From assembly GCA_036444275.1 (NCBI GenBank), contig JAZGAD010000010.1, positions 5,068 to 69,067 on the forward strand: a DNA stretch of 64,000 bases, in the 5' to 3' direction. The notes below the pieces were generated by a model. It made no database searches, was not told where the DNA came from, and worked only from the letters and a program-made list of their open reading frames with translations. This document shows positions 1 to 64,000 of this stretch, piece by piece. This stretch comes from Candidatus Hydrothermarchaeales archaeon. Its GTDB lineage: Archaea; Hydrothermarchaeota; Hydrothermarchaeia; Hydrothermarchaeales; JAZGAD01. The translations under genes and the position numbers were made by a program. Within the stretch, counting starts at the first letter, position 1; the number at the start of each line of letters is the position of its first letter.

Positions 1-233
1 TATTCTTTAAGGGACTTGCCTCCAACTGTTATACCTTCCTCGATTACTAGTTTGGTTTCGGAGAGGGTGAGTGTATTTCCCTCGATGGCGTTAGAATGGT
101 AGGTGTGATGCAACCTGAATTCTTCTTGCAATCTTTTTAGCGCATCTTTAGGGAGGGGTCTCCTGGCATCAAGCTGCTCCTTCTTTTTTTCGATCCTCTC
201 CAGTAGGACTACATTAATATCGGTATCGGCCAT
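1..233 (-). CDS. Fic/DOC family protein, N-terminal part (3' end lies outside the window)
   Basis: Minus-strand ATG at ~233 translates MADTDINVVLLERIEKKKEQLDARRPLPKDALKRLQEEFRLHHTYHSNAIEGNTLTLSETKLVIEEGITVGGKSLKE. The HxxYHSNAIEGNTLTL block is the conserved N-terminal region of Fic proteins. The ORF is absent from the track because it runs off the window edge. Confidence 0.55.
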   Translation of the reverse strand, partial: MADTDINVVLLERIEKKKEQLDARRPLPKDALKRLQEEFRLHHTYHSNAIEGNTLTLSETKLVIEEGITVGGKSLKE

Positions 234-291
234 ATTTTAGAAGAACCGATATTAACATCTGCAGAGCTCCTGCAAACAAAAAATTAAAAAG

Positions 292-365
292 AGCCGCCGG
301 TGGGATTCGAGCCCACGACATCCTGTTTACGAGACAGGCACTCTAGCCAGCTGAGTTACGGCGGC
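292..365 (-). tRNA. tRNA-Thr (anticodon CGU)
   Basis: The reverse complement folds as a canonical cloverleaf. Acceptor stem is GCCGCCG/CGGCGGC. D-arm is ACTC-AGCTGGCTA-GAGT. Anticodon stem is CCTGT/ACAGG with loop CTCGTAA. T-arm is GTGGG-CTCGAAT-CCCAC. The discriminator is U and no CCA is encoded. Coordinates +/-2. Confidence 0.8.
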
Positions 366-424
366 AGCATCAACTCAATCATATCTTACCTCATAATTTT
401 AAATAACTTAGCCCCCTACTCTAA

Positions 425-1690
425 TTGATGCTTCTTAAGAACTGTAAAATCATTACTGCCAAAGATATCATTTCAGCCAATATTCTCATCGAAGATGGAA
501 AGATAGTAAAGATCGGGCGAGGGTTGAAGGATAAAGAGGTAATAAATGTAAAGGGCAAGCCTGTTATTCCTGGCCTGGTCGACGTGCATGTGCATATGCG
601 TGACTTCCAGCAGCGTTACAAGGAGGATTTCTTTTCAGGTAGTAAAGCAGCCCTAGCAGGAGGCGTTACAACCTTCGTGGACATGCCTAATACGCTTCCC
701 CCGATAACAGACGAGAGGACCTTCCAACGTAGATTGAAGGAGGCAGGTGCAAAATCCGTTGCTGACTTCGGCATAAACTTCGGAATCACCTCTGCTAACT
801 TGGATGAGATGGAAAAAGTAGACCCAGTAGCATACAAGATCTACATGGATCGAACTCTAGGCGAGATAGGCGACGAAGTACTGGAGGAGGCCATGAGTAG
901 ATGCAATGGAAAGATGGCCTTCCACGCTGAAGAGGGTGCAATGATTCCTGACAAGCTCTTGGAGGAATTTCTGGATCATGCGAGAGTTAGAGGCCCGGAA
1001 GTAGAAGAAGCAGCGGTCAGAAAGACCAGCGAGCTAGCAAAGAGTATGAAGAGGCAGGTGCACCTATGCCATCTATCGCTGGGCAGCTCTCTTGAGTATC
1101 TCAACGAGTACACCACCTGCGAGGTCACGCCTCATCACCTCTTCCTCACGGAGGCATGCCTAAAAGAGATGGAGGGACTGGCAAAGACGAACCCACCCTT
1201 AAGAAGCGAGAAGGATGTGAAGACGCTGCTAGTTGCGTTGAAAGAGGGGAAAATAGACATCGTCGCCAGCGACCATGCACCCCACGAAGCGTCAGAGAAA
1301 GAAGCCGGTCCTGCTGAGGCGCCTCCGGGTGCCCCCAACTTGGAGGTGATGCTGAGGCTCCTATTAACACTGGTGAACAAGAGGGTTATAACCATAAATC
1401 GACTGGTTGAGGTTGCATGCGAAAACCCTGCTGAGATATTTGGCATCAAAAAGGGCAGAATAGAGGTTGGAATGGATGCAGATCTTGTCGTCTTGAACTT
1501 GAAGGCGAGAGGCAGAATCGAGGGAGACGAGTTCTTCTCAAAGGCGAAGTACACTCCATTCGAGGGTTGGAAAGTGACAGGCAATGTAGAGAAGGTGATT
1601 CTCCGCGGGGAGGTGGCCTACGAGGACGGGGATATATGCGTGAAAAGGGGCTATGGGGAACCAGTAACTAAAGAAGATAGGATAAAATAA
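425..1690 (+). CDS. pyrC: dihydroorotase (cyclic amidohydrolase)
   Basis: The metal-binding motifs GLVDVHVHMRD and SDHAPH fit class I dihydroorotase. Confidence 0.7.
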   Translation: MMLLKNCKIITAKDIISANILIEDGKIVKIGRGLKDKEVINVKGKPVIPGLVDVHVHMRDFQQRYKEDFFSGSKAALAGGVTTFVDMPNTLPPITDERTFQRRLKEAGAKSVADFGINFGITSANLDEMEKVDPVAYKIYMDRTLGEIGDEVLEEAMSRCNGKMAFHAEEGAMIPDKLLEEFLDHARVRGPEVEEAAVRKTSELAKSMKRQVHLCHLSLGSSLEYLNEYTTCEVTPHHLFLTEACLKEMEGLAKTNPPLRSEKDVKTLLVALKEGKIDIVASDHAPHEASEKEAGPAEAPPGAPNLEVMLRLLLTLVNKRVITINRLVEVACENPAEIFGIKKGRIEVGMDADLVVLNLKARGRIEGDEFFSKAKYTPFEGWKVTGNVEKVILRGEVAYEDGDICVKRGYGEPVTKEDRIK

Positions 1691-1756
1691 GATAACGAAA
1701 CGGCGAACTATTTACGACACGTTATATTTTTGTAGTATGTGTGGAAAGAGGAAGGC

Positions 1757-1909
1757 ATGGAATACGAATATTCAATTATAAACATGGTTGCCATGAAGGA
1801 GAAAGGAATGATAGCTCAAGAGGGCCTCCTAAACAAGGCTGGAAAGGAGGGCTGGGAGCTGGCTGGCATTGATGGCGAACTCTACATATTCAAGCGAAAA
1901 TTAGAATAG
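1757..1909 (+). CDS. small hypothetical protein (50 aa, DUF4177-like C-terminal GWELAGIDGELYIFKR)
   Basis: ATG at 1757 follows a GGAAAGAGGAAGG RBS-like stretch. It is intergenic between pyrC and the histone gene and is not in the track (<60 aa). Confidence 0.35.
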   Translation: MEYEYSIINMVAMKEKGMIAQEGLLNKAGKEGWELAGIDGELYIFKRKLE

Positions 1910-1968
1910 CACTGTGATACTATTCTCCCCTCCCAGAACCTGAAGTCAAACAGCTTAATTTAATTTAA

Positions 1969-2175
1969 TTAAAACTTCTTCTTAGCCAGTTTCACGTCCA
2001 CAGCTTTTACAGTTTTCCTTCCAGCATGCCTGGCGTAGTCCCCTGCTTCTTTAGAGATCTGTGCTCCGATTTCTTCTAGAACAGAAGCCATCTCTTGAGC
2101 TGCATCGTTTCCAACTCTCAATCCAGTGGCATCCCTTATTATCCTATCTGCTGCTGCTAATGGTACATCTCCCAT
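1969..2175 (-). CDS. archaeal histone (HMf family)
   Basis: The 68 aa product has a histone-fold sequence (PLAAADRIIRDATGLRVGNDAAQEMASVLEEIGAQISKEAGDYARHAGRKTVKAVDVKLA). Confidence 0.85.
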   Translation of the reverse strand: MGDVPLAAADRIIRDATGLRVGNDAAQEMASVLEEIGAQISKEAGDYARHAGRKTVKAVDVKLAKKKF

Positions 2176-2232
2176 ATATCATCACCGCATCTACCTTCAT
2201 CCTGCTCTAATATAAAGTTTTCGAATCCAAAA
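2176..2232 (-). promoter_or_regulatory. putative archaeal promoter with TATA box (TTTATATTA) upstream of the histone gene
   Basis: The minus-strand sequence upstream of the ATG reads AAAACTTTATATTAGAGCAGG about 30 nt from the start codon. No BRE/TSS mapping is possible from sequence alone. Confidence 0.3.
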
Positions 2233-3108
2233 CTAGCTGATTTTCAGGGTTCTAACCAATTTTTCGGCTGGGACAATATTCAGGTTCAAACCAAGTCTCC
2301 TCGGGTCAATGCCGAAGGCTAGGCCCATAAGTTGTGTGAAATAGACTACTGGCATGTTTATTTTCTCATTATAAGCCTTCTCTATGTCCATCTGCTTTGC
2401 GTCTAGGGTCATGTTGCACTGTGGGCAAGGTGTGGCTATGCAGTCAGCACCCAGTGCCTTGGCCTTGCTCAAGAGGTCGTAGCTCAGCTTCAACATTACC
2501 TCCTCATTGGTCACTATTATAGTGCCTCCGCAACACTTCGTCTTCATATCCCAATCTACTACCTCAGCTCCAAGTGCTGAGAGCAACTTATCCATGGACG
2601 TGGGATTTTCAGGGCTGTCGAACTGCTCTTTCCTAGGTGGCCTAAGGAGGAAGCAACCGTAGTAGGGGATGACCTTCAAGTTAAGTGGGTTGGTAACCAT
2701 TGAAGAGATCTTCTCCAGTCCGATGTCATTCACAAGGATATCAAGGATGTGCTTTACTTGGGTTGTACCCTTGTATTCCAAGCCGGTTCCTTCAAAGGCG
2801 CGGTTGATGTTGTTCTTAAGCTCTGGGTCTTCGGAGGTGGACTCGCCTACCTTCCAGAGGTTATAGTAGCATACTGGACAGGGCGTGGTGATGTCTAAGC
2901 CTTCTTTCTCAGCTATAGCAAGGTTTCTAGCAGGCAGAGCGAAAGAGAGCAGGTGATTAATATTATACACCGCAGAGGCACCGCAACAGCTCCAGTCATC
3001 GAGCTCCACAAGTTCTACACCCAGCGCTTTGAATACCTCTCTCGTAGATATGTCGTATTCCTTGGCAGAGGAAGGTAATACGCAGCCTGGATAATAGCCG
3101 AACTTCAT
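2233..3108 (-). CDS. hdrB: heterodisulfide reductase subunit B-like protein (two CCG domains)
   Basis: N-terminal YYPGC, WSCCGAS, CPVCY, KCCGG and PCPQC motifs are typical Cys-rich CCG domains. The 4-nt overlap with upstream hdrC gives the classical hdrC-hdrB order. Confidence 0.75.
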   Translation of the reverse strand: MKFGYYPGCVLPSSAKEYDISTREVFKALGVELVELDDWSCCGASAVYNINHLLSFALPARNLAIAEKEGLDITTPCPVCYYNLWKVGESTSEDPELKNNINRAFEGTGLEYKGTTQVKHILDILVNDIGLEKISSMVTNPLNLKVIPYYGCFLLRPPRKEQFDSPENPTSMDKLLSALGAEVVDWDMKTKCCGGTIIVTNEEVMLKLSYDLLSKAKALGADCIATPCPQCNMTLDAKQMDIEKAYNEKINMPVVYFTQLMGLAFGIDPRRLGLNLNIVPAEKLVRTLKIS

Positions 3109-3758
3109 TTCTCGGCCTCCATCTCTATTTTCCGCACGTTTTCAGATATCCTCTGCAATTGAGCTATGCCCTTGATTTTGTGTGGCATGATCTCCATCTT
3201 ACCCTTCTTGATCAGCTTCAGTCCTAGGGGCATGTCCTTCATTAACCGTTTTATCGTGCCTATCACTGCACCTATAGCTAACGCTGGATTGAAGATTTTT
3301 CTCCAAGTGAATTTCGTTGGCGTAGGCCAGAATTCACTCCGCAGAACGAATTTAAGCATGAGCATTGCTTCAAACAGCCTTCCATTCCCCTTGGCGATCT
3401 CAGTGAAAGACATATAGAAGGCTGGCCCCATCGGATTCTTGGGGGGAACCCCCTCTTTTATCGCTATGGATTTTATGGCACTCATTATGTGGGAGAGCTC
3501 CACACCCCTAGGGCACCTAGTGGTGCAAGTCTGGCAGGCTGCACATGTCCAGATGGTACCACTCTGTAGTACTTCTTTACGCATCCCCAGCTCCACCATG
3601 CGGAGGGTCTGCCTTGGGGTGTAGTCCATAGCATATGCAACTGGACAGCCGCCGCTGCAAGTGCCACACTCAAAACATACCTGAGCGTTCTTGCCCCCCG
3701 CCTTGATCACTTCTTGGATAAAGTTAGGGTCACAGTCTTTCAATAGCACCTGTTCCAA
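3105..3758 (-). CDS. hdrC: heterodisulfide reductase subunit C-like 4Fe-4S ferredoxin
   Basis: Two CxxCxxCxxxCP-type clusters (CFECGTCSGGCP, CAACQTCTTRCP) and a 217 aa length. Confidence 0.7.
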   Translation of the reverse strand: MEQVLLKDCDPNFIQEVIKAGGKNAQVCFECGTCSGGCPVAYAMDYTPRQTLRMVELGMRKEVLQSGTIWTCAACQTCTTRCPRGVELSHIMSAIKSIAIKEGVPPKNPMGPAFYMSFTEIAKGNGRLFEAMLMLKFVLRSEFWPTPTKFTWRKIFNPALAIGAVIGTIKRLMKDMPLGLKLIKKGKMEIMPHKIKGIAQLQRISENVRKIEMEAEK

Positions 3759-3899
3759 GGACGGTCCTCCTTTTGGAGATTTAGAGGAATTTTGTCATTT
3801 GAAATACTTATTGAAAAGCAAGAAATTAGTGTATGAACCGGCGCCGCTGACTTACTATTAAGCGGTAATGGATCATACTGGGTATTCTCAACTCCCGGA

Positions 3900-4373
3900 T
3901 TGGCAACTCCAAATTCAAAAATAATAAATACTCCCTCTTATAAACTAAAGATAATGATTAAAGCTTTTAACATCATGACTAAGGATGTTGTTTCTGTATC
4001 CTCAAATATTTCTCCAAAGGAGGCAGCTTCACTCATGCTGGAAAAAGGAGTAGGTAGCTTAATCGTAGAGAAAGGGGGAAAGACTGCCGGGGTAGTCACA
4101 AATAGGGACTTCGTCAAGCTCACAGCAGTGGACGAGGAGGCAAGCCGGGTAGGGGATATAATGTCTACCCCCGCTATAAAGGTGCATGCAGACTCAGAAC
4201 TCATAGAGGTCCTAAAGGTGATGGCGAATAAGAAGATCAAACACGTTTTAGTCGCAGATGGAAGCCAGATTATGGGCGTTATAACCCTAAAAGACCTGGT
4301 TGTCAGTGCCCCGGAGTTCATCCTTAGCTACGTCATGGAGAAGCTCACAGACTTTGATATCCCTCAGCTTTAG
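3900..4373 (+). CDS. CBS domain pair protein
   Basis: Two CBS-type motifs (IMTKDVVSV..., IMSTPAIKV..., HVLVADGSQIMGVITLKDL). Confidence 0.7.
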   Translation: MATPNSKIINTPSYKLKIMIKAFNIMTKDVVSVSSNISPKEAASLMLEKGVGSLIVEKGGKTAGVVTNRDFVKLTAVDEEASRVGDIMSTPAIKVHADSELIEVLKVMANKKIKHVLVADGSQIMGVITLKDLVVSAPEFILSYVMEKLTDFDIPQL

Positions 4374-4621
4374 TATTACTCTAGGAACTTTTTCATATCC
4401 ACACTAAATTGCAATGCACATTACATGCAGAGCAGAAGACCTGAAGATGGGTATAATTGCTGGCACTAGCGAACCAGCGGCAAAAGGTTTAAATCATACC
4501 GCGGAAGAGGTTATGCGGGAACTGGAAGGAAGAGGCATCGAGATAATACGGCGTTGAGGCTCAAAGAGAGCACTAAAAATGAGGTAATTCTGGTAGGCAG
4601 ATACCTAGTGGAGGATTAGCA

Positions 4622-4972
4622 ATGGATGTAAGGACCAGCTTCGTGATAGCTATTGGGATACTGCTTTTCACGATGTACTACCTAGAGAAAGAAATGGAGA
4701 AGGAGCAGATATTTTGGCTCTTCTCAGGATTAGGAGTTGCTTTTGGACTGGCTTCTGTTTACACAGTGGCAAAAAATATAGCCTCTTATGAGAACTACAT
4801 AACATTCGCCGTTCTCTTCGTCTTGATGGCCATCTTCTATTACGAGGGGGAAGAGGAAAAAGGAGAGGCAAAGGCTAAGGAAGCTGAAGAGGCAGAGGGT
4901 AAGCATAAAGGTAAGCATAAAGGTAAGCATAAGCGCAGGAAGGCGGGCAAGAAAAAGTGGTCCCATGTATAG
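4622..4972 (+). CDS. small membrane protein with a charged C-terminal tail carrying three KGKH repeats
   Basis: Three hydrophobic segments precede an E/K-rich tail. A 12-bp tandem repeat ggtaagcataaa x3 at ~4899-4934 encodes [12 protein letters not shown]. The ORF overlaps the pheS start by 8 nt. Confidence 0.4.
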
Positions 4973-6209
4973 GCTCACCGAAGAAGGCTGCAAGTACCTA
5001 AGGGAAGGTCTTCCCGAAAAAAGACTCGCCCTCCTCTTAAAGGAACCCTTAGAGCTAAGAGAAGCTCAGGAGAAGATAGATAATTTCTCTATAGCACTGC
5101 AGTGGTGCAAGAAGAAGGGCTGGGTGCGATTAGAAGAGGGGAAGCTTCACCTAGTTAAAGAGCTTGAAGTAATTCCTGAGGAAGATGCTCTGAAGCAGGT
5201 CCACGAAGGGGGCGAGGTAGGGGAAGAAGTGCTTTCCATCCTTCTAAGTAGGGGTTTGGTGGAGGAAGTAAGAGAGGACATGCTAAAGAGGGCAAAGAAG
5301 CTGGTTGGCAAAGAAATCACCATACTGCCCGAGGAGCTCATAAGGACCGGTTTGTGGAACAAGGTAAAGTTCAAGCCCTATAATGTGGAGGTGCCCGGAA
5401 AGCGCATCTACTCCGGGAAGAGGCAACCCTATCAACACTTCATTGGAAAGATAAAGAGAAAGCTTGTTGAGCTAGGCTTCAAGGAGATGGCTGGACCGCT
5501 GGTGGAGACTGAATTCTGGAACTTCGACGCACTATACCAGCCTCAGAACCACCCAGCACGGGACTGGACGAGTACCTACCAGCTTAAGTTTCCAAAGCAG
5601 GGAGCACTTCCAAGCGGGGAGGTGGTAGAACGCGTAAAGGCTACCCACGAAGATGGATGGACAACAGGTTCAACGGGATGGAGATATAGATGGGATCCGG
5701 CAAAGGCCATGCGCCTCATGCCCAGAGCTCATGGGACTTGCCTATCTGCTAGGACCCTTGCTTCTGAACCAGAGATCCCTGGGAAGTACTTCGCCATAGC
5801 ACGCTGCTATCGTCCAGATATGCTTGACGCTACACACCTCATCGAGTTTAACCAGATTGAAGGTATAGTGATCGACGAGTCTTTGAACATGAAAAACCTC
5901 CTAGGCATCTTGGAGATCTTCGCAAAAGAAATAGCAGGGGCAGAGAAAGTCAAATTCTTCCCTGATTACTATCCCTTTACTGAACCCTCAGTGCAACTGT
6001 CTGCTCTGCACCCAGAGTTGGGTTGGATGGAGTTCGGTGGCTCGGGCATATTTAGAGAGGAATTAACTAAGCCACTCGGTGTTAGCGTACCTGTGATAGC
6101 TTGGGGTATAGGCATAGATCGCCTGGCCATGTTCAAGCTTGGGATAAAGGACATACGCGATCTCTTCACTCAGGATTTAAAGTGGCTTAGGGAGAGCAAG
6201 GTGGTATAA
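4965..6209 (+). CDS. pheS: phenylalanine--tRNA ligase alpha subunit (archaeal type)
   Basis: Class II aaRS core motifs ([16 protein letters not shown]) and an archaeal-type N-terminal domain. The ORF is immediately followed by pheT. Confidence 0.9.
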
Positions 6210-7874
6210 GTGCCCAAAGTGGAATTTTCTCTTCAAGACCTGAATGAATTGCTAAAGGAGCTTTCACCCAGTGAATTGGAAGAGAGGGGGATCCTCTTCG
6301 CCAAGGGCGAAATAGAGTCGCTGGAGGGCAACCTGGTCAAGGTGGACATCAAGGATACCAACCGCCCTGATCTCTGGAGCGTTGAGGGCATAGCCAGGGA
6401 GCTTAGGGGGCACTACGGCATAGAAAAAGGTCTCCCTGTGTTCGAGGTAAGGAGTTCAGGCATAGAGATGCGCATCGATAGGAAGGTGGAAAGGGTCAGG
6501 CCCAAGGCTGTTGCTGCTGTTGTCAAGGGGCTCAGCTTCAATGATGATAGCATAAAGCAGATGATACAGCTGCAGGAGAAGGTCACTCAGAACTATGGGC
6601 GGAATAGGAGCCTAGTCGCTATAGGCGTTTATGATTGGGCTACACTCAAGCCGCCTATCAGGTACACGACTGTCGCACCAGATGCTATACGTTTCATGCC
6701 TCTAGACTTTGAGGAAGAGCTCACCCCCAGGGAGATCCTTGAGAGGCACCCGAAGGGCAGAGAATTTGGACATTTGATAGAAGGATTCGAGGAATATCCC
6801 TTGATGATTGATTCTGAGGACAACGTGCTCTCAATACCGCCTATAATAAACTCTGCCTACACGGGCAAGGTAACAGAGGCAACGAGAGACGTGTTCATAG
6901 AGGTTACGGGTCACGAAGTAGATAGGATATCTGTAGCACTAAACATACTGGTGGCTGCCCTATCGGATAGAGGCGGCAGAATAGAGAGTGTTGAGGTAGT
7001 ATACCCAGAGACGAGGATCGTCACCCCGGATTTCACCCCTGGGAAGATAACCCTGGATACAGAGGAGTGCAGGAGGATACTGGGGTTAGAGCTGGAGCAG
7101 GAGGAAATGATAGAGCTCTTGGAGAGGGCGCGGTATAGAGCAGTAATAAAGGACGGCAATATCGTAGTGGAATATCCAGGCTACCGTAGGGATATAATGC
7201 ACCAGCGCGACGTGATGGAGGACATAGCGATCGCCTATGACTTGAACCGTATACCGCCAGAGCCACCTGAGCTGAGCACTACCGGTAAAGTAAATGAGAA
7301 GGAGGATTTTGCAGACTTGCTAAGGGTGCTTATGGTCGGCTTGGGCTTTCAGGAAGTACTCACTTTTTCTTTGACCAGTAAAGAGAACCTGTTTGAGAGG
7401 ATGAATGTCGCAGAGGATAGGGTGTGCGAGATAGCGAATCCCATTAGCTCTACTTGGACTGCTTTACGAAACTGGCTCCTCCCAAGCGTTGTGGAATTCT
7501 TAGCCAATAACCTGCACGTGGAGTATCCCCAGTGCGTCTTCGAGGTGGGCGACATAGTAGAGATAGACGAAGGCGAGGAGACGAGGACGAGGAACGTAAA
7601 GAAATTAGCTTGCGCCATAACATCTGGAGAAGCAGGCTATGAGGAGGCATCATCAGTGCTGGATGCTCTTTTTAGAAATCTCGGCTTGGACTACGTGCTG
7701 AAGAGATCAAAGCACGGGAGCTTCATCTCTGGAAGGGTTGCTGAAATCTTCCTGGAGAAAGAGTCCATTGGGATTATAGGAGAGATCCATCCGCAGGTGC
7801 TGAATAACTGGGGCTTGGAAAAACCTGTAGTTGCTTTTGAGTTGAGCTTGGAGCCTTTGATGAAGAGGTTCTGA
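6210..7874 (+). CDS. pheT: phenylalanine--tRNA ligase beta subunit (archaeal type)
   Basis: B3/B4 and B5 domains, 554 aa, with a 1-nt gap after pheS. Confidence 0.9.
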
Positions 7875-7934
7875 GAGTATGGTAGGCTTTGCTCTGCAAT
7901 AATTGCTCCATAAAGTCTTTAGCACCCTCTGAAT

Positions 7935-9191
7935 ATGCCAGACAAATACTTTTTTAATAACCATCTACTTAGTAGGCATATGGATTTTTACCAGGGCTTA
8001 GTGACCAATATCCACGACTTTGGGGGCGATATAGAGGCCAAAAGGAAGTGCCTAGTCGAGATGGCTGAGGAAAGGCCGATTTCCTTGGTGCTACCCATGC
8101 TCTACCGGGAGATAGAGGGCAAGGCCCTTCACAAGATCGTCAGGGACCTAAACACTTGCGACTACGTGAGCCAGGTGTTGATACCTCTAACTGCAAAGAA
8201 CAGTAGCGAATACAGAAATGTTCTAAAGTTCTTTGATCGTCTTAAGCTGCCGCACCTTGTGTTATGGTGCAATGGAAAGAGGGTCATGGGGGTACTAGAT
8301 AATCTCACAGAGGAGGGTATCGATGTGAGAAACATCCTTGGGAAAGGGAGAGATACGTGGATAGCTCTTGGCGTCGCCAGTCTAGATTCCTATGCCATAG
8401 CTCTTCACGACGCTGATATCCTCACGTATACCCCGGATTATCCTGTAAAGCTTCTCTATCCTATAATCGACCCTGATCTGGATTTCATCTTTAACAAGGC
8501 GTACTACGCTAGGATAGGTGACGGCGAGAGACGGATGTACGGACGCGTATTGAGGTTATTCCTTCTTCCACTCTTAAAGGCCCTTCAGAAGAAGGTACGA
8601 TACCAGTCGAGGTTTCTCAGATATCTGCGGTCCTTTAGGTATGCTCTATCTGGAGAATTCGCTCTCACCAGCGACCTGGCATTGAACATAAGCATTCCAG
8701 GAGATTGGGGCCTGGAAATAGGGATCCTCACTGAGGTGTATAGAAGTGCCGCTGTGAAGAGAATCTGTCAGACTGACCTGGGGTTCCATGAGCACAAACA
8801 CCAGAAGATAGGCACGTCGCCTAGTAGGGGCCTGCTCAAGATGGCAGGTGATATAGAAAAATCTCTACTGAGGTCGCTTACTGAAATGGAGGGTATAGAC
8901 ATATCCGAGGCATTCCTCCTCAGCCTTCAAGTCCTATACAGGCGCTTGGCCCAGGAGGACATCTACAGGTACAGTGCAGATGCACAGTTCAACGACATCA
9001 TGTACGACAGACACATGGAGGAGAGCGCTGTGGACACATTCAGCAATGCTATTCTAAAAGCTGGTCGGGAATACGTAAAGAACCCCTTCGGTACCATTGT
9101 CCCCAGCTGGATAAGGGTCACATCGGCTATGCCCGGAATTAGGAACCGGTTGAAGGAAGCTGCATTGGTAGATGCTGATAAACTTGGCTAG
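7935..9191 (+). CDS. GT-A fold glycosyltransferase, mannosyl-3-phosphoglycerate synthase-like (GT55-like, tentative)
   Basis: The 418 aa product has an HDADI (DxD-type) motif in a Rossmann-like context. Its size matches MpgS enzymes. The assignment is from memory of the family and is not alignment-verified. Confidence 0.4.
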   Translation: MPDKYFFNNHLLSRHMDFYQGLVTNIHDFGGDIEAKRKCLVEMAEERPISLVLPMLYREIEGKALHKIVRDLNTCDYVSQVLIPLTAKNSSEYRNVLKFFDRLKLPHLVLWCNGKRVMGVLDNLTEEGIDVRNILGKGRDTWIALGVASLDSYAIALHDADILTYTPDYPVKLLYPIIDPDLDFIFNKAYYARIGDGERRMYGRVLRLFLLPLLKALQKKVRYQSRFLRYLRSFRYALSGEFALTSDLALNISIPGDWGLEIGILTEVYRSAAVKRICQTDLGFHEHKHQKIGTSPSRGLLKMAGDIEKSLLRSLTEMEGIDISEAFLLSLQVLYRRLAQEDIYRYSADAQFNDIMYDRHMEESAVDTFSNAILKAGREYVKNPFGTIVPSWIRVTSAMPGIRNRLKEAALVDADKLG

Positions 9192-9309
9192 GGTCTTTTT
9201 CTATTATTTCATCACAGTTTTAACGAAATTGAGGGTAGTGAAGATAATTCCTATAAGAATAAAATGCATCCCAGATTATTTCATTTCTTTCCGCATCTAA
9301 AGTTGCGTG

Positions 9310-10461
9310 TTATACACTGTTGGGATTTTGGCTTCTTATTAGTTCTTCTGAAAGTTGAATGAACTCTTTTGCCATACGCTTCTTATCAAACATTTCTTCG
9401 ACTCTCTTTCTTCCATTCTCACCAAACTCTTTCGCAAGACTTTGATTGGAGAGAAGTTCAAGGATACGATCTGCTAACTCTACAGGCAACCTATCCTCAT
9501 TCCGATTAATTAAAAATCCTGTTTTGCTGTGAACTACAGACTCTACCATCCCACCAGAGCGTGTGACTATAACCGGATTCCCGCAGGCCATTCCCTCAAC
9601 CGGGCCAAGCCCGAATGGTTCGTTCCCAATGGTCGTGTAGATTAAAATATCACAAAGAGAAACGATTTTAGGAATATCGTGATGGGTATAATCACTTATA
9701 TGGATATTTTCTCCAAGATTGTTATCCTGAATAAATTTATCTATTTCCAAGTCATATCTTGCCAATTCGTCCATATCCTTAAAAATCCTCTTCTTCCGTC
9801 CAGTCAGGACCATTAGCGCTCGAGGAAATTTTTTTATTACGATGGGCATGGACTTAATTGCCGATAATATTCCTTTCCGGGGTAGAAATCTTGCATTGTT
9901 AAGAATTACTTCCCTGCCCTCAAAACCGTATTTTTTCTTTAATTTTTCCTTTTCTTCCTTTGTGCGAGGAGTAAATAGATCAAGATTTATGCCATGCATT
10001 ATTACAGTCCATTTATCGCTTGGGATATTAGGTTTTTTTGAACCCAATGAGTTCTTCATATACTTACTAATTGTAACAAGTCTATCCCAGGAAATTTTTT
10101 CAATTATTTGCCACATAATATCCATTGATCGATCTTTAAAGACATCATTATGGAGAACCAAATAGCAAGGGATGCCTCTTTCAGCGCATGCATCTTTTAA
10201 TGCTCTTGAGAGATCGTAGAAATCCATATGGAGGTTATGAGCCTGTACTAGATTTATTCCCTGATCGTCTAAAAATTTATCAAACATTTGTTTTGAGGTA
10301 TCATAAATATTTTCAAACCCTTCAATAATAGAGGGAACCATTTCATCAACGCGTATAACATTTACTCCCTCTACAACTTCAATGCTTGGAGTTCCTTCAC
10401 AGCTCCCGCAGAGAACATGCACCTCTGCTCCTTGTCTCACCATTTCTGGGCATATGGTCAA
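9310..10461 (-). CDS. glycosyltransferase family 4 (GT-B)
   Basis: C-terminal EPFGLGPVEGMACGNPVIVTRSGGMVE signature (E-x7-E region) of GT4 retaining glycosyltransferases. Confidence 0.8.
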   Translation of the reverse strand: MTICPEMVRQGAEVHVLCGSCEGTPSIEVVEGVNVIRVDEMVPSIIEGFENIYDTSKQMFDKFLDDQGINLVQAHNLHMDFYDLSRALKDACAERGIPCYLVLHNDVFKDRSMDIMWQIIEKISWDRLVTISKYMKNSLGSKKPNIPSDKWTVIMHGINLDLFTPRTKEEKEKLKKKYGFEGREVILNNARFLPRKGILSAIKSMPIVIKKFPRALMVLTGRKKRIFKDMDELARYDLEIDKFIQDNNLGENIHISDYTHHDIPKIVSLCDILIYTTIGNEPFGLGPVEGMACGNPVIVTRSGGMVESVVHSKTGFLINRNEDRLPVELADRILELLSNQSLAKEFGENGRKRVEEMFDKKRMAKEFIQLSEELIRSQNPNSV

Positions 10462-10853
10462 AAGATGCGTCTCAACTCCACCAATAACGGGAGGAAATGC
10501 CCAGTGAATAACCCCAACTTTTAATTTTATATTTTCTCAGCTCCAACGTTAGAGTACGTCACCGATTATTATGTTTATGACCTATATTATACCTTGGTAG
10601 GATGGGCTTCTCATATTTGGGGTGAAGGAGGCGTTGAGGAGCCTTGACATCAGAAGGAGCTACAAAGTCCTAAGGCACTGGATCCAGCGTCTTGGGGTCC
10701 TGCGCTAAAGGCTATTTCGAAAAGGGCGAGGCCAGCATAGCAGTGGCGAACGAGACCAAGTCAAGATAGACTGGAGGTGGTCAAAATCTAAAGTTGACAC
10801 CACCGAGATGATACCGAAAAGTTATATCTAAGGCCGCCTAGAGTCTAGAGTAT

Positions 10854-12017
10854 ATGGCCAAGGATATACTGGTGGGCATACCGGCAATAAACGAAGAGGC
10901 GACTATAATCCATGTTTTGAATACTGTAGCTGAGGGCTTAAGCGACAACTTTCCCGAGTACAAGTCCATCATATTTGTGGCAGATGGTGGTTCCACAGAT
11001 AGAACTGTGCGGCTGGCAGAGTCTTTTAGGGATAGGTTTAACATAAAAAAGGTTGTGGAAAGGTCTAAGGGAATAGGAAAGGGCGAGGCTGTCCTCAGGA
11101 TCATGAAGATGGCTCGCGCGATGAAGGCGAGCATGGTTGCGATTATAGACAGCGACTTGCTGAGCATCCAACCTTCTTGGGTGGACTTTCTCCTTAGACC
11201 CTTGGCCTTCGGCATGGCTGATTTCACAACTCCCAGATATATCCGAGACAAGCATGACGGCGGTATAACCAAGCACCTGAGCTATCCAATGATAACCGCC
11301 CTATTCGGCAAGGAGATCAGACAACCCATGGGTGGGGAATTCGGCATGAGCCTAGGTCTGGTCAAGAAGTGCCTTAAAAACCCTTTTTTCCCCAAGGATT
11401 TCGGCATTGACACATTCATGACGTCAGTGGCCCTTGCTAATAATTATAGGATCCATGATGTCCCCTTGGGACCAAAGTTCCATGAGTCCACCCAGAAATA
11501 CCTAGCGCCGGAGAATCACCTCTTACCCATGTTCGAACAGGTGTGTACAGCCCTTTTTAACATGATGAAGTACTACGAGAGTAACTGGAGGTCCAGGGTT
11601 ATAACAGTAGGGCGCACACGACCTAGGAGGATTAACAGGTATAAAGGGGCACTGCCAACGCCTACCAAAGTAGATCCCGAGTGCTTCTATAAAGCGGCGG
11701 TGATGAGGATAGACGAGTACGAGGAAGCCATGAAAGAGACATTTGGAAAGAGTGGATCAGACACAGTGAAGAGCATGGTGGAAAGCAAGACTATGCCCTC
11801 TGAGTTCTGGATCGAGAGCATTTTTAGATGCGCTGCTCACTATAAGAAGACGATGTCTCCAGATACCGTAAAGGTCTTAGCAGGGTTGTGGCTGACGAGA
11901 TATGCAAATTTTGTTGAGGAGACTAAAAACATGAATCTCTACGGGACGGAAGTATTGGTGTACGATCAGATGCTATCATTTCTGAATAAAAGGGACTATC
12001 TTTTGAGCATATACTGA
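10854..12017 (+). CDS. GT81-type glucosyl-/mannosyl-3-phosphoglycerate synthase-like glycosyltransferase
   Basis: Blocks VGIPAINEEATIIHV, FVADGGSTDRT, GKGEAVLRI, MVAIIDSDL and GGEFGMS match the block order I recall for the mycobacterial GpgS signature (PALNEE, DSGSTDDT, GKGEAL, IDSDL, SGEY). The ~130 aa C-terminal extension is unassigned. Confidence 0.6.
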   Translation: MAKDILVGIPAINEEATIIHVLNTVAEGLSDNFPEYKSIIFVADGGSTDRTVRLAESFRDRFNIKKVVERSKGIGKGEAVLRIMKMARAMKASMVAIIDSDLLSIQPSWVDFLLRPLAFGMADFTTPRYIRDKHDGGITKHLSYPMITALFGKEIRQPMGGEFGMSLGLVKKCLKNPFFPKDFGIDTFMTSVALANNYRIHDVPLGPKFHESTQKYLAPENHLLPMFEQVCTALFNMMKYYESNWRSRVITVGRTRPRRINRYKGALPTPTKVDPECFYKAAVMRIDEYEEAMKETFGKSGSDTVKSMVESKTMPSEFWIESIFRCAAHYKKTMSPDTVKVLAGLWLTRYANFVEETKNMNLYGTEVLVYDQMLSFLNKRDYLLSIY

Positions 12018-12063
12018 CTATTTCTGATATAAACAAAGTCATTACAAGAGGCTGGATGATAAA

Positions 12064-12714
12064 ATGAACAATGACAAATTGAAGCTGGCTGCCTTCGACA
12101 TAGACGGCACATTATTAGAAGGGCGGAGTATCTTCCACTTAGGCAGGAGCTTTGGCTTCTTAAAAGAGGCTGAAGAACTCATCTACAGTAGCCTCCCCTT
12201 ATACAAGGTCAGCGAGGGGCTTGCCAAGCTCATGAGGGGTATATCCCTTGAAGATGCCCTAGAGGTCGTTAAGCGCATTCCTCTCATGAATGGGGCTGAG
12301 TATACCATTGCCGAGCTTAGATGCAGGGGGTACAAGCTGGTGATTATAACAGATAGTTACGACTTCGTCGCTGCGTACTTCAAAAGGCTGCTAAAGATGG
12401 ACGCTACTTCCTCTAACAAACTATTGGAAGAGGACAAGGTCTTTACCGGAGAGCTTATTATGCCTAGGGGCTGCACGAGCGAGGAAGAGTGCAATTATCC
12501 TTCAGTATGCAAGCAAGCGGCTCTCCTAGGCTTCATGAAACAGTATGGGGTCTCTAAGAAGAACACAATTGCTGTAGGGGACAATAAGCCAGACCTATGC
12601 ATGCTTCAAGAGGCTGGCATGGGCATAGCCTTCAACCCAAAGGTTCCAGAGCTGGAGAAAGCGGATGTGGTTATAAGGGAAAAGGATATGAGAAGAATCC
12701 TGGATTATATATGA
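12064..12714 (+). CDS. HAD-IB family phosphatase (phosphoserine phosphatase-like)
   Basis: Motif I is AAFDIDGTL. The C-terminal GDNKPDLCMLQEAGMGIAFNPK resembles the SerB-type GDGxNDxxM...G.GIAF motif. Confidence 0.7.
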   Translation: MNNDKLKLAAFDIDGTLLEGRSIFHLGRSFGFLKEAEELIYSSLPLYKVSEGLAKLMRGISLEDALEVVKRIPLMNGAEYTIAELRCRGYKLVIITDSYDFVAAYFKRLLKMDATSSNKLLEEDKVFTGELIMPRGCTSEEECNYPSVCKQAALLGFMKQYGVSKKNTIAVGDNKPDLCMLQEAGMGIAFNPKVPELEKADVVIREKDMRRILDYI

Positions 12715-12741
12715 GATGAGGCCGCTAAGCCGCTGAGTAAA

Positions 12742-14109
12742 ATGTTTGGAGCTATTAAGAACCGGAAAGAGCTCATAGATACAGGTGTGTCTGAAGCCGA
12801 TAAAAAGGCAAGACGATTAACCATTGAAATTCTAGAAGCTGGCCTGAAGGCCGCAGATCCACGAAAAGCCGTGAAAAAGGTGCTGTCTGTTAGAGATGAG
12901 AACCTCGTCGTAAAAGGCAAGGCTTTCAGCCTGCACGATGTGGATAGAATATACGTCGTTGGCGCTGGAAAGGCCAGTGGCGCAATGGCAGAGGCGGTAG
13001 AACAGGTTTTGGGGCGGAGAATTACTGGGGGTTATGTGAATATATTGAAAGGCACCTCTGACATGTTCAAAGTCAGCAAGGTAGTCCTAAACGAGGCGAG
13101 CCATCCAATACCTGACGAAAACGGCGTTAGGGGTACTAAGAAAATCCTGCGTTTAGTCGAGAACACTGGCAACCGCGATCTAGTTTTGGTCCTTATATCC
13201 GGAGGGGCGTCTGCCTTGATGCCCTTGCCTGCAGAAGGTCTTTCCATGAAGGACAAGCAGAGAGCAACGAACCTGCTCCTGCAGTCTGGGGCAGTTATTG
13301 AAGAGATAAACGTGGTTAGAAAACATCTGTCAGGGGTTAAAGGCGGGCAGCTTGCTAGGGCCATTTATCCTGCACGTTGTATCGGGCTTTTGCTATCTGA
13401 CGTTGTCGGCGATGACATAAGCACCATAGGCTCAGGTCCAACCGCTCCAGATAAAAGTACTTATGGCGATGCCTTCAACGTGCTTAAAGGCTACGACCTA
13501 GTAGAAGGCTTACTTCGTATCGCCCAGCACCTTGAAAAAGGTATGAAGGGTTTAATTCCAGAGACGCCGAAACCAGATGATGAGAGTTTTACTGCTACGG
13601 AGAACTTCATCATAGGCAGCAACGAGGCAACGCTAAAAGAAATGGCACTACGAGCAGGGGAGTTGGGGCTTAAAGCAAAAATACTGGATGCTCAAATGAC
13701 CGGGGAGGCCAAAGAGGCAGGGCGTAAATTCGCTGAACAGATAAACTTGTGGTCAGCGTCTGGGGGTGGTACTGCCTTATTGCAAGGTGGAGAGACCACT
13801 GTGACGGTTAAGGGCGCAGGAAAAGGAGGCAGGAATCAAGAGTTCGTGCTGGGTGCCCTCTTATCTCTCCGGGAGAAAGGCGTTGCCATTGCGTCTATGG
13901 GTACCGATGGGGTAGATGGCTCAAGTGATGCTGCTGGTGCTATCATTGACGGAAACTCGCAGCGAATGGGAAGAAGAATGAGCCTAGATGCAGAGAGATA
14001 CCTAGTCAAGAACGACTCAAACACCTATTTTTCTTTGCTGAAAGAATGTATTGTCACAGGGCCAACCGGTACAAACGTCAATGATATAGTAGTTGGTGTC
14101 GTGGTATGA
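12742..14109 (+). CDS. glycerate 2-kinase (MOFRL family)
   Basis: A DUF4147-like N-terminal domain and a MOFRL-like C-terminal domain. Conserved blocks are VVGAGKASGAMA, LISGGASALMP, RKHLSGVKGGQLA and GGETTVTVKGAGKGGRNQEF. Confidence 0.8.
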   Translation: MFGAIKNRKELIDTGVSEADKKARRLTIEILEAGLKAADPRKAVKKVLSVRDENLVVKGKAFSLHDVDRIYVVGAGKASGAMAEAVEQVLGRRITGGYVNILKGTSDMFKVSKVVLNEASHPIPDENGVRGTKKILRLVENTGNRDLVLVLISGGASALMPLPAEGLSMKDKQRATNLLLQSGAVIEEINVVRKHLSGVKGGQLARAIYPARCIGLLLSDVVGDDISTIGSGPTAPDKSTYGDAFNVLKGYDLVEGLLRIAQHLEKGMKGLIPETPKPDDESFTATENFIIGSNEATLKEMALRAGELGLKAKILDAQMTGEAKEAGRKFAEQINLWSASGGGTALLQGGETTVTVKGAGKGGRNQEFVLGALLSLREKGVAIASMGTDGVDGSSDAAGAIIDGNSQRMGRRMSLDAERYLVKNDSNTYFSLLKECIVTGPTGTNVNDIVVGVVV

Positions 14110-14210
14110 CAAAAAAACCGATGCCATAGGCAAGTCGTAGAAGTACAGCAGATACTGCATATACCTGCAAAATGTTTAAATTAACTCATGCTTAAGGAAG
14201 GACCGAGAAA

Positions 14211-15401
14211 ATGTTCGTTAGCTTGTATAATTTTTTGGATGATGTAAGAGGCGGCTTCCACTTCGGCGAGGTGAAGATGAATGATACTACGCTGCGTGAT
14301 GGTGAACAGACGCCAGGTGTAGTATTCTCCTTAGACGAGAAGGTCGAGATAGCCCGTTTACTGGATGGAATAGGTGTGCAGCAGATAGAGGCAGGAACGC
14401 CGGCGATGTCCCCCGAGGAGGAGAATGCAGTAGCCTCTGTAGCCAAGGAGGGCCTAAATGCTAGCACCATGGGCTGGGCGCGTGCTGTTCAAAGCGATGT
14501 TGATGCTGTCCTTAGAACAGACGCAGATGCCATCGCAATATCCATCGCAACGTCTGATATCCACCTCCAGTACAAGCTGAAGATGACCCGGGAGGAGATA
14601 CTTGACAGAGCGACGCAGATGGTGGAGTACGCTAAGGACCATGGCTTATACATATCCTTGAATTCTGAAGACGCTACTAGGACTGACTTTGCATTCCTCA
14701 AGGAATTCGGTCTTAAGGGTAAGGAAGCCGGCGCCGACAGGCTCAGGGTATGCGATACTCTTGGCGTATTGATTCCTGCTTCAAGCAAATACCTCGTAGC
14801 TAAGGTCTTAGAAGAGATCAAGATTCCTGTGGAGATTCATGCCCACAACGATTATGGTTTAGGAGTTGCCAATGCATTAGCGGCCTTTGAAGCTGGAGCA
14901 GAGTGGGCGTCCACTACGGTAAACGGTCTCGGTGAGAGGGCCGGTAATTCCTCGCTGGAGGGGATCATCATGAGCCTGTTGAAGCTGTATAACTTGGACG
15001 TGCCCTTCAATATAAACAAGCTCTTCGAGATATCCCGCTACGTAGAGAAGGCAAGTGGCATCCCGGTGCCTGTGAATAGAAGCGTTGTTGGCAGCCACAT
15101 GTTCACTCATGAGTCAGGTATTCATGTGGATGGGGTACTAAAATTCCCCTACACCTATGAGTCCTTTTTACCTGATGAGATAGGTGCGAGTAGGCGTATA
15201 GTAATAGGTAAGCACTCAGGGAAGCACGCAGTGTGGGACAAGCTTACGGAGTTGGGTATAGACACAGATAAGGAGCAGCTCATCGCCATCCTGGAAGCTG
15301 TGAAGCAGTCTAGTATGGAGCGCAAGAGTGCTCTAACAGATGCCGAGCTAAAGAAGATAGCTTTGGGGATCATAGGGAAGGCCGAGAAGATACAGAATTA
15401 G
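14211..15401 (+). CDS. homocitrate/isopropylmalate synthase family enzyme without a LeuA regulatory domain (homocitrate synthase or Re-citrate synthase candidate)
   Basis: The conserved N-terminus is [10 protein letters not shown]. The H-x-H metal site appears as EIHAHNDYGLGVANALAA. The 396 aa ORF has no C-terminal LeuA dimer domain. The likely true start is the internal Met at ~14277 ([11 protein letters not shown]). Confidence 0.7.
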   Translation: MFVSLYNFLDDVRGGFHFGEVKMNDTTLRDGEQTPGVVFSLDEKVEIARLLDGIGVQQIEAGTPAMSPEEENAVASVAKEGLNASTMGWARAVQSDVDAVLRTDADAIAISIATSDIHLQYKLKMTREEILDRATQMVEYAKDHGLYISLNSEDATRTDFAFLKEFGLKGKEAGADRLRVCDTLGVLIPASSKYLVAKVLEEIKIPVEIHAHNDYGLGVANALAAFEAGAEWASTTVNGLGERAGNSSLEGIIMSLLKLYNLDVPFNINKLFEISRYVEKASGIPVPVNRSVVGSHMFTHESGIHVDGVLKFPYTYESFLPDEIGASRRIVIGKHSGKHAVWDKLTELGIDTDKEQLIAILEAVKQSSMERKSALTDAELKKIALGIIGKAEKIQN

Positions 15402-15412
15402 CCTGCATTGTT

Positions 15413-16294
15413 TTGCTGAATGGAGGTTTTATATTGAAGATAACCATAGTGGGTGCTGGCAACATCGGCGCCGCTACTGCATTTTTATTATCAGAACGAA
15501 AGCTGTGCGGCCAGCTTGCCTTGATCGATGTAGTTGCTGATAAAGCCGCAGGGCTCGCTCTAGATTTGCTTCACTGTAAAGCGCAGCATGGTGTAGACAT
15601 CGTTGGAGGTACTGACTACAGTTTAGCTAGAGATTCGGATATGGTAGTGATAACCGCTGGGATACCCAGGATGCCCGGGGATAGCAGGCTTGACCTCCTT
15701 AAAAAGAACTTTGGAATAATGAAGGGAGTAATCCAAAACCTAGTACAATATACTAATGGCATAGTCTTAGTAGTATCCAATCCCGTGGATGTCCTTACCT
15801 ACATAGCCTTGAAGGAATCAGGCATGGCTAAGGAAAAGGTTGTTGGCCTGGGCACAATGCTTGACACTCTCAGGCTTAGATCTTTACTCCCCGAGTCGTT
15901 GGGCATTGATCCTTCAAGTGCATTCGTCATTGGGGAGCATGGGGATAGTATGCTACCTGTATCTGGCGCAGGGGATAGGGAAGCACTACTGAAGTTTTTC
16001 AATGAGGTTCGTTTCAGCGCAGCCGAGGTCATAAGGATGAGGGGCTATACCGCTCTAGCACCTTCCATGGCTATTGCAGAGGTCGCTGAGGCAGTTGTTA
16101 GAGACCAAGGAAAGGTCCTCCCTCTTTCAGTCTATCATGAAGAGTATGACCTATGCATAGGCGCACTAGCAAAGGTTGGTAGAGAAGGTGCTACTATGGT
16201 GAATATGAAACTCACGGAAGAAGAGGAGAGGGATTTCCTGAAGTCCGTGCAGGTATTAAAGAAAGCACTTGCCGACTTGGGTTATCAAGCCTAG
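15413..16294 (+). CDS. mdh: LDH-like malate dehydrogenase (L-2-hydroxyacid dehydrogenase family)
   Basis: NAD-binding ITIVGAGNIGAATAF, substrate-binding GIPRMPGDSRLDL and catalytic IGEHGDS. The start may be the TTG at ~15434. Confidence 0.75.
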   Translation: MLNGGFILKITIVGAGNIGAATAFLLSERKLCGQLALIDVVADKAAGLALDLLHCKAQHGVDIVGGTDYSLARDSDMVVITAGIPRMPGDSRLDLLKKNFGIMKGVIQNLVQYTNGIVLVVSNPVDVLTYIALKESGMAKEKVVGLGTMLDTLRLRSLLPESLGIDPSSAFVIGEHGDSMLPVSGAGDREALLKFFNEVRFSAAEVIRMRGYTALAPSMAIAEVAEAVVRDQGKVLPLSVYHEEYDLCIGALAKVGREGATMVNMKLTEEEERDFLKSVQVLKKALADLGYQA

Positions 16295-16371
16295 CTTTTA
16301 AACGGCTTTGGCTTCCCTACCTTTTTATATAAAACTTAATCATAAACGCTAACTGCACTGGAGCCTTTAAT

Positions 16372-18285
16372 ATGTTGAATCTGACTCAGAAGATAATAAA
16401 GGAGCACCTCGTAGAGGGAGAGCTTCGCCCCGGAGAGGGGATCGGCATAGGGATAGATCAGACCCTGACACAAGATGCCACTGGTACGCTGACTTATCTC
16501 CAGTTCGAGGCATTAGCCCTGCCGTGTGTGAAAACCAAGCTTTCTGTAAGCTACGTGGACCACAATACTCTTCAAACCGGCTTCGAGAATGCCGACGACC
16601 ACAGGTATCTCCAGAGCGTTGCAGCTAAATATGGCATCTATTTCTCTAAGCCTGGAAACGGTATATGCCACCAGGTGCACTTGGAGAGATTTGCTGTGCC
16701 TGGCGAGACGCTGTTAGGATCGGACAGTCATACCCCCAACGCTGGTGCACTCGGGATGCTCGCAGTAGGTGCAGGCGGCTTGGATGTGGCTATGGTTATG
16801 GCTGGTATGCCCTTTTACTTGGAGATGCCTAAGGTATTAGGCGTCAAACTTAAGGGCAAGCTCGCGCCGTGGGTAGCTGCTAAGGATGTCATTTTAGAGC
16901 TCCTTCACAGGATGGGTGTTAGTGGAGGTGTCAGCAAGATAATCGAATACTATGGCGAAGGTGTTGCTTCCCTATCGGTTACGCAGAGGGCTACCATAAC
17001 CAATATGGGAGCTGAATTAGGGGCTACAAGCTCGATATTTCCGTCAGATGCCCAAACAAAGGAGTACTTGAAGAGGCAGGGACGCGCCGATGTATGGAAG
17101 CAGCTGGAGGCAGATAACGATGCCGAGTACGATGAAATGCTGGAGATAGACCTCTCCTCTCTTGAGCCCATGATAGCCCTACCTTCGAGTCCTGGCAATG
17201 TTCGGAAGGTGAGTGAAGTAGAAGGCTTAAAAGTGCACCAAGTTCTCGTCGGCAGCTGCAATAACTCCTCCTGCAGCGATTTAATGATGACTGCAGCTGT
17301 GCTCAAGGATAGGAAGATTCATCCTGATGTGAGCTTTGCCGTATCTCCTGGCTCCAGACAGGTTCTCTTGGATATAGCTAGTAACAACTCTTTGTCTGCT
17401 ATGGTAAAAGCTGGAGCTAGGATACTGGAGAGTGCATGCGATGGTTGTATAGGCATGGGGCAAGCACCCCCTACCGATGTAGTGTCCCTCCGCACTTATA
17501 ACAGGAATTTTTCTGGGAGGAGCGGTACCAAGGACGACAAGGTCTATCTATGCAGTCCTGAAGTAGCGATTGCAAGCGCTGTCAATGGCGTGCTCACAGA
17601 TCCACGGAAGCTTGGAGATGCACCTAAAATAGAGCTTCCTGAGAGGTTTGATATAGATGATTCTATGATTCTGCCACCGGTTGAGAAGCCCGACGAAGTC
17701 GGGATAATCAAGGGTCCAAATATAAAGCCCTTGCCCTTGCGTGGACCCCTTGTGGATGTGCTAGTGGGTGAGGTTTTGCTTAAGGTCGGTGATAACGTGA
17801 CTACCGATGCTATAATGCCTGCTGGCGCAAAGGTGCTTCCATTGAGGAGTAATATTCCTGCGATAAGCGAATATGCCTTCTCTAACGTTGCTCCGGACTT
17901 TGTGAGACGTGCAAAGGAGAAGAAAGGCGGCTTTATCGTGGGCGGTATTAATTATGGTCAAGGCTCATCTAGGGAGCATGCTGCTGTAGCACTCATGTAC
18001 CTAGGGGTCAAGGCAGTTTTAGCTAAGTCCTTCGCGAGGATCCACAGGGCGAATCTCATAAACTTTGGGATAGTGCCGCTTGAGTTCGCCAATGCTGACG
18101 ACTATGAGCAGGTGATGGCTGGAGACACGATAGAAATGGGAATCAAAAATGCAATTGGAAGTGGCCGAATATCGATCTTTAATAAAACAAATAAAATAAA
18201 TGCTAGCTGCGACTTAAGCCCACGTGAGGCGAAAGTCCTGCTAGCTGGAGGGTTACTGAACTATACGAAGGGTTTGAGCAGGTAA
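16372..18285 (+). CDS. aconitase family protein (single polypeptide carrying catalytic and swivel domains)
   Basis: 637 aa with GICHQV, SDSHT and CNNSSCSD-type Fe-S ligand regions plus a C-terminal swivel domain (GGINYGQGSSREHAA). Confidence 0.8.
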   Translation: MLNLTQKIIKEHLVEGELRPGEGIGIGIDQTLTQDATGTLTYLQFEALALPCVKTKLSVSYVDHNTLQTGFENADDHRYLQSVAAKYGIYFSKPGNGICHQVHLERFAVPGETLLGSDSHTPNAGALGMLAVGAGGLDVAMVMAGMPFYLEMPKVLGVKLKGKLAPWVAAKDVILELLHRMGVSGGVSKIIEYYGEGVASLSVTQRATITNMGAELGATSSIFPSDAQTKEYLKRQGRADVWKQLEADNDAEYDEMLEIDLSSLEPMIALPSSPGNVRKVSEVEGLKVHQVLVGSCNNSSCSDLMMTAAVLKDRKIHPDVSFAVSPGSRQVLLDIASNNSLSAMVKAGARILESACDGCIGMGQAPPTDVVSLRTYNRNFSGRSGTKDDKVYLCSPEVAIASAVNGVLTDPRKLGDAPKIELPERFDIDDSMILPPVEKPDEVGIIKGPNIKPLPLRGPLVDVLVGEVLLKVGDNVTTDAIMPAGAKVLPLRSNIPAISEYAFSNVAPDFVRRAKEKKGGFIVGGINYGQGSSREHAAVALMYLGVKAVLAKSFARIHRANLINFGIVPLEFANADDYEQVMAGDTIEMGIKNAIGSGRISIFNKTNKINASCDLSPREAKVLLAGGLLNYTKGLSR

Positions 18286-18297
18286 AGGACTGCACAT

Positions 18298-18444
18298 TTA
18301 TTTAGCAGCGCCGATCCTGAACATTTTCGTTCCACAGTTAGGGCAGACTCCCTGTACTGCGGGCTTGCCATTTTTGAGAGTTACCTGCTTCGCGTCCTTT
18401 ATTTCCCTTTTAGCCTTACATTTCACACAATATCCTGTTACCAT
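18298..18444 (-). CDS. small zinc-ribbon protein (48 aa, DUF5679-like)
   Basis: The minus-strand ORF translates MVTGYCVKCKAKREIKDAKQVTLKNGKPAVQGVCPNCGTKMFRIGAAK with a CxxC...CxxC arrangement. It is not in the track (<60 aa). Coordinates +/-2. Confidence 0.45.
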   Translation of the reverse strand: MVTGYCVKCKAKREIKDAKQVTLKNGKPAVQGVCPNCGTKMFRIGAAK

Positions 18445-18628
18445 TTAATCAACTCGCATCTTCGTAGGCGTTATCGATATAAAAAACTTCCTATTTTGGT
18501 TTCCAGCCGCATAAAGAAATAGAGAAATAGATTTTTGACAGCATGCGATGAGGGTAGGACGAAGAACCGCAGCCTCCTCTAGCAGGCCTTGTAGTACTGG
18601 ACCATTACCCCCTGTGATGCGTATAATG

Positions 18629-19087
18629 TTAATGGTTGATTATCTTCAAAGCCTCTTCTTTAAATTCGTCAAAGTCGTTAAGGTGGTTTTCTAGGACATC
18701 AAAGACCTTTTCATCTTCTATGACTTCATAATGATGAACCAAGATATTTCTCATCCTCTTCATACTTTTAAGATTAGCAACCGTTTTTTCTGAGAGGTCT
18801 TTGGATAATTTATCTACTGCACTTTCGTCTCCGGCAGGAAGGCCCAGCTTCTTCATCTTAACCAGCAGGTATACAACGTCCGTAACTATTTCAATTAAGA
18901 GGTGCAGCAACCTCTCGCATACCCTCTTTGTCTGGAGGCTTGACTTGTATTCCTCAAGACTTTTCGGTATTATGGACCTTAACTCCTCCAGGTAAGTGTC
19001 AAGGAGGTCCAGCTTGGTGAGAATCCTGTCCCTATCCAAGGGCCACACTCTCCAGATAAGCTCTGTATCTCGGGTAATAGTCCTCAA
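18629..19087 (-). CDS. HepT-like toxin (DUF86, HEPN domain)
   Basis: An R-x4-H-x-Y HEPN motif (RNILVHHY). It overlaps the upstream MNT gene, and the true start is probably a non-ATG codon inside the overlap. Confidence 0.75.
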   Translation of the reverse strand: MRTITRDTELIWRVWPLDRDRILTKLDLLDTYLEELRSIIPKSLEEYKSSLQTKRVCERLLHLLIEIVTDVVYLLVKMKKLGLPAGDESAVDKLSKDLSEKTVANLKSMKRMRNILVHHYEVIEDEKVFDVLENHLNDFDEFKEEALKIINH

Positions 19088-19514
19088 AATACCTTGAAGT
19101 TTTGATGCTTATGTCGTAGAGGGCATCTTCATCTTTGCAAAGGAGAACCTTCCCCTCTTTTAAAACCCGGATCTGTATGTAGAGAGGGAGCTCTTGATAT
19201 GTGTGGATGTCCAGGTCGAACTTTCCTATGTACTCAAGACCTTTTTTTGCCAAGTTCACCGTTTCTTCTCTGGATGGAGCAACGACCAGACAGACATCTA
19301 TATCCCTGGAGGCCTCATCCCTTACATAGCTGCCGAAGAGGATGACAGCTAGGATATCCTTGTCTTTCTTCGCTTTTTTGGTGAGCTTTTGAATTTGGTC
19401 TTTTATTGGTGGCATGATTGAAATTTTGCTTTGGTAGCACTTAAAAGTTGGGTTAGATGATGAGGGATGCGTATGGAATGGCCAATTACTGCGGGCTTGG
19501 GAAAGCTTTCCCAA
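19032..19514 (-). CDS. MNT-type nucleotidyltransferase antitoxin (cognate of HepT)
   Basis: GSYVRDEASRDIDVCLVV fits the minimal nucleotidyltransferase motif GSxxRGxxxxxSDIDL. The likely true start is the internal Met at ~19415 (MPPIKDQIQ). Confidence 0.75.
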   Translation of the reverse strand: MGKLSQARSNWPFHTHPSSSNPTFKCYQSKISIMPPIKDQIQKLTKKAKKDKDILAVILFGSYVRDEASRDIDVCLVVAPSREETVNLAKKGLEYIGKFDLDIHTYQELPLYIQIRVLKEGKVLLCKDEDALYDISIKTSRYFEDYYPRYRAYLESVALG

Positions 19515-19564
19515 TTTCTTTACTCATAGTAAAACTTCTTTACTTTATGTAGGCGGAAGACAAG

Positions 19565-19795
19565 ATGATTGCCAAGTCAGGGAAGATAAGTTCAAAGGGA
19601 CAGATTACTCTTCCGAAGGTGTTTAGGGAGCAATATCACCTAAAAGAGGGAAAAGAAGCACTGATGGTGCCAACGAAGGAGGGCATCCTGATAAAACACA
19701 AGAGGGAGTCTTTGAGGGGGATTCTTGTAGGAAAGATTGATACGGAAGGGTTCATTAGAGACCTCAAGAAGCTCCGGGAAGAATGGGAGCTATGA
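19565..19795 (+). CDS. AbrB/MazE-type (SpoVT/AbrB fold) DNA-binding protein
   Basis: The N-terminal KISSKGQITLPKVFRE matches the swapped-hairpin AbrB motif. The 76 aa product is a possible orphan antitoxin or regulator. Confidence 0.5.
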   Translation: MIAKSGKISSKGQITLPKVFREQYHLKEGKEALMVPTKEGILIKHKRESLRGILVGKIDTEGFIRDLKKLREEWEL

Positions 19796-19868
19796 GCTAT
19801 GTGGTGGATACAGTTAACTCTAACTTTCTATACACATGCCTAAATATAATAAAAGCAGGTTATAATGC

Positions 19869-20732
19869 ATGCAGATCGGAGTCGACATCGGTGGGACGAA
19901 TATTGAAGCCGCCCTCGTAGAAAGGGGTAAAGTTACTAAAAAAGCAAAGCGCAACACCGAAGCGGATAAAGGCAGAAAAGTAGTCCTCAAAAACATCGTT
20001 GACGTGATAGCCGAGGTTTTTACCACAAGCGTAGAGGCGATAGGCGTAGGCATAGCCGGGCCATTCGATCAAAAGAAGTTCGTTATGCTTCAGTCGCCCC
20101 ACATTCCCTGCCTTGTCAATTTCCCTATTAAGGATTTTCTGGAGGAGACGTTCAAGGTCAAGGTCGCTGTCGGCAATGACGCGAGGATGTTCACTCTAGG
20201 CGTATACGAGTTTGAATATAAAGACGTCAAGGATCTCGTAGGTCTAACGCTGGGTACCGGCGTTGGCGGCACTGCGATAATAGATGGAAAGATGGAGGAG
20301 AATCCAAGGGATACCAGTGGGGAGATAGGGCATATCGTTATCAAAAAAAATGGGAGGCGGTGTGGTTGCGGTGCGAGGGGTTGCATAGAGGCTTATGTTT
20401 CGGGCAGTGCAATTGAAAGGCGGTATAAGGCATTAAGCGGCAAGTCTTTGGACGCGGAGGCGATAGCCGATAATGCAGTGAAAGGCGATAAGACAGCAAA
20501 GTGGGTTATAGAGGAGGCCGGAATTCAGCTTGTAAAGGGACTTACAAAGATTGTCGAGAAATACAGGCCAATGGTTATTGTCATCGGTGGAAGTGTGGCG
20601 AACACTGAGGATATTTTAGAAATTGCAAAAAAGGAGTTCAGGAAATTAATGCCAGATGCAAAGGTGAAGGTTGAAAAGTCTAGGCTAAAGGATGCTTCTT
20701 TGCTTGGTGCAGCGAAGTTTGCTGAAGGCTAA
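19869..20732 (+). CDS. ROK family sugar kinase (glucokinase-like)
   Basis: N-terminal IGVDIGGTNIEAALV and the ROK zinc motif CGCGARGCIEAYVSG. Confidence 0.8.
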   Translation: MQIGVDIGGTNIEAALVERGKVTKKAKRNTEADKGRKVVLKNIVDVIAEVFTTSVEAIGVGIAGPFDQKKFVMLQSPHIPCLVNFPIKDFLEETFKVKVAVGNDARMFTLGVYEFEYKDVKDLVGLTLGTGVGGTAIIDGKMEENPRDTSGEIGHIVIKKNGRRCGCGARGCIEAYVSGSAIERRYKALSGKSLDAEAIADNAVKGDKTAKWVIEEAGIQLVKGLTKIVEKYRPMVIVIGGSVANTEDILEIAKKEFRKLMPDAKVKVEKSRLKDASLLGAAKFAEG

Positions 20733-20787
20733 TTATGTATTCTACGCACCCGGCGCTAAATACTTCAGCGTTATTACATCATTTGCT

Positions 20788-21831
20788 CTAAAATTCCTTC
20801 CTGTGTGGTTCAACGATTACCTTGAGGGATTCCTTTGCATCGGCGACGAGTTGAAATCCCAAGCCGGTTTCTTCCAAGTTTAATCGATGCGTAATCATGT
20901 CGTGCACATTCACATCTCTCGCGCTGATCATTTCTAGAGCTTTTGCTAGATCTTGAGGGCTAGCCCCATATGAAGTCATTAATGTAACCTCGTTGCGCCA
21001 AAGTTCATTTACAGGCACAGGCAGGTCAACCCCTGGCTTTGTCGGTGCGAAGAATATAACAGTACCTCCGCGATCCACAGATTGCAAAGCCTGGGCGAAG
21101 GTGTTAGTTGCTCCAGTGCAGACGATTACACGATCAGCAAGTGTGTTTTCATTGACTTGGCGCAAGCGGGTAGGCACATCCTCCTCTGCATGTATAACGA
21201 CATCTGCTCCAAATCGCCGTGCCGCATTCAAACGATACTCATTGATGTCCGTGGCAATTACTCTCTCTGCTCCCTTTACTCTGGCCAATTGCACATGAAG
21301 CAGTCCGGAGATGCCACTGCCTAAGACGAGTACACTATGGCCCTTCTTTACATTCCCTAGTCTTTGCCCCCGAAGTACGCAGGCCAGAGGCTCGATAAAC
21401 GTACCATCTTCATAAGATACCTCGTCGGGTAACAGATACACACCCCTCTCCACGTTTATTCTCGGGACACGAATGTATTCTGCGAAGCCACCTGGATCGA
21501 AGTTCGTTTTGTGTAAGGTTTCACATGCAGTATGGTGCCCGCTCAAACAGTAGCGGCATTCGTTGCAAGGTACGTGGTGGGAAACGAAAACCCTATCACC
21601 TGTTTTATAACGCTTCACGCCATCGCCGACCTCAACTATTTCGCCTGTTACCTCGTGGCCTAGTACAAGGGGCGCCTTTTTGACCCGGTACCACTCCATA
21701 ACGTCGCTGCCGCAGATGCCACTCGCCATGACCTTAAGTAATATCTCTCCAGGATTGATCTTGGGCGTTGACATCTCCTCCAGGCGCACATCTTGGTTAT
21801 TGTAATACATTGCTACGCGCATGATGCCCAA
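20788..21831 (-). CDS. zinc-dependent medium-chain alcohol dehydrogenase (threonine/sorbitol dehydrogenase-like)
   Basis: GICGSDV catalytic zinc motif, a structural-zinc CxxC pair, and the GSGISGL NAD-binding site. Confidence 0.8.
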   Translation of the reverse strand: MGIMRVAMYYNNQDVRLEEMSTPKINPGEILLKVMASGICGSDVMEWYRVKKAPLVLGHEVTGEIVEVGDGVKRYKTGDRVFVSHHVPCNECRYCLSGHHTACETLHKTNFDPGGFAEYIRVPRINVERGVYLLPDEVSYEDGTFIEPLACVLRGQRLGNVKKGHSVLVLGSGISGLLHVQLARVKGAERVIATDINEYRLNAARRFGADVVIHAEEDVPTRLRQVNENTLADRVIVCTGATNTFAQALQSVDRGGTVIFFAPTKPGVDLPVPVNELWRNEVTLMTSYGASPQDLAKALEMISARDVNVHDMITHRLNLEETGLGFQLVADAKESLKVIVEPHRKEF

Positions 21832-22365
21832 TTAGTCGCCCAGATAAAAGAAATTTGTGGTCGGAATGCTTTGCTTGTCGTTGCTATCTAAATAAAGGAG
21901 TCCTTCCTTGCTGCAAGGATAACTTTTTTTTAATTTTTGTACCTGATTAAATTAATGTTATATGGTCAGCAGATAGCAAGCCGCTTGCAAGGGCATAATA
22001 TATAAAAAATCCTCAACTAAACAATCAGAACCTTCATACTCGCTTAAGCACGAGGATCACCGCGTGAAATGAATACTTTTAATTCGCTGCCTCTGTAGGT
22101 GCAGGAGCCCAAATTATATTCTTTTTTTAGGTTATAGAATCCAGCATGACAAAATTGACACTCATCTATTCAACTATGTAAACCGAATGTATATGCCTCG
22201 CAAATGGCTATAGTAACTACAAAGAGAGATTCGGGATTAAGAGGTTTAAAAATACAGCCACTAAGATAAACGTGATCCTGAGCATATGCCGTGAGGGAGA
22301 AATGTTAAGAGGAAAGAAAATCGCGGCACGATTGGAAAGGCAGAGTCCGCGGAGGGGTAGATGAG

Positions 22366-25017
22366 ATGGCTGAAGGGCAAAGCGATGTGGATGTAATATT
22401 CTCGAAGGCGACTGAGCTTCACAACAAGGGTGATCTAAAAAAGGCCGCGCAACTCTACCACGAGGTTTTAGAAATAGATGAAAGCAACGCTAAGGCTTAC
22501 GTCTTATTGGCTAATATCCTTTATTACTCTGGTGAGTCTATAGAGGCGGAGGAGTACTGTCTTAAGGCGATAGAGGTAGACCCAGATTACGCTATGGCGT
22601 ATTTCAACATTGGCGTGATTAAACAGGATAAGGGGGACCTTGATGGGGCTGTGGAATTCTATGAAAAAGCCATCGAGAATAACTCAGAATACCCTCAAGC
22701 ATACTACAACCTTGGGGCCCTACTCAGGGATAAAGGTGATCTCTTCGAGGCGTTCAAAAATTTCAAGAAGGCCCTGGACCTAGATAAAAACGCCACGATA
22801 TCGAAGGAGGAGATGGAAAAGATCTTCGATAGGGTTCAAAATGAGGTGATGAGGAGGGAGATAATAAGGGATGCAGAAGAGCTTCTTATGGAAGGGGGGG
22901 TGATGGAGAAAGAAGGCGATCTAGAGATGGCGGTGGAGTTCTACAAGCGCGCCATAAAACTGAATCCAGAGTCTATAATCGCTTGTTACCTGCTGGGCAT
23001 GGTATATGAGAAACTAGGGGATATGAGGCTTGCTCTTGAAACCTATAACCGCATATTGGACATTGACCCAGATGTTGGCCTCAGGGATGCATCCCTCGAA
23101 TCAATCAAATTACTAAAGCACCTCACCGGCGTTCCTTTGCTTAGCATTGAGGATTTATCAAAGACTGCTGAGGCATTCCAGCATCGTCTTCGTGAAAAGC
23201 CCAGAGAGATGCTTTCATTCAGGGATTTCATCACAGAAGCCAAGTCGGAAGGACTAGAGTATTTTCTCAAGCAAGGGATAAAGGTGGAATCCCAAGGTGA
23301 TATAGATGAGGCCATCAAGGAGTACAAAAGGGCGATAGAGGCTAATCCTAGGGCCTCCCTTCCGTATTACCTGCTGGGGTTGTGCTTCGAATCCACGGAC
23401 GATATGGACGGCGCTATTGAGAATTATCAAAAGGCAGCAGCTCTCGATTCTAATTTATCGACTAACGATTCTTGGGTGTTGAGTGCTCTTTTATCCGATA
23501 ATCTCGGTGGCATAACGATGAATGCATATGAATGCTTTGAGACATTAAACAACTTCAAGAAATCCGCTGGCAAGAAAGAGGGAGGTTCTTTGGTAGCATT
23601 CGCCAAGAAACGTATCAGCAGAAAATCCGTAGAGGAGCTGAAAAAGGGATATCTCCTGGATTCTGGTGGAAATGCGAGTGGTGCTTTACAGAAATTCAGG
23701 GAGGCGGTTAGGATAGACCCCAACAACGCCATAGCATACGTTATCCTCGGGCTAGCTCAGGAGAGCCTAGAGGTCCCAGATGAGGCGATGAAGCAGTATA
23801 CGAAGATGGATGAGCTCGATTTCAACAGTGCTAGCAGGGATGTCCCAGATGCGGTTTTAGACATCGTAAACGAATATATGACAAGGACCACAGCTAGTGG
23901 GCATAGGGTGGGGTCGGTTCTGACCAAGTACATAGAGCTGGTTGTAAAAAATCCTGATAAGATGCTCGAACTCCTAGATTATATCGAGGACATAAAACTG
24001 GATTCAATCTCGAGTATAATACGCGGGCATCTAAAGGACGAAGTAGTACCGAAAGAAGGTGGAAGGATAATAAAGGATGTTGAGGACTTCCGGGTTGAAG
24101 CAGCGGAGAGACAGAAGGAGGTACCCAAGCAGGTTGGCGTGGGAGCTGATATGGTTTCCTTTATTTGGAAGTACAAAACTGCTAGGACGATAAAAAGCAT
24201 CGCTATTGATTCGCATGGGAGTAGCACACTAGCAGGTTCGGAGACTGGCGTGCTATACCACCTCGATAAAAATGGTGGTCTACTGAGGAAGCTTCAGATG
24301 GAGGCCGCAGTTATCGACCTAGATGTATCTCACGATGCGGCCCAAGCGGTAGTCGCGCTTCAGAATGGTGTAGTGAGACAAATAGATTTGAAAAAGGGCG
24401 AGGTCCTATGGGAGATAGACTTATCGAAGAATAGCCCTCGGAGCGTAGCCGTCTCCAAGGATGGAAAGCATGTGGCAGTTGGATTGCAGGATTCCCATAT
24501 AGCCAAGCTATCGAGGGGTCGGGTTGAATGGATGCGCGCTACGAGGGGCTTCATATCGGGGGTTGGTATATCTAAGGATGGTCGGATCATAGTAGGTGCC
24601 TCCGATGAAGGCAACCTTTACGTAATAAAGGAAGGAGTTGATCTAACGCCCGATGAAGAGTTCATTTCCCTCCATAAGCCCCTGAGGACGATGGCAATAT
24701 CGCCCGATGGGAAGTATGTAGCTGCCAGCACGGATGATGGAGACGTTTACCTATTCGACGAGAAGAAGAATGTCCTTTGGAAGCGTGAACTTGGGCAAAT
24801 AGCCTATGGTTTATGCGTATCCAAAGACGCTAGGCACGTAGTAGTTGGGTTGTCTAATGGTAAGGCTTTACTCCACGATCGTGAAGGGAGATCGTTATGG
24901 GAATATTCCAGTGGGGACAATATTTGGGATGTTGATATCAGCGAGGACGGAAAAAGCATCGTCTTAGGATGTGGGCTCGTCTTTGGCGGTGTTTACCTGC
25001 TGAAGTCAACCGTATGA
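22366..25017 (+). CDS. large TPR-repeat protein with a C-terminal beta-propeller (WD40/PQQ-like) domain
   Basis: The N-terminal ~330 aa carry repeated A-Y-x-x-x-G / AxxxYxKAIEL-type TPR units. The C-terminal ~280 aa carry repeated S-x-DG-K/R-x-V-A/V-G blades. Confidence 0.6.
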   Translation: MAEGQSDVDVIFSKATELHNKGDLKKAAQLYHEVLEIDESNAKAYVLLANILYYSGESIEAEEYCLKAIEVDPDYAMAYFNIGVIKQDKGDLDGAVEFYEKAIENNSEYPQAYYNLGALLRDKGDLFEAFKNFKKALDLDKNATISKEEMEKIFDRVQNEVMRREIIRDAEELLMEGGVMEKEGDLEMAVEFYKRAIKLNPESIIACYLLGMVYEKLGDMRLALETYNRILDIDPDVGLRDASLESIKLLKHLTGVPLLSIEDLSKTAEAFQHRLREKPREMLSFRDFITEAKSEGLEYFLKQGIKVESQGDIDEAIKEYKRAIEANPRASLPYYLLGLCFESTDDMDGAIENYQKAAALDSNLSTNDSWVLSALLSDNLGGITMNAYECFETLNNFKKSAGKKEGGSLVAFAKKRISRKSVEELKKGYLLDSGGNASGALQKFREAVRIDPNNAIAYVILGLAQESLEVPDEAMKQYTKMDELDFNSASRDVPDAVLDIVNEYMTRTTASGHRVGSVLTKYIELVVKNPDKMLELLDYIEDIKLDSISSIIRGHLKDEVVPKEGGRIIKDVEDFRVEAAERQKEVPKQVGVGADMVSFIWKYKTARTIKSIAIDSHGSSTLAGSETGVLYHLDKNGGLLRKLQMEAAVIDLDVSHDAAQAVVALQNGVVRQIDLKKGEVLWEIDLSKNSPRSVAVSKDGKHVAVGLQDSHIAKLSRGRVEWMRATRGFISGVGISKDGRIIVGASDEGNLYVIKEGVDLTPDEEFISLHKPLRTMAISPDGKYVAASTDDGDVYLFDEKKNVLWKRELGQIAYGLCVSKDARHVVVGLSNGKALLHDREGRSLWEYSSGDNIWDVDISEDGKSIVLGCGLVFGGVYLLKSTV

Positions 25018-25069
25018 TCGCTCACTCTGAAAAAAAGATTTAAGATTATCAGCTTCTAAAACCATTTTT

Positions 25070-25143
25070 GGGCCCGTAATCTAGTGGCTATGACGTCAGT
25101 CTCACATACTGATGGCTCCCGCTTCGAATCGGGGCGGGCCTAT
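25070..25143 (+). tRNA. tRNA-Val (anticodon CAC)-like gene with atypical D- and T-arms
   Basis: GGGCCCG acceptor stem paired with CGGGCCU. The anticodon arm is TCAGT-CTCACAT-ACTGA. The T-arm is TCCCG-CTTCGAAT-CGGGG with an 8-nt loop. The D-stem has an A10-C25 mismatch. Coordinates +/-2. Confidence 0.5.
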
Positions 25144-25179
25144 AATCGGCAAATAGTTTTGTAGCAAAAAGGAGAATAT

Positions 25180-26739
25180 CTACTTAAAACCTTTTTCGAT
25201 ATTCATTCCCTTCTCTTTCCCCTTTCTCCTCATCAAGAATATTCGGTTTATCCCAGAGATCATCGCCTCAACAGAGGCCATGACTATGTCCTCTCTAGCC
25301 GCTCTTCCTGTAGCTAGGTGCCCTTTCCCGTCCTCCAGTTTTACCATTACCTCGGCCAGAGCGTTAGAGCCCCCTGTTATCGCCTCAAGGTGATACTCAA
25401 TGAGCATAATATCCTCTATGTCCTGCACTGTGCTTCTTATGGCATTCATGGCAGCGTCCACCGGACCTACGCCTGTATCAGCCCCCTTTATCTCCTTGCC
25501 CTTGAACCTCAGGGTGACAGAAGCAGTAGGCGTGATGCGATTTCCTGTCATCACCGTCACTTCCTTGAGGTCGACGAGCTTTTCCTTCCCGCCGAGCTCT
25601 CCCACCACTGCCTCTGCTATTGCTTGAAGGTCAGCGTCAGTCACGCGCTTACCCTTGTCCCCAAGGTCCTTGACCCGATCAGTTATATCTAGGAGTTGGT
25701 CCTTGTTCACAGAGACGCCCATATCCTTGAGCATAGCCCCTATGCCATGCGTTCCAGCGTGTTTCCCAGAGATAAGCCTGCGCTTATGGCCAACCATTTC
25801 AGGCGTCATAACGCCAGGCTCAAAGGTGGCGCTCTTAGAGATCACGCCATGTGTATGTATGCCTGCCTCATGTGAAAACGCATTCTCACCTACTATAGGG
25901 AAATTTGGAGGCATCCTTATGCCGGTAAACCTCTCCACTACCTTAGATGTCTCATAGAGGTACTGTGTCCTTATATTCGTCTTCACGCCGTAGATGGAGA
26001 CCAGACTCATTACCGCTTCCTCCAAGTCAGCGTTTCCAGCGCGCTCGCCCAGGCCGTTCACAGCCACCTGGATCTCCCTAGCACCTGCTTCTACAGCGGC
26101 AAGAGTATTCGCTACAGCCAATCCGAAATCGTTGTGGCAGTGGACATCGATTGGGATCTTTACAGCTTCATAGACCTCCTCAGTCAGCTTGCGCATCGCC
26201 GAGGGTATCATCACCCCAACAGTATCAGGGATGTTAATAATGTCAGCCCCGGCATCTTCGGCAGCCTTGAACACTCTAATGAGGTAATCCAGATCCGTTC
26301 TAGTCGCATCCATCGCAGAGAAGAGGCACTCCACACCATGGTCCTTTATGTACTGCACAGAGTCTCCAGCCATCTTTACTATCTCTTCCTTGGATTTCTT
26401 GATGGTGTACTTTATCTGGATGTCACTGGTTGAGACGAAAGTGTGCACTAGATCCACGTTACAATCCAGGCAGGCGTCTATGTCTCCTTTTTTTGTCCTG
26501 GAAAGACCGCATACAGTCGACTCGAGGCCCTCGGCAGCGATCCTTGAGACAGCTTCCTTCTCACCCTTCGAGGATATTGGAAAACCAGCCTCGATTATGT
26601 CTACACCCAGCTTGTCCAGTTGCCGAGCAATAATCAGTTTTTCCTCGCTGGTCAGAGAAACCCCAGGTGTCTGCTCCCCATCACGGAGGGTGGTGTCAAA
26701 GACACGGACCTCCTTAGGCAGATTCATATCCTTCTTCAC
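25180..26739 (-). CDS. 2-isopropylmalate synthase / (R)-citramalate synthase (LeuA/CimA family with C-terminal regulatory domain)
   Basis: [10 protein letters not shown] catalytic N-terminus, an [17 protein letters not shown] metal site, and a C-terminal LeuA-dimer-type domain in a 519 aa product. Confidence 0.85.
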
Positions 26740-26780
26740 GGCGCTAATGCCGTAAAAAGTAATCCCGTCCTTTCATTTTT

Positions 26781-28016
26781 TTAACCTCCCTCGAACTTTG
26801 CAGGCTCCGGATATAAATCTTCCCCAACTTTATCCTTGCTTCTCGCTTCTTCTTTCTTTTTCTCCTCCATTGGTTCATTCACCAGGCCCTTCACATCGTC
26901 ATAGATAAGCCTGAAGTCCTCTTCCACACTGTAGAGCTTGCCGTCCAGAGCCTTGAGCCTGTCGAATATCCTAGAAAGCTTCTCTGAGTAGGTCCCGCGG
27001 CTCTTCAGCATCTTTCCCAGCTGGTAGAAGTACCTGATCCTCTCGCTGCGTTTTACCCCTGACAATGCAACCATCACCTCTAGGTCCTTCTTATCTGGAG
27101 AGGGAATGTCTCCTCCCCGCACCTCTACTCCACCTATGTTCTTCTCCACCCACAGCCTCGCTGGTATACTCCCCATGAAATCAATGCTCCTGGGCCCAGA
27201 TACTACGACCAAAGCCTTCTGAGCCTCGCCGACCTCGAATGGAAAGAGCATGTCAGCCGCTGCCTTCTCGGTAAGGGATACCACGAGCTCTGGCTTGCTA
27301 ACGGTCTCCAAGTGCTTGGAGAACAAACCGGAGCGCTCTTCCCTTAACACATAGCTGCCTATGCCTATACTGCAGATGCCATTGAGTGTGTTTGTCACGT
27401 CCGTAGCAGTAACCACATTCTCCCCTAACTCCTCCTTGGACTTGTATTCGCCTATATCGAAGAGCTTTCTGAAATACCAGAAGAGCTGCTTATTGATGTG
27501 ATTGTACCAAGGCCTCAACCTACGGCCACCCCTCAAGCGGTCGTTATCAATAGGGAATACTGCGTCGAATTTCGCTACGATATTCCTAAAGCACTCCGAG
27601 AAATTAATTGCTGCCCTCTCGGGATCCTCTTCAGAGGGCAGGACGCCCATGCAGTAGACCGGCTCGGTAAAGCTTCTCTTAAGTTCTTCAGCGAGGACAT
27701 CGACAGCTCCACCTGTGCCCCCACCCATAGCCGAGATTACGAGTATGCAGTCCATCTCATCTTTTATTGAATCCATTCGATCCACTATTCTGTACTTCTC
27801 AGCCTCCATTATCTCCCGCCCGATCTCCAGCTCACCTCCAGTGCCATTTCCGTCCATCACATTATCGCCTAATAGGAGTTTATAGCGGTAGTCGAAATAC
27901 TTCACGTCAGAGTCCTCTGAGTCCATTAGGATGCCGGTATACGGCTCCTTAGAAGTCAGAAATAAGTCAGCTATCCTACACCCAGCTCTGCCTACACCAA
28001 TAATGAAAGGCTTCAA
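26781..28016 (-). CDS. CetZ-like tubulin/FtsZ-superfamily GTPase
   Basis: IGVGRAGCRIADLF (T1 loop), the tubulin signature SAMGGGTGGAVDVLAEEL, and VYCMGVLPS / IDNDRL blocks resemble haloarchaeal CetZ (VYVLGILPG, VDNDAFR) rather than canonical FtsZ. Confidence 0.65.
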   Translation of the reverse strand: MKPFIIGVGRAGCRIADLFLTSKEPYTGILMDSEDSDVKYFDYRYKLLLGDNVMDGNGTGGELEIGREIMEAEKYRIVDRMDSIKDEMDCILVISAMGGGTGGAVDVLAEELKRSFTEPVYCMGVLPSEEDPERAAINFSECFRNIVAKFDAVFPIDNDRLRGGRRLRPWYNHINKQLFWYFRKLFDIGEYKSKEELGENVVTATDVTNTLNGICSIGIGSYVLREERSGLFSKHLETVSKPELVVSLTEKAAADMLFPFEVGEAQKALVVVSGPRSIDFMGSIPARLWVEKNIGGVEVRGGDIPSPDKKDLEVMVALSGVKRSERIRYFYQLGKMLKSRGTYSEKLSRIFDRLKALDGKLYSVEEDFRLIYDDVKGLVNEPMEEKKKEEARSKDKVGEDLYPEPAKFEGG

Positions 28017-28113
28017 TGAACTCCACCTAATTTTCTCTATTTAAAGAAGCTTGATAAATCTTTCCTTTTTTGGTGAAGTGTGAAGCGTAACTTTTAAATC
28101 TTAACAGTGTGCA
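28017..28113. promoter_or_regulatory. divergent intergenic region with TATA-like boxes (TCTATTTAAAGAAG; ACTTTTAAATCTT) between the cetZ-like gene and pdaD
   Basis: Two AT-rich TATA-like elements sit at plausible distances from the two divergent start codons. The call rests on sequence alone. Confidence 0.3.
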
Positions 28114-28665
28114 TTGAAGTCGATGATACCTCGAAAGATGTTTTTGACCAAGGGAGTGGGAAGGCACAAGGAAAAGCTGCAGTCCTTCGAATTAGCACTT
28201 AGGGATGCGGGCATAGAGAAGTTTAACATTGTACGGGTCTCTAGCATCCTGCCTCCAAAGTGTAAGATCATCTCCCGGGAAGCTGGCCTTAAAAAGCTGG
28301 AAGCAGGGCAGATCATTAACTGCGTTCTGAGCGAGAATGCCAGCAACGAGCCCAACCGCCTTATAGTTGCTTCCATCGGTTGTGCCATCCCAGCTAACAA
28401 GGACCAGTACGGCTACCTCAGCGAGCACCACTCATTCGGCGAAAAAGAAGGCAAAGCTAGTGACTATGCCGAGGATCTAGCGGCCTGCATGCTGGCAACT
28501 ACCTTGGGCATCGAGTTCGACGTGGACAAGAGCTACGATGAGCGTAAGGAAGTCTGGAAGATGAGTGGCAAGATAGTCAGGACTAGGAGCCTAACACAGT
28601 CAGCCATAGTAAACCCAAGCGGAAAGTGGACCACTGTTATTGCTGCCGCGGTCTTCATACCTTAA
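28114..28665 (+). CDS. pdaD: pyruvoyl-dependent arginine decarboxylase
   Basis: FLTKGVGRHKEKLQSFELALRDAGIEKFNIVRVSSILPP. The VSS|I self-cleavage site and the surrounding region match archaeal PdaD. Confidence 0.85.
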   Translation: MKSMIPRKMFLTKGVGRHKEKLQSFELALRDAGIEKFNIVRVSSILPPKCKIISREAGLKKLEAGQIINCVLSENASNEPNRLIVASIGCAIPANKDQYGYLSEHHSFGEKEGKASDYAEDLAACMLATTLGIEFDVDKSYDERKEVWKMSGKIVRTRSLTQSAIVNPSGKWTTVIAAAVFIP

Positions 28666-28792
28666 TTTAATCCCCGTGTTTTAGACACATAGTCATTAGA
28701 GAGAAAAGTTCAACTTCTGGAGAATCTCTTTTTTTGTGATTTTGTGATATATAAATAACGAATTTTATATAGCAATTTTCATATTCTTCTAT

Positions 28793-29698
28793 ATGAAGAA
28801 ACTTTTACTGTTACTGTTGCTCCTGCTCCTTCTGAGCCCTGCGCTCGTTCATGCTACTCAACTAAGATCATACAAGATATTGGCAGAGATAAAGGGCGGG
28901 ATAGTCCATGAGGAATTGTTGATCTCCCTTTTCAATGATGGTCAAAGCGAACTCATCTCAGGCTCGATTACTGCCCCCATATCTGCTGAAATAGTCTCTA
29001 TTAGAGATACCTACGGCCAGCTGGGCTACCAGATACAGAGTGATGGCATTCAAACTATGAATTTCAATTTTAGCATTCCTATTCACCCCGGTGAAGAGCG
29101 TTTGGTGATTGCGAGTATTAAGGCTCCTTTGATCACGCAAAAAGAGGAATATTCTGAATATCTCTTGGTATTCACGCCAAAGCAGAACATCTCTGACTTT
29201 GAGCACGTCCTCAAGCTTCCGAAGAACGCTGAACTATACTCCCCAAGGGAATCATTTTCAATGGTGGTGCCTGAAGGAAAGATCTCAGAAGAACCTAGTG
29301 CCATAACCCTAACTTGGAGGATGGGCCTGAAAGCAAACGAACCAACTGTCTTCCTGGTGAGATACCGCGTTCCAGCATTTCCCTGGGAAAAGCTTGCCTA
29401 TGCACTGTTCGCCTTGGGCAGCTTGCTGGCAGGTGCTTTCTTAGGCAATAAATTTTGGATTAGGCGTAAGAGGGCTAAGACCATCAAGTCCCTTAAAATC
29501 TTAAATGAGAGGGAAAGATTTGTATTAGAGGAGATAATAAAGAATGAAGGGATAAAGCAGCGTGAGCTTATAGGTAAACTCGGCTACACCAAGTCGAGCC
29601 TGAGCAAAATCCTGTCTAAATTAGAGGCCCGGGGTCTGATTAGAAAGGTCAAATCCGGGAAGGTAAACAGGCTTTATCCCGGTGAGAAAATAAGATAA
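28793..29698 (+). CDS. membrane-anchored winged-helix (MarR/TrmB-like) transcriptional regulator with an N-terminal extracytoplasmic domain
   Basis: Signal peptide with a 10-Leu run, a ~200 aa predicted extracellular domain, one TM segment (LAYALFALGSLLAGAFLG), then a cytoplasmic wHTH (ERERFVLEEIIKNEGIKQRELIGKLGYTKSSLSKILSKLEARGLIRKV). Confidence 0.5.
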   Translation: MKKLLLLLLLLLLLSPALVHATQLRSYKILAEIKGGIVHEELLISLFNDGQSELISGSITAPISAEIVSIRDTYGQLGYQIQSDGIQTMNFNFSIPIHPGEERLVIASIKAPLITQKEEYSEYLLVFTPKQNISDFEHVLKLPKNAELYSPRESFSMVVPEGKISEEPSAITLTWRMGLKANEPTVFLVRYRVPAFPWEKLAYALFALGSLLAGAFLGNKFWIRRKRAKTIKSLKILNERERFVLEEIIKNEGIKQRELIGKLGYTKSSLSKILSKLEARGLIRKVKSGKVNRLYPGEKIR

Positions 29699-29790
29699 GG
29701 CAATAGTCAGCGTATAGTTGAAACAGTTGCTGCAATAGAACTAAGCATAGTTTCCTCCTAGATATAGTCAAAAACAAGGAGGTTTAAGAA

Positions 29791-30870
29791 ATGAGATCGA
29801 AAATCTTTGCGATCGTCGCTGCCGTGATGTTGATTACAGCTAGTTTCGCTGTGGTGGCAGCACAAGAAACGCCAAAGGAGCTAAAGGGCAAGAGGCTCCT
29901 ACACAGATACCACGTTGCCTACCATCATGCCGAGCAACTGCGTATAGGCATGGAAGCAGTTATAGACTATATGGGCGACGCTAATGCAGGAAAGCTCGAA
30001 ATCATAAAGGGCGATTTTGTAGCAAAAGAGGACGAGTTGAAGACAGTAGCTGAGAACAATGACTTCAAGGGATTCAAGCAAGTTATGGCAGACATGCGGG
30101 GCTTAGTAAAAGATTTTAAGACTGAGTCGCATGCCCTCCTGGAGAACAAAGTTGGAGAGGCTCAGACCATGGTTGCTAAAGCATTGCAGGAGAATAGGGA
30201 ATACTTGAATTCTCTGGTAGATAATATAAACAGCGCCAGGGAGGGAGTCGAGCTTGAAGCCGTAGACGAGGCTACTGAGACATCTGAAGAGAAGGCTGAT
30301 AAGGCATCTGCTAAAGGGGTTGACGTCAGCAAAATACAGGCAAAGCTGCAGGAGATAAAAGAGAAGAGAGAAACACTTAAGAGCAAGATTGAAGCAGCCA
30401 TAGAATCCTGCAGTGGAACAGGAATCGGCAAGTGCGATACCCCTGAGGCACAGGAATATAAGGCACTAAGAAAAGAGATAAAAGAGGACTTCAAGGAACT
30501 CAGGGAAATAGCCAGAGAAACAGGGATGAAGCATCGGGTTGCCAATCTCCTAAAGGCATCTCGCCGTGCATTCGAAGCTGTTCAGAAACGCATCGCAGCC
30601 GCAGAGGAGCAGGGAGCTGATGTTGCTGTTGTAAAGGCAAAACTGGACGAGGTAAAAAGCATGATCGACTCAGCAGAAGTGAAATACGAGGCAGGCGACT
30701 ATCGAGGCGCCATCGAGGATCTCAAGGCATCTAAAGTTGCATTTGTATCAGCAGCACGCGAGGTCAAAAGTCTGAGACAGACTAGGAAAACAGAGAAAGC
30801 AGGTGCGACAGAGGAAACACCCAGGGAAACAGGGAAACCAGAGAATAAATCTAAGGGAAAAGGTAGGTAG
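29791..30870 (+). CDS. secreted alpha-helical coiled-coil protein (hypothetical)
   Basis: An N-terminal signal peptide (IFAIVAAVMLITASFAVVAAQE) followed by a K/E/A-rich heptad-like sequence, 359 aa. Confidence 0.4.
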   Translation: MRSKIFAIVAAVMLITASFAVVAAQETPKELKGKRLLHRYHVAYHHAEQLRIGMEAVIDYMGDANAGKLEIIKGDFVAKEDELKTVAENNDFKGFKQVMADMRGLVKDFKTESHALLENKVGEAQTMVAKALQENREYLNSLVDNINSAREGVELEAVDEATETSEEKADKASAKGVDVSKIQAKLQEIKEKRETLKSKIEAAIESCSGTGIGKCDTPEAQEYKALRKEIKEDFKELREIARETGMKHRVANLLKASRRAFEAVQKRIAAAEEQGADVAVVKAKLDEVKSMIDSAEVKYEAGDYRGAIEDLKASKVAFVSAAREVKSLRQTRKTEKAGATEETPRETGKPENKSKGKGR

Positions 30871-30883
30871 ATGGGGTGAAGCT

Positions 30884-31111
30884 GTGAGATCGAAATCTAT
30901 TTTGCTGGTACTGCTGGTCGTCGGTGCGCTATTGAGCGGTTGCGTATCTAAGAAGCCAGCAGCACCTACTACCACCCAACCACCTATTACAGAGGCGCCA
31001 GAGGCCCTTGAGGAGTCATTTCCCGACGTAACAGCTCCTACCGAAGAGATAGAGATTACAGAACCAGACTTCGAACTGAATGAAACCGTAGACCTGGGCT
31101 CGATCCTCTGA
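30884..31111 (+). CDS. small secreted lipoprotein-like protein
   Basis: A GTG start gives VRSKSILLVLLVVGALLSGC (lipobox-like LSGC) followed by a Pro/Thr/Glu-rich tail. The track ORF extends upstream to 30803 but would overlap the preceding gene by 68 nt. Confidence 0.35.
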   Translation: MRSKSILLVLLVVGALLSGCVSKKPAAPTTTQPPITEAPEALEESFPDVTAPTEEIEITEPDFELNETVDLGSIL

Positions 31112-31140
31112 GCCCCTTTTTTTCTTTTCTTTTTTCTTAC
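31112..31140 (+). terminator. T-rich tract (archaeal-type terminator candidate)
   Basis: gcccctttttttcttttcttttttctt lies directly after the lipoprotein stop codon. Confidence 0.35.
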
Positions 31141-31151
31141 ATTATATGAGC

Positions 31152-31367
31152 TTAATAGCGGCCGGTATAGACTAACCTGCCAAGCGAAGGACTCAGTTCC
31201 TCAATTTCTCTCAATATTTCAACCAGCTTTTCTCCGCTTTCAGTGAGGCAGTAGGTTACTTTGGGCGGATACTCAGCTATCACCTTCCTTTCAACGATCT
31301 TCAGCTTTACCAGTTCTTTCAACCGCCTGCTTACCGTGGTGTAGTGCCCCAGTTCATTTATCTCAGA
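31152..31367 (-). pseudogene. HxlR-type winged-helix regulator, C-terminal fragment only
   Basis: The minus-strand translation SEINELGHYTTVSRRLKELVKLKIVERKVIAEYPPKVTYCLTESGEKLVEILREIEELSP matches the recognition-helix-to-wing half of HxlR/MarR-like regulators (YxLTExG). The N-terminal half is absent and an in-frame TAG sits directly upstream. Confidence 0.45.
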
Positions 31368-31458
31368 CTATCTCGCCTCCTCTTTCTCTTTCAAAAGAAG
31401 TAAACCCAAACCTACAACTAGGAATACAAGAGATAATGCAAGTCTCGTAAGCTTTCCA

Positions 31459-32730
31459 TTAAAGGGTTACATGAATCTTTCTTTTGACGTAGTTTTTCAG
31501 CATGCTATCTATAACTCTATACCTACCTGTTCCTATCTTCCTAATGAACCCTCTCTGCTCCAGCCTCTTGAGATATGTTATTATCTCTACTGGAGTAGAT
31601 CTCAAGACGTTTTTTGATATCTCTGAGGGGGATTCTAAATCGTGCCCAATCATCTCGACATAGGTCTGGAATACCTTCCCCTTCGTAGGGCTTATCTTGC
31701 TTAAATCCTCCTCGAACACGTGCATCAATCCTTCCACTTCAAAGACTCTCTCCTCCAATTTTTTTATAACATCAATTGGTATCTCCTCTCCCCTTACAAC
31801 CTCCCTGCATATATTCTCACCAAACCAATTCAGATACGCAGGGTGTCCCTTCGTAAAATTAACGATCTCATTGATCACCTCGTGAGAGGTCACTCTTTCT
31901 AGACGATCGAATCTATCCTTAAGGAAACTACAGGCGGAGTCATAATCAAATTCACCTATCCATTCTATAGGAATATGCCCGCCAAAGGGTTTTCTCAATA
32001 GGATATGCTCCATCATGCCGATATTTGATCCAGTGAGGACATAAGCTACTCGTTCCTGTTTTTGTAAATGCCTCCTGAAGGCTGGAAGAAAATCAAATGG
32101 ACGCCTAAAACCACCGACCTCTTGGAATTCGTCCAGCATCAATACAAAATAGAGCCCGCTTTCACTGCTTATAGTCTCAGTCAAACTCATGGTATCCTCA
32201 AAGAGTCTCACTAGCTCCTCTGGCGACGGTTTTCTTTGCACTGCGATTTTTTCGAATTCTATCCTAAATCTTAGATATTCCGAGACAGCCCTTATCTCCA
32301 AAGCCTTCATTTTACCCAAAAGTTCTGATAGCGCTGAAATAAGCCTATCCTTTGTCCCTACAACAAAATCTGTAACCTTAAGCTTGATCTTTTCCTGTAA
32401 GCCCGCATGCTCAAAATATGCGTCCAGTACAGAATTCCCCCACAATCCCAAGAACAACTCAAAGGTTAGCTCAGCCTGCCTCTTTATCTCCCTTCCCTCA
32501 CAGTCTATCAGAACAGGGATTACACCTTCCTCTGATAGCTTATCCATAAGCACATAGAGGATTGAAGATTTGCCGATTCTTCTGGGACCTACAAGGGCAT
32601 AATTATGCTTAATGCCCTTTTTTACCTGTAAGAGCTTATCCAGGAGAAAATCTATCTCTCTCTCCCGATCGTAGAACAGCCATGGCTCAACCGGACCACC
32701 AAATTTGAAGTCAATCATAGTATAGCACAA
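31459..32730 (-). CDS. archaeal ATPase (Arch_ATPase P-loop domain fused to a DUF234-like C-terminal domain)
   Basis: Walker A GPRRIGKSS and Walker B MLDEFQE in a 423 aa product with a DUF234-like C-terminus. Confidence 0.7.
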   Translation of the reverse strand: MCYTMIDFKFGGPVEPWLFYDREREIDFLLDKLLQVKKGIKHNYALVGPRRIGKSSILYVLMDKLSEEGVIPVLIDCEGREIKRQAELTFELFLGLWGNSVLDAYFEHAGLQEKIKLKVTDFVVGTKDRLISALSELLGKMKALEIRAVSEYLRFRIEFEKIAVQRKPSPEELVRLFEDTMSLTETISSESGLYFVLMLDEFQEVGGFRRPFDFLPAFRRHLQKQERVAYVLTGSNIGMMEHILLRKPFGGHIPIEWIGEFDYDSACSFLKDRFDRLERVTSHEVINEIVNFTKGHPAYLNWFGENICREVVRGEEIPIDVIKKLEERVFEVEGLMHVFEEDLSKISPTKGKVFQTYVEMIGHDLESPSEISKNVLRSTPVEIITYLKRLEQRGFIRKIGTGRYRVIDSMLKNYVKRKIHVTL

Positions 32731-32849
32731 GTGCTATATAGCAGCACTGCTATATAAATCTGCCTCCGAAGCTACGATAATGCAAATCTCGTAATCCATT
32801 GCCTGATTTTTCCAAATATTATATAAATCCAGCAGGAAACGTATAGAGT

Positions 32850-33185
32850 ATGATGCCAAAGGTAAATCCAAGGCAGATGAAGCGCATGATGAAGCGCATG
32901 GGCATGGAGACAGAGGAGCTGGAAGCCATAGAGGTAACGATCAAGACAGCTGACAGCGAGATACGCATTGAGAATCCCAGCGTTGTCGTGGTAAAGGCCA
33001 TGGGGCAAAAGACCTATCAGATCACTGGCGAGGAACATGTGGAGGCAGTGACAGCGATACCTGAAGAGGATGTAAAGCTCGTTGCTGCGCAGGCAAAGGT
33101 CAACGAGGCAGACGCTAGGGAAGCCCTTGAGAAAACCGATGGAGACCTAGCAGAGGCCATCATACTTCTGGAAAATAAAAAATAA
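32850..33185 (+). CDS. nac: nascent polypeptide-associated complex protein (NAC alpha)
   Basis: NAC domain (IEVTIKTADSEIRIENPSVVVVKAMGQKTYQITGE) and a C-terminal UBA-like segment (DAREALEKTDGDLAEAIILL). Confidence 0.85.
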   Translation: MMPKVNPRQMKRMMKRMGMETEELEAIEVTIKTADSEIRIENPSVVVVKAMGQKTYQITGEEHVEAVTAIPEEDVKLVAAQAKVNEADAREALEKTDGDLAEAIILLENKK

Positions 33186-33229
33186 TCTTGTTTTATACCT
33201 ACAAAGAGGGAAGAAAGAAGACTGTGACA

Positions 33230-34486
33230 TCAGCCCACTACGCTAATGTCTAAAAATTCTATACTCGGGGTATATGCAGAAGACACCTGCCGGTAATCCT
33301 TGCCGAAGCCCCCGATGTTTTTAAAGAGCTGGAATATATTCCCAGATATTATAGCCTTTTGCACTGCTTCGCCGTTGAGGAATGCGTTCCTGGTTTCCAC
33401 CGAGAAATCACCAGATACCGGGTTAGAGGTATGCGCTCCTATCAAACCATGCACTACTAAGCCCTTTTCGCTAGGCTTTCCTCTACCCGAGAGAACTAAA
33501 TTCGTGGCATCGATATAAGGGAGGGAGGCATAGGAATCTCTTTCAGCATTGCCTGTGCTCTCCTTTCCATCTTTCCCAGCGGTATATGTATCGTATAGAT
33601 AGCCCTTTAGTACTCCGTCTCTTACAAGTTCTGTCTTTTGGGAGCTTATTCCCTCGCCATCGAATTTAGAAGTAGCGAGACCATTTTTTAGGGTGCCGTC
33701 GTCTACAATGTTGAACCTTGAGAATAATTGTTCGTCTATCTTCCCAGCCAGCTGAGAACGTCCCCTTTGAACATTGTCGGCGCTGAAGGAAGGGATAAGC
33801 ACATTCTCCACTAGATCAGCCACTGCTGGGGGCTTTAGGGTAATATCTGTCTGCAGTTCGCCTATTTCCATCGCCTTTAGCGAGCTGCGTGCCAGTTCAG
33901 CTGCCTTCCTCCCGATCTCTGCAAAATCCAAGTCCAGTTTCCTCGAGGAATCATAGTAGAGAGCCGATGCAGGCTGATCATCGTCTGCGACTGCACTCAG
34001 CACTGCAGAGCACCACGTGCCCTGGTCAGCTCCATAGAGACCATGGGTGTTCCATATCTCGACCTCTGAACTACTCCATGATATAGATCCATAGCTAGCT
34101 ATCACACCCCGCCCAGCACACGGAGCTACTAAGGCGTCTACAAATTCAGGAGCCTGCTCCAAATCCAAATCTGCTATATCCTCGTCGAACACTCCTAACT
34201 CCTTGTATCGCTCTTGATGTGGTAAAGCAACGTGGGGATCGCGCTCGCTGGCCTTAGCTACCTTTAAAGCACTATTGAGGACTTCCTCGCTCAGACTATT
34301 CGAATATGCGAAGCCCATGTGTTTATCCTTTATCACTCTAACGCCGTAGCCTGATGAAGAGCTCTCCTTGAAGAGGTCCATCTCCCCCCGCCACAGCTCC
34401 AATGTGTGCCCGCGGCTGCTAGATAAATAGATCTCGGCTTCGTCAGCCCGCTTAGCTAGGTAATCTAGTGCTTCGTCAGCTCTCAA
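33230..34486 (-). CDS. pmbA: TldE/PmbA family metalloprotease component
   Basis: TldD/PmbA fold. It lies adjacent to and overlaps tldD by 4 nt, and lacks an intact HExxxH motif. Confidence 0.75.
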   Translation of the reverse strand: MRADEALDYLAKRADEAEIYLSSSRGHTLELWRGEMDLFKESSSSGYGVRVIKDKHMGFAYSNSLSEEVLNSALKVAKASERDPHVALPHQERYKELGVFDEDIADLDLEQAPEFVDALVAPCAGRGVIASYGSISWSSSEVEIWNTHGLYGADQGTWCSAVLSAVADDDQPASALYYDSSRKLDLDFAEIGRKAAELARSSLKAMEIGELQTDITLKPPAVADLVENVLIPSFSADNVQRGRSQLAGKIDEQLFSRFNIVDDGTLKNGLATSKFDGEGISSQKTELVRDGVLKGYLYDTYTAGKDGKESTGNAERDSYASLPYIDATNLVLSGRGKPSEKGLVVHGLIGAHTSNPVSGDFSVETRNAFLNGEAVQKAIISGNIFQLFKNIGGFGKDYRQVSSAYTPSIEFLDISVVG

Positions 34487-35844
34487 TGCACCGTACCTCC
34501 TACCGTAGCGAAGGTCCGCATATGAGGTCCACCATCCCCTACTGGAACCGACTGTGCCCCTTTGCCGCAGAAGCCTATGTGGATACCGAAGTCTTTGCCA
34601 ACTGCATCCACGTTTTTCAGAATATCCAGGGTCCTGCCAGATAGCGCCACATCTCTTACTGGAGTGGTTATCTCGCCATTTTCTATAAGGAATCCCTCCT
34701 CTGCGCTGAATTGGAATACTCCTCGCACCGTGTCTACCTCACCGCCCTTGGAGCCCTTCAAGTATACGCCTTTCGCCACGTCCACGATCTCTTCGAATTC
34801 AAAGTCCCCTGGCTCAAGGTAGGTATTGCTCATCCTGACCAGGGGTTGATAGGCATAGCTCTGGCTCCTTGCATTCCCAGTGTTAATGTGTCCCATCTCT
34901 GAAGAGGTCTCCCTAGAGTGGAGATAGCTCTTCAGGACGCCGTTCTTTACTACCACCTTCTTCATTGCCCTAGTCCCTTCTGAATCATAGAAATAAAAAC
35001 CAAATGATCCATCTATTGTAGGGTCGTCGAAGACCGTGACCAACTCAGATGCTATCGCCTTCCCCAGCTTATCCTCCAAAATGGATTCTCCTTGTATGAC
35101 GTGATCAGCCTCCACAGCATGCCCTAAGGCCTCATGGATGAATACGCCTGTCAACTTTGAGTCGAGTACGACCTGGAAATTGCCCCTAGGAGCTTCTTTA
35201 GCATCAAGCAGGCTAAGTGCCTTCTCACCAGCCTTCCGCGAGGAATCTCCAACTTTTTCCAGTGCCTCTAACCCGGCAGTAGCTCCGAGTCTCTCCAAGC
35301 CGATCTGAAGCTTCGCCCCTTTCTTAGCGAAGACCGAGGAGAATACTGCGACCCTTGGATACTCTGCCTCTATACGGCTTCCCTCAGAATTTAAATAGCT
35401 AATCCTAGTGTTGGAGTCGAAGTAAGAGAATGAAGAACTTACTATCCCATCAAGATCTGCGATGGCGTCTTCGGCCGAACTCAAAATCTCTCTCTTCTCT
35501 TCAATACCCACAGAGGCCGGGTCTATTCTTGGCTTAACCTTGACCCTATCCTCTACTGCATCTACGACTTCGAACTTTATCTCCCTCTTTACCCTTTTGG
35601 CTATCTTATAGGCCCTTGTAGCGAGGGCATAGATATCCTTCAAATCATTGGAAGATGCAAAACCCCAGCCCTTATCCAGTACCCTTATGCAGATGCCTGA
35701 GAGCTCGCCGGTAGAGATATCCTTGGCTACGCCGTCCTTAGACAGAATGCTGGTCGTCTTAGAACTCTGTAGGGTTACATCTACAAAACGGGCTGGTATC
35801 TCTAAAATCTTCTCTATCTCCCCATCCCAAGATTCAGGCTCCAT
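34483..35844 (-). CDS. tldD: TldD family zinc metalloprotease
   Basis: HEALGHAVEADH metal-binding motif in a 453 aa product. Confidence 0.85.
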   Translation of the reverse strand: MEPESWDGEIEKILEIPARFVDVTLQSSKTTSILSKDGVAKDISTGELSGICIRVLDKGWGFASSNDLKDIYALATRAYKIAKRVKREIKFEVVDAVEDRVKVKPRIDPASVGIEEKREILSSAEDAIADLDGIVSSSFSYFDSNTRISYLNSEGSRIEAEYPRVAVFSSVFAKKGAKLQIGLERLGATAGLEALEKVGDSSRKAGEKALSLLDAKEAPRGNFQVVLDSKLTGVFIHEALGHAVEADHVIQGESILEDKLGKAIASELVTVFDDPTIDGSFGFYFYDSEGTRAMKKVVVKNGVLKSYLHSRETSSEMGHINTGNARSQSYAYQPLVRMSNTYLEPGDFEFEEIVDVAKGVYLKGSKGGEVDTVRGVFQFSAEEGFLIENGEITTPVRDVALSGRTLDILKNVDAVGKDFGIHIGFCGKGAQSVPVGDGGPHMRTFATVGGTVH

Positions 35845-37726
35845 GCTTCTTCGGCAATGGCTTTTCTATCCCAGCCGGGAGGGGTATTAGGTCCCTGATC
35901 TTCTCTAAGAGGCTCTCTTTATCGGTGCCCCACGCAAAGGCCTGCTCCAGTGCCTGGGAGAGCTTCTTCACCGGTACAATCTCTATCTTGCCCTGTAGCT
36001 TCTTATCCAGCATCACATCCTTAGCATTTGCAGAGGGAATTATGACACGTTTTATACCCGCTGCTGCAGCTGCCTCGATCTTGGCTGTAACGCCCCCAAC
36101 TGGTAGAATGTCGCCCCTGACGCTGAGGCTGCCTGTCATGGCAACACTCTGGTCCACTGGAATGTCCTCTAGGGCCGAAATAACCGCCGTTGCTACTGAG
36201 ACGCTTGCGCTGTCGCCTTCTACCCCCTCATATGTCTGGAGGAACTGGATATGCACGTCGTATTTAGAGATGTCCTGGCCGGTATGCTTCTTAATGAGGG
36301 CACTCACGTTCTGAATCGCCTCCCTAGCTATCGTGCGTAGCTTGCCAGTTGCAATAATCTTTCCCTCTTCTCTACTCTGTGCTGGTGCAACCTCGGCGAC
36401 TATGGGGAGTATTACGCCGCTGTCGTCACCGATGACCGCTAATCCATTAACCCTGCCTATCTCCGCTCCTTTCACTACGTAGATATCGTAGTCCTTCCTC
36501 ATGCTTATGTATCTCTCAGCCAGTTGCTGCTCCAGGGTCTTGGCTATAGTTTTTGCCTTTGCAACGTGTTTGGCCGTAACAATCTCAGCATTCTCGCTCC
36601 TCGCTACGTCGCCGGCTGTTCTAATCAAGCCGCCGAGGCCACGGAGATTAAGGGTTATCTTTCCCCGTCTACCAGCCCTTTTCCTAGCCTCTTTGATCAC
36701 GGCTTCCACCGCTTCCTTGGTGAAGTGGGGTATCTTCTTGTCCTTTATCACCTCTTGAGCGACGAACTGCACCAGTTTCTCCCGGTTCTTTGGTGTATCA
36801 TCCATGACATCCTTCATGTAGACCTCGTATCCATAGCCTCTGATCCTGCTTCGAAGCGCTGGATGCAGCTTCCTAACTGCTTCTAGATTGCCGGCTGCAA
36901 TGAGGATGAAGTCGCATGGTACTGGTGTGGTTCTGACCATAGCGCCGCTGCTTCTATCACTCTGCCCAGTGATGCTGAATTCCTTCTCCTGCAGAACGGT
37001 CAAAAGGTGCTGTTGGGACTCCATGCCTAGAGTCGAGATTTCATCGATAAAGAGCACGCCCTTGTTAGCCCTATGTATTGCACCCGCCTCTATCAACTCG
37101 TGGGCAGGCGTCTCTAGGCCACCTGACTGGAAAGGGTCATGCCTAACGTCACCCAGGAGAGCGCCGGCGTGTGCACCGGTTGCATCCACAAAGGGAGCTT
37201 TCTTCTTGCCTTCGTTGTCTAGGAGGATCTTTGGAACCATGACATCCTCTTTGACCTTTATGTACTGCCTCCCCATGAGTAGGAAGACCGATGCTATGAT
37301 CCCGCCGAACAGAATATAGGGCTGGGGTGGTACCGCTAGGAAACCGTAGTAGAGTACGAGGAATAATATAGCGATGAACAATACCTTGAACATGGTGTTT
37401 ACCGGAGCCTCTGCCTTCCTCTTTTGCTCTTTGTAGCGGGCCACTATCTTTTTGCCTTCGCCAGCCTTGACGGCCTTCGCCTCTGGGTTGTTTTTATCAG
37501 CTAGATTAGGATGCACAAGGATGTCCTCCAACTCCTCCACCGGCAAGAGCTCAGACATAGCAAGGCCCAACATACTCTTCCCGGTACCCGGCGCTCCGAT
37601 CAGGAAGACATGGCGCTTTTGCTTAGCGGCTTTCTTAAGTACCTCCACCGCATGCTCTTGGCCAATAACTTGGTCTACCAGATTCTGCGGGACTTTTATC
37701 TTCTCGGTTGTTTTATATCCCTTCAT
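35834..37726 (-). CDS. lonB: archaeal-type membrane-bound Lon protease (LonB)
   Basis: AAA+ Walker A GAPGTGKS, membrane helices inserted after the Walker A region, and a C-terminal Lon proteolytic domain (GDSASV...KIEAA). Confidence 0.9.
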   Translation of the reverse strand: MKGYKTTEKIKVPQNLVDQVIGQEHAVEVLKKAAKQKRHVFLIGAPGTGKSMLGLAMSELLPVEELEDILVHPNLADKNNPEAKAVKAGEGKKIVARYKEQKRKAEAPVNTMFKVLFIAILFLVLYYGFLAVPPQPYILFGGIIASVFLLMGRQYIKVKEDVMVPKILLDNEGKKKAPFVDATGAHAGALLGDVRHDPFQSGGLETPAHELIEAGAIHRANKGVLFIDEISTLGMESQQHLLTVLQEKEFSITGQSDRSSGAMVRTTPVPCDFILIAAGNLEAVRKLHPALRSRIRGYGYEVYMKDVMDDTPKNREKLVQFVAQEVIKDKKIPHFTKEAVEAVIKEARKRAGRRGKITLNLRGLGGLIRTAGDVARSENAEIVTAKHVAKAKTIAKTLEQQLAERYISMRKDYDIYVVKGAEIGRVNGLAVIGDDSGVILPIVAEVAPAQSREEGKIIATGKLRTIAREAIQNVSALIKKHTGQDISKYDVHIQFLQTYEGVEGDSASVSVATAVISALEDIPVDQSVAMTGSLSVRGDILPVGGVTAKIEAAAAAGIKRVIIPSANAKDVMLDKKLQGKIEIVPVKKLSQALEQAFAWGTDKESLLEKIRDLIPLPAGIEKPLPKKHGA

Positions 37727-37851
37727 TTCCTCCTCGACCTTAGAACAATAAGCGTTGGTAAGTTCGATTTCTGCCCTTATATACCTTTAGCATAATTTAT
37801 ATACTACCTCCCGTAAAACACTTCGCCAATTGTAACAACAGGAGACTTGAA
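37727..37851. promoter_or_regulatory. divergent promoter region lonB <-> prs with two TATA-like boxes (CTTATATACC; AATTTATATACT)
   Basis: A 125-bp intergenic region between divergently transcribed genes with two AT-rich TATA-like elements. Confidence 0.35.
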
Positions 37852-38721
37852 ATGCCTGACATTATCATCGGAGGAAGCACTTGCCAAGCCCTGGCGAAGG
37901 AGATAAGCGACGAGCTTCAGGTTGAACTGGGAAGCCTGTCGGTGAAGAGATTCCCAGATGGCGAGATATACCTCCGCGTTGAGAGTGATGTGAAGGGCAA
38001 GAGCTGTGTTGTAGTACAGTCTACATGCAGACCTCAAGATTCAACTTTCTTCGAGCTTTTATCCCTCATCGTGACCCTGAAGGAGCTTGGCGCTAAGGAG
38101 GTCAAGACGGTAGTACCGTACTACGGCTACGGTAGGCAGGACAAGAGCTTCAATCCTGGAGAAGCGGTCACCGCTAGGGTGGCAGCGAAGCATATCAGCA
38201 TGCATTCAGACGAGTTCTATACGCTTAACATCCATGAAGAGGGGATCCTGAAGTTCTTCAATATTCCAGTACATAGCCTAGATGCTTCTCCTGTACTGGG
38301 GGAGTATTTCAAAGGCTACAATCTGGAAAAGCCAATAGTTATAGGGCCTGATAACGGCGCTTCTAGACTTGCAAAAGGCACAGCAAGCGTTATTAAATGT
38401 AAATTTGACACCCTGGAGAAACGTAGGATAGCACCCGGTGAAGTGCAGACGGAGGCCAAGAAGCTGGCAGTCGCAGATAAAGATGTGATACTCGTGGACG
38501 ACATGATAGATTATGGGAGTACGATGCTGGAAGCTATTTCAATACTCAAAGCCCAGAAGGCAGGAAACATCCTTGTTGGATGCGTGCACCCTGTGCTCAC
38601 TGGAAACGTCGTCGGCCGCTTGTTCTCCTTTGGTGCTATAGACGTGATAGCTACGAATACCATATCTTCGCAGATCAGCTTCATAACCGTCTCAGGCATA
38701 ATAGCTGAAGCACTCCGCTAG
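37852..38721 (+). CDS. prs: ribose-phosphate pyrophosphokinase
   Basis: PRPP synthetase signature VILVDDMIDYGSTM with N-terminal IIGGST...LAKEI. Confidence 0.9.
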   Translation: MPDIIIGGSTCQALAKEISDELQVELGSLSVKRFPDGEIYLRVESDVKGKSCVVVQSTCRPQDSTFFELLSLIVTLKELGAKEVKTVVPYYGYGRQDKSFNPGEAVTARVAAKHISMHSDEFYTLNIHEEGILKFFNIPVHSLDASPVLGEYFKGYNLEKPIVIGPDNGASRLAKGTASVIKCKFDTLEKRRIAPGEVQTEAKKLAVADKDVILVDDMIDYGSTMLEAISILKAQKAGNILVGCVHPVLTGNVVGRLFSFGAIDVIATNTISSQISFITVSGIIAEALR

Positions 38722-38753
38722 ATTTTTACAGTTTATTGTAGACTAATAGAGCG

Positions 38754-39767
38754 ATGCGCGTATTCTTCCAACTCTCCGGAGAGCATTCAACACTCCCTAA
38801 AGCTGAAGCATTAGCAGTTCTTGAAGCATCTAGTGTGGATTTCAAGGTCTTATTATCTCTGGACCAAGTCCTTGTAGTGGAGGCAGATGCAGGGAATATA
38901 GACGGAATTCACGAGCGTCTGGCAATGAGCCACGGGATATGCGAGTTCTACGGTGCATGTCGTCCTGCCTTGGAGGAGCTTATAGAGATCGCACGTGGGA
39001 TAGATTTGTCAGGCAGTTTCGCTGTCAGAGTCAAGAGGATAAAAGACTACTTCGGGGAGGTAAGCACCATGGAGTTAGAGAGCGGGATAGGCGGGCTATT
39101 GACAAAAAAGGGATATAAGGTAGATCTTGAAAACCCTGAGAACATCATCCTCGGCATATTGAGCAGTGAATTCGTCTTGGGCAGGGTACTATACGAGGTG
39201 GACCGCTCCCAGTATGAGGCTCGTCGGCCCCATAGGCGGCCGTACTTTCGCCCGGGTGTTATGCTTCCGAGGATCTGCCGTGCCATAGTCAATCTAACTA
39301 GGGTCAAGAAGGGGGAGAAGTTCATAGATCCATTCTGCGGTACAGGCGGGTTCCTGATAGAAGCGGACTTGGTAGGTGCGAAGGTCTATGGGTGTGACGT
39401 TGACAAGGAAGTGCTAGAGGGCTGCAAGGTAAACCTCCAGCACCATGGACTAACGGATTATCACTTGGAGGCAGTGGATGCCAGGGAATTGAAAGAGGTG
39501 TACCCAGAAGCATTTGATGCGTTAGCTGCCGATCTTCCATACGGCATCTCATCCAGCACGCATGGCTCTAAGCTTGAAGAGCTGTGCAGCCAGTCCATGG
39601 AATCCTTTTTCGAGATATTAAAGCCAGGGGGGTATGCCTGTGTCGTTGCTCCATCCCAAGTGCCCTTAAAGGATATAGCCGCTGCAGCGGGATTCAACGT
39701 CGTAGAGGAGCACTTGGAGAGGATTCATCGTAGCCTGACGAGGAGAATCTTGGTCCTGCAAAAATGA
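38754..39767 (+). CDS. THUMP-domain tRNA (guanine-N2)-methyltransferase (Trm11/TrmG10-like)
   Basis: An N-terminal THUMP-like region plus the SAM-MTase motifs DPFCGTGGFLIEA (motif I) and DLPYG (motif IV, N6/N2-MTase type). Confidence 0.7.
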   Translation: MRVFFQLSGEHSTLPKAEALAVLEASSVDFKVLLSLDQVLVVEADAGNIDGIHERLAMSHGICEFYGACRPALEELIEIARGIDLSGSFAVRVKRIKDYFGEVSTMELESGIGGLLTKKGYKVDLENPENIILGILSSEFVLGRVLYEVDRSQYEARRPHRRPYFRPGVMLPRICRAIVNLTRVKKGEKFIDPFCGTGGFLIEADLVGAKVYGCDVDKEVLEGCKVNLQHHGLTDYHLEAVDARELKEVYPEAFDALAADLPYGISSSTHGSKLEELCSQSMESFFEILKPGGYACVVAPSQVPLKDIAAAAGFNVVEEHLERIHRSLTRRILVLQK

Positions 39768-39784
39768 CTACTTTAGCAATTTGA

Positions 39785-40282
39785 TCAAATTAGTGATCCA
39801 TGTTTCGCAGCGATCTTTTCAAGGGCATATGCAGCATAGCTCCTGACCTCCAGTGAGGTATCTTTTAAAGCTTGCTGTAAAGGCTTGATAGCCCTCTTAT
39901 CTCCGCTCTCGCCTAAGGCGAAGGCAGCATACCTCCGGACGAACTTGGATTTGTCCTTCAGTGCCTGGATAAGGAGGGATGTCCCCCTCGCATCTGCGTA
40001 GCGCAGCTGTAAAGCGATGATCCTCCGAACGTTCCAGTCAGCTTCTTCTTGGAATGCGTTGATGATGGCGTCATATGCCTTTGAATATCCTTTTTCACCC
40101 AGCTCGCCCAGGGCATAGGCAGCACGCCATCTTATCTTTTTGTCTTTATCCCTTACAGCCAGTATTAAGGGATCTATTGCTTCCGGGTCAGCGAGTTCAC
40201 CCAGCTCGTATGCAGAGTGCATTCTGACTTCAGGTGACGTGTGCTTCAATTCTTTTATCAATTTTTTCACAGATTTCCTCAT
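39785..40282 (-). CDS. HEAT-repeat (PBS-lyase type) protein
   Basis: Five repeats of the VRxxAAxALGELGD type. Confidence 0.7.
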   Translation of the reverse strand: MRKSVKKLIKELKHTSPEVRMHSAYELGELADPEAIDPLILAVRDKDKKIRWRAAYALGELGEKGYSKAYDAIINAFQEEADWNVRRIIALQLRYADARGTSLLIQALKDKSKFVRRYAAFALGESGDKRAIKPLQQALKDTSLEVRSYAAYALEKIAAKHGSLI

Positions 40283-40316
40283 CTTACTCCTTCATATACC
40301 TATGAAAGACTAATAA

Positions 40317-40955
40317 ATGCTCATGAGCGATGCTGCACTCCTAGATAGGCTGAGAGATGACATTATGAATTTCGATTTCGAAGACATAGAAGAAGCTTGC
40401 CTACACGCACTTGAAGCTGGAACCCCTATAGCAGAGATCGTGGATGCCATGCAGGAGGGTATGAAGACAGTGGAGATGCGCTACCAGAGGGAGGAGTATT
40501 ACCTGCCTGAGCTCGTCATGGCCGGAGAAACAATGAATGAAGCCCTCGCCGTCCTCCGCCCGCATATGGGGAAAGAAGTTCAAAAAGGGATAGTGGTAGT
40601 TGGAACCATAAGAGGAGACCTCCATGATGTGGGAAAGAATCTTCTGGGAAACCTCCTTGAGGGTGCTGGCTTCTCGGTCTATGATCTCGGGGTTGATGTA
40701 AAGGCAGGGGATTTCATACAGGCAGTGAAAGAGAGGCAAGCAGGTGTGATATGCATGTCTGCCCTTATCTCAACTTCATTGAGGGAGATGCCAGCTGTAA
40801 TTAAGTGCCTTGAGCAAGAGAGCTTTAAGAGACAGATTAAGGTCCTAGTCGGAGGAGGTGCTGTCAGCAGAGGTTTCGCGGAGAGAATAGGTGCAGATGC
40901 CTATGCCAGTGACGCTCTAGAAGGCGTGGCGATAGTGAAGAGATGGCTTGCTTAG
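40317..40955 (+). CDS. methyltransferase cognate corrinoid (B12-binding) protein, MtbC/MttC-like
   Basis: B12-binding DxHxxG motif in GTIRGDLHDVGKNLLGNLL, an N-terminal helical cap, and a 212 aa length typical of methylamine-type corrinoid proteins. Confidence 0.8.
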   Translation: MLMSDAALLDRLRDDIMNFDFEDIEEACLHALEAGTPIAEIVDAMQEGMKTVEMRYQREEYYLPELVMAGETMNEALAVLRPHMGKEVQKGIVVVGTIRGDLHDVGKNLLGNLLEGAGFSVYDLGVDVKAGDFIQAVKERQAGVICMSALISTSLREMPAVIKCLEQESFKRQIKVLVGGGAVSRGFAERIGADAYASDALEGVAIVKRWLA

Positions 40956-41314
40956 AGGTTTTTCATCAATATTCTTATCCTTAAGTGAAATCTGTACCTC
41001 CTCTTTCCATCCTTCATGCCCAAGTATTTCGTGCTCTCTGATATCTTGCCGTTGAGGGATCTCGCAATCCTAGATGCCGTCCTCCTAGCTACGCCCAGGG
41101 ATGAAATATACACGTCCAAACCTCTACCAGACCTTGGTTGGAATATCTCCCATTCTACCCCTCCTGTAGCATATCTCTTTGTAATACTACGTACGACCTC
41201 GCGTTGTTCCTCTGTTAGCTCGTGATTAGCCCTGATTTGGATGAGGGCCTCATGCATGAATATAATAGTAGAACGACAGCGATAAATAATTGCAGGAGGG
41301 GAATTCGAAAACAA
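40952..41314 (-). CDS. hypothetical basic protein
   Basis: ORF only. Arg-rich, with no motif I can name. The start may be the internal Met (MHEALIQIR). Confidence 0.3.
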   Translation of the reverse strand: MFSNSPPAIIYRCRSTIIFMHEALIQIRANHELTEEQREVVRSITKRYATGGVEWEIFQPRSGRGLDVYISSLGVARRTASRIARSLNGKISESTKYLGMKDGKRRYRFHLRIRILMKNL

Positions 41315-41694
41315 GTCTCTCTTTTTTAAGTTTCTTTCGGGTTCTGATAAGGGGACTGGGACTAGAAACTTTTTATATTTTCTTCGAGTTTCTGCTGTTT
41401 CTTAAAAATCCATATGAGCTTTTCCCCGTAACTCATGTTGTCCCACTTTTCTGGTTTCTCTATACTTTCCATGTTTTTAGCGGTTTTTCGGCGCCTATAT
41501 TATAGCTTTCCTTCGTCTTCTTGAATACCAGAAATCGAAACGCCTTAATATAAGAATTATCTCGTATGCTTATCTGGCAGAAGGTGGGCTGGTTATTATC
41601 CTAAGCTGGAGGTTCTAGTGTTAGTGTTAAACCGGCGATGAGTTTTTATTGAAGTGCTCGGATAAATTACGGATAATGGCGGAAATAAATAGGT

Positions 41695-42712
41695 ATGGAT
41701 ACGGCTGGGAGGATAACCGTCAGCTTCCCATATAATCCTTCCTACATTACAAAGATAAAAAGCATAAAAGGTCACAGGTGGCATCCTGAAGAAAAATACT
41801 GGCGTGTGCCATACTCTGAGCTTGAAAACCTCTTATCTGTCTTTGATGGCGAGAAGGCTGATATCGACTCCGCTCTCTATTTCGAGCCCCTGAGAAAAGA
41901 GCTTGCATCGAGGAAGTACAGCCGGAGAACGATGAAGATGTATCTGCAGTACAATGAGGATTTCTTGAGGTTTGCAAGGAAAACTCCTTACAAGATTTCC
42001 AATAGCGACGTGAGGGATTATCTGTATCACTTGGCGGAGGAGAGGGATGCATCTGCCTCTACCCTGAATATTGCTATAAATGCGTTGAAGTTCTACTATG
42101 GTGAGATCTTAAAGCGGGGGTTTGCTTATGGGATTAAGAGGCCTAAGAAGGATAAGAAAATGCCCGTTGTATTAAGTCCGGAGGAAGTTTCCAAGATTTT
42201 ATCTTCACTTTCAAACATCAAGCATAAAGCCATTCTTATGCTTATGTATTCTGCTGGATTAAGAGTTGGTGAAGTTGTGAAGTTGAGGGTTGAGGATATA
42301 GATACTGGAAGAAAGTTAATTCATATCCGTGGTGGGAAAGGAAGGAAAGATCGCTATACTATACTTTCAGATGTTGCATTGGAGACCCTCAAAGTATATA
42401 TCAACGCCTGCAATCCAGAAAATTGGCTTTTTCCTGGGGGGAAAGGATAGAGGGCATGTTACCACAAGAACTGTGCAAAGGATATTTGAAGATGCCGTCA
42501 GAGAGGTCGGTGTTGGCAAAGACGTTAGCGTTCATTCTTTGAGACATAGCTTTGCAACACATCTATTAGAAAGCGGCGTAGATTTGAGGTATATTCAGGA
42601 ATTGTTAGGGCACAAAAGCAGTAAAACGACAGAGATATACACTCATGTGAGCAACAAGTCTTGGAGCAGAATAAAAAGCCCTCTGGATCTAATTCAAAGA
42701 GGTGGGACATGA
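41695..42712 (+). mobile_element. tyrosine recombinase/integrase (XerC/D superfamily) gene split by a +1 frameshift in a G/A homopolymer
   Basis: ORF 41695..42450 carries an N-terminal extension, the core-binding domain and the catalytic start ([24 protein letters not shown]). ORF 42329..42712 in the +1 frame carries [39 protein letters not shown] (R-H-R-Y catalytic residues). The frames switch at cctgggggg-aaagga (~42433-42447). Confidence 0.75.
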
Positions 42713-42857
42713 GGGAGTTTGGTAGCATCCGGGATGGGTATATGCGCAATGCAGATATAATTCTAAATAGGGATGATATACGCAATGCGTATATGAACGA
42801 GTTAGGCGAAATTTTTAAATCGCCTTTATAAGAACTTAAAAAAGGAATGTGAAATAG

Positions 42858-44258
42858 TTGAATATGAAAGCTTTAATACTTGCCGCTGGAGACGGTGGCA
42901 GATTGGGCAACTTAACTAAAAATAAACCCAAGCCCCTGATTAAACTTTTGGGATTAACTTTGATCGAAAGAGTAATATTAACTGCAAAACAAGCAGGCAT
43001 TAAAGAATTCGTGATAGTTTTTGGTTATCTGGGTGACAAAATAAAAGCAAAATTGGGAACTGGAGATAGGTATGGAGTAGAAATAAACTATATCGAAAAT
43101 AATGACTGCCAAAAAGAAAATGGGATCTCTGTATTAAAGGCCAAAGGATTGTTAAATGAAAACTTCATCCTGTTAATGTCAGACCATATCTTTGATAATC
43201 GTATTCTGAAAGAACTTATCGATTATGATACAAAAAGTTCAGTTGTTTTAGCTATTGATAGAAGAAAATCTCTACCAGGAGACACAAAGGTTCTGGAGAA
43301 GGAAGGAAGAATTGTTGATATCGGTAAAAATATAGAAGAATCAAACTGCATAGATACGGGTATCTTCTTGTGCTCACCAAAAATATTTTCTCATATTGAA
43401 GAAGCAGTAAAAGAAGGTAAAACTGAGCTTGCACATGATATTGCTAAAGCTGTTAAGAACAGAGATGCAGAAATATTCGACATCACGCAAATTAACAGCT
43501 ATATCCCGAGCATGCGGAAGGAGATTAAAGCTTTCTGGATAGATATTGATACAAAGGAGGATTTAATCAAAGCAAAAAAGCTTTTAATTGAGAATGCCTG
43601 TAAAGGACGAAATGACCTGCTTGCAACCTATGTGAATAAGCCAATAGAAAATTTTATTGTAAGCAGATTGGCGAACACGCAGATTACACCAAACCAGGTT
43701 ACTATACTAACAAACATAGTTGCTTATACATCCACATTTTTATTTCTCGAAGGATATCTATTGTTTGCTTCCATTCTCACCTTTATCGTTTCATTTATGG
43801 ACGGTGTGGACGGAAAACTTTCAAGAGTGAAAATAGCCTTTTCAAATATTGGGAAAATGGAGTACGCCTTCGATTTTCTTTATGAGCATTCATGGTATAT
43901 CGCCTTAGCCATCTATCTATCAAAGGACTATGGACTATCAGCGATTTTACTGTGCACATTCATACTCCTGTTTGATGGTTTTTCTCATTTTTGCAGACAG
44001 GCGTTTGGGAAGGCAATAAAGGACCGCCCATTAACAGATTATGGACGAATTGAACGGCTATTCAGAAAATTTGATGGTAGGAAGAACAGTTATATAATTT
44101 TTATCTTAATAGGTGTTTTGCTAAATGCACCTTTCTGGTCATTAGTTGCAATATCTGTATGGTCATTGGTCAGTGCTATATTTTATTCTTCAAGGGCGAT
44201 TTTGCATTTATATCGAGCCGATAAATCAACTCAGGGACCATATGGGAGCAAAAGATGA
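42858..44258 (+). CDS. bifunctional CTP:inositol-1-phosphate cytidylyltransferase / CDP-inositol:inositol-1-phosphate transferase (IPCT/DIPPS)
   Basis: N-terminal nucleotidyltransferase (MKALILAAGDGGRLGNLTKNKPKPL) fused to a C-terminal membrane CDP-alcohol phosphatidyltransferase domain (DGVDGKLSR ... multiple TM helices). This architecture makes di-myo-inositol phosphate in hyperthermophiles. Confidence 0.75.
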   Translation: MNMKALILAAGDGGRLGNLTKNKPKPLIKLLGLTLIERVILTAKQAGIKEFVIVFGYLGDKIKAKLGTGDRYGVEINYIENNDCQKENGISVLKAKGLLNENFILLMSDHIFDNRILKELIDYDTKSSVVLAIDRRKSLPGDTKVLEKEGRIVDIGKNIEESNCIDTGIFLCSPKIFSHIEEAVKEGKTELAHDIAKAVKNRDAEIFDITQINSYIPSMRKEIKAFWIDIDTKEDLIKAKKLLIENACKGRNDLLATYVNKPIENFIVSRLANTQITPNQVTILTNIVAYTSTFLFLEGYLLFASILTFIVSFMDGVDGKLSRVKIAFSNIGKMEYAFDFLYEHSWYIALAIYLSKDYGLSAILLCTFILLFDGFSHFCRQAFGKAIKDRPLTDYGRIERLFRKFDGRKNSYIIFILIGVLLNAPFWSLVAISVWSLVSAIFYSSRAILHLYRADKSTQGPYGSKR

Positions 44259-44335
44259 AGATAAGAATGATGTGGCTTGGGAAGGTCGTCAACGGACCTT
44301 CCATCCACCTGAAATTAGTAGGGAGGGCTTGAACA

Positions 44336-45460
44336 ATGAAGATCGCTTACGTATCAACCTATCTCCCCAAACAGTGTGGGATAGCCACCTACACGGATTA
44401 TCTCATTCACGGTCTCAGAGAGGTGGATCCGGCATTGGAGATTAAGATCATTGCCGAACAAGGAGCATCTCCTATCAAACAAGATAAACTTGAAGTGATC
44501 CCCTCCTGGGATAGAAACGAGGATTATGTAGAACCTATCATCTCACGCACAAAGGGTGCAGATGTAATCCACATTCAGCACGAATACGGCATATACAAAT
44601 TTGATGATAGATTACCATTATTACTCCAGGGATTGGACCCAGATGCCCGGAAGGTGATAACCATCCATTGCGTGAGACCAGCTCAGTTCTCCGAAAGAGA
44701 TGCTGTAGATGAGAATTTTGCAGCAAAAATCGCTCAACTTGCCGATCAGGTCATCGTACACCTTGAGTCGCAAAAAGCAATCCTGACACGACTTGGAATA
44801 CCATCAGGAAAGATTCACATTATTCCCCATGGAACAGTGCTTAGTGATGAGGATAAAGAGGCTTCACGGAAGAGGCTCGGACTGCCCAAGGACGCAAAGA
44901 TACTTCTCATGTTCGGGTTTGTCAAGAAACACAAGTGTTTACACATCGTTCTTGAGGCCCTCGTTGAGATATTGGAGAAATTCAAAGATATATATCTATT
45001 TGTGGCCGGAGGTCTTGCTCCAATAGCCTCACAGAAGGACAGGGACTATGCAGAATATGTGGGCAAGAGGATAGCGGAACTGGGGCTTCAGAAGAACGTC
45101 ATCTACCCAAACAGGTTCTTTCCCAACGAAGATGTGCCATATCTGTTGGGGGCATCTGACATTATCCTGTTTCCTTACTATGAGGAGGACCGCTCTGCCT
45201 CGGGCTCATTTCACCTGGCCATTGGTGCGAAAAAACCAGTTATTGCTTCGAGGATACCCAAGTTTGAAGAACTGAGAAATATCTGCGATGAACTTCTTGT
45301 CCTTCCGTATAACTCTTCGGGAATTGCAAAAGTAGTCATTCGTCTTTTTGAAGACTCAAAATTTCGGCAGTATGTAGTCAATCGCACCGAAGAATACAGA
45401 AATCTTACCTCCTGGCAAACCGTAGCGCACCAACACTTGAAATTGTATAAGGGAGTTTGA
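44336..45460 (+). CDS. glycosyltransferase family 4-like (GT-B)
   Basis: A GT4-like N-terminal domain (MKIAYVSTY...) and a C-terminal nucleotide-sugar-binding domain, 374 aa. Confidence 0.7.
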   Translation: MKIAYVSTYLPKQCGIATYTDYLIHGLREVDPALEIKIIAEQGASPIKQDKLEVIPSWDRNEDYVEPIISRTKGADVIHIQHEYGIYKFDDRLPLLLQGLDPDARKVITIHCVRPAQFSERDAVDENFAAKIAQLADQVIVHLESQKAILTRLGIPSGKIHIIPHGTVLSDEDKEASRKRLGLPKDAKILLMFGFVKKHKCLHIVLEALVEILEKFKDIYLFVAGGLAPIASQKDRDYAEYVGKRIAELGLQKNVIYPNRFFPNEDVPYLLGASDIILFPYYEEDRSASGSFHLAIGAKKPVIASRIPKFEELRNICDELLVLPYNSSGIAKVVIRLFEDSKFRQYVVNRTEEYRNLTSWQTVAHQHLKLYKGV

Positions 45461-45461
45461 G

Positions 45462-46502
45462 ATGAAGATAGGAATGATGACCGCTTGGAACCAAGATGTA
45501 GGACCTTCTATTCATGCCGAGCTGATCGGCAGAGAATGGGTGAAGATGGGTCATGAGCTTAGAATTTTTTCCTTCCTTAAGTCAGATTTTCATGGCACAG
45601 CCATTGTTGGTCAGGATGAGGAGTATGTGCTCCGATGTTTTACTACATCTACGGCAGAAAGACCATTTTTGGATGCTCGTCCCTTCGTAGAATTCCATCC
45701 CGATATTTTCATTACCCAAGATCTTGGGACGTTGCCAATGGATGCTCTCGCAAAGATTTTCCACCTTATAAAAAAAGAAGCAAAGACGATAACCGTGATC
45801 CACGATCGAATGCTTTCATCAAATCCATCTTTTTATCAATTTGAATGGGATGCGATTATTTGTAGCGATAAAAGGTACGTAGAATTTCTTAAAGAGGCTT
45901 ATCCAGAGGAAAAAATCTATGTAATACCCCATCCATACAATAAGTGGAGAGCCGGGGATAAGATTCGGGCAAGAAAGAAATTAGATCTGCCACTCGATAA
46001 GAAGATTATCCTGAACTTTGGTCAAAGAGTAAAGGATTTCAAAGAAACACTTCCTGCGATTTCCGAACTTCAGTCCAACTATCCGATTCTTGTTTTGGTA
46101 GTTACCAGAGAAGAAATAGAAGAACTCAGAAGAGAAACAACTTTACCAATTGAGATAAGGGAAGAGAGCCCATGTATAGAAAGGGTTTATGAGTATTTAC
46201 ACGCATCAGATGCCATGGTACTTCACCGTAAATCTATTGAGGGGATTGTCTATTCAAGCACCACTTATCAGTGCTTAGGATCAGGTTGTTCCGTCGTTGC
46301 GCTAAACTCAAACTTCTTCCAGCCATTTGGTGTGGAAGTCTTAAAATATGATGACTTAGCGGGCTTAAAGGAGTGCCTAATCGATATATTTAAAGAAGGA
46401 AAAAGATATAAAACAGCAAAATTATTAGCGGAAAGGGTGGTAAAAAGAAATACTCCACAAGAGATAGCAACTAAATTCATTAAACTTTTTGAATCGCTGT
46501 GA
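45462..46502 (+). CDS. GT-B fold glycosyltransferase-like protein (paralog 1 of 2)
   Basis: It starts 2 nt after the upstream GT4. It shares extended similarity with ORF 47259..48302 (MKIGMMTAWNQDVG.. vs MRIAMMSAWNTDSG..; EEYVLRCF vs EEYVVRCF). Confidence 0.5.
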   Translation: MKIGMMTAWNQDVGPSIHAELIGREWVKMGHELRIFSFLKSDFHGTAIVGQDEEYVLRCFTTSTAERPFLDARPFVEFHPDIFITQDLGTLPMDALAKIFHLIKKEAKTITVIHDRMLSSNPSFYQFEWDAIICSDKRYVEFLKEAYPEEKIYVIPHPYNKWRAGDKIRARKKLDLPLDKKIILNFGQRVKDFKETLPAISELQSNYPILVLVVTREEIEELRRETTLPIEIREESPCIERVYEYLHASDAMVLHRKSIEGIVYSSTTYQCLGSGCSVVALNSNFFQPFGVEVLKYDDLAGLKECLIDIFKEGKRYKTAKLLAERVVKRNTPQEIATKFIKLFESL

Positions 46503-46630
46503 TGGGTAAAATGAAATCTAAAACTTTTGTTGGTAGAGAGAATAAATTAAAGCTACTGGAACACTATTTTGAAGAAACCATCAAAAACAAAAAAAGGCAT
46601 TGTTATTTTGCTTACATGAGGAAATAGGTA

Positions 46631-46975
46631 TTGGCAAACAGACGCTTAACACCCTGGGGCAGCTGGCAGGTTCTTGCTGAAGGCCGAGAATATAAGGTAA
46701 AACTGATTAAAGTGAAGCCAGGGCACCGCTTTAGCCTCCAGTTGCATAATCGTAGAGATGAGCACTGGATGGTTGTTTCAGGTCAAGCAAGAGTAGAGAT
46801 TGGAGACAAAACAGTTAAAGCTAAACCCGGAAAATACATATTCATTCCTAAAAAGACGAAGCACCGGCTGCAAAATCCGGGAAAGAGTCGTCTCGTGGTA
46901 ATTGAGGTTCAAAGGGGTAAATATCTAGAAGAGGACGATATTGTTCGCCAAGAAGATAATTATGGAAGGTCATGA
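46631..46975 (+). CDS. cupin-domain protein (mannose-6-phosphate isomerase type II / ManC C-terminal-like)
   Basis: Cupin motifs G-x5-H-x-H (HNRRDEHW) ... KHRLQNPG in a 114 aa product. Confidence 0.6.
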   Translation: MANRRLTPWGSWQVLAEGREYKVKLIKVKPGHRFSLQLHNRRDEHWMVVSGQARVEIGDKTVKAKPGKYIFIPKKTKHRLQNPGKSRLVVIEVQRGKYLEEDDIVRQEDNYGRS

Positions 46976-47121
46976 AACTTAATTCAGAGATTTTTAGAGA
47001 GCACGATATAAGGGGAGTGGTTGATAAGGACTTGGATCCGGAGGTGGTGGAAGAAATTGGTAGGGCCTTTGGGGCTTATATTGGGAAGGGTAAGGTGGCG
47101 GTAGGACAGAGGGGATATTGA
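46972..47121 (+). pseudogene. phosphomannomutase/phosphoglucomutase N-terminal fragment (49 codons)
   Basis: MKLNSEIFREHDIRGVVDKDLDPEVVEEIGRAFGAYIGKGKVAVGQRGY* matches the N-terminus of PMM/PGM (IFRxYDIRG ... VxVGxD) but stops before the phosphoserine loop. The ATG overlaps the cupin stop (ATGA). Coordinates +/-2. Confidence 0.5.
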
Positions 47122-47258
47122 GATAATGAGCAAAGATTTAAAACTTAGCAACTAGAGTTAGAAGAGATTAATGATATCTTCATCGAAAGGCTTAAGAAGT
47201 ATCCTCAAATGGACATTAAGCCGTTTAGAGGATAATTATTTTGGAAGGAGGCTAGAGG

Positions 47259-48302
47259 ATGAGAATTGCTATGATGAGTGCTTGGAACACAGATAGTGGA
47301 GTAGCTGTACATGCAGAACCATTGGGCAAAGCCTGGATAAAGATGGGACATAAGTTAACTGTATTTACTTTCATCAAGGATGACTTCCATGGGGAGGGGT
47401 TTACCGGCGAAGATGAGGAGTATGTAGTCAGATGTTTTGGCACTCAAGAGCATACCAACTTCTTAGACCCCCGGCCTATCCTCACCACGGACTTTGATAT
47501 CTTCGTAGTTCAGGATTTAAGGATACTTCCAGTAGAAAAATTAGCCAAAGTATTTAGCCTGATTAAACAGCGGGCCATGACAATACATATAGTTCATGAA
47601 AATAAATTACCTGATGATGCCTGGTTTTATCAATTTGACTGGGACAAGGTAGTCTATTTTGATCAGAGGCAGGAATTCCTAAAAGAGATATACCCTGACG
47701 CTAAACTTATCCCTTTTCCTTGTTATGAACTAAGAAGGCGTGATAAGCTTGAGGCAAAAAAGAGGTTAGAGCTCCCCCTGGATAAGAAAATCATCTACTC
47801 TTTTGGCCAACGCGGCTATCATTCCTATCTTCGAAACTTACCTGATGAGATTAAAGATAAGGCAGTGCTTCTACATGTTGTCTCCAAAGAATACCAGATG
47901 CTTGAAGAGGAATCTCCTCCCGATTGGATGATTATTAGAAGAGAGGATGTTTTATCCCGCGAGAAATTTAATGACTATCTCTTTGCCTCGGATGCGGCTA
48001 TTTTTCATAAGTTCCAGAGCCGTTATCATGCCGTTGTTTCCTCTACGGTCTTTCAGGCATTAGGTTGTGGTTGCCCAATCTTAGTTCCCCGGCAATCGGA
48101 TTTCTTTCATCCTATGCAGAATGAGGTCATACGTTATGGAGATACTCCCGACTTAAATAGGAAGCTGCTTGAATTATTTGGAGATGAACAGACATCTCAA
48201 ACAGTCCAAGACGCAGCAGAAGGGTTTGTGTCAATGAATTCACCAGAAAAAATTGCCAAAAGGTATATCGGGCTATTTACTGAGGTCTTAAGAGCAAGAT
48301 AA
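47259..48302 (+). CDS. GT-B fold glycosyltransferase-like protein (paralog 2 of 2)
   Basis: Paralog of 45462..46502 with the same length and conserved blocks throughout. Confidence 0.5.
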   Translation: MRIAMMSAWNTDSGVAVHAEPLGKAWIKMGHKLTVFTFIKDDFHGEGFTGEDEEYVVRCFGTQEHTNFLDPRPILTTDFDIFVVQDLRILPVEKLAKVFSLIKQRAMTIHIVHENKLPDDAWFYQFDWDKVVYFDQRQEFLKEIYPDAKLIPFPCYELRRRDKLEAKKRLELPLDKKIIYSFGQRGYHSYLRNLPDEIKDKAVLLHVVSKEYQMLEEESPPDWMIIRREDVLSREKFNDYLFASDAAIFHKFQSRYHAVVSSTVFQALGCGCPILVPRQSDFFHPMQNEVIRYGDTPDLNRKLLELFGDEQTSQTVQDAAEGFVSMNSPEKIAKRYIGLFTEVLRAR

Positions 48303-48337
48303 GATGTGCAAGAAAAATTTTATCATCGAGCCATTTT

Positions 48338-48610
48338 GTGGATTATCCAAACAACCCAATTTTAGCTCCGGCAAAAGGTTTCACCTCACAAGGAATATAT
48401 AACCCTACAGTGATTAAAGAAGGAAAAAAATTCTTTATGCTATTCAGGGCTGAGGCAGAAGATGAGTTGACGGGAAGGATAGGGCTTGCTAAAAGTAGTG
48501 ATGGCATCCAATTTAGCTTGCACCCCGAACCAGTAATAGTGCCTTCTGCGGATTTCGATAAGTTCGGCTGTGAAGACCCCCGGGTGGTGAGATTTAAAGA
48601 TACTAAGTAA
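48338..48610 (+). pseudogene. GH130-family N-terminal fragment (90 aa)
   Basis: NPILAP...GIYNPTVIKEGKKFFMLFRAE...GRIGLAKSSDGIQFS...GCEDPRVV matches the first blade(s) of GH130 phosphorylases and then terminates. Confidence 0.45.
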
Positions 48611-48613
48611 AAT

Positions 48614-48864
48614 GTGGGAAGAATCAAGATTGCTATTATAGGAGTAGGCAACTGCGCCAGTTCTCTGGTGCAAGGTTTATGGTTCTATAAAGATTCATCA
48701 GAAGAAAAAGTTATCGGCTTAATGCACTACGATGTTGGTGGGTACAAGGTATGGGATTTGAGGTAGCGGCTGCCTTTGATATCGATAAGCGAAAGGTTGG
48801 CAAGCCCTTGAATGAGGCGATATTTGCCAGGCCGAACTGCAGGAGAATTTATAAAATTATTTAA
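48614..48864 (+). pseudogene. myo-inositol-1-phosphate synthase N-terminal fragment with a frameshift
   Basis: A GTG start gives [49 protein letters not shown]. Continuing in the -1 frame gives [25 protein letters not shown].... Both blocks match the Rossmann N-terminus of MIPS ([13 protein letters not shown] ... AAFDVD.KKVG ... AIFA). Coordinates +/-3. Confidence 0.55.
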
Positions 48865-48888
48865 CAAGTTGTTATAAGGGGTAATGTA

Positions 48889-50058
48889 ATGAACACTTTG
48901 GAAGAATTAGGAGATGGCAAGGTTATCGAAATCGAATCAGGAGCGACCATTTTTAAACTGGAGTCCGATGAAAAAAACCCTATTGTCAGACCCCAAGACC
49001 TCGGGCTCACCTGGAATGAGAATGGCGAATCGAAGATTGGGGCAGTTTTCAACGGTGGGGCTGAATTTTTCGAGAATAAGGTTATTCTTTTGCCAAGGTG
49101 TCATAGAGATTACCGAAAGGGCGAATTCTTTGACGAAAAGTTAGGCATTGAGAGGACCTGCCTGGAAAACTACATTTCCGAGGTTTGGCCTTTGGTGAGC
49201 GAGGATGGCGTCCACTTCACCAGATTCCATAACGTGGTAATCCGGGGCGATGGCACCGACCATCAGGACTTTACCTACGGAATAGAGGACATCCGAATCG
49301 TTAAGTACGGCCGGAGATACCTGCTGATCGGGTGTGGGAAGATAAAACCTCCGTTTAAAGGCGGCAATGCGGATCGAATTGCCATTTACACAACCAAAGA
49401 TTTTGTGAAGATTAACTATCAGGGCATAGTGGACTCCTTTGACTCGCGCAATGCGGTTCCCTTCTCCGAGCCGGTAAATGGACAACACTGGATACTCCTG
49501 CGTTTTCATACTAATATTCACATAGATTTTCTTGAAGCCGGCATAAATCAATTGCTGAATCCTTCCCAGCACACAGAACAGTGGGATGAAATCTATGAGC
49601 GACAGAGCCAGAATCTCCTTTTAGAAGCTGGGCACTACCCGCACGAAAAGCAGAAAATCGGCCCGGGCCCCCAGGTGCTCAGAACCGATAGGGGTTGGTT
49701 GCTCATCTACCATGCTGTTGGTGAGATAGAATATAATATCTGCAAAGCCTACGGGTTGACGGAAAAAATTGAAAGAGGATACTCCATCTGCGCTGCCCTT
49801 TTGGACTTAGACGATCCACGAAAGGTGCTTTGTCGAACCAGAAATCCAATCTATATTCCTTCAACCCCTTACGAATTATATGGTAACGATCAATATCCAG
49901 TGGATGTGTCTGCAGTCGTTTTTCCCATGGGTGCTATTGTTCGAAAAGAAAAACTGATTCTCTATGCCGGAGCTGGCGATAAATACATCATCCTTTTGAG
50001 CTGCGATCTTGATAACTTAGTTAATTATTTATGGGAGTATTGCAAGTACATTGCATAG
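48889..50058 (+). CDS. GH130-like glycoside phosphorylase/hydrolase family protein (5-bladed propeller)
   Basis: GIEDIRIV (GxEDPR-like) and YHAVG blocks. The family assignment is tentative. Confidence 0.45.
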   Translation: MNTLEELGDGKVIEIESGATIFKLESDEKNPIVRPQDLGLTWNENGESKIGAVFNGGAEFFENKVILLPRCHRDYRKGEFFDEKLGIERTCLENYISEVWPLVSEDGVHFTRFHNVVIRGDGTDHQDFTYGIEDIRIVKYGRRYLLIGCGKIKPPFKGGNADRIAIYTTKDFVKINYQGIVDSFDSRNAVPFSEPVNGQHWILLRFHTNIHIDFLEAGINQLLNPSQHTEQWDEIYERQSQNLLLEAGHYPHEKQKIGPGPQVLRTDRGWLLIYHAVGEIEYNICKAYGLTEKIERGYSICAALLDLDDPRKVLCRTRNPIYIPSTPYELYGNDQYPVDVSAVVFPMGAIVRKEKLILYAGAGDKYIILLSCDLDNLVNYLWEYCKYIA

Positions 50059-50082
50059 GAACTACCATTGACTTGGCACATC

Positions 50083-50152
50083 GCCTAACAACGGCTAAAA
50101 GGCTCCGCCCAAATTTGCTCCGCTAACTTCTTTTATCCGCAATACGTTAGGT
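50083..50152 (+). repeat. attC-like imperfect inverted repeat, site A
   Basis: R'' is GCCTAAC (RYYYAAC). L'' is CGGCTAAAAG and L' is CTTTTATCCG, with 10/11 complementarity. R' is GTTAGGT (GTTRRRY). It lies 49 nt upstream of the MNT start. Coordinates +/-2. Confidence 0.55.
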
Positions 50153-50200
50153 GAAATGCCTAAGCCCGCTTTGATGGTAAAATTAAAATAAGAATATGTC

Positions 50201-50521
50201 ATGGGTGACTGTATGAAAGGCAAAAACACTCTTACAGAAATAATGGACATCTTTAAAAAATATGAAAAGGAACTGAACAGAAGGTACGGGATCAAAAAGA
50301 TTGGGATATTTGGCTCGTACCTAAGAAGCGAAGCTGGAGAGGAGAGCGATCTAGATATACTTGTAGAATTTGAACAAGACGTAGATATAGGGCTTTTAAA
50401 ATTTGTAGAGATAGAGAACTATCTGAGTGACCTTCTTGGTGTTAAAGTGGATTTGGTGGAAAAATCTGCATTAAAACCGAGGATAGGACGGCGTATATTG
50501 AAAGAGGTTGTTTACGCATGA
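50201..50521 (+). CDS. MNT-type nucleotidyltransferase antitoxin
   Basis: [23 protein letters not shown]. Confidence 0.8.
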
Positions 50522-50862
50522 AGAGAGAGGTTGGAGACTATATTCAAGATGTCATCGACGCTACGAATAAAGGCATGAGATTTGTTGAGGGTGTGGAATA
50601 TGAAGATTTCATTCATGATGATAAAACCGTATTTGCTGTGATAAGAGCTATAGAGGTTATTGGTGAAGCAGTCAAAAATATACCTGAAGATGTAAAAATG
50701 GAGTATCCCGAAATTCCCTGGAGAGATATTGCCGGAATGAGAGATAAGCTTATTCATGCTTATTTTGGAGTTAGCATCAAAAGAGTATGGAAAGCTATAA
50801 AAGAAGAAATTCCTCCATTAAAACCTGTATTTGAAAAAATGCTTAAGGACTTAGAAAAATGA
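50518..50862 (+). CDS. HepT-like toxin (DUF86, HEPN)
   Basis: R-x4-H-x-Y motif RDKLIHAYF, with a 4-nt overlap with the upstream MNT gene. Confidence 0.8.
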
Positions 50863-50938
50863 GGTCTATAATATTCGGTAGGCTTGGGTACTCTGCGGAT
50901 TTGCATTGCAAATCCTTGCCCTCGCTATCGCTCGGGTC

Positions 50939-51089
50939 GCCTAACAGGCGGGTATGCGGTTCGAAATGATGAAAAGTGGTCTCACCCAGATTCCTTTGAC
51001 AACGGTTATATTCAGCTTTCACATTGCTCTCACCTGATGAAATCGGGATGCTCGCAGTCGGCACTTCGCATACCCGCGAAACGTTAGAC
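50939..51089 (+). repeat. attC-like imperfect inverted repeat, site B
   Basis: R'' is GCCTAAC. L'' is GGCGGGTATGCG and L' is CGCATACCCGC, perfectly complementary over 11 nt. R' is GTTAGAC. The spacers are asymmetric (AG versus GAAAC), as in integron attC sites. A perfect 9-bp-stem palindrome, ggatttgca-t-tgcaaatcc, lies just upstream at ~50896-50914. Confidence 0.55.
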
Positions 51090-51133
51090 GCAATAAATTT
51101 CAATAGTTTGATTTTATATGGAGATATACAATC

Positions 51134-51568
51134 ATGAAAAAGTTTCGAGATGTCGATGAGATAAAAGTAAAATTAGAAGAAGTGAATGCCTTATTTGAAA
51201 AAGGTGATCTTGCATGTTTTTTGTATCTATCAAGTTATATTGAAGATCGCCTGAAACGTAATCTAATGGTTCATTGTTTGTCAGAAGACAGATATTCTAA
51301 AGAGATTGAACATTATATTTTCAACTTAAATCTCTATAATTTAATTGAAATATCCAACTTATTCGGATTAATTACTAAAGAAACTTATACGGATTTGGAA
51401 ATTTATAGAAAGTTTAGAAATGAATTGTTTCATGATGCAATTTTCAATGAAGCAATTGATAGAGAGTATGAGAAATATTATTCATTAGGTTGTAAAATAA
51501 TATGTGAACTTCATGACACGGGTGTCGAAATATGCGACGCAATAACCAAAAAAGTAGACATTTCCTAA
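51134..51568 (+). CDS. HEPN-like domain protein (hypothetical)
   Basis: R-x4-H motif in YRKFRNELFHDAIF, a 144 aa product, and AT-rich codon usage. Confidence 0.4.
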   Translation: MKKFRDVDEIKVKLEEVNALFEKGDLACFLYLSSYIEDRLKRNLMVHCLSEDRYSKEIEHYIFNLNLYNLIEISNLFGLITKETYTDLEIYRKFRNELFHDAIFNEAIDREYEKYYSLGCKIICELHDTGVEICDAITKKVDIS

Positions 51569-51578
51569 AATTTACATC

Positions 51579-51662
51579 GCCTAACAGAGCGTATCTGGTT
51601 CGCTATCGCTCACCTAAATCTCTCCCGTTGCCTGAACTTCAGATACGCTCGGAACGTTATAT
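51579..51662 (+). repeat. attC-like imperfect inverted repeat, site C
   Basis: R'' is GCCTAAC. L'' is GAGCGTATCTG and L' is CAGATACGCTC, perfectly complementary over 11 nt. R' is GTTATAT (degenerate). The spacers are asymmetric (AG versus GGAAC). Confidence 0.5.
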
Positions 51663-51718
51663 GCAATTTCAAAGAAGTTACTATTCCCCAATTTGAGTTA
51701 TTAAAGGAGGTCTAACTT

Positions 51719-52630
51719 ATGTCAATGAAGTCTAAAAGAAAAGACCCCACACCTAAACAGAAAGAAAAATTGCTCTCTATGAATGCGGGAGTTTGCTGTG
51801 TATGCAAAACAAGAGGGCAAGGTGTTAATTTTCATCATATTGACGGTGACAATACCAACACTGTCATTGAAAACTTAGCTGTTCTTTGCATCAAGGATCA
51901 TGATGCATATCATAGACCTCAGGTTTATACAGAGATGAAACATTTAGAGCTTGGAGCTGAAAAGATATTAAAATGCAAGCTTGAATGGGAATCATTTATA
52001 AAAGCAGCACAAAAAGAAAGTCCCAAAGTGCTAGCTGTAATAAATATTTACGGGACTGAAGAAAGCATACATTCTATGAGATTAATTTTCCAGACAATTG
52101 AATCAAAAATAATTTTTGAACGACTATATCATCTACTTACAGGATCACCTAAAAGTTGGATAGATTCTGCAATTGATGAAGTTCGCTGGCTTGGATCAAA
52201 TATTCCACTTTCAATAGTAGATAAACCACTTCCAATTGAATATTGCCCTTGCTGTGATAAATCTTTAGCGAATGTAATTGATAGTAATGTTGCAAAGAGG
52301 ATAACGGCAAGCAATTGGGAACAAAATTCTATCTGTTCTATTTATATCAATCCTTCACAACCTTCTTTGGCAATTATACTATTGTATGAAAAAGAAGTTC
52401 TTCTTACCGGATCACTTCATAAATGTGGTGAATGCCTACATTTCATTTGTGATAATTTCGAGGAAAGAGTTCCAATTAAAAAATCGCCCAGCGTGAGAAC
52501 TCAGGCAACTAGAATTTTATCTAAAGTTTTAAGTGAGTGGCACCCAGCCCAAATACTTATTGGAACAGGAGATGAAGATAATCCTGAGATCATTGACAAT
52601 TTGAACCTATCACGAATATGGGAGAATTAA
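51719..52630 (+). CDS. HNH endonuclease domain protein
   Basis: The N-terminal block CCVCK...FHHIDGDNTNTVIENLAVLCIKDHDAYH fits the HNH consensus (CxxC ... HH ... N ... N ... CxxH). The C-terminal region has further Cys pairs (CPCCD, CGEC). Confidence 0.6.
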   Translation: MSMKSKRKDPTPKQKEKLLSMNAGVCCVCKTRGQGVNFHHIDGDNTNTVIENLAVLCIKDHDAYHRPQVYTEMKHLELGAEKILKCKLEWESFIKAAQKESPKVLAVINIYGTEESIHSMRLIFQTIESKIIFERLYHLLTGSPKSWIDSAIDEVRWLGSNIPLSIVDKPLPIEYCPCCDKSLANVIDSNVAKRITASNWEQNSICSIYINPSQPSLAIILLYEKEVLLTGSLHKCGECLHFICDNFEERVPIKKSPSVRTQATRILSKVLSEWHPAQILIGTGDEDNPEIIDNLNLSRIWEN

Positions 52631-52668
52631 GATTATTACTCAAATAACTCAAATTATGATGAAACGGC

Positions 52669-52731
52669 GTATAACAGAGCATACCTGGCTTCGTGCCTTC
52701 GGCGGACTTCAGATACACGCAACCGTTAAGT
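52669..52731 (+). repeat. attC-like imperfect inverted repeat, site D (degenerate)
   Basis: R''-like GTATAAC. The right arm TTCAGATACACGC-AACC-GTTAAGT is homologous to the right arm of site C. The L''/L' pairing is weaker (7/11). Confidence 0.4.
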
Positions 52732-52772
52732 GAAAAAGCCCAAAGTTTATTGAATTAAAATGAGGCAAATCC

Positions 52773-53297
52773 GTGAAAGATAATAAACTTCAACAGCTCA
52801 AAGTTGTAATCTCCCTTCTTGAGAAGTATAATAAAATCGAAGAAAAATTAAAAGAGCTCAAAATCGTTCGAACGAGAAAGGTTATCTCAGAAGTTGGCGA
52901 GTGGTATGTCTCTATTCTTTTTAATTGTAAAATAAATACTAACCCGTCTGAAAAAGGATTCGATTGTATTGACCCTGAGACTGGGAAGAAGATTGAAATA
53001 AAGACTATCAGAAAATCAGAAAGTAATCCTATTGGCTATAGGTTATCTAAGGATAAAGTCGAGCGGCAAATTTTTGATGAACTTATTATTTTGAGGTTGG
53101 GAGATAATTTTCGGATAAGACAATTGTTTAAGTTGGATAGAGATGATATTTCGGAGGAGAATTTTTCCCTTCTTAGCAGTGCGAAATATAATTTGAGTTG
53201 GAATTCCTTAAAAAAGGGAAACTTCGAAGTTACTCATGAAAATGCTTTACAAAGAGGGTTAGATGATATAGAAGTATTTAGAATGCTAATGGAATAA
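52773..53297 (+). CDS. hypothetical protein, possible PD-(D/E)xK nuclease fold
   Basis: FDCIDPETGKKIEIKT fits a D ... (D/E)xK arrangement. The 174 aa product has no other recognisable motif. Confidence 0.3.
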   Translation: MKDNKLQQLKVVISLLEKYNKIEEKLKELKIVRTRKVISEVGEWYVSILFNCKINTNPSEKGFDCIDPETGKKIEIKTIRKSESNPIGYRLSKDKVERQIFDELIILRLGDNFRIRQLFKLDRDDISEENFSLLSSAKYNLSWNSLKKGNFEVTHENALQRGLDDIEVFRMLME

Positions 53298-53310
53298 TAT
53301 GGGCTTCTTC

Positions 53311-53386
53311 GCCTAACAGTGTGTTTGCGAAGTGCCGAAGGCATTTGGGTGAGCATGATGCACCGCAAACACACGAACCATTACGC
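53311..53386 (+). repeat. attC-like imperfect inverted repeat, site E
   Basis: R'' is GCCTAAC. L'' is GTGTGTTTGCG and L' is CGCAAACACAC, perfectly complementary over 11 nt. R' is degenerate (ATTACGC). Confidence 0.45.
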
Positions 53387-53540
53387 GACATTGCGAAATA
53401 TAAGAATTTGCGTCTTTTAGATATTCAAAATGGAAATTTCAGGCGCAGTTATTCTTGAATACCAAAAGTGACCTAGTGAATTTCCTAAATACTTAAATAC
53501 AATCCATAATCCCTTTTTATTATCTGAATGGGGACGAAGT

Positions 53541-54251
53541 ATGAGAAAGATACTCCCACTAGCTGTCATCCTTATCTTGATCCTAGCGGTCGGCTACTTT
53601 TACTTGTCTCAGAGACCGAGAGAAGAACTCGTAGGCTCCGAGGCAATAGGAGAAAACGCCCGAATTCTCACCATTAAGACCGAAGTCAAGGGCGTAGAGC
53701 ACACGAGGCATGACATAGAGTACACCAGAGAAGAACGGACTTTCAGGAACTATTTCGACTCCAAACTGAGGCCTGCATTGGCCTGGATAAAAGGAAACGC
53801 ACCTGAAGATGCTGTCTTCCTCTGTTGGTGGGACTATGGGCATATGATACGTGGCTATACCGAGAGAGACGCAGTGGTATATAGTCCTTCTAAGGGCATA
53901 ATGGAGACTGTATCCAGCGGCAAGTGGGACACCTCCGCTAGTGGAGACTTCTCTACAGAGGAAAGGATAAGAGAAGTAGCTCTAGCCCTAACAGCAAGAG
54001 ATCCAAAAGAAACTCTTGATATAATGAAAAAATACAGAGCTAACTATGTCTTTATAACCGCAGAGGATTCTGCGAAGAGCTTTGCCATCTTCTCTAGCTT
54101 GGGCTACGACCCCTCTGAGTATCTAGTGGATTGGAAGCCTACAGAGAAAGCCATGGAAACTATGCTCTTCAAGATGCTCGGGCACGAGCGGGTAGAGGGC
54201 TTGAACCTGCTGTATTCAGATGAATTCGTGAAAATCTATGGGCTAGAATGA
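53541..54251 (+). CDS. single-pass membrane protein with a WWDYG motif (oligosaccharyltransferase AglB/STT3 C-terminal-domain-like)
   Basis: An N-terminal TM anchor (ILPLAVILILILAVGYFYL) and then CWWDYGHMIRGYTERDAVV. Compare the OST signature as I recall it: PglB has WWDYGYPVRYYSD. There is no polytopic TM domain. Confidence 0.4.
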   Translation: MRKILPLAVILILILAVGYFYLSQRPREELVGSEAIGENARILTIKTEVKGVEHTRHDIEYTREERTFRNYFDSKLRPALAWIKGNAPEDAVFLCWWDYGHMIRGYTERDAVVYSPSKGIMETVSSGKWDTSASGDFSTEERIREVALALTARDPKETLDIMKKYRANYVFITAEDSAKSFAIFSSLGYDPSEYLVDWKPTEKAMETMLFKMLGHERVEGLNLLYSDEFVKIYGLE

Positions 54252-54653
54252 AAGGGCCTACTACTATTTCTGGCTTTGGAACTTACCTCGAAGTCTGCTG
54301 CAATCTTTTCCTCAAAGGCCTTTCTATCGCTCCTAGCAGTAACTCCTTCCGTCTCTAAGAGCCCATACATTCTCTACAGAGAGACCCCGCATTATGGTAT
54401 AGCCCTTCGTTGCTCCAGAAGGCTGCATCCTGATGTCTAAACAGGAAGTGTCGATATCGCCACTCACATCTAGTTTCTCAAGGCTCGCAGGAAGGCGGGT
54501 TAGAGTCTCTCTTCTTGTGCTTTTGGTGGGATGATCGAAAATCTCGAGCTCGGTTTTTGTGCGGGAAACCTAATATGTTAGAATAACTATTACAGTTCTC
54601 ATGATCATGCAATATGTACGTGTACGGGAAAATAAAAACGTTGGTGTGTTGCG

Positions 54654-55451
54654 ATGCGGTTAGCATCGATTGTCATGATAGCCCTTCTCAGATACGAGAC
54701 AACGAAAAGGTGCATAGAGAGCATTTTTGAGAGAACCATGGCGCCCTTTGAGCTGATAGTCGTCGCTGTGGACTGTGAGAAGAAGATGAGAGAATTTTTT
54801 GAGGACCTTCAGAGGAAAAAGAAGAACCTAAAGGTCATCCATATAAAAAGCGGTCTGGGAACAACCGGCTCCAGAAATGTCGGCATACGAGCCTGTTCTG
54901 GGGATTATATAGTGTTTATGGACAACGATGCTCTTGTGAGCGAGGGATGGTTGGGAAAGTTGGAGAGGGTGGCTGAAAGCTCTCCGGATATCGGCCTTGT
55001 GGGCCCTAAAATCCTCAGGAAGAGCGGTGAGATTTATTATTGCAGCAAGTATATGAACGCGAAAGTGGAAGGGGGAAAAGTGGTGGAGATGGGCCTCAGC
55101 AAGACAGAAGTCTATAGCGGTGATGACCCCGAGGTCAACAGACAGGAGGAGGTGGTGTGGTATCCCACCACAACCCTGCTCGTAAAAAGGGAGGTGATAG
55201 AAAAAGTTGGGGGTTTTGATGAAGCATTTTTTCTTGTGGATGAGGACAAGGACCTCTGTCTGAGCGCGAGAGAAGCTGGCTACAAAACAATATATGCGCC
55301 ATATGCAGAAGTTGTTCACCTTCACGACTATCGTCTGGTGGATAGGCACAACACCTACCACAAGAACTTCAGGCTCAGGATGGACCTGATAGAAAAGGAC
55401 AACAAAAATTTTGAGAAGAAGTGGGGCCTGAGACTTGTTGACATATGGTAG
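54654..55451 (+). CDS. glycosyltransferase family 2
   Basis: GT-A Rossmann N-terminus (ASIVMIALLRYETTKRCIESI), DxD as FMDNDA, and C-terminal EDKDLCLSARE. Confidence 0.8.
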   Translation: MRLASIVMIALLRYETTKRCIESIFERTMAPFELIVVAVDCEKKMREFFEDLQRKKKNLKVIHIKSGLGTTGSRNVGIRACSGDYIVFMDNDALVSEGWLGKLERVAESSPDIGLVGPKILRKSGEIYYCSKYMNAKVEGGKVVEMGLSKTEVYSGDDPEVNRQEEVVWYPTTTLLVKREVIEKVGGFDEAFFLVDEDKDLCLSAREAGYKTIYAPYAEVVHLHDYRLVDRHNTYHKNFRLRMDLIEKDNKNFEKKWGLRLVDIW

Positions 55452-55597
55452 AAAGATACTCGATGAGGGCGAAGTTTAACTATTTAACTCTAATGAGGTA
55501 AATGGCTTTGGAACAAAAATACCTCAGCTCATCTTCCTTAAAGCGGTGGACCTATACCTGCTCGATCTTTATATTAGGGTTACGATGATTATGATAC

Positions 55598-56113
55598 CTA
55601 TGGTCTTGCCTTCTTTAGAAGCTCGTACAACTCTCTTGCAAGGCCATTGAATTCATACTCCTCATCCCAGAAATCGCCTACGTCATAACCCTTTCTCTCG
55701 TACTCCAGTGCCTGGATTAGAAGCTCTAACTTATCGGCCTGCTTCACCGATTTAGCCTCAGGGCTCTTGCCCTTGACATACTCCCCCCACAGCTTTCTGT
55801 ATCCAGGAAAATGTTTCAATGCCTCGTCTATGGCTCGCTCCTCGATCTCCCTTTTCTCAGGATATCTTGGAGAAAATATGCTGATATCCCCAACCCTCGC
55901 CTCTTGGAGGTCATGTAGGAGGGCCATCCTTATAACCTTCTCAACATCTAGCTTTTCCTCATCGGCAAGAAGCATCGAGAGGAATGCCACGCCCAGTGCA
56001 TGCTCTGCAACGCTCTCTGCCTCGCGAACGCCCCTAAGCTTCCAGCCCTCTCTAGAAGTCAGCTTAAGTCTTTCCACCTCTTCTATAAGCCTCAATAAAT
56101 GCTTGGCATTCAT
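55598..56113 (-). CDS. HD-domain phosphohydrolase (YfbR/5'-deoxynucleotidase-like)
   Basis: H...HD motif in VAEHALGVAFLSMLL ... LLHDLQEARVGD. Confidence 0.7.
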   Translation of the reverse strand: MNAKHLLRLIEEVERLKLTSREGWKLRGVREAESVAEHALGVAFLSMLLADEEKLDVEKVIRMALLHDLQEARVGDISIFSPRYPEKREIEERAIDEALKHFPGYRKLWGEYVKGKSPEAKSVKQADKLELLIQALEYERKGYDVGDFWDEEYEFNGLARELYELLKKARP

Positions 56114-56161
56114 CTTTCTAGACTATGGTACTAATTTTATATAAAAATGAATTGAAAAGAT

Positions 56162-57058
56162 ATGACTATGGAGATAATATTCCTAGGTACAACGGCAGCG
56201 GTACCAAGTGTCGAGCGTGGTCACTCAGCCATAGCATTGAGATACCTGGACGAGGTGCTCTTGTGGGACTGTGGCGAAGGCACCCAGCGGCAGCTAATCA
56301 GGGCTAAGATCAGCTACATGAAGATAAAGAAGGTCTTCGTTACCCACTTTCATGGCGACCACTTCCTTGGTATACCGGGCTTGATCCAGACCATGTCATT
56401 CGCTGGTAGAGAAGAGCCCCTTACAGTATACGGCCCTAGGGGGATAGACAAGCTATTGAAGAACATCTTAGCACTAGGTGATTATACGCTGCGCTTCGAG
56501 GTAGTGCCAGAAGAGATAGACGATGGATTTCATCTGGAGGAAGAGAAGTACGTTATAAGATGCCTAAACGTGGAGCATTACACCCCTACATATGCCTTGG
56601 TCTTTGAGGAAAAGAAGGGAAGGGAGTTTCTGCCTGAGAAGGCCCTAGCACTGGGTTTGAGACCCGGCCCCAAGTATTCTAGATTGCAGTGTGGAGAAGC
56701 AGTGGAACACGAAGGTAGGACAATCCAGCCCGACGATGTGCTTGGAGACAAAAAAATGGGCTACAAGATCGTTTATTCCTCTGACACCAGGCCCTGTAGC
56801 AACGTGATAGAGGCATGCAAGGATGCAGTATTAATCCATGATGGCACTTTCGACGAGGAGCGGAAGAAAAATGCCATCGAGACCATGCATTCCACATGCG
56901 CAGAGGCGGCAGAAGTTGCGAGAAAAGGCGGTGCGAAGAGCCTTTACCTGACCCATATAAGTCCCAGATACAAGGACACCGAGGTCCTGCTGAATGAGGC
57001 TAGAAAGATTTTTGACAACTCTAGGGTGGCGAGGGATTTCTTGAAAGTAGAAATGTGA
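56162..57058 (+). CDS. rnz: ribonuclease Z (tRNA 3' endonuclease, MBL fold)
   Basis: HFHGDH metallo-beta-lactamase motif, an N-terminal LGTTAAVPS, and 298 aa (short-form RNase Z). Confidence 0.85.
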   Translation: MTMEIIFLGTTAAVPSVERGHSAIALRYLDEVLLWDCGEGTQRQLIRAKISYMKIKKVFVTHFHGDHFLGIPGLIQTMSFAGREEPLTVYGPRGIDKLLKNILALGDYTLRFEVVPEEIDDGFHLEEEKYVIRCLNVEHYTPTYALVFEEKKGREFLPEKALALGLRPGPKYSRLQCGEAVEHEGRTIQPDDVLGDKKMGYKIVYSSDTRPCSNVIEACKDAVLIHDGTFDEERKKNAIETMHSTCAEAAEVARKGGAKSLYLTHISPRYKDTEVLLNEARKIFDNSRVARDFLKVEM

Positions 57059-57068
57059 TTGTGCAAAG

Positions 57069-58097
57069 ATGATTAATCAAGAGTTAAACCAGGTTGTTAA
57101 GGACCTACGGAGTTTTGGACTGAAAAGATACATGAGCAAGAAGCATGCTGCACACGTCTGGAGAGAAAAAGACTACCTTGATGGCACTGTTGATGCCGGC
57201 GTAATAATCCTTCCTACCCGCGGATGCAGATGGGGGAGAACCTCTGGTTGCACAATGTGCGGCTATGTATATGACTCCGACCCTTCAAGTAGCCAAGGCG
57301 AACTTGTAAAGAAATTCGAGGAAGCTATAGGAAGACTACAGGGAGTGGAATACCTGAAGATCTTCAACTCAGGCAGCTTCTTTGATCCTAAAGAGCTGAG
57401 CTCAAATACCAGGCAGAAGATCCTTTCCATGGTGAATGGAAGAGGGATAAGGAGGGTACAGGTAGAATCAAGACCTGAGTTCCTGGAGGATAAAGCATTG
57501 GGAGAGGCCAAGGAGGCTTCGGAAGCTGAACTGGAAATCGGCCTCGGCCTGGAGACTACTAATGACGACATACGAAGAGACTGTATCAACAAGAACGCCA
57601 CATTAGAAGATTTTAAAGAAGCCATTGATCTCTGTAGACGTAGCGATATCCTCGTGAAGGCATATCTCCTGCTAAAGCCGCCCTTCCTGACTGAGAGAGA
57701 AGCGCTAAGAGATGCAGTGAACTCTGCAGTTGAAGCACAAGCGCTAGGAGCATCGAGGATATCTTTCAATCCTGTGAATATACAGAGGGGCACCCTGGTG
57801 GAGTATTTATGGAAGAGAGGGGAATACCGGCCTCCCTGGCTGTGGAGCGTTTTAGAGGTGCTGAAGGAAACAGCAACCAAGATTAAGGTGCCGGTGCTGA
57901 GTCATCCAACGGCAGCTGGCAGAGCCAGGGGAGCGCATAACTGCGGCCGGTGCGACAGCGAAGTGCGCGATGCGGTAATGAATTTCTCAATCACACAGGA
58001 TGCCAAGTTCTTAAATGGTCCAGCCTGTGACTGCATTGATATATGGATGGATCATCTGGAGTTGGAACAGTTAACACACGGTGTAATAGCCAGATAA
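57069..58097 (+). CDS. archaeal radical SAM protein (possible tRNA-modification enzyme, RaSEA/TIGR01210-like; tentative)
   Basis: Cys cluster GCRWGRTSGCTMCG. It is co-directional with rnz and starts 10 nt after it. Confidence 0.5.
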   Translation: MINQELNQVVKDLRSFGLKRYMSKKHAAHVWREKDYLDGTVDAGVIILPTRGCRWGRTSGCTMCGYVYDSDPSSSQGELVKKFEEAIGRLQGVEYLKIFNSGSFFDPKELSSNTRQKILSMVNGRGIRRVQVESRPEFLEDKALGEAKEASEAELEIGLGLETTNDDIRRDCINKNATLEDFKEAIDLCRRSDILVKAYLLLKPPFLTEREALRDAVNSAVEAQALGASRISFNPVNIQRGTLVEYLWKRGEYRPPWLWSVLEVLKETATKIKVPVLSHPTAAGRARGAHNCGRCDSEVRDAVMNFSITQDAKFLNGPACDCIDIWMDHLELEQLTHGVIAR

Positions 58098-58136
58098 GAA
58101 GAAAATAACTATGCATAATTGCTTTCATTCAATTTT

Positions 58137-59495
58137 TTATCCCGTTGCTTTTGCAAGGAAATTCTCGATCATCTTGGGATAGGAGAGCACATGTAAATGG
58201 GAGTAACTGGCTAGAGTATTCCCACGGAGAATGCCGTCCCTTTTTCCATCTATGCCTCTCCCCCTTATCATCTCGCAGACGTATTCAACGTCGCCTAAAA
58301 GCTTAATAGTCGAGTGATGGAACTCGTGCCCCACTAGAGTGGCACCGCTATCGCTTATAGGGTTATCCTTCTCGACCCTGCTTACAGTATATCCTAGGGC
58401 TTGAAACGTCGACTTCATCTGGGTCTTAATCGGCAGGAAGCCCACCATATCGTACTCCCTGCCCCCGGTGGTCATCTTCTCTCCGAGATACATCAAGCCG
58501 CCGCACTCTGCATAAACTGGATTACCGGACTCACAGAAATCTAAGATCTCACCCTTGAGGGAGGTGTTCTCCTCCAGCTTCTCTGCGAATACCTCTGGGA
58601 ATCCTCCCCCGATGTAGAGAGCATCCACATCAGGAAGTCTGCGGTCTTTCATGGAATCTATGTATAACACATGTGCCTTGGCAGCGAATGCATCTATGGT
58701 GTCCTCGTAGTAGAAATTAAACGCCCGATCCCTGACTATACCAATCGTTACGCCCAAATCGTCATCCTTGAATAGCTCGTTCTGCTCAATCTCCTCCATA
58801 CTACCAGCATCCATAGCCAGTTCGATTATGCCGTCAACGTCAACGTGCTTCTCTACGAACGCGCTGAGGTACTCAAAGAGCTCATCTATCTCCTCCCGTT
58901 CATAGGCAGGTACCAAGCCGAGGTGCCTTTCAGGTATCCCTACCTTCGGGTCTCTGGGTAGCGCTCCAAAGACCTTCATATCTGCTAACTGCTCTACAGC
59001 GAGCTTTGCCTTTTGGATATGCCTCTCAGAGCCCAGCCTGTTCAGAATTACTCCTTTCACGTTTACGCCCTCATCAAAGACCTTGAAGCCCATGGTAATG
59101 GCAGCAGCGCTCCTAGCAATGCGTTCCACGTTGGCTATAACGAGGGTAGGAGCAGACAAGACCTTACTCACATGTGCAGTGCTCCCCCTTTCATCCAAGG
59201 CATCATGGGAATCGAAAAGTCCCATGGCACCTTCTACCACCGCGATATCAGCTCCCTGAGAATTCCTGGTAAAGCACTCTTTTATGTCACCATCTTTCAT
59301 CATGAAGCCGTCAAGGTTTCTCGAGCGCCTGCCAGTGGCAAAATTGTGGTAGCTGGGGTCTATGAAGTCAGGTCCGGTCTTGAAAGGCTGTACTTCGTAG
59401 CCCCTGTTACGGAGTGCCCTCATTAGACCTATAGAGATAACAGTCTTACCAGCCCTGCTATTCGTCCCTCCCAGCACTACCCTGGGTATATCCAT
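58137..59495 (-). CDS. cobyrinate/Ni-sirohydrochlorin a,c-diamide synthase (CbiA/CfbB family)
   Basis: N-terminal ATPase domain GGTNSRAGKTVISIGLMRAL and a C-terminal glutamine amidotransferase domain (YAECGGLMYLG), 452 aa. Confidence 0.8.
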   Translation of the reverse strand: MDIPRVVLGGTNSRAGKTVISIGLMRALRNRGYEVQPFKTGPDFIDPSYHNFATGRRSRNLDGFMMKDGDIKECFTRNSQGADIAVVEGAMGLFDSHDALDERGSTAHVSKVLSAPTLVIANVERIARSAAAITMGFKVFDEGVNVKGVILNRLGSERHIQKAKLAVEQLADMKVFGALPRDPKVGIPERHLGLVPAYEREEIDELFEYLSAFVEKHVDVDGIIELAMDAGSMEEIEQNELFKDDDLGVTIGIVRDRAFNFYYEDTIDAFAAKAHVLYIDSMKDRRLPDVDALYIGGGFPEVFAEKLEENTSLKGEILDFCESGNPVYAECGGLMYLGEKMTTGGREYDMVGFLPIKTQMKSTFQALGYTVSRVEKDNPISDSGATLVGHEFHHSTIKLLGDVEYVCEMIRGRGIDGKRDGILRGNTLASYSHLHVLSYPKMIENFLAKATG

Positions 59496-59550
59496 GTCCT
59501 TAAAATACGTGGCTGAATACTTATCCCTTACGGCAGAGGCAGAGTCGAAG

Positions 59551-60684
59551 TCAAGAATCGAATACTTTTTGAGCTGCTTTTACCCCTCTTCCCAACTCAA
59601 CCTCATGTCCAAGGTGCTTGAGGGTTACTTCCAATGCCTCCAGCGCTGAGGTGAGGTCTGAGTAGCTGATGTTTCCCATGTGCCCTATCCTAAAGATCTT
59701 GCCCTTTAGCGTTGCCTGGCCGCCTGCAAGAAGAATCCCAAAGTCCTCTTTCATCTTCTTCCTAATATCATCGGCATTCACACCTGGAGGGGCTTTGATA
59801 GCAGTGACCGTGTTGGACGCGTCCTCGTCTCTTGGAAGCAGCTCGAGGTTCAATGCTTTAACCGCCTCTCTAGTTGCACTCGCGAGCTTTCTATGCCTTT
59901 TGATTCTCTCCTCCAAGCCTTCTTTCTTAACAGCTCGAAGAGCTGCTCTCAAGCCGTATACCAGGGACACTGATGGCGTGAACGGCGTGGTACTCTTTCG
60001 TAAGGCCTTCCTATAAGAGGCCAGATTCAAATAGTAATTTCTGGTCTCGTTGCTCTCAATAGCTTTCCATGCCTTGTCGCTTACGCTGAGCATCGCCAGT
60101 CCAGGAGGTGCTGCAAGGCACTTCTGAGAGCCAGCTATGCATATGTCGACGCCCCATTTGTCTACTTCCACGTAGTCCCCACCTATAGATGTAATGGCAT
60201 CCATGATGAAGAGGAGATCGTGCTTCTCAGCAATCTCTGCTATTGCCTTGGCATTGTGGAGAACGCCGGTAGACGTCTCGTTGTGGGTTAGGGTTATCGC
60301 TTTTGCGTTGCTCTCCTCAACTACCTTCTCTACCTCTTTTGGGTCGGCTGCAGAGCCCCATTCAACATCCACCAACCTTGCTTTTCCACCATAGCCCTTG
60401 ACTATCTCTGCAAAGCGCTCAGCGAATTTTCCACCAGTTATGCATACGACTTCGTCCCCCTCACCTATGGTGCTTGCAATAGCTGCGTCCATGGCGGCAG
60501 TGCCAGAGCCCGTGATCAGTACTACATCATTCTTGGTTTTGAAGATATCCTTTAAATTCCCCCAACACTCCTCTAGAATCTCCTGGAAATCCGGTGTCCT
60601 ATGACCAATAACCGGCTCGGCCATAGCCTGGAGCACTTCCTTGGATAGCTCCACAGGTCCTGGGATCAATAACTTCTTCTGCAT
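59551..60684 (-). CDS. class V aminotransferase (serine-pyruvate / phosphoserine aminotransferase-like)
   Basis: PLP fold type I class V architecture with a G-S-Q-K context (IAGSQKCLAAPPG) indicating the PLP lysine. Confidence 0.75.
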   Translation of the reverse strand: MQKKLLIPGPVELSKEVLQAMAEPVIGHRTPDFQEILEECWGNLKDIFKTKNDVVLITGSGTAAMDAAIASTIGEGDEVVCITGGKFAERFAEIVKGYGGKARLVDVEWGSAADPKEVEKVVEESNAKAITLTHNETSTGVLHNAKAIAEIAEKHDLLFIMDAITSIGGDYVEVDKWGVDICIAGSQKCLAAPPGLAMLSVSDKAWKAIESNETRNYYLNLASYRKALRKSTTPFTPSVSLVYGLRAALRAVKKEGLEERIKRHRKLASATREAVKALNLELLPRDEDASNTVTAIKAPPGVNADDIRKKMKEDFGILLAGGQATLKGKIFRIGHMGNISYSDLTSALEALEVTLKHLGHEVELGRGVKAAQKVFDS

Positions 60685-60696
60685 ATTACTAATACC

Positions 60697-61458
60697 TCAC
60701 TTTATAATCTCTGCAATAGTCCCTTCATCGTAGTCACTAAGCTTCATGTCCTCTATAGAGTTTAATCCTATTGCTTTGGCAGTCTTCTCTAATCCGAATT
60801 CAATATTCTTGCTGGGCACTATGATGTAGGCCTTCAACTCTCCAATGCCTAGTTTACGGGCTGCCAAGGCTCTATGATGGCCGTCCACCAGCAGCGTCTT
60901 ATCCCCAGACTTTAGTACTACTATAGGCTCTGCCAAACCCCTCTTCATCTCATATTCCCTGCCTCGAAATTCATCAGGATGTATCTTGCCCTGCGTCGGC
61001 ATTAAGTCCTTGATCTTCACCTTTCCCATCCTTACTATCGTCTTAACTGTATAGAGCTTCTCTAGGGATTCAGATATCTTTCTTACTTTATCCGGGGTAG
61101 CGCGCTCTATATGAGACCTTATGACGTCGGCATTAGTGATTATGCCAATAAGCATTCTATCCTTGTCCACCACCGGGAGTCTCGAGTAGCCCATCCTGAA
61201 CATCACCCTAGCAGCGTCCGTCAAGTTGGTATCTGGGAAGGTAACCACCACCTCGCCGCTCATGGAGTGTTCGACTGTCTTCCTCTTCTTAAACACCATG
61301 TCCCTGATGGTGATTATACCGACAAGGCGGCCGTCTTCGACTACTGGAAAGCCGTCGTGGCTGCTCTCCCTCACCAGCTTTAATACTTCATCGAGGGTCT
61401 GCTCCGGCTTAACGGTTATGACCTTGCTGGACATGTAGTTTTTTACTTTGGGCTTCAT
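60697..61458 (-). CDS. CBS-pair domain fused to a ParB-like nuclease (ParBc) domain
   Basis: Two CBS motifs in the N-terminal half and a C-terminal LLVDGHHRALAARKLG (ParB/Srx DGHHR signature). Confidence 0.75.
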   Translation of the reverse strand: MKPKVKNYMSSKVITVKPEQTLDEVLKLVRESSHDGFPVVEDGRLVGIITIRDMVFKKRKTVEHSMSGEVVVTFPDTNLTDAARVMFRMGYSRLPVVDKDRMLIGIITNADVIRSHIERATPDKVRKISESLEKLYTVKTIVRMGKVKIKDLMPTQGKIHPDEFRGREYEMKRGLAEPIVVLKSGDKTLLVDGHHRALAARKLGIGELKAYIIVPSKNIEFGLEKTAKAIGLNSIEDMKLSDYDEGTIAEIIK

Positions 61459-61729
61459 TATGCCACTTCTCCACGCCGTAATTAATAACGTTTTCGAAAT
61501 TAATTAATAAGTTAACACAATACCGTCTAATGATGAACACCCGAAGCATGCTCATACTCATAGTACTAGTTCTTTTAGCATTGTATGTAATCCAGGGCTC
61601 AAAAGAGGCCCTAGAACCTACTGGAAACGTCTCCCAAACGACTGAGTATCCCCATACTAAGGAAAAACCCCTATCACCTAGAGATTTCATAGGCAGGCCT
61701 CGTCCCCGGCCAAGGGTCCCGAATACCTC

Positions 61730-61975
61730 TTGATCATGGCCAAAAAAATTTTGAAGGAACTAGAGTGGCACCCCGGAAAATCCCTAAAAGGGGTGGAGAT
61801 CACGTACCTACATAGAGGTGCACCCGGGGATTGCATCACGATATCTACTGAGAGCATTTCCAGGTTGGAAAAATCCTTCTTCGTTCTAGAAAGAGCTGGG
61901 AGAGAGGTAATGATCCCCTATCACAGAATCTTAGAGTTAACGAAAGGGGAAGAGGTACTTTGGAAGAAAATTTAA
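61730..61975 (+). CDS. small conserved hypothetical protein
   Basis: ORF only (81 aa). A possible upstream partner ORF at 61530..61733 encodes a small signal/TM-anchored peptide. Confidence 0.3.
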   Translation: MIMAKKILKELEWHPGKSLKGVEITYLHRGAPGDCITISTESISRLEKSFFVLERAGREVMIPYHRILELTKGEEVLWKKI

Positions 61976-61993
61976 TGGATATTCCTTCATCAC

Positions 61994-62638
61994 TCAGTCC
62001 AGTTCACCCTGCAGGAGTTCCCTAGCATTTCTCAAGCTGATTTCCGCCTGCTCTCTACCGTTCATTGCTATCGGGCCGTGTCCTGGGTAAAGGGTATCGA
62101 AGGACATCTCTGATAGCTTTTCAAGGGACCTGAGCATCTGCCTTCCATTGCCCCCAATGTCGACTCTGCCGAAACCTCCATCTGAGAAGAGCGTGTCACC
62201 AGAGAAGAGCATCTTTCTATCCCTGTCAAAGAGGCATATACTTCCAGGGGTGTGCCCAGGAGAGTGCACTACCTCGAGGATATGCTCCCCTAGCTCAAGT
62301 TTATCTCCCTCTACAAGTAGTCGATGGAACTTGGTGGGACGCTCATCATCGAAGAGTCTATAGGTCCCGTAAAAGCTGCCTGAAACAAGCGCATTTGCAT
62401 CGTCACGATGAAGATACACCCTTACCTCATTGAATTGTCCATCGCCGCCGCAGTGATCAAAATGGGCATGGGTATTAATGATCATATCCAGTTGTTCTCC
62501 CTTTAGTGCCTTTCCGACTTCTCTCGCTATCCTGTCGTCTAATCCCGCTCCAGCGTCAATGAGAACTTTCTTAGCATCCTGTATTAGATAGGCGTTGCAG
62601 TCAGTGCCGCTGCTCATTATTGGTGTTATCCCATTCAT
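61994..62638 (-). CDS. metallo-beta-lactamase fold hydrolase (glyoxalase II-like)
   Basis: HAHFDHCGG (HxHxDH) motif and downstream H and D ligands, 214 aa. Confidence 0.75.
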   Translation of the reverse strand: MNGITPIMSSGTDCNAYLIQDAKKVLIDAGAGLDDRIAREVGKALKGEQLDMIINTHAHFDHCGGDGQFNEVRVYLHRDDANALVSGSFYGTYRLFDDERPTKFHRLLVEGDKLELGEHILEVVHSPGHTPGSICLFDRDRKMLFSGDTLFSDGGFGRVDIGGNGRQMLRSLEKLSEMSFDTLYPGHGPIAMNGREQAEISLRNARELLQGELD

Positions 62639-62648
62639 GTTACCTTAC

Positions 62649-63749
62649 CTAGTCCAGATTCCACAAACCCTTCTCTCTAGCGAAGTTGATTGCCTCCACT
62701 ACCTCTTCCCTGTCAACAGCCCTCGATATATCCCCGAACTTGAAGGCTTGGAACTCAGGATGGTATTGCCCCATAATGTTCACCCTTACCTCGTTATCCA
62801 AGTTTTCAGCGATCCATGCTAAAATTGGCTTGGAGCAGCACTCCACGTGATTCGGCAGTACGAGGTGGCGGATTAGTAACTCTGCGTGCTCTCTAGCCAG
62901 CAAGTGATTCCTAGTGATGATATCCCAGTAATTTTTGACCTTCGAGAGCCTCTCGGCACAGTCGTTGCTACCATATTTGAAATCCGTCAGATAAACATCG
63001 ACAACACCGTTAAGAAGCTTCATGGTTTCGCTGCTCATGTACATGTTGGAGTTCCAAACCACCGGCACGTTCTCGTCGAGGTGCATCAGCATGTCCAGTA
63101 TTGTATGAAGGTTTGGTGTCGGTTCTCCACCAACGAGGTTTATATTCTTGCTCTTTTCAAGGATCCTGCGCTTTTTCGCAAGCTCGGCCAGTTCCTTACC
63201 AGTGATAGGCCTGCCGGTTTCTCTCTGCCTGGAGATAGTCCAATTCTGGCAGAAGACGCAGTATAATGTACAACCAATGAAGAAGAAGGTGTGAGACGGC
63301 ACAAGGCAGGCTTCTTCTCCCATGTGCAGGAACTCTGTTGAGAGCCTTGAGGTCTTATCTAGGTTGCAGAAGCCCAGCTTCTTTTCACCTCTATTTGCAC
63401 CGCATCTTCTCTCACAGAAGTGGCAGCTCTTCAATATCTCGTTGGCTATAACCAGCTTCAAATCCAATAGAGACGGCTCATGCACCTTAAGCTCAGGCGT
63501 TCCCTCCTTATCGTCGATCTCTCTTTTTACTTTCACAAATTCCTCAATCTTCTTATCATGCACTCTCCAGAGGGCTTCCAGTGGAGCATCTAACGCAGCA
63601 TCGTCTATCCCTATGCTCTTGCAGATCATGAAGTTCGCGGGCTTCCTATTGCTGGATACTTCCACATACCTGCCCAGGGCTTTCACTACGCCATCCTCTT
63701 CAAAGGCAGTAACAGAATCGGGACGAAGCAGCCAATACATAGACATCAC
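62649..63749 (-). CDS. radical SAM activating-enzyme-like protein (PflA-like / AmmeMemoRadiSam-type)
   Basis: CTLYCVFCQNW (Cx3Cx2C) with a ~130 aa N-terminal extension, 366 aa. Confidence 0.6.
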   Translation of the reverse strand: MMSMYWLLRPDSVTAFEEDGVVKALGRYVEVSSNRKPANFMICKSIGIDDAALDAPLEALWRVHDKKIEEFVKVKREIDDKEGTPELKVHEPSLLDLKLVIANEILKSCHFCERRCGANRGEKKLGFCNLDKTSRLSTEFLHMGEEACLVPSHTFFFIGCTLYCVFCQNWTISRQRETGRPITGKELAELAKKRRILEKSKNINLVGGEPTPNLHTILDMLMHLDENVPVVWNSNMYMSSETMKLLNGVVDVYLTDFKYGSNDCAERLSKVKNYWDIITRNHLLAREHAELLIRHLVLPNHVECCSKPILAWIAENLDNEVRVNIMGQYHPEFQAFKFGDISRAVDREEVVEAINFAREKGLWNLD

Positions 63750-64000
63750 AAGTTAATACAACCTAGCAACTTAAAAAAATCATGTATAGATTCGAGAGTA
63801 TGGAACTCTCAGATGCCTCGGCGGCTTGAATACAGGAGTAAGTGGAAATGAAATCAAAAGATGAGTTGAAGAGAGAATGATACAATTGCTCACGGTAGAG
63901 GGTTAAATGGAAAACAGGTAGTAGGTTAGAATATCGATCAAGCGTGCATCAATTCTAAACGTTAAATTTTTATATCGTGAACTTTTATTTTGGGACGTAT

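Follow-up and report, generated by a model that had tools for sequence, protein, structure and literature searches.

A probable glucosylglycerate locus of Candidatus Hydrothermarchaeales with a SerB-like HAD-IB phosphatase

Gene content of the locus

The window analyzed here is a stretch of 64,000 nucleotides from a Candidatus Hydrothermarchaeales MAG contig. The five open reading frames of the original prediction were recovered at the same coordinates and on the same strands, with strong family matches, although no window protein reached an NCBIfam equivalog cutoff (GpgS 581 against 700 bits, SerB 112 against 144, glycerate kinase 248 against 550).

The first gene, on the forward strand, had been read as a 418-aa, MpgS-like protein (7935..9191). 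The HDADI motif noted in it is indeed present (…ALHDADILTY…, including the DAD), but the MpgS assignment fails, with no match to TIGR02460 or PF09488. The product scores 580.7 bits against the GpgS_Meth model NF040724 (cutoff 700), covering 1-400 of its 402 positions. Identity is 52-59% to proteins named GpgS at source in Methanosarcinales, ANME-1 and Thermoplasmatota, and 41% to the product of the gene adjoining ggs in the Persephonella marina locus. The most likely start is the ATG at 7980, not 7935, giving a 403-aa protein (7980..9191); the database copy and all close homologs measure 400-403 aa, and the 45-nt extension from 7935 (15 codons, probably untranslated) contains a TATA-like CTTTTTTAATAA. 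These matches assign the gene to the Methanococcoides/Persephonella-type glucosyl-3-phosphoglycerate synthases (gpgS).

On the reverse strand, a retaining GT4 glycosyltransferase gene occupies 9310..10530 (406 aa if the ATA at 10530-10528 initiates). The product of 9310..10461 matches Pfam Glycos_transf_1 (1e-28) and Glyco_transf_4 (5e-14); in the PDB it comes closest to sucrose-phosphate synthase (6kih) and PimB. Upstream of the listed reading frame, the sequence continues in frame with a conserved N-terminus (KLKVGVIHWAFPPVIGGVETH), which matches the N-termini of homologs. No canonical start codon was found for it, only the ATA, and because of this start codon the GT4 may be inactive. Initiation at TTG 10461 (383 aa) or ATG 10443 (377 aa, the database call) would forfeit the N-terminal strand and the PPVIGGVE loop. 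The intergenic region 10531..10853, which separates the GT4 gene from the divergent ggs-HAD-MOFRL genes, contains TATA-like boxes in both directions, such as CGAAAAGTTATATCTAA at ~10816-10832, 22-38 nt before ATG 10854; these are read as candidate promoters. No Rfam family matched within this region.

The forward-strand gene at 10854..12017 (387 aa; GT-A domain plus C-terminal helical domain) had been likened to GT81 GpgS. On closer comparison this likeness proved weak and confined to the superfamily level: PRK13915 gives 65.9 bits (cutoff 262). The product matches Pfam Glycos_transf_2 (4e-13) and aligns over residues 4-387 with P. marina Ggs (P0210; 35% identity, E=1e-66), which NCBI names 'glucosylglycerate synthase Ggs [Persephonella]'. 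It is thus classified by homology as a relative of the single-step glucosylglycerate synthase Ggs, not as a GT81 GpgS. In a neighbor-joining tree it falls in a mostly archaeal clade, sister to the clade of the characterized enzyme, and 35% identity leaves room for a different donor or acceptor.

The AlphaFold model of this protein (pLDDT 90.4) finds its best PDB matches in the mannosylglycerate synthase (MGS; GT78) of Rhodothermus marinus (2y4j/2bo4, TM 0.75/0.77, both domains). The residues K76, D99-S-D101 and I138-T139 align with MGS K76, the D100/D102 DxD motif and I138/T139, and QPMGGE, D186 and H210 align with MGS L163, D192 and H217; the roles of the MGS residues are taken from PMC2581804. 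Donor, metal and glycerate-carboxylate residues are conserved. Like MGS, the Ggs-like enzyme would work in a single step on free D-glycerate, but the two sequences are only 16% identical, MGS uses GDP-mannose to transfer a mannose, and the window protein did not reach a match to the Pfam MGS_GT model. Mycobacterial GpgS (GT81; Rv1208; 4y6n) has the retaining GT-A core in common with it (28% identity, TM 0.48/0.65 for the GT-A domain), as well as the DSD motif and a Val/Ile-Thr carboxylate clamp. GT81 enzymes lack the C-terminal helical domain, however, and PRK13915 gives the window proteins 65-66 bits (cutoff 262).

The last gene, at 12742..14109 on the forward strand, encodes a 455-aa MOFRL/DUF4147 protein (Pfam DUF4147 1e-80, MOFRL 2e-34), a probable D-glycerate 2-kinase. 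It scores 298 bits against PH0495 (1x3l) and 284 bits against TM1585, 'glycerate kinase, putative' (2b8n), and is 39% identical to the MOFRL protein of the P. marina locus. MOFRL genes lie directly downstream of ggs-like genes in eleven further loci (L002-L005, L015, L035, L038, L039, L058, L064, L090). The kinase had been thought to make the composition unusual, a view contradicted by the P. marina locus and by the report that glycerate kinase genes are frequent neighbors of glucosylglycerate genes (PMC7178133). A glycerate-consuming kinase is an odd neighbor for a glycerate-requiring synthase.

A HAD-IB phosphatase predicted to replace the MpgP-type enzyme

Between the ggs-like and MOFRL genes, the forward-strand gene at 12064..12714 encodes a 216-aa phosphatase with a SerB-like fold, the new part of the locus and its most interesting point. 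It matches the HAD-IB model TIGR01488 with 55.6 bits (cutoff 45) and is collinear over 212 residues with the phosphoserine phosphatase (PSP) of M. jannaschii (MJ1594; 1f5s; 84 bits), having the HAD-IB fold and the DxDxT nucleophile motif in common with it. Against the serB model TIGR00338 it scores 112 bits, under the cutoff of 144. PSP Glu20 is replaced by Arg21 and the SGGF motif by TDSY, and across 150 relatives the Arg21/TDSY pair and the Glu/SGGF pair of true SerB show near-perfect covariation. The expectation of a SerB-like rather than MpgP/GpgP-type phosphatase was thus correct.

The genomic partners of this subfamily are glycosyl-3-phosphoglycerate synthases, not serine-pathway genes. 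At least 12 loci have a member of the subfamily beside gpgS, and 19 have one immediately after mpgS (TIGR02460, 487 bits). Fusion of the phosphatase with a GpgS domain of GT81-like type (PRK13915, 172-195 bits) was seen in ~25 loci; among the top 150 cluster representatives, 23 are such fusions. Public names for these fusions vary between 'HAD-IB family phosphatase', 'SerB' and 'GpgS'. The bifunctional MpgS/MpgP (NF011072, PRK14502) is a precedent for synthase-phosphatase fusion of the same logic, although it joins a GT55 MpgS to an MpgP-type HAD-IIB domain, whereas the present fusions pair HAD-IB with a GT81-like domain. In the loci read, the subfamily did not co-occur with a canonical MpgP-type phosphatase. 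We predict, from residues and genomic partners, that it acts as a glycosyl-3-phosphoglycerate phosphatase, and it may represent an unrecognized enzyme class for the glucosylglycerate pathway. [quoted passage not shown]

Comparison with related loci and proposed pathway

A bacterial gene cluster for the stress protectant and compatible solute 2-O-α-glucosylglycerate (glucosylglycerate, GG) is already known, and the window would hold an archaeal copy. In the available accounts, the P. marina cluster comprises GpgP, a MOFRL gene, Ggs and GpgS (Costa 2007 and Fernandes 2007, via PMC3240985 and PMC3736172). The locus with the exact P. marina Ggs (L089) carries genes for an MpgP-type phosphatase, MOFRL, Ggs and GpgS, tightly packed on one strand. 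The GpgS (41%), Ggs (35%) and MOFRL (39%) families are the same in both clusters. The P. marina host is an Aquificota bacterium and its phosphatase an MpgP-type HAD-IIB protein (Hydrolase_3/S6PP, 272 aa), whereas the window, from an archaeon, has the SerB-like HAD-IB enzyme, an additional divergent GT4, another gene order and gpgS in a separate transcription unit. As gpgS is cut off from the other three genes by the opposite-strand GT4 gene, the locus is not a single operon.

Among 80 genome loci retrieved with a Ggs-like profile, gpgS lies nearby in ~27 and MOFRL in 8, and the Ggs-like/MOFRL/GpgS linkage is seen repeatedly across phyla. MscS channels (6 loci) and CdaA-like genes (5 loci, called by eye from sequence) are further repeated companions. 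Close relatives (76-80% identity) have contiguous GpgS-Ggs-MOFRL. More distant relatives have either the order HAD-Ggs-MOFRL-GpgS (L090) or HAD-Ggs…MOFRL…GpgS, the latter interrupted by an OpuA-type osmoprotectant transporter. The window shares the direct adjacency of HAD and ggs-like genes with L006, L007, L090, L091 and L092. The closest relatives' loci lack both HAD and GT4, which are thus variable members of the cluster. The gene clustering is far beyond chance, and the same families come together again in dozens of unrelated genomes.

Reportedly, Methanococcoides burtonii makes its solute by a two-step GpgS/GpgP pathway (Costa, 2006), and we know of no Ggs or MOFRL partner reported for that organism. 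Its GpgS belongs to the same sequence family as that of the window (full-length model match, 581 bits) and both hosts are archaea, although the window protein scores under the 700-bit equivalog cutoff. The partner of M. burtonii GpgS is an MpgP homolog (PMC3240985, Table).

The evidence comprises sequence homology, the predicted fold, conservation of catalytic residues, synteny and, in other loci, domain fusions. On this basis the locus is likely to be the Hydrothermarchaeales counterpart of the P. marina GG cluster, with two routes to GG and a link to the glycerate pool. In the two-step route, GpgS would join NDP-glucose and D-3-phosphoglycerate to glucosyl-3-phosphoglycerate (GPG), from which the HAD-IB enzyme would remove the phosphate to give GG, filling the role of the MpgP-type HAD-IIB phosphatase of P. 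marina and M. burtonii. In the one-step route, a type described for Ggs (PMC3736172), the Ggs-like enzyme would transfer glucose from its NDP donor straight onto free D-glycerate, and the reaction may also proceed in reverse, freeing glycerate. The MOFRL kinase would convert D-glycerate to 2-phosphoglycerate. The pool of free glycerate, whether destined for Ggs or released when GG is broken down, would thereby be connected with glycolysis and, through it, with the GpgS substrate. What each enzyme acts on, which way the Ggs and kinase reactions run, and a role in osmo- or thermoprotection are inferences. The dual-pathway logic would be common to both clusters, and the one unusual feature is the exchange of the usual phosphatase for a serine-phosphatase look-alike. 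The original call of a glycosyl-glycerate solute locus combining synthase, phosphatase and glycerate metabolism thus stands, supported by homology to characterized enzymes and synteny with P. marina; its gene-level assignments do not.

Alternative products and enzyme roles

A possible but less probable reading is that the end product is not plain GG but mannosylglycerate, mannosylglucosylglycerate, glucosylglucosylglycerate or GG as an oligosaccharide primer. In its extended form, GPG or GG would receive a further sugar from the GT4 and/or the Ggs-like enzyme, leaving a diglycoside phosphate for the HAD-IB enzyme to dephosphorylate. The model is the mannosylglucosylglycerate pathway of Petrotoga mobilis and Rhodopirellula baltica, in which GpgS works with MggA, a GT4 acting on GPG, and the HAD-like MggB, and in which mggA-mggB gene pairs exist (PMC3736172). 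The R. baltica MggA has 530 aa; MggB has 324 aa and no significant similarity to known phosphatases (PMC3736172). Since GpgS, a GT4 and a HAD phosphatase occur both there and in the window, extension of GPG to a diglycoside is plausible, and among the extra glycosyltransferases it is possible only for the GT4, an accessory gene whose product may, by analogy with MggA, extend GPG or GG by one hexose. In three Bathyarchaeia loci with 4-5 glycosyltransferases (L037, L056, L147), the nearest GT4 context homologs (28% identity) directly precede a HAD-IB gene of this type. GT4 and HAD are both present in the window and both absent from L002-L005, and the Ggs-like clade is separate from the characterized one, with two paralogs in L006. 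Against this, the conserved GT4 N-terminus has no canonical start codon, and the identity of the GT4 to other locus-associated GT4s is only 21-29%. Thermoplasmatota have HAD-GpgS-Ggs without a GT4, and HAD with MpgS or as the GpgS-like fusion also occurs without one; given such GT4-free settings, a diglycoside substrate is not needed.

Other readings reassign the phosphatase, leaving GPG dephosphorylation as the preferred role. 3-Phosphoglycerate is the 2-hydroxy analog of phosphoserine, and loss of the amino-binding Glu20 (Arg21) and adjacency to the ggs-like gene in the window and the five loci named above would suit a 3- or 2-phosphoglycerate phosphatase feeding D-glycerate to the single-step synthase. 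This is unlikely: such an enzyme would starve the synthase of 3-phosphoglycerate at the 19 mpgS loci and in the ~25 GpgS-like fusions, would form a futile cycle with the MOFRL kinase, and would not be expected to swap one-for-one with the MpgP-type phosphatase in gpgS loci, as the HAD-IB enzyme does. An ordinary PSP, lying with MOFRL by chance as central-metabolism genes beside two glycosyltransferases, is more improbable still. Its best characterized relatives are PSPs (1f5s, 84 bits; TIGR00338, 112 bits), central-metabolism genes follow downstream (HMGL-like, malate dehydrogenase, aconitase) and the closest relatives lack HAD, but a chance SerB is contradicted by the unreached SerB cutoff, by the covarying Arg/TDSY replacements and by repeated adjacency or fusion to three glycosyl-3-phosphoglycerate synthase types, and MOFRL belongs to the P. 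marina locus. Highly improbable is a role of the glycosyltransferases in protein N-glycosylation, dolichol-phosphate sugar or cell-envelope synthesis, as might be read from source annotations ('glycosyltransferase involved in cell wall biosynthesis') and from the weak Ggs-like matches to AglJ and Pfam Glycos_transf_2. AglJ reaches 45 bits against a cutoff of 325, and Dol-P-Man synthase and ArnC match the GT-A core only (TM ~0.45, rmsd 14-16 Å); the match to MGS extends over the entire protein. The Ggs-like protein is homologous over its full length to a characterized soluble Ggs, the GpgS match is near-equivalog, and the neighboring genes are solute-related, not envelope-related.

Gene organisation and the two predicted synthases

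An ORF listing and HMM scans recovered all five ORFs of the original prediction, together with their broad families, and its overall reading of the region as a glycosyl-glycerate solute locus is right. Downstream of pheS and pheT (4965-7874, + strand), the locus comprises a GpgS-type GT-A protein (7935/7980-9191, +), a GT4 (9310-10461, −), a second, Ggs-like GT-A protein (10854-12017, +), a HAD-IB phosphatase (12064-12714, +) and a DUF4147+MOFRL protein (12742-14109, +). Genes for an HMGL-like synthase, a malate/lactate dehydrogenase and an aconitase follow the MOFRL gene on the same strand. The locus can be recognised as a variant of a system already characterised, not as a new kind, and its variant features are a non-orthologous phosphatase and an accessory GT4.

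An upstream region of its own separates gpgS from pheT, and GT4 and ggs diverge from an intergenic region of ∼320-390 bp with TATA-like boxes, which were read by eye only in this archaeal host. Separated by gaps of 46 bp and 27 bp, respectively, the ggs, HAD and MOFRL genes probably form a single transcription unit. No Rfam family was found at gathering scores in the locus, including the divergent intergenic region; the whole window gave only two tRNA genes, both elsewhere (292-365, −, and 25070-25142, +).

The first GT-A gene (7980-9191) is predicted to encode a GpgS, making glucosyl-3-phosphoglycerate (GPG) from NDP-glucose and D-3-phosphoglycerate (3-PG). The product scores 580.7 bits against the NCBIfam model for the Methanococcoides-type GpgS (NF040724, model positions 1-400 of 402), below the cutoff of 700, and its DxD motif is present as HDADI. 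A search of 5.8 billion proteins, in which 2,907 relatives were scored, gave 52-59% identity over 95-96% of the length to GpgS-named proteins from Methanosarcinales, ANME-1 and Thermoplasmatota. The start was set at ATG 7980 because the database copy begins there (403 aa), homologues measure 400-403 aa, and the 45-nt extension upstream contains a TATA-like CTTTTTTAATAA. The original prediction had likened the longer ORF (7935-9191) to MpgS; GpgS takes its place, as neither this protein nor the second GT-A protein matches the GT55 MpgS models (TIGR02460 and PF09488) at E≤0.01. A genuine MpgS from the comparison locus L093 scores 487 bits on TIGR02460. On the GT81 GpgS model (PRK13915/NF010496, cutoff 262), the 7935 product reaches only 65.1 bits.

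The second GT-A protein (10854-12017) is a predicted homologue of Ggs, the single-step glucosylglycerate synthase. Its residues 4-387 align at 35% identity (E=1e-66) with residues 29-416 of P0210, listed at NCBI as "glucosylglycerate synthase Ggs [Persephonella]". P0210 is in turn 76% identical to a family member from Aquificota whose gene adjoins a GpgS gene in locus L068. [quoted passage not shown] This protein had been likened to a GT81 GpgS, a membership rejected on its PRK13915 score of 65.9 bits against the cutoff of 262.

Structural comparison further places the protein beside mannosylglycerate synthase (MGS, GT78). The Ggs-like family profile matches GT81 GpgS over the GT-A core only (1.5e-14), and its match to MGS includes the C-terminal domain (1e-12). 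The AlphaFold model (pLDDT 90.4, pTM 0.89) finds Rhodothermus marinus MGS (2y4j) as its best Foldseek match, over both domains (TM 0.75/0.77), followed by GT81 GpgS over the GT-A domain only. In the profile alignment, K76, D99-S-D101, I138-T139, QPMGGE, D186 and H210 align with MGS K76, D100/D102, I138/T139, L163, D192 and H217, residues with roles in an ion-pair network, as metal ligands, at the β-face carbonyl and in the glycerate-carboxylate clamp (PMC2581804). The clamp (I138/T139) is kept, although it is also common to 3-PG-using GpgS. The protein thus has a predicted GT78 fold (GT-A plus C-terminal helical domain) and its key residues, even though it does not reach the Pfam MGS_GT sequence model.

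In a neighbour-joining tree, the window protein groups with mostly archaeal sequences, in a clade that is sister to the one holding Persephonella marina Ggs. Given this placement, its exact donor and acceptor specificity can only be predicted. An N-glycosylation or dolichol-phosphate role is rejected: the AglJ model TIGR04182 gives 45.3 bits against a cutoff of 325, and DPM synthase and ArnC match the model of the Ggs-like protein in the GT-A core only (TM ∼0.45, rmsd 14-16 Å). Two paralogous Ggs-like genes lie side by side in three comparison loci (L006, at 7986-9248 and 10001-11170, L033 and L075), which hints at sub-functionalisation within the family toward a different donor or acceptor.

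The HAD-IB phosphatase and its synthase partners

The useful new lead of the locus is its phosphatase. The description of this protein as SerB-like and not of the MpgP/GpgP type proved correct: it scores 84 bits against the Methanocaldococcus jannaschii phosphoserine phosphatase (PSP), and the MpgP HAD-IIB model TIGR01486 is absent among its 22 family matches. The MpgP-type neighbour from locus L073 reaches 209 bits on the MPGP family model, above its cutoff of 165.

The protein also departs from ordinary SerB. Its score on the SerB model TIGR00338 (112.1 bits) falls below the cutoff of 144.15. Where three aligned PSPs have …xET/VI… after motif I, it carries Arg21, and its motif II reads TDSY in place of the SGGF of PSP. 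The position corresponds to Glu20 of M. jannaschii PSP, which we take to bind the amino group of the substrate. Arg21 is invariant in nine locus-associated HAD-IB homologues. Among the best 150 representatives drawn from 1.84 billion proteins, this position was readable in 113: Arg occurs in 71 and Ser in 13, both paired with [ST]D[SG]Y, and Glu occurs in 20, mostly with SGGF and in lower-ranked sequences. The sub-cutoff score, the Arg21/TDSY combination and a distribution linked to synthase genes together indicate that it is not an ordinary SerB.

Genomic context provides the evidence for that linkage. Loci in which GpgS adjoins a Ggs-like gene have either an MpgP-type phosphatase (11 loci plus P. 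marina) or the HAD-IB type (∼11 loci, including a recurrent HAD-GpgS-Ggs arrangement in Thermoplasmatota), and the two types were never seen together in the GpgS/Ggs-like loci compared. A search of metagenome contigs with the HAD alignment, from which 80 loci were kept, extended these associations. The HAD gene lies directly upstream of a window-type GpgS gene in at least 12 of the 80, and in 19 it immediately follows a genuine GT55 MpgS gene (TIGR02460 487 bits, cutoff 351). The order MpgS then HAD-IB, with no MpgP gene, is found in metagenome loci L093-L097, L104-L109, L111, L113, L114, L116, L119 and L122. In ∼25 of the 80, the HAD domain forms the C-terminal half of a 456-506-aa fusion, the other half being a GT81-like GpgS domain (172-195 bits on PRK13915). 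No MpgP-type gene was found in these GpgS-, MpgS- or fusion-type loci.

Of the best 150 cluster representatives, 23 are fusions of a GT81-like domain to HAD-IB. Such proteins occur in Sediminibacterium (Bacteroidota; for example the 459-aa WP_324205898.1) and Micrarchaeota. Examples with the Arg/SDSY-type HAD-IB are found in L098, L110, L117, L124, L129, L130, L133 and others (proteins P0342, P0343, P0355 and others). The names given to the fusions at source are inconsistent ("HAD-IB family phosphatase", "phosphoserine phosphatase SerB", "glucosyl-3-phosphoglycerate synthase", "glycosyl transferase family 2"), and the window protein itself goes by "HAD-IB family phosphatase" in databases.

Adjacency to three non-orthologous synthases, combined with repeated fusion, is the classic signature of a cognate glycosyl-3-phosphoglycerate phosphatase, and this role is a well-supported prediction for the HAD-IB protein, with a reach beyond this genome. 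Such a recruitment fits chemically, since the 3-phosphoglycerate moiety of GPG is a 2-O-substituted analogue of phosphoserine and the presumed amino-binding residue has been lost. The enzyme might instead be a phosphoglycerate phosphatase that feeds free D-glycerate to Ggs; this reading is disfavoured, as the pairs with MpgS and the fusions with GpgS speak against it.

No description of a SerB-like GPG phosphatase was found in the literature searched, which is not in itself proof of novelty. A 2025 survey reports haloarchaea with gpgS and without gpgP (PMC12029414). On the reading as a glycosyl-3-phosphoglycerate phosphatase, we put forward, at about even confidence, a joint proposal. HAD-IB would be a widespread, unrecognised third class of such phosphatases, alongside the HAD-IIB enzymes of MpgP type and the histidine-phosphatase type of mycobacteria, derived from PSP through remodelling of its amino-acid pocket (Glu→Arg and SGGF→TDSY). 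It would serve both GpgS and MpgS, occur fused to GpgS-like domains in the two lineages with fusions, and explain some of the lineages with gpgS but "no gpgP"; the Ggs-MOFRL pair may in addition act as a reversible valve. If the subfamily is the missing phosphatase, the annotation of glucosyl- and mannosylglycerate pathways would improve in many archaea and bacteria.

Synteny, the probable glycerate kinase and the accessory GT4

The closest characterised arrangement is that of P. marina. Locus L089, which carries the exact P. marina Ggs, encodes an MpgP-type phosphatase (272 aa), a MOFRL protein (432 aa), Ggs (417 aa) and a window-type GpgS (403 aa), tightly packed on one strand. Its proteins share 36-41% identity with their window counterparts; the phosphatases differ, that of P. 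marina being MpgP-type whereas that of the window is the SerB-like HAD-IB. The window, like its relatives, carries the families of this association between Ggs, gpgS, a phosphatase and MOFRL. GpgS, Ggs and MOFRL are contiguous in Hydrothermarchaeales relatives at 76-80% identity, which have neither GT4 nor HAD. A more distant relative (L006) has a Ggs paralogue, HAD, Ggs and GpgS, and L090 has HAD-Ggs-MOFRL-GpgS. In loci L007 and L008, an OpuA-type ABC transporter separates HAD-Ggs from MOFRL … GpgS. This osmoprotectant transporter (OpuAC, ABC_tran, 2× BPD_transp_1), between the Ggs-like and MOFRL genes, lies at 11672-14848 in L007 and at 10148-13324 in L008.

A profile scan for Ggs-like proteins, with one genome per species, returned at least 590 relatives, and 80 loci were kept. 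Near the Ggs-like gene, GpgS occurs in ∼27 of these, MOFRL in 8, the window-type HAD in 8 and the MpgP-type phosphatase in 13. Six loci have MscS channels and five have CdaA-like genes (called by eye from sequence, with no family scan); all these counts are lower bounds because many contigs are short. The MscS channels recur beside Thermoplasmatota loci and the CdaA-like genes beside Desulfobacterota loci. The dual-route glucosylglycerate (GG) cluster of Persephonella, MOFRL kinase included, is thus a conserved module common to bacteria and archaea, and the uncultured Hydrothermarchaeales gain a concrete, testable stress-solute pathway.

The MOFRL protein (12742-14109) matches the Pfam families DUF4147 (1e-80) and MOFRL (2e-34), and we take it to be a D-glycerate 2-kinase. 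Its PDB matches are Pyrococcus horikoshii PH0495 (1x3l, 298 bits) and Thermotoga maritima TM1585 (2b8n, 284 bits, deposited as "glycerate kinase, putative"), both of which are presumably experimentally characterised kinases. Two NCBIfam models were not reached (NF041176, 248 bits against a cutoff of 550; NF040791, 230 bits against 670). A glycerate kinase had been regarded as foreign to the canonical pathway, a view that its membership of the P. marina reference cluster contradicts. A GH13 review (PMC7178133) likewise describes genes for glucosylglycerate phosphorylase as "frequently accompanied by" those for glycerate kinase, GpgS or GpgP.

Two roles can be envisaged for the kinase. It could act as a valve between the pool of free glycerate, the substrate of Ggs, and the pool of phosphoglycerate, the substrate of GpgS. 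Alternatively, it could salvage the glycerate released by GG breakdown, possibly through Ggs running in reverse. In a Ggs-MOFRL valve, GG and NDP would yield NDP-glucose and glycerate, which the kinase would convert to 2-phosphoglycerate, and the solute would be drained without a hydrolase or a phosphorylase.

The GT4 (9310-10461, −) matches both Glycos_transf_1 and Glyco_transf_4 and is a typical retaining GT4, with sucrose-phosphate synthase and PimB as its best PDB matches. Its start is unusual (region 9310-10542, −). The listed ORF (TTG 10461, 383 aa) and the database call (ATG 10443, 377 aa) both omit an in-frame, stop-free N-terminal KLKVGVIHWAFPPVIGGVETHL, which matches the N-termini of homologues (e.g., MKTIGILHFSCPPVIGGVE). 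At the expected Met position only ATA is present (10530-10528), with no ATG, GTG or TTG, two codons after a TGA. Near-cognate initiation, loss of the start codon, an error in the MAG consensus or truncation of the protein may explain this.

GT4s near Ggs-like genes elsewhere form a loose single-linkage group and are 21-29% identical to the window GT4, a comparison that yielded no link to MggA or MggS. In the GT-rich Bathyarchaeia loci L037, L056 and L147, its nearest context homologues directly precede a HAD-IB gene of the window type. According to PMC3736172, the GPG-mannosylating enzyme MggA belongs to GT4; by this analogy, extension of the solute to a diglycoside by the window GT4 is possible. 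Two of the Bathyarchaeia loci (L037 and L056) are six-gene clusters of a GT4, HAD-IB, a 469-aa GT81/GpgS-like protein, another GT-A, a second GT4 and a Ggs-like protein, a content that points to a glycerate-primed oligosaccharide and not to a simple solute.

Other features of the window

A low-GC island (36-44% against ∼47%) occupies 41695-55451 and opens with a phage-type integrase (41695-42450). It encodes a 466-aa protein (42858-44258) resembling bifunctional IPCT/DIPPS of di-myo-inositol-phosphate synthesis (NF041135, 195 bits against a cutoff of 580), two GT4s (44336-46502), a GH130 β-1,2-mannobiose-phosphorylase-like protein (48889-50058), a GT2 (54654-55451) and several ORFs without a family. 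Possibly the island is a further cluster for a solute or glycan, gained by horizontal transfer.

Downstream of the MOFRL gene, an 876-878-aa TPR + β-propeller protein follows directly in comparison loci L002 and L003, and after an 80-aa ORF in L005. The window homologue (22366-25017, 883 aa) is displaced by ∼8 kb. The intervening stretch (14211-22000) holds the HMGL-like synthase, malate/lactate dehydrogenase and aconitase genes, a ROK kinase, a zinc alcohol dehydrogenase and a HepT/MNT toxin-antitoxin pair (18629-19514). Further along the window are a second LeuA-type HMGL gene (25180-26739), a CetZ tubulin homologue (26781-28016) and a pyruvoyl-dependent arginine decarboxylase (28114-28665).

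What the first reader, a model, noticed from the sequence alone, without database searches (positions are those of the whole stretch)
42858..50058. Decaying di-myo-inositol-phosphate/glycan locus with an intact IPCT/DIPPS, a frameshifted MIPS stub, PMM and GH130 stubs, and a tandem GT duplication
IPCT/DIPPS at 42858..44258 appears intact. The enzyme that supplies its substrate, myo-inositol-1-phosphate synthase, survives only as a ~250-nt frameshifted N-terminal remnant at ~48614..48864. In the organisms I recall these two genes are usually adjacent. The same stretch holds a 49-codon phosphomannomutase N-terminal stub overlapping the cupin stop (~46972..47121) and a 90-aa GH130 stub at 48338..48610. 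It also holds two highly similar ~345-aa GT-B paralogs (45462..46502 and 47259..48302) that look like a recent segmental duplication. The pattern suggests recent rearrangement or erosion of a compatible-solute and sugar-nucleotide locus sitting between the broken integrase and the cassette-like array.
Basis: partly seen in the sequence, partly recalled or inferred. Interest (0 to 1): 0.6.

Follow-up and report, generated by a model that had tools for sequence, protein, structure and literature searches.

The report
Patchwork inositol-phosphate sugar gene island
An archaeon has picked up a bacterial-type gene cluster for making sugar-decorated inositol phosphates, and the copy is a patchwork: six genes still look functional and five leftover gene fragments mark where pieces were deleted or swapped, which is ordinary genome wear in an unusually widely shared cluster.

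Summary
The stubs are real. Window 48606-48852 is codons 1-80 of a myo-inositol-1-phosphate synthase, 87% nucleotide identical to an intact gene in bacterial locus L008, with one frameshift. 48304-48610 is codons 1-100 of a 307-aa GH130. 46972-47109 is the first ~46 codons of a phosphomannomutase. I found a fifth remnant at 44255-44332, 25 codons of a glycosyltransferase. The "cupin" matches only the C-terminal domain of bifunctional ManC, so cupin plus PMM stub is a manC-3'/manB-5' fragment.

Three independent assemblies of a sister strain (97.9% identical) carry the same junctions. Their four indels all fall in stubs or spacer, none in intact genes. This is neither an assembly error nor functional coding.

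The "recent tandem duplication" is wrong. GT-A and GT-B are 43% identical, each has a closer ortholog elsewhere, and intact relatives carry up to five such paralogs.

The locus is not decaying as a whole. The intact genes show dN/dS of 0.16-0.35.

The IPCT/DIPPS-like gene belongs to a clade 70-92% identical across many bacterial and archaeal phyla. Its dS is 0.16-0.22 against two other contigs, one of them (L004) bacterial. It keeps ~36% GC and a conserved ~75-nt leader.

The product, probably glycosylated inositol phosphodiesters, is inferred. Whether the host has another MIPS could not be tested.

The parts
41695..42712 (+). Frameshifted tyrosine recombinase (integrase) at the left edge of the low-GC island
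   Evidence: ORF 41695-42450 matches PF00589 positions 2-99. The overlapping ORF 42329-42712, in another frame, matches positions 100-170.
42783..42863 (+). Conserved ~75-nt leader and promoter region that travels with the IPCT/DIPPS-like gene. It contains the GGCGA-N10-TCGCC hairpin and TTTATAAG.
   Evidence: DNA homology to L003, L065, L015, L006, L025, L037 and L064 begins 40-80 nt upstream of the start codon, although the upstream genes differ. No Rfam match.
42864..44258 (+). Intact bifunctional IPCT/DIPPS-like gene: NTP-transferase domain plus CDP-alcohol phosphotransferase domain
   Evidence: The motif is D313xxD316GxxSRx8Gx2E333x3D337, one residue shorter than the canonical motif, and is conserved in the family. 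dN/dS is 0.20-0.33. GC is 35.7%.
44255..44332 (+). Remnant: first 25 codons (MKIRMMWLGKVVNGPSIHLKLVGRA*) of the GT-A/B-family glycosyltransferase that follows IPCT in L003 and L065
Evidence: Nucleotide and protein alignment to L003 11403- and L065 10952-.
44336..45460 (+). Intact GT4 glycosyltransferase (374 aa)
   Evidence: PF00534 E 1.6e-15 and PF13439. 66-67% nt identity to GT4 genes in the clusters of L028 and L089.
45462..46502 (+). GT-A: intact member of a small distinct GT-B-fold family
   Evidence: 55% aa identity to L008 b371, 48% to an L003 paralog, 43% to GT-B.
46499..46627 (+). 41-codon ORF of unknown origin at the left end of the inserted segment 46503-47245; probably non-coding
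   Evidence: No family match. The sister strain has a 1-nt deletion at 46589.
46631..46975 (+). Cupin (114 aa), equivalent to the C-terminal mannose-6-phosphate isomerase domain of bifunctional ManC; retained as a standalone ORF
   Evidence: PF01050 E 6e-38 and TIGR01479 positions 358-467 of 467. In most of the 80 relatives (47-61% identical) the match is the C-terminus of a 460-520-codon ORF. 92% aa identity to L094, no indels, dN/dS 0.23.
46972..47121 (+). Remnant: first ~46 codons of a phosphomannomutase (manB); homology ends at 47109
   Evidence: The stub ends before residue 60 of ~460. L094 retains only 35 nt of it; window 47007-47245 is absent there.
47259..48302 (+). GT-B: intact second member of the GT-A/B family
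   Evidence: 85% aa identity to L008 GTB347. The AlphaFold model (pLDDT 81, pTM 0.82) matches MshA, BshA and PimA. dN/dS is 0.17-0.35.
48304..48610 (+). Remnant: codons 1-100 of a 307-aa GH130. The original ATG is at 48304, an extra T at 48334 shifts the frame, and the stop TAA is created at the deletion junction.
   Evidence: Window 48250-48603 aligns to L008 3963-4314 (84%) and L011 1089-1439 (89%). The sister strain lacks the extra T but has an extra A after 48423.
48606..48852 (+). Remnant: 8 nt of upstream sequence plus codons 1-80 of MIPS. The ribosome-binding site is lost, ATG has become GTG, and there is a 1-nt deletion near 48757.
   Evidence: Window 48606-48841 aligns to L008 6953-7189 (87%). 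The sister strain has a further 2-nt deletion at 48627-48628.
48889..50058 (+). Intact GH130 (389 aa) of the type that partners with IPCT in compact operons
   Evidence: PF04041 at 111 bits. 79% aa identity to L003. Nearest solved structures are beta-1,2-mannobiose and beta-1,2-oligomannan phosphorylases. D134, R187, N188, R205 and H275 align with the catalytic Asp and phosphate-binding residues.

Best explanation
The region is a horizontally acquired accessory gene island in an archaeal chromosome. NCBI labels the assembly Candidatus Hydrothermarchaeales. The island carries a mosaic, partly pruned copy of a gene cluster that is widespread in anoxic-sediment bacteria and archaea.

In its fuller forms the cluster combines:
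- an IPCT/DIPPS-like enzyme;
- MIPS;
- one to five paralogs of a small GT-B-fold glycosyltransferase family;
- sometimes a GT4;
- one to three GH130 mannoside phosphorylases.

In this lineage, illegitimate deletions and replacements removed several pieces:
- most of the GT gene that originally followed IPCT;
- about 2.6 kb running from codon 100 of a GH130 to just upstream of MIPS;
- MIPS beyond codon 80.
A manC-3'/manB-5' fragment was also inserted between GT-A and GT-B. The five 5'-terminal stubs are neutral scars and are still being whittled down.

The surviving genes are IPCT/DIPPS-like, GT4, GT-A, the cupin, GT-B and GH130-389. They are under purifying selection.

Inferred, not shown: these genes still make and recycle a glycosylated (probably mannosylated) inositol-phosphodiester. 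The proposed steps are as follows. The N-terminal domain activates inositol-1-phosphate with CTP to give CDP-inositol. The membrane domain transfers phospho-inositol to an alcohol acceptor. The GT-B enzymes add sugars from nucleotide sugars. The GH130 adds or removes beta-mannose through mannose-1-phosphate. Inositol-1-phosphate would have to come from a MIPS elsewhere in the genome.
For: Shown:
- Stub identities.
- Nucleotide-level breakpoints against intact L008 and L011.
- The same junctions appear in three independent assemblies at 97.9% identity. All 4 indel differences fall in 682 nt of stub or spacer and none in ~1650 nt of intact genes; the chance of that under uniformity is about 0.007.
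- L094 has an even shorter PMM remnant.
- Intact architectures exist in L003, L008, L011, L028 and L065.
- dN/dS is 0.16-0.35 for the intact genes.
- The IPCT-like protein shows no excess of substitutions at conserved sites.
- Evidence for horizontal transfer: island GC is 40% against 47% in the flanks. The closest relatives of GT-B and of the stubs are on L008, a contig of an assembly labelled only 'bacterium' whose flanks include an aspartyl-tRNA synthetase with the GAD domain, which I take as bacterial. IPCT dS is 0.22 against L004, which I read as bacterial from its sigma-54 activators and signal peptidase II, and 0.16 against the unclassified contig L003. The gene stays at 33-40% GC in hosts of 34-55% GC. 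The recombinase is broken.

Functional inference:
- Collinear with solved A. fulgidus IPCT/DIPPS.
- MIPS is adjacent in 21 of 63 relatives.
- Compact IPCT-GT-GH130-MIPS operons occur in L021 and L028.
- The GT-B model is closest to MshA, an inositol-1-phosphate glycosyltransferase, and to PimA.
- GH130-389 is closest to beta-1,2-mannoside phosphorylases and keeps the phosphate-binding residues.
Against: - No enzyme activity or metabolite data exist.
- The IPCT-like protein scores far below the NCBIfam equivalog cutoff (195 against 580).
- Its CDP-alcohol motif departs from the canonical motif: SR replaces AR, the loop is one residue shorter, and E replaces the third Asp.
- The window copy alone carries H334Y and F340Y inside that motif.
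- No intact MIPS, PMM or ManC lies in the 64-kb window. I could not search the rest of the genome, so substrate supply is unproven.
- The order of the deletion and replacement events is inferred from a few relatives, not from a true ancestor.
Confidence: 0.7

Rival explanations
1. The IPCT/DIPPS-like enzyme does not make the soluble solute DIP. Instead it transfers phospho-inositol from CDP-inositol to a lipid alcohol in a Kennedy-type inositol-lipid synthesis. The GT4-like enzymes then build a PIM-like glycolipid head group, and the GH130 trims it.
For: - The C-terminal domain is an integral-membrane CDP-alcohol phosphotransferase with a non-canonical motif.
- An analogous cluster of NTP-transferase, CDP-alcohol phosphatidyltransferase and MIPS has been proposed for inositol lipids in Bacteroides and Prevotella (bioRxiv 10.1101/2021.04.26.441525).
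- The GT-B model also matches PimA and PimB'.
- The protein falls far short of the equivalog cutoff.
Against: - The best solved relative over the full length is the DIP enzyme, which is itself membrane-bound.
- No lipid-synthesis genes are associated with the related loci examined.
- Sequence alone cannot decide the acceptor.
Confidence: 0.2
2. The whole locus is a dead relic, the stronger form of the first reader's 'decaying locus'. On this view the apparently intact genes are simply younger pseudogenes that have not yet been disrupted.
For: - Five remnants lie within 7 kb.
- The adjacent integrase is broken.
- MIPS, the substrate supplier, is lost.
- The related archaeal locus L021 also has split GT and MIPS genes.
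- GT-B against the sister strain gives dN/dS of 0.35, the highest value seen.
Against: - In the sister-strain comparison all indels fall in stubs and none in cupin or GT-B.
- dN/dS is well below 1 for every intact gene.
- IPCT has only the family-median number of deviations at conserved columns.
- The IPCT-like gene commonly occurs alone, without MIPS, in other genomes. Loss of the cluster's own MIPS therefore does not imply loss of function.
Confidence: 0.1
3. The truncations are artefacts: a chimeric assembly, collapsed repeats or sequencing errors.
For: The contig comes from a metagenome assembly. Two of the frameshifts lie in homopolymer runs (the T run at 48334 and the A run at 48423).
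Against: - The same junctions and stubs appear in three independently assembled contigs from other runs (L012-L014) and partly in L094.
- The junctions are clean, with a single breakpoint each, and the flanking homology to L008 and L011 is 84-89%.
- The paralogs are too diverged (43% aa) to cause a repeat collapse.
Confidence: 0.03

Closest known systems
Bifunctional IPCT/DIPPS of hyperthermophiles (Archaeoglobus fulgidus AF0263, PDB 4mnd/2xme; Thermococcales model NF041135)
   Same: - The two-domain architecture is the same and is collinear over ~440 residues.
- The nucleotidyltransferase G-loop LAAGDGGRLG is present.
- MIPS is frequently adjacent in relatives.
   Different: - Similarity is low: 121 bits to 4mnd and 195 bits against a cutoff of 580 for NF041135.
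- The phosphotransferase motif is altered (SR for AR, one residue shorter, Glu for the third Asp).
- The clade is 70-92% identical across many phyla of both domains, stays at ~36% GC, and often travels as a single gene.
Mannosyl-di-myo-inositol phosphate pathway of Thermotoga (DIP plus a beta-1,2-mannosyltransferase); recalled from my own knowledge, since the paper could not be retrieved
   Same: It links inositol-phosphodiester synthesis with mannosylation, and beta-1,2 linkages are the specificity of the nearest GH130 structures.
   Different: - Here the mannose-handling enzymes are GH130 phosphorylases plus retaining-type GT-B enzymes.
- Homology of GT-A/B to the Thermotoga enzyme could not be tested.
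- No product is known.
[quoted passage not shown]
   Same: It is a CDP-inositol logic linked to MIPS.
   Different: - Those genes are separate rather than fused.
- That cluster has a HAD hydrolase and no GH130 or GT-A/B genes.
- Its function is also unconfirmed.
GH130 beta-1,2-mannoside phosphorylases (Listeria Lin0857, PDB 5b0p; Thermoanaerobacter beta-1,2-mannobiose and oligomannan phosphorylases, PDB 7fip and 9fj8)
   Same: - They are the best solved relatives of GH130-389 (E 2e-18 to 3e-15).
- The catalytic Asp and the Arg/Asn/Arg/His phosphate site are retained.
- PMI and PMM genes fit the downstream use of mannose-1-phosphate.
   Different: - NCBIfam scores are only ~100 bits against cutoffs of 450-550.
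- The enzyme is encoded next to inositol-phosphate genes, a pairing absent from the searchable literature.
GT4 retaining glycosyltransferases MshA, BshA and PimA
   Same: The predicted GT-B fold of GT-B matches them best (Foldseek E 5e-12 to 4e-9, TM 0.69-0.71). MshA and PimA act on inositol-containing acceptors.
   Different: - Identity is 13-16%.
- There is no PDB hit by sequence, and Pfam scores are below cutoff.
- The family is small: 195 representatives at E<=1e-10 among 1.84 billion proteins.
manC-manB (GDP-mannose) operon
   Same: The cupin matches the ManC C-terminus and is followed, with an overlapping stop and start, by the manB 5' end, as in 16 of 80 related loci.
   Different: Only ~460 nt of the manC/manB junction survive: the ManC nucleotidyltransferase domain is absent, and manB is cut after ~46 codons.

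Membership tests
Bifunctional IPCT/DIPPS | N-terminal sugar-phosphate nucleotidyltransferase domain homologous to IPCT | tested here: met
   PF00483 at 62 bits (cutoff 21.2). PDB 2xme E 4e-23. G-loop LAAGDGGRLG at residues 6-15.
Bifunctional IPCT/DIPPS | C-terminal CDP-alcohol phosphotransferase domain with the motif DxxDGxxAR...GxxxDxxxD | tested here: inconclusive
   PF01066 at 24.8 bits (cutoff 22). The motif here is DxxDGxxSRx8GxxExxxD. HMMER aligns E333 and D337 with the third and fourth Asp through a 1-residue gap. The variant is invariant in the family.
Bifunctional IPCT/DIPPS | Reaches the curated equivalog score | tested here: not met
   NF041135: 194.9 bits against a cutoff of 580. 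That model is specific to Thermococcales.
Bifunctional IPCT/DIPPS | Genomic linkage to MIPS | tested here: met
   MIPS lies directly upstream in 21 of 63 related loci with readable upstream sequence, and inside the operon in L021 and L028. In the window only a remnant survives.
Bifunctional IPCT/DIPPS | Forms CDP-inositol and DIP-phosphate from CTP and inositol-1-phosphate | not testable with these tools
   This needs an enzyme assay or NMR.
myo-Inositol-1-phosphate synthase (the remnant) | Full-length ~360-aa protein with the catalytic Inos-1-P_synth domain | tested here: not met
   Only codons 1-80 of 364 survive, with a frameshift. There is no PF01658 region.
Phosphomannomutase/phosphoglucomutase (the remnant) | Four-domain ~460-aa protein | tested here: not met
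   Homology covers residues 1-51 of 456-473 and only PF02878 positions 2-47 of 138. From general knowledge of the family, the catalytic phosphoserine loop lies further downstream in domain I; I did not test this here.
GH130 mannoside phosphorylase (389-aa gene) | GH130 domain above the curated score, with the catalytic Asp and the phosphate-binding Arg/Asn/Arg/His | tested here: met
   PF04041 at 111 bits (cutoff 26). D134, R187, N188, R205 and H275 align with UhgbMP chain residues R170, N171, R188 and H251, which are R150, N151, R168 and H231 after allowing for the 20-residue tag. The roles of these residues are from my own knowledge.
GH130 (the 90-aa stub) | Complete five-bladed propeller domain | tested here: not met
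   Only codons 1-100 of 307 survive, with a frameshift after codon 10.
GT-B-fold (GT4-like) glycosyltransferase, for GT-A and GT-B | Two-Rossmann GT-B fold; Pfam GT4/GT1 score | tested here: inconclusive
   The fold criterion is met: pLDDT 81, and Foldseek gives probability 1.0 for MshA, BshA and PimA. The Pfam score is below cutoff: 27.1 against 28.5 for GT-A and 15.8-19.1 for GT-B.
Recent segmental (tandem) duplication | High nucleotide identity between the copies, which are each other's closest relatives | tested here: not met
   43% aa identity, with shared DNA patches of only 20-27 nt. GT-B is 85% identical to an L008 gene and GT-A is 55% identical to a different L008 gene.

The most novel reading that the evidence does not exclude
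The eroded locus is one snapshot of an undescribed, highly mobile pathway. A single IPCT/DIPPS-like 'plug-in' gene, carrying its own ~75-nt promoter and leader and a fixed ~36% GC, has recently spread across many bacterial and archaeal phyla in anoxic and hydrothermal sediments. It repeatedly gathers variable sets of a private GT-B family and GH130 phosphorylases. These would build a new class of beta-mannosylated inositol-phosphodiester solutes or head groups, with a phosphorylase working in the synthetic direction.
Probability: 0.3. Interest if true: 0.65.

Novelty: new variant of a known kind. Interest (0 to 1): 0.4.

Why it matters
The stubs themselves are ordinary scars of deletion in an accessory island. 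They matter mainly as a worked example in which breakpoints, an intact donor-like architecture and ongoing neutral decay can all be shown from sequence.

The more useful result concerns the cluster behind them. It pairs an IPCT/DIPPS-like enzyme with GH130 phosphorylases and a small uncharacterised glycosyltransferase family. I found no paper in the searchable library that mentions both di-myo-inositol and GH130. The IPCT-like gene has synonymous divergence of only ~0.2 between bacterial and archaeal hosts.

If the product is a glycosylated inositol phosphate, this would extend DIP-type stress solutes, or inositol head groups, well beyond cultured hyperthermophiles. It would also give a clear case of recent inter-domain transfer of a stress-protection trait.

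Tried and rejected
- Recent tandem duplication of the GTs: rejected (43% aa identity, different orthogroups).
- Assembly artefact: rejected, because the junctions recur in L012-L014 and L094.
- GH130 stub as a copy or half of the downstream 389-aa GH130: rejected. The two show no similarity, and the stub belongs to the 307-aa type.
- Carriage on known plasmids, phages or IMG/VR viral contigs: no relative above 32% identity and none in viral contigs.
- Island attachment sites: no convincing flanking direct repeats and no adjacent tRNA.
- A known RNA element in the conserved leader or elsewhere in 41-51 kb: none in Rfam.
- Relaxed selection on the IPCT-like gene: not seen.
- Identity of the 41-codon ORF at 46499-46627 and of the spacer at 47122-47245: unresolved. 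Neither has a family or locus match outside this lineage.
- The Thermotoga MDIP synthase paper and sequence could not be retrieved, so homology of GT-A/B to that enzyme stays untested.
- Searching the rest of the source genome for ino1 or manB was not possible with the available tools. Within the window there is none.

Full report
SOURCE AND SETTING

The window is the reverse complement of part of contig JAZHCD010646926.1 (104,886 bp) of assembly GCA_044240385.1. NCBI labels its proteins "Candidatus Hydrothermarchaeales archaeon". The genes flanking the region are typical archaeal housekeeping genes, including NAC, LonB, NMD3 and PRPP synthase.

The stretch 41.7-54.3 kb has 40.1% GC against 47.3-47.7% on either side. 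It begins with a tyrosine recombinase split by a frameshift: PF00589 positions 2-99 lie in one ORF and positions 100-170 in the next.

WHAT IS ENCODED (all on the + strand)

- 42864-44258: IPCT/DIPPS-like, 464 aa.
- 44336-45460: GT4, 374 aa.
- 45462-46502: GT-A, 346 aa.
- 46499-46627: an unassignable 41-codon ORF.
- 46631-46975: cupin, 114 aa.
- 46972-47121: PMM stub.
- 47259-48302: GT-B, 347 aa.
- 48338-48610: GH130 stub.
- 48614-48852: MIPS stub.
- 48889-50058: GH130, 389 aa.

CHECKING THE STUBS

- PMM: PF02878 positions 2-47, 28.4 bits against a cutoff of 22.5, E 1.5e-6.
- GH130: PF04041 positions 33-110 of 320, E 1e-17.
- MIPS: TIGR03450 positions 1-47, E 6e-13.

Related loci made it possible to go further.

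Locus L008 comes from an assembly labelled only "bacterium" (GCA_030017475.1). I take it as bacterial because its flanks include an aspartyl-tRNA synthetase with the GAD domain. It carries, in order and all intact: a 384-aa protein, a DSPc phosphatase, a GT-A-like gene (371 aa), GT-B (347 aa, 85% aa identical to the window's), GH130 (307 aa), GH130 (293 aa), a GT (346 aa) and MIPS (364 aa). L011 shows the same GT-B, GH130-307, GH130-293, GT order.

At the nucleotide level:
- Window 48250-48603 aligns to L008 3963-4314 (84%) and to L011 (89%).
- Window 48606-48841 aligns to L008 6953-7189 (87%).

Relative to an L008-like arrangement, about 2.6 kb is therefore missing: the rest of GH130-307, all of GH130-293 and the 346-aa GT. 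The junction reads GATAC|TA|AGTAA. It creates the stub's stop codon and removes the MIPS ribosome-binding site.

The remnants carry further lesions.
- The GH130 stub's original ATG is at 48304 and is put out of frame by an extra T at 48334.
- The MIPS start has changed from ATG to GTG.
- A 1-nt deletion near 48757 shifts the MIPS frame.
- MIPS homology stops at codon ~80 of 364.

A FIFTH REMNANT, AND THE NATURE OF THE CUPIN

DNA homology between the window and L003 or L065 runs past the IPCT stop codon to 44331. The sequence 44255-44332 translates to MKIRMMWLGKVVNGPSIHLKLVGRA*. This is the first 25 codons of the GT-A/B-family gene that follows IPCT in those loci (MKIGMMCLWNAANGPSIHAELVGRAW...). 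GT4 starts four bases later.

The 114-aa cupin matches TIGR01479 positions 358-467 of 467. Among 80 metagenomic relatives, most of those at 47-61% identity carry the match at the C-terminus of a 460-520-codon ORF, which is bifunctional ManC. In 16 of them a PMM gene starts just downstream. No ManC homology exists upstream of 46652 and no PMM homology downstream of 47109.

The segment 46503-47245 is absent from L008, where the GT-A-like and GT-B genes overlap. It is therefore an inserted manC-3'/manB-5' fragment.

The cupin part has nonetheless been kept as an ORF. It is 92% aa identical in L094, has no indels, and has dN/dS of 0.23. Standalone 133-158-codon versions exist elsewhere, in L095 and L147.

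NOT AN ARTEFACT, AND NOT CODING

Three contigs assembled independently from other sequencing runs (L012-L014) are 97.8-97.9% identical to window 46406-49050 and contain the same junctions.

Their differences from the window include four indel events:
- a 1-nt deletion in the 41-codon ORF (46589);
- absence of the extra T at 48334;
- an extra A after 48423 in the GH130 stub;
- a 2-nt deletion at 48627-48628 in the MIPS stub.

None lies in the cupin, GT-B, or the sampled ends of GT-A and GH130-389. If indels were uniformly distributed, the chance that all four fall in the 682 nt of stub and spacer, out of about 2,330 aligned nt, is about 0.007 (my calculation).

L094, a more distant relative (cupin 94% nt identical, GT-B 89% nt identical), retains only 35 nt of the PMM stub. 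Window 47007-47245 is deleted there, with the right edge again just upstream of GT-B. The remnants are thus neutral DNA that is still being trimmed, bounded by genes that selection keeps.

THE 'TANDEM DUPLICATION'

GT-A and GT-B share 43% aa identity and only two short DNA patches of 27 and 20 nt. GT-B's closest relatives are 85% (L008) and 61% (L003) identical. GT-A's are 55% (L008 b371) and 48% (L003). L003 has five paralogs in a row. Multiple old paralogs are therefore a standing feature of the cluster, not a recent event.

The family is distinct and small.
- It has no PDB hit by sequence.
- Pfam scores are below cutoff.
- It has 195 representatives at E<=1e-10 among 1.84 billion proteins.

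An AlphaFold model of GT-B (pLDDT 81, pTM 0.82) has a GT-B fold. The fold is closest to MshA, BshA and PimA.

THE LOCUS AS A WHOLE IS NOT DECAYING

dN/dS values:
- IPCT: 0.20-0.33.
- GT-B: 0.17-0.35.
- Cupin: 0.23-0.28.
- GH130-389: 0.16.

The IPCT-like protein departs from the consensus at 2 of 177 columns that are >=95% conserved among 120 homologs, and the family median is 2. Both changes (H334Y and F340Y) lie in the phosphotransferase motif.

THE CLUSTER FAMILY AND ITS SPREAD

The IPCT-like protein has more than 1,000 homologs. The best 120 are 69-92% identical and carry labels from many phyla. A scan of species-representative genomes found it at 72-88% identity in MAGs labelled KSB1, Anaerolineae, Ignavibacteria, Zixibacteria, Desulfobacteraceae, Bipolaricaulota, Cloacimonadota, Saccharibacteria, Altiarchaeales, Methanosarcinales and ANME-1.

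- Synonymous divergence from the window copy is 0.22 to L004, which I read as bacterial from its sigma-54 activators and signal peptidase II. It is 0.16 to L003, whose host I did not classify.
- The gene stays at 33-40% GC while its flanks range from 34 to 55%.
- About 40-80 nt of upstream sequence moves with it. That leader contains a GGCGA-N10-TCGCC hairpin followed by TTTATAAG.

No close relative is on known plasmids, phages or IMG/VR contigs.

Context varies.
- MIPS lies directly upstream in 21 of 63 loci with readable upstream sequence.
- GT or GH130 genes lie downstream in 7 of 59.
- Many loci have the gene alone.
- Intact archaeal versions exist. L028 (ANME-1) reads: Lrp regulator, IPCT, GT, GH130-390, MIPS, a methyltransferase/ATP-grasp fusion, GT4, GT, GH130-294.
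- L021 (Methanosarcinales) has the compact operon, but its GT and MIPS are split.

FUNCTION (INFERRED)

The protein is collinear with A. fulgidus IPCT/DIPPS (4mnd, E 5e-34) and has the nucleotidyltransferase G-loop. Its phosphotransferase motif is DxxDGxxSRx8GxxExxxD, and this variant is invariant in the family. Linkage to MIPS supports inositol-1-phosphate as the substrate. The acceptor (a second inositol-1-phosphate giving DIP, or another alcohol or lipid) cannot be read from sequence.

GH130-389 is closest to beta-1,2-mannobiose and beta-1,2-oligomannan phosphorylases. It keeps D134, R187, N188, R205 and H275, which align with the catalytic Asp and phosphate-binding residues of UhgbMP. The roles of those residues are from my own knowledge.

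Together with MshA/PimA-like GTs and the PMI/PMM fragment, the most economical reading is a pathway that makes and recycles a mannosylated inositol-phosphodiester. The known parallel is mannosyl-DIP of Thermotoga (my own knowledge; the paper could not be retrieved). A glycolipid head-group pathway, as proposed for Bacteroides and Prevotella, is the main rival.

No paper in the searchable library mentions both di-myo-inositol and GH130.

VERDICT

The duplication claim is wrong, 'decaying locus' overstates the case, and the DIP assignment is unproven.

The stubs are ordinary. The cluster family and its recent inter-domain spread are the moderately interesting part.

Noticed in passing
window 42783-42863; also L003, L065, L015, L006, L025, L037, L064 upstream of the IPCT-like gene: A conserved ~75-nt leader travels with the IPCT-like gene into unrelated bacterial and archaeal contexts. 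It contains the hairpin GGCGAAATTTTTGAATCGCC followed by TTTATAAG and a purine-rich ribosome-binding site. It may be a portable promoter or operator. Rfam has no match.
   Followed up: partly
L015-L034 and others: The IPCT-like gene keeps 33-40% GC whatever the flanking GC (34-55%). Together with dS of ~0.2 between the window's archaeal copy and the copy on bacterial contig L004, this points to very recent, repeated inter-phylum and inter-domain transfer. No vehicle was identified.
   Followed up: partly
L021 10121-11208 and 12386-13520: In a Methanosarcinales MAG the compact IPCT-GT-GH130-MIPS operon has a split GT and a split MIPS (266 + 98 aa), while IPCT and GH130 are intact. This would be a second archaeal case of MIPS loss, unless these are MAG sequencing errors.
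   Followed up: no
L028 9531-9998 and 15013-17103; L021 8212-8721 and 14461-16367: In the archaeal operons an Lrp/AsnC regulator overlaps the IPCT start codon. ATP-grasp (D-Ala-D-Ala-ligase-like), methyltransferase and GNAT/AdoMet-decarboxylase genes follow the operon. This may be a wider solute-synthesis neighbourhood.
   Followed up: no
L008 277-1847; L009 8365-9988: Bacterial versions of the cluster include a small dual-specificity (DSPc / PTP-like phytase) phosphatase and a 384-440-aa protein with at best a weak sub-threshold Pfam match (none for the L008 copy; Glyco_trans_1_2 at 18.6 bits, cutoff 25, for the L009 copy). The phosphatase is a candidate for the dephosphorylation step of an inositol-phosphodiester pathway. 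Both are absent from the window.
   Followed up: no
L074 1434-2192 and L087 8465-8731: Homologs of the window's tyrosine recombinase lie next to MIPS-IPCT pairs in two other loci (a Cloacimonadota MAG and an unclassified bacterium). This hints at a recurrent link between this integrase type and the genes.
   Followed up: no
window 50201-50862: A MNT (nucleotidyltransferase) / HepT (HEPN RNase) toxin-antitoxin pair lies immediately downstream of the cluster, inside the low-GC island.
   Followed up: partly
window 53541-54251 and 54654-55451: A 236-aa ORF has weak matches to the AglB/STT3 core domain, far shorter than a full oligosaccharyltransferase, so it may be another gene fragment. An intact GT2 follows it at the right edge of the island.
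   Followed up: no
window 46499-46627 and 47122-47245: Two pieces of the inserted segment have no detectable relatives outside this lineage: a 41-codon ORF overlapping the GT-A stop, and a 124-nt spacer after the PMM stub. The ORF is frameshifted in the sister strain, and the spacer is deleted in L094.
   Followed up: partly

Follow-up and report, generated by a model that had tools for sequence, protein, structure and literature searches.

The locus described here is most likely a chromosomal integron-like platform of a Hydrothermarchaeales archaeon, complete but probably disabled. The best reading, which we hold with reasonable confidence, places it in an integron-like class distinct from classical integrons and found across Bacteria and Archaea, a class for which a search of the searchable literature returned no description. 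Within the window (the whole 64-kb stretch of DNA analysed), the order on the plus strand is a frameshifted tyrosine-recombinase gene, an attI-like site and five co-oriented cassettes, each of which terminates in a hairpin-forming site (Table 1). The five hairpin repeats are gene-cassette recombination sites of integron type, although the platform is not a classical integron, since the recombinase and the sites both deviate. This reading is carried by the architecture and covariation of the sites, the complementarity of cassettes at their junctions, and the genomic linkage between recombinase, attI and array, which recurs over many genomes. The recombinase family is presumably the enzyme that acts on the hairpin sites, with folded single-stranded DNA as its likely substrate; recombination of the array is predicted from sequence comparison.

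The initial annotation had recognised the five elements, their gene-then-site layout and an integron-type mode of recombination, all of which are supported, but had overlooked the recombinase gene and attI-like site 7.4 kb upstream and, as a result, the role of element A in closing a first cassette of 7.3 kb. Because an attI-like site follows the recombinase gene, the array is counted here as five cassettes, of which this is the first.

Table 1. Features of the integron-like locus, in window coordinates.
Feature	Position	Strand	Details
Tyrosine-recombinase gene	41695..42712	+	+1 frameshift; ORFs 41695-42450 and 42329-42712
G6 run, frame-shift point	42436..42441	+	read from sequence
attI-like site	42736..42812	+	palindromes 42736-42760 and 42775-42795; AACGA; core GTTAGGC 42801-42807; GAAAT
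Cassette 1 (7.3 kb)	42802..50146	+	bounded by attI core GTTAGGC and element A
Cassette 2	50147..51083	+	MNT antitoxin 50201-50521, HepT toxin 50518-50862
Cassette 3	51084..51656	+	144-aa ORF 51134-51568, Rx4H motif (RNELFH)
Cassette 4	51657..52725	+	303-aa ORF 51719-52630, weak HNH nuclease motif
Cassette 5	52726..53380	+	174-aa DUF6998 protein 52773-53297
Element A	50083..50152	+	GCCTAAC-a-ACGGCTAAAAG...CTTTTATCCGC-aatac-GTTAGGT; 58.8 bits with five-element model
Element B	50939..51089	+	GCCTAAC-ag-GCGGGTATGCG...(108 nt)...CGCATACCCGC-gaaac-GTTAGAC
Element C	51579..51662	+	GCCTAAC-a-GAGCGTATCTG...CAGATACGCTC-ggaac-GTTATAT
Element D	52669..52731	+	GTATAAC-a-GAGCATACCTG...CAGATACACGC-aacc-GTTAAGT; 53.4 bits with five-element model
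Element E, last site	53311..53386	+	GCCTAAC-a-GTGTGTTTGCG...CGCAAACACAC-gaacc-ATTACGC

Structure and detection of the hairpin sites

The tandem cassettes end in imperfect palindromes of the form RYYYAAC...GTTRRRY, and all five elements were present where the initial annotation had placed them and co-oriented on the plus strand, with GCCTAAC opening four and GTATAAC opening D. The right spacer of 4-5 nt was as described, whereas the two-nucleotide left spacer (AG) holds only for B, the left spacer of A, C, D and E being a single A; the distances to the next ORF, given as 42-57 nt (155 nt for E), were corrected to 48, 44, 56, 41 and 154 nt. A repeat search found perfect 11-nt inverted repeats in B, C and E, and the stem of A pairs at 9 of 11 positions. 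Elements D and E are degenerate: the stem of D has 7/11 Watson-Crick pairs, with three of the four mismatches becoming G.T on the bottom strand (giving 10/11), and in E an A replaces the G at the crossover position. In the trimmed five-element alignment, 86% of stem cells were paired compared with 18–43% when the partner column was slid, and compensatory changes occurred at 6 of the 11 L-stem pairs, which bears out the claim that the L boxes differ between sites while remaining complementary within each, so that structure rather than sequence is conserved.

Folding of the bottom strand as single-stranded DNA, a check proposed with the initial annotation, gave two stems, R and L, with a 4-nt one-sided bulge between them in A, B, C and E, but no such fold by minimum free energy in D. 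The L stem is an uninterrupted 11 bp and the bulge (2-4 nt) lies on the R' side; the spacer asymmetry noticed earlier takes the form of a one-sided bulge adjoining R', whereas canonical attCs have extrahelical bases within the L box. Mismatches that turn into G.T on the bottom strand are in excess by 27:11, a bias towards bottom-strand folding in a set of copies that are not independent. Recombination would probably act on the bottom strand in its folded form, to judge indirectly from the covariation and this excess.

A system acting on duplex DNA, in which recombinase dimers would bind palindromes without any folded strand, is improbable for this locus. Its model would be the pdif modules of Acinetobacter plasmids, small accessory-gene modules (toxin-antitoxin included) bounded by Xer-type recombinase sites, where host XerC/D acts on 28-bp duplex sites of alternating orientation. 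Compared with pdif, the window sites are hairpin-forming palindromes of 63-151 nt in one orientation with a dedicated recombinase adjoining. The Xer-like core of the window recombinase does fit a duplex system, as do the attI palindromes, which read as roughly dif-like in layout (~11-6/7-11). The I2 helix, considered necessary for hairpin substrates (PMC7790495), is also absent from the recombinase. However, a duplex half-site read by protein would keep its sequence, whereas the L boxes vary between sites and remain complementary within them; the 2-4-nt asymmetry of the arms is kept in 71/75 sites, centres varying from 22 to 108 nt are at odds with a core site used as duplex, and A.C mismatches are more numerous than G.T.

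The repeats are confined to the array, as the initial annotation had proposed checking: the five-element model, run with filters off over the whole 64 kb, gave no further match at E<0.1, and no copy occurred in the further 41 kb covered of this contig beyond the array or in loci L002 and L003, on which grounds dispersed REP/MITE repeats were rejected. The same model matched copies outside its training set in other genomes (E 1e-7 to 1e-11). Generic hairpins of the REP/MITE or terminator kind, lying by chance between small genes, would likewise be intergenic, palindromic and repeated, but are a very remote prospect given this confinement: none of the elements A-E has a T tract or was called terminator-like, an Rfam search of the elements returned no match, and the neighbour-to-neighbour complementarity of the junctions described below is a property that neither REPs nor terminators should show.

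The resemblance to attC sites noted in the initial annotation holds for the cassette array as an integron-type arrangement, although the sites are not canonical attCs as judged by geometry and by a proxy attC model (R1) constructed from eight published attCs, namely that of aadA7 plus seven from archaea (Ghaly Data S10). This proxy recovered 13 attCs in a Pseudomonas integron, whereas in the window it matched only the R boxes of element A (11.1 bits, E 2.8) and over 1.6 Mb it missed every array beside this recombinase family. The proxy and the integron-like site model did not detect each other's sites. In the integron-like sites the left spacer measures 1-3 nt and the right one 4-6 nt, compared with 5 and 5-6 nt (mostly 6) in the published attCs used.

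Crossover signature at cassette junctions

The strongest support for integron-type recombination is that, for each R', the TTRRRY finds its pairing partner in the R'' of the following cassette instead of in its own R'', which is the integron crossover signature, with crossover at G|TT of R' and TTRRRY lying in the downstream cassette. Among 52 cassettes in relatives, the upstream R' paired at 2.75 of 4 informative positions compared with 1.79 of 4 for the cassette's own R' (upstream better in 30, own better in 12, ties in 10), and in an Ignavibacteriota locus (L012) seven of eight junctions were perfect. At the same four positions, the four element-to-element junctions of the window favoured the upstream R' in two cases, with one tied and one worse. 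Over seven positions, GTTAGAC of B fits the R'' of C at 6/7 compared with 4/7 for the R' of C itself, and GTTATAT of C, which had been described as a degenerate right core, fits the GTATAAC of D at 6/7 plus a wobble compared with 4/7.

In the mechanism that we propose, an excised circular cassette would carry one site, one strand of which, probably the bottom, would fold into an R stem (RYYYAAC/GTTRRRY), a 2-4-nt R'-side bulge and an 11-bp L stem. The recombinase would then exchange strands at G|TT, the partner being attI or another site, and because of this exchange point the TTRRRY past each junction would be part of the downstream cassette.

The attI-like site

The attI-like site, where the first cassette would be inserted, lies 88 nt 3' of the recombinase gene, and its core complements the first R'' in the window and in relatives; both of its palindromes are imperfect, and the crossover (G|TT) would fall at 42801/42802. 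In 17 relatives the layout, found 71-131 nt past the integrase stop, is a palindrome, CCAAAATTGG, a second palindrome and GAACGA-GTTRRRY-GAAAT, and the window site agrees with this family consensus base for base. The window core GTTAGGC pairs 7/7 with the R'' of element A (GCCTAAC), a match that alone is weakly informative since this is the commonest pair. However, in 9/10 close loci, which carry four different 7-mers, the 7-mer of attI and the R'' of the first element are exactly complementary, and in the wider set the attI core and first R'' are complementary in 38/55 loci against a chance expectation of 7.6.

The recombinase

Deleting one G from the G6 run gives a reading frame that fits the family consensus WLFPGxxxxxHITTRTVQ; the frameshift could stem either from pseudogene decay or from misassembly of the homopolymer, and because of it the platform may be inactive. 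The repaired recombinase (338 aa) consists of a probably HARP-like N-terminal domain (aa 1-63) and Xer-type core-binding and catalytic domains, and is colinear with 27 homologues. Phage_int_SAM_4 was matched in Pfam, and Phage_integrase over profile positions 2-99 of 172 only; the top PDB matches were 4a8e and 5hxy. The repaired protein passed the archaeal XerA model NF040815 (XerA_Arch, 243.7 bits, cut-off 220), whereas it scored below the cut-off of the integron integrase model TIGR02249 (244 bits split over two stretches, cut-off 265).

The window recombinase is not an IntI. At the place of the IntI-specific insertion near patch III it has 22 residues compared with 64 in VchIntIA, with about 42 missing opposite VchIntIA 174-238, and the insertion is absent from the entire family, the array-adjacent recombinases lacking it and the Pseudomonas control having it; a Pfam scan of the ~60 largest window ORFs likewise found no IntI. 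The HARP fold recognises forks or junctions in SMARCAL1 and T4 UvsW, and the HARP-like N-terminal domain might replace the I2 helix of IntI or, alternatively, bind the attI palindromes. The family is patchy, occurs in both Bacteria and Archaea with 60-77% identity between the domains, and is frequently found on short contigs.

Scores place the catalytic and core-binding domains with the XerA type, but XerA acts at a lone 28-bp dif site and lacks the extra N-terminal domain, whereas members of this family are always followed by attI and cassettes. An essential resolvase role is unlikely given the frameshift, and a XerA/dif dimer-resolution system was ruled out by this lesion together with the added domain, the cross-domain identity and the attI/cassette linkage.

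Linkage in related loci

A survey of 160 related loci, bacterial and archaeal, showed a 3-5-fold enrichment of such sites downstream of the gene on the integrase strand. In 80 metagenome loci, all 23 distinct matches of the R2 model lay on the integrase strand and 22 were downstream of the gene (of the 24 rows at E<=0.1, the last was a minus-strand echo of the L089 palindrome at 6873-6967). An architecture scan over 1.53 Mb gave a density of 17.9 sites per 100 kb for the downstream side on the integrase strand compared with 3.3-5.3 in the other five strand/position classes. The same arrangement recurs in a cultured bacterium (Thermodesulforhabdus norvegica), in a Thermoplasmatota MAG and on a Chryseobacterium plasmid.

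This recurrent linkage, specific in strand and position, counts against an integron remnant (CALIN), in which a classical IntI encoded elsewhere in the genome would act in trans on divergent attCs and the Xer-like gene 7.4 kb upstream would be unrelated, e.g. a XerA paralogue in decay or an integrase belonging to some other element. Several features do suit a remnant: the R'' and R' cores match the classical consensus GCCTAAC and GTTAGGC, integrons typically carry cargo of the toxin-antitoxin and restriction type, NF040815 classes the recombinase as XerA-type, and the majority of reported archaeal integrons are CALINs, the Hydrothermarchaeales one included. Nevertheless we consider it unlikely, as the proxy that recovers the Pseudomonas integron misses the window sites and every family array in 1.6 Mb, and the attI-like site equals the family consensus. 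The largest gap is ~1.1 kb, within the CALIN spacing of >=2 attC sites <4 kb apart, and classing the array as a CALIN would further depend on how the IntegronFinder model scores the sites.

Comparison with known integrons

As in classical integrons, the integrase gene adjoins attI and is followed by tandem, co-oriented, promoter-poor cassettes; RYYYAAC...GTTRRRY palindromes, a G|TT crossover with TTRRRY in the next cassette, conservation of structure over sequence, and toxin-antitoxin and defence cargo are also shared. The recombinase is co-oriented with the cassettes, as is intI in the 'reverse' integrons of Treponema denticola. Unlike IntI, it lacks the I2-helix insertion, falls below the TIGR02249 cut-off and has a HARP-like N-terminal domain.

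The initial annotation was unaware of integrons established in this lineage; they were in fact reported in 2022 by Ghaly et al. in 75 archaeal MAGs from nine phyla, including one Hydrothermarchaeales MAG (GCA_006538205.1) with three attCs (PMC9668308). The nine attCs tested in that study, a Hydrothermarchaeota one included, had canonical geometry, and six IntIs with the additional domain formed one archaeal clade (PMC9668308), whereas the window recombinase family spans both domains of life. Those integrons and CALINs resemble the present locus in being cassette arrays on archaeal contigs, mostly without a recognised IntI, in which toxin-antitoxin and restriction genes are prominent.

Cassette cargo

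Cassette 1 is unusually large (7.3 kb compared with 0.05-2.6 kb for the first cassettes of relatives), and the five-element model with filters off found no internal site in it. Its genes were assigned by Pfam to NTP-transferase/CDP-alcohol phosphatidyltransferase, GT1, GT4, mannose-6-P isomerase cupin, GT-like and GH130, together with fragments of GH130 and PGM/PMM genes, and its GC content is 0.35-0.47 (0.35-0.44 over 42-49 kb) compared with ~0.43-0.52 in most of the remaining window. Glycosylation genes are present also downstream of element E, so that, given the size of cassette 1, native genes could separate the recombinase and attI from the small array.

The cargo of the array comprises a toxin-antitoxin pair and nuclease or restriction-type genes. 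The MNT/HepT assignment of cassette 2 was confirmed (PF01909, 2.7e-19; PF01934, 6.4e-28), with the MNT also matching PADLOC PDC-S09 at 3e-30. The ORF of cassette 3, previously called HEPN, carries the Rx4H motif, although family searches gave no match. The HNH assignment of cassette 4 is weak (HNH_3, E 0.0038; PADLOC ZorE HNH, E 0.001), and the formerly unassigned protein of cassette 5 is now placed in DUF6998 (PF22522, 1.5e-7) and resembles methyl-directed restriction endonucleases (PADLOC mREase_II, 2.1e-12). In relatives, a single plus-strand ORF occupies each cassette and the accessory cargo is varied. Individual cassettes have their own A/T-rich box and Shine-Dalgarno-like signal.

Architecture and folding of the hairpin elements

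The five elements A–E lie exactly where the initial annotation had placed them (see table), and each consists, in order, of an outer R'' box (GCCTAAC in four elements, GTATAAC in D), 1–2 nt, an 11-nt inner stem box L'', a centre of 22–108 nt, an 11-nt L' box, 4–5 nt and an outer R' box. The 11-nt inverted repeats are perfect in B, C and E, while 9/11 positions pair in A and 7/11 in D. Once the elements are trimmed and aligned, 86% of the cells in the stem are paired, against 18–43% when the partner is slid by 1–3 columns, and 6 of the 11 L-stem pairs carry changes on both sides, which bears out the covariation originally proposed. When the bottom strands were folded as single-stranded DNA, A, B, C and E each formed a hairpin in which the R and L stems are separated by a one-sided bulge of 4 nt; D did not form it by minimum free energy.

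A covariance model of the five elements (R2), run with filters off, found no further copy in the window and none in two neighbouring stretches of the same contig; within these stretches the family is confined to the array. The heptamer GCCTAAC by itself shows no excess in the window (8 copies against an expected 7.1), so the signal resides in the architecture. Rfam at gathering thresholds returned only two tRNAs from the window, and a scan for sigma-70 promoters and terminators was uninformative, none of A–E being terminator-like. A loop-side motif flanks the L stem (GGYTCG or GRYTTCG right after L'', ACTT right before L') in elements A–D and in three sites of relatives (loci L004 and L037); archaeal sites have it in common with bacterial relatives, so the 'variable' centre is partly constrained. 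The R' box of element E, ATTACGC, has A in place of the crossover G; this end looks like a dead terminal site or a remnant of the original junction.

Coordinates of features in the window and in related loci (L-numbers denote fetched loci)
Feature	Locus	Coordinates	Remark
Element A	window	50083-50152	
Element B	window	50939-51089	
Element C	window	51579-51662	
Element D	window	52669-52731	
Element E	window	53311-53386	
Right end of element E	window	53380-53386	ATTACGC
Tyrosine-recombinase gene	window	41695-42712	same strand as elements
G6 run with frameshift	window	42436-42441	
Cassette 1	window	42802-50146	7.3 kb; six glycosylation genes, several gene fragments
Cassette-1 gene fragments	window	46972-47121; 48338-48610; 48614-48766	
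Rejected internal match	window	44528-44692	
Second low-GC patch	window	9001-11000	GC 0.40-0.42
Glycosyltransferase genes	window	9310-10461 (-); 10854-12017 (+)	
Second MNT/HEPN pair	L003	6375-7074	~window 64385-65084
Sites with loop-side motif	L004	7111-7190; 9518-9593	
Site with loop-side motif	L037	4747-4827	
Palindrome	L089	6873-6967	
Site upstream of integrase gene	L093	9810-9904	
Relative lacking HARP-like N-terminus	L012	9953-10903	Ignavibacteriota
Relative lacking HARP-like N-terminus	L047	6433-7245	Patescibacteria
148-nt repeat copies	L164	13138-13285; 15233-15380; 17614-17761; 20683-20830	plasmid NZ_CP041688.1
Group II intron reverse-transcriptase gene	L164	18723-20039	opposite strand

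The neighbouring recombinase and candidate attI

A tyrosine-recombinase gene, missed in the initial annotation, lies on the strand of the elements, 7.4 kb upstream of them. A +1 frameshift within a G6 run disrupts the gene, and removal of one G yields a product of 338 aa that is colinear with 27 homologues. The truncated 251-aa ORF is on record, identical, for two contigs. Either a genuine pseudogene lesion or an assembly error could account for the frameshift; barring the latter, the platform in this archaeon is probably frozen. The repaired protein passes the NCBIfam archaeal XerA model (243.7 bits, cut-off 220) and fails the integron-integrase model, to which it aligns in two pieces (244 bits, cut-off 265). 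The region of the insertion specific to classical integron integrases (IntI) comprises 22 residues, compared with 64 in VchIntIA (2a3v). Residues 1–63 form an extra domain with a beta-alpha-beta-beta-alpha fold in the AlphaFold2 model (pLDDT 77.6). Pfam HARP matches this N-terminal domain in 21/23 family members, every one below the cut-off; HARP has been described as a fork-recognition domain of SMARCAL1 and T4 UvsW (PMC4666394).

The sequence GATATACGCAATGCGTATATGAACGA-GTTAGGC-GAAAT is found 88 nt past the recombinase stop codon, and 17 relatives have a matching layout 71–131 nt past theirs, namely two imperfect palindromes with CCAAAATTGG between them, followed by GAACGA, a GTTRRRY core and GAAAT. 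From this layout we read the site containing GTTAGGC as a putative attI.

Junction matches between consecutive sites

The core of the putative attI, GTTAGGC, complements the GCCTAAC of A at 7/7 positions. A's GTTAGGT pairs with the R'' of B at 6/7 plus a wobble; B's GTTAGAC pairs at 6/7 with the R'' of C, for which C's own R' gives only 4/7; and C's GTTATAT, regarded as degenerate in the initial annotation, pairs at 6/7 plus a wobble with the GTATAAC of D, for which D's own R' gives 4/7. The D-to-E junction is uninformative. These matches place the array in the order attI, cassette 1 and four small cassettes.

The same logic was seen among relatives. Over 52 cassettes, R'' pairs at 2.75 of 4 informative bases with the R' of the preceding site, compared with 1.79 of 4 with its own R' and 1.8–2.4 at other offsets, and the upstream R' is the better partner in 30 cassettes and the own R' in 12. 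Seven of the eight junctions in the Ignavibacteriota locus L012 follow this pattern (GTTAGGC>GCCTAAC, GTTAGCC>GGCTAAC, GTTATGC>GCATAAC). The attI core exactly complements the first R'' in 9/10 close loci, with four different 7-mers (GTTAGGC, GTTATAC, GTTGACC and GTTATCT), and two further pairs come from locus L124 (GTTGTCC>GGACAAC) and a Chryseobacterium plasmid (GTTGGGA>TCCCAAC). In a wider set, the match is present in 38/55 loci (7.6 expected), mostly 47–262 nt past the integrase.

Distribution of the recombinase family and its arrays

Homologues of the recombinase number in the thousands (~345 aa), many on short contigs, with 60–77% identity in both Archaea (Thermoplasmatota, 'Euryarchaeota') and Bacteria (Thermodesulforhabdus, Dehalococcoidia, Thermodesulfobacteriota), so that platform and cassettes alike appear to cross domains. 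The family was sampled at 160 loci from genomes and metagenomes. In the metagenome loci, R2 gave 24 rows at E<=0.1, one of which is a minus-strand echo of a palindrome in L089; the 23 distinct matches all share the strand of the integrase, and 22 of them lie downstream of its gene. A scanner for the architecture (AAC, 1–3 nt, an 11-nt stem with >=10 pairs, 3–6 nt, G/A-TT) gave a density of 17.9 sites per 100 kb for the integrase strand downstream of the gene, against 3.3–5.3 in the five other strand and position classes. Ignavibacteriota, Flavobacteriia and Gemmatimonadaceae have arrays with as many as nine sites, the right spacer is 2–4 nt longer than the left in 71/75 sites, and all recombinases adjoining arrays are without the IntI insertion. 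One plus-strand ORF fills each of the relatives' cassettes, with varied accessory functions.

The arrangement is also carried by the cultured bacterium Thermodesulforhabdus norvegica, a Thermoplasmatota MAG and the plasmid of Chryseobacterium sp. SNU WT5 (L164), whose sites were missed by R2 and found by the architecture scanner, showing that R2 is narrow. The L164 array holds four copies of a 148-nt repeat with symmetric 3/3 spacers, one directly following attI as if it were an empty cassette, and, on the opposite strand, the reverse-transcriptase gene of a group II intron, which recalls the group IIC-attC introns known from integrons. Two array-linked relatives, in L012 and L047, have no HARP-like N-terminus; in L047, the three sites are upstream and on the other strand, as in classical divergent integrons. 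In the metagenome locus L093, the integrase gene has a hairpin site on either side, the upstream one directly next to it, and this gene might be within an array, or mobile.

Comparison with canonical attC sites and published integrons

Ghaly et al. 2022 (PMC9668308) give the sequences of aadA7 and nine archaeal attCs, all of which have the form R''-AAnnn (5 nt)-L'' (8 nt) ... L' (7 nt)-5 or 6 nt-R'. A model built from eight of these attCs (R1), a small proxy for that of IntegronFinder, recovered 13 attCs absent from its training in a Pseudomonas chromosomal integron. In the window, R1, with filters off, aligned only to the two R boxes of A (11.1 bits, E 2.8). No R1 match was found in 1.6 Mb around relatives of the recombinase, and R2 gave one weak match only in the Pseudomonas array. 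This failure to cross-detect makes the two site classes distinguishable, within the resolution of a small proxy.

Integrons had been thought new for this lineage, a claim that fails because archaeal integrons and CALINs, including those of Hydrothermarchaeales, are published (PMC9668308). In the literature searched, with subscription journals outside its scope, we found no description of an insertion-less integrase, often a HARP-like fusion, paired with hairpin sites that have a bulge and no extrahelical bases; a prior description of this pairing may exist. In the IntegronFinder papers, the insertion is the defining feature of IntI, and integrons are reported to be almost absent from Bacteroidetes. 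The large Gemmatirosa 'plasmid' integron of the IntegronFinder 2.0 paper was absent from the plasmid matches of this recombinase family.

Proposed mechanism and significance

Alongside the observed architecture, covariation, junction logic and genomic linkage, the likeliest mechanism would be integron-type capture and excision of circular cassettes, in which a folded site would be joined to attI or to a second site through exchange of strands at G|TT. The neighbouring recombinase family would be the catalyst, and its HARP-like domain may recognise the hairpin junction or the attI palindromes. Folding of single-stranded DNA, probably the bottom strand, would be used; mismatches that become G.T on that strand are in excess (27:11, among non-independent copies).

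In the prevailing account (Escudero et al., PMC4792948, PMC7790495), integrons originated when acquisition of the I2 helix enabled a Xer-like recombinase to recombine folded single-stranded attC. Our reading, offered tentatively and as somewhat short of probable, is that the window belongs to a second integron lineage, ancestral to or convergent with the classical one and spreading between Bacteria and Archaea, in which Xer-type recombinases without the I2 helix use hairpin sites of non-attC geometry to capture cassettes, most of these enzymes having a HARP-like, junction-recognising domain at the N-terminus, and which current integron finders would miss or mislabel. Such platforms would escape the finders because the system is defined by the IntI insertion and the canonical attC model. 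Widespread helix-less recombinases beside attI and arrays with the G|TT signature could be a living intermediate or an independent solution, and the family could be a source of some 'orphan' arrays (CALINs) in phyla or archaeal lineages without IntI. With cultured carriers at hand in T. norvegica and the Chryseobacterium sp. SNU WT5 plasmid, the question is directly testable. If the family has already been described, the window is one more archaeal example with an inactivated integrase.

Genomic setting and cassette content

Archaeal genes on both flanks (CetZ, LonB, PheRS alpha and beta, a histone-fold protein and diphthamide synthase) place the array in an archaeal chromosome. GC content is 0.34–0.39 at 50–53 kb and 0.35–0.44 at 42–49 kb, compared with ~0.43–0.52 over most other parts of the window. 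The cargo of the small cassettes comprises an MNT/HepT pair, a 144-aa protein that has an Rx4H motif and no family match, a weak HNH protein, and a DUF6998 protein that matches the PADLOC model of a methyl-directed restriction enzyme.

Cassette 1 is anomalous within the array. Neither the scanner, R2 with filters off, nor reading of the intergenic stretches gave a convincing internal site in it. One match considered as a decayed site lies inside a glycosyltransferase gene and is probably due to chance. Further glycosylation genes lie 3' of element E, and the block may instead be native DNA between the platform and the small array. The gene fragments in cassette 1 comprise a PGM/PMM piece, a GH130 piece just upstream of an intact GH130 gene, and one short ORF resembling inositol-1-phosphate synthase. 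Taken as a set, these pieces point to an accessory region that is decaying or a patchwork.

The contig has a further MNT/HEPN toxin-antitoxin pair, with no adjoining hairpin site, just beyond the window end. Two glycosyltransferase genes, one on each strand, lie in a second low-GC patch, which may be a further surface-glycan segment gained by horizontal transfer.
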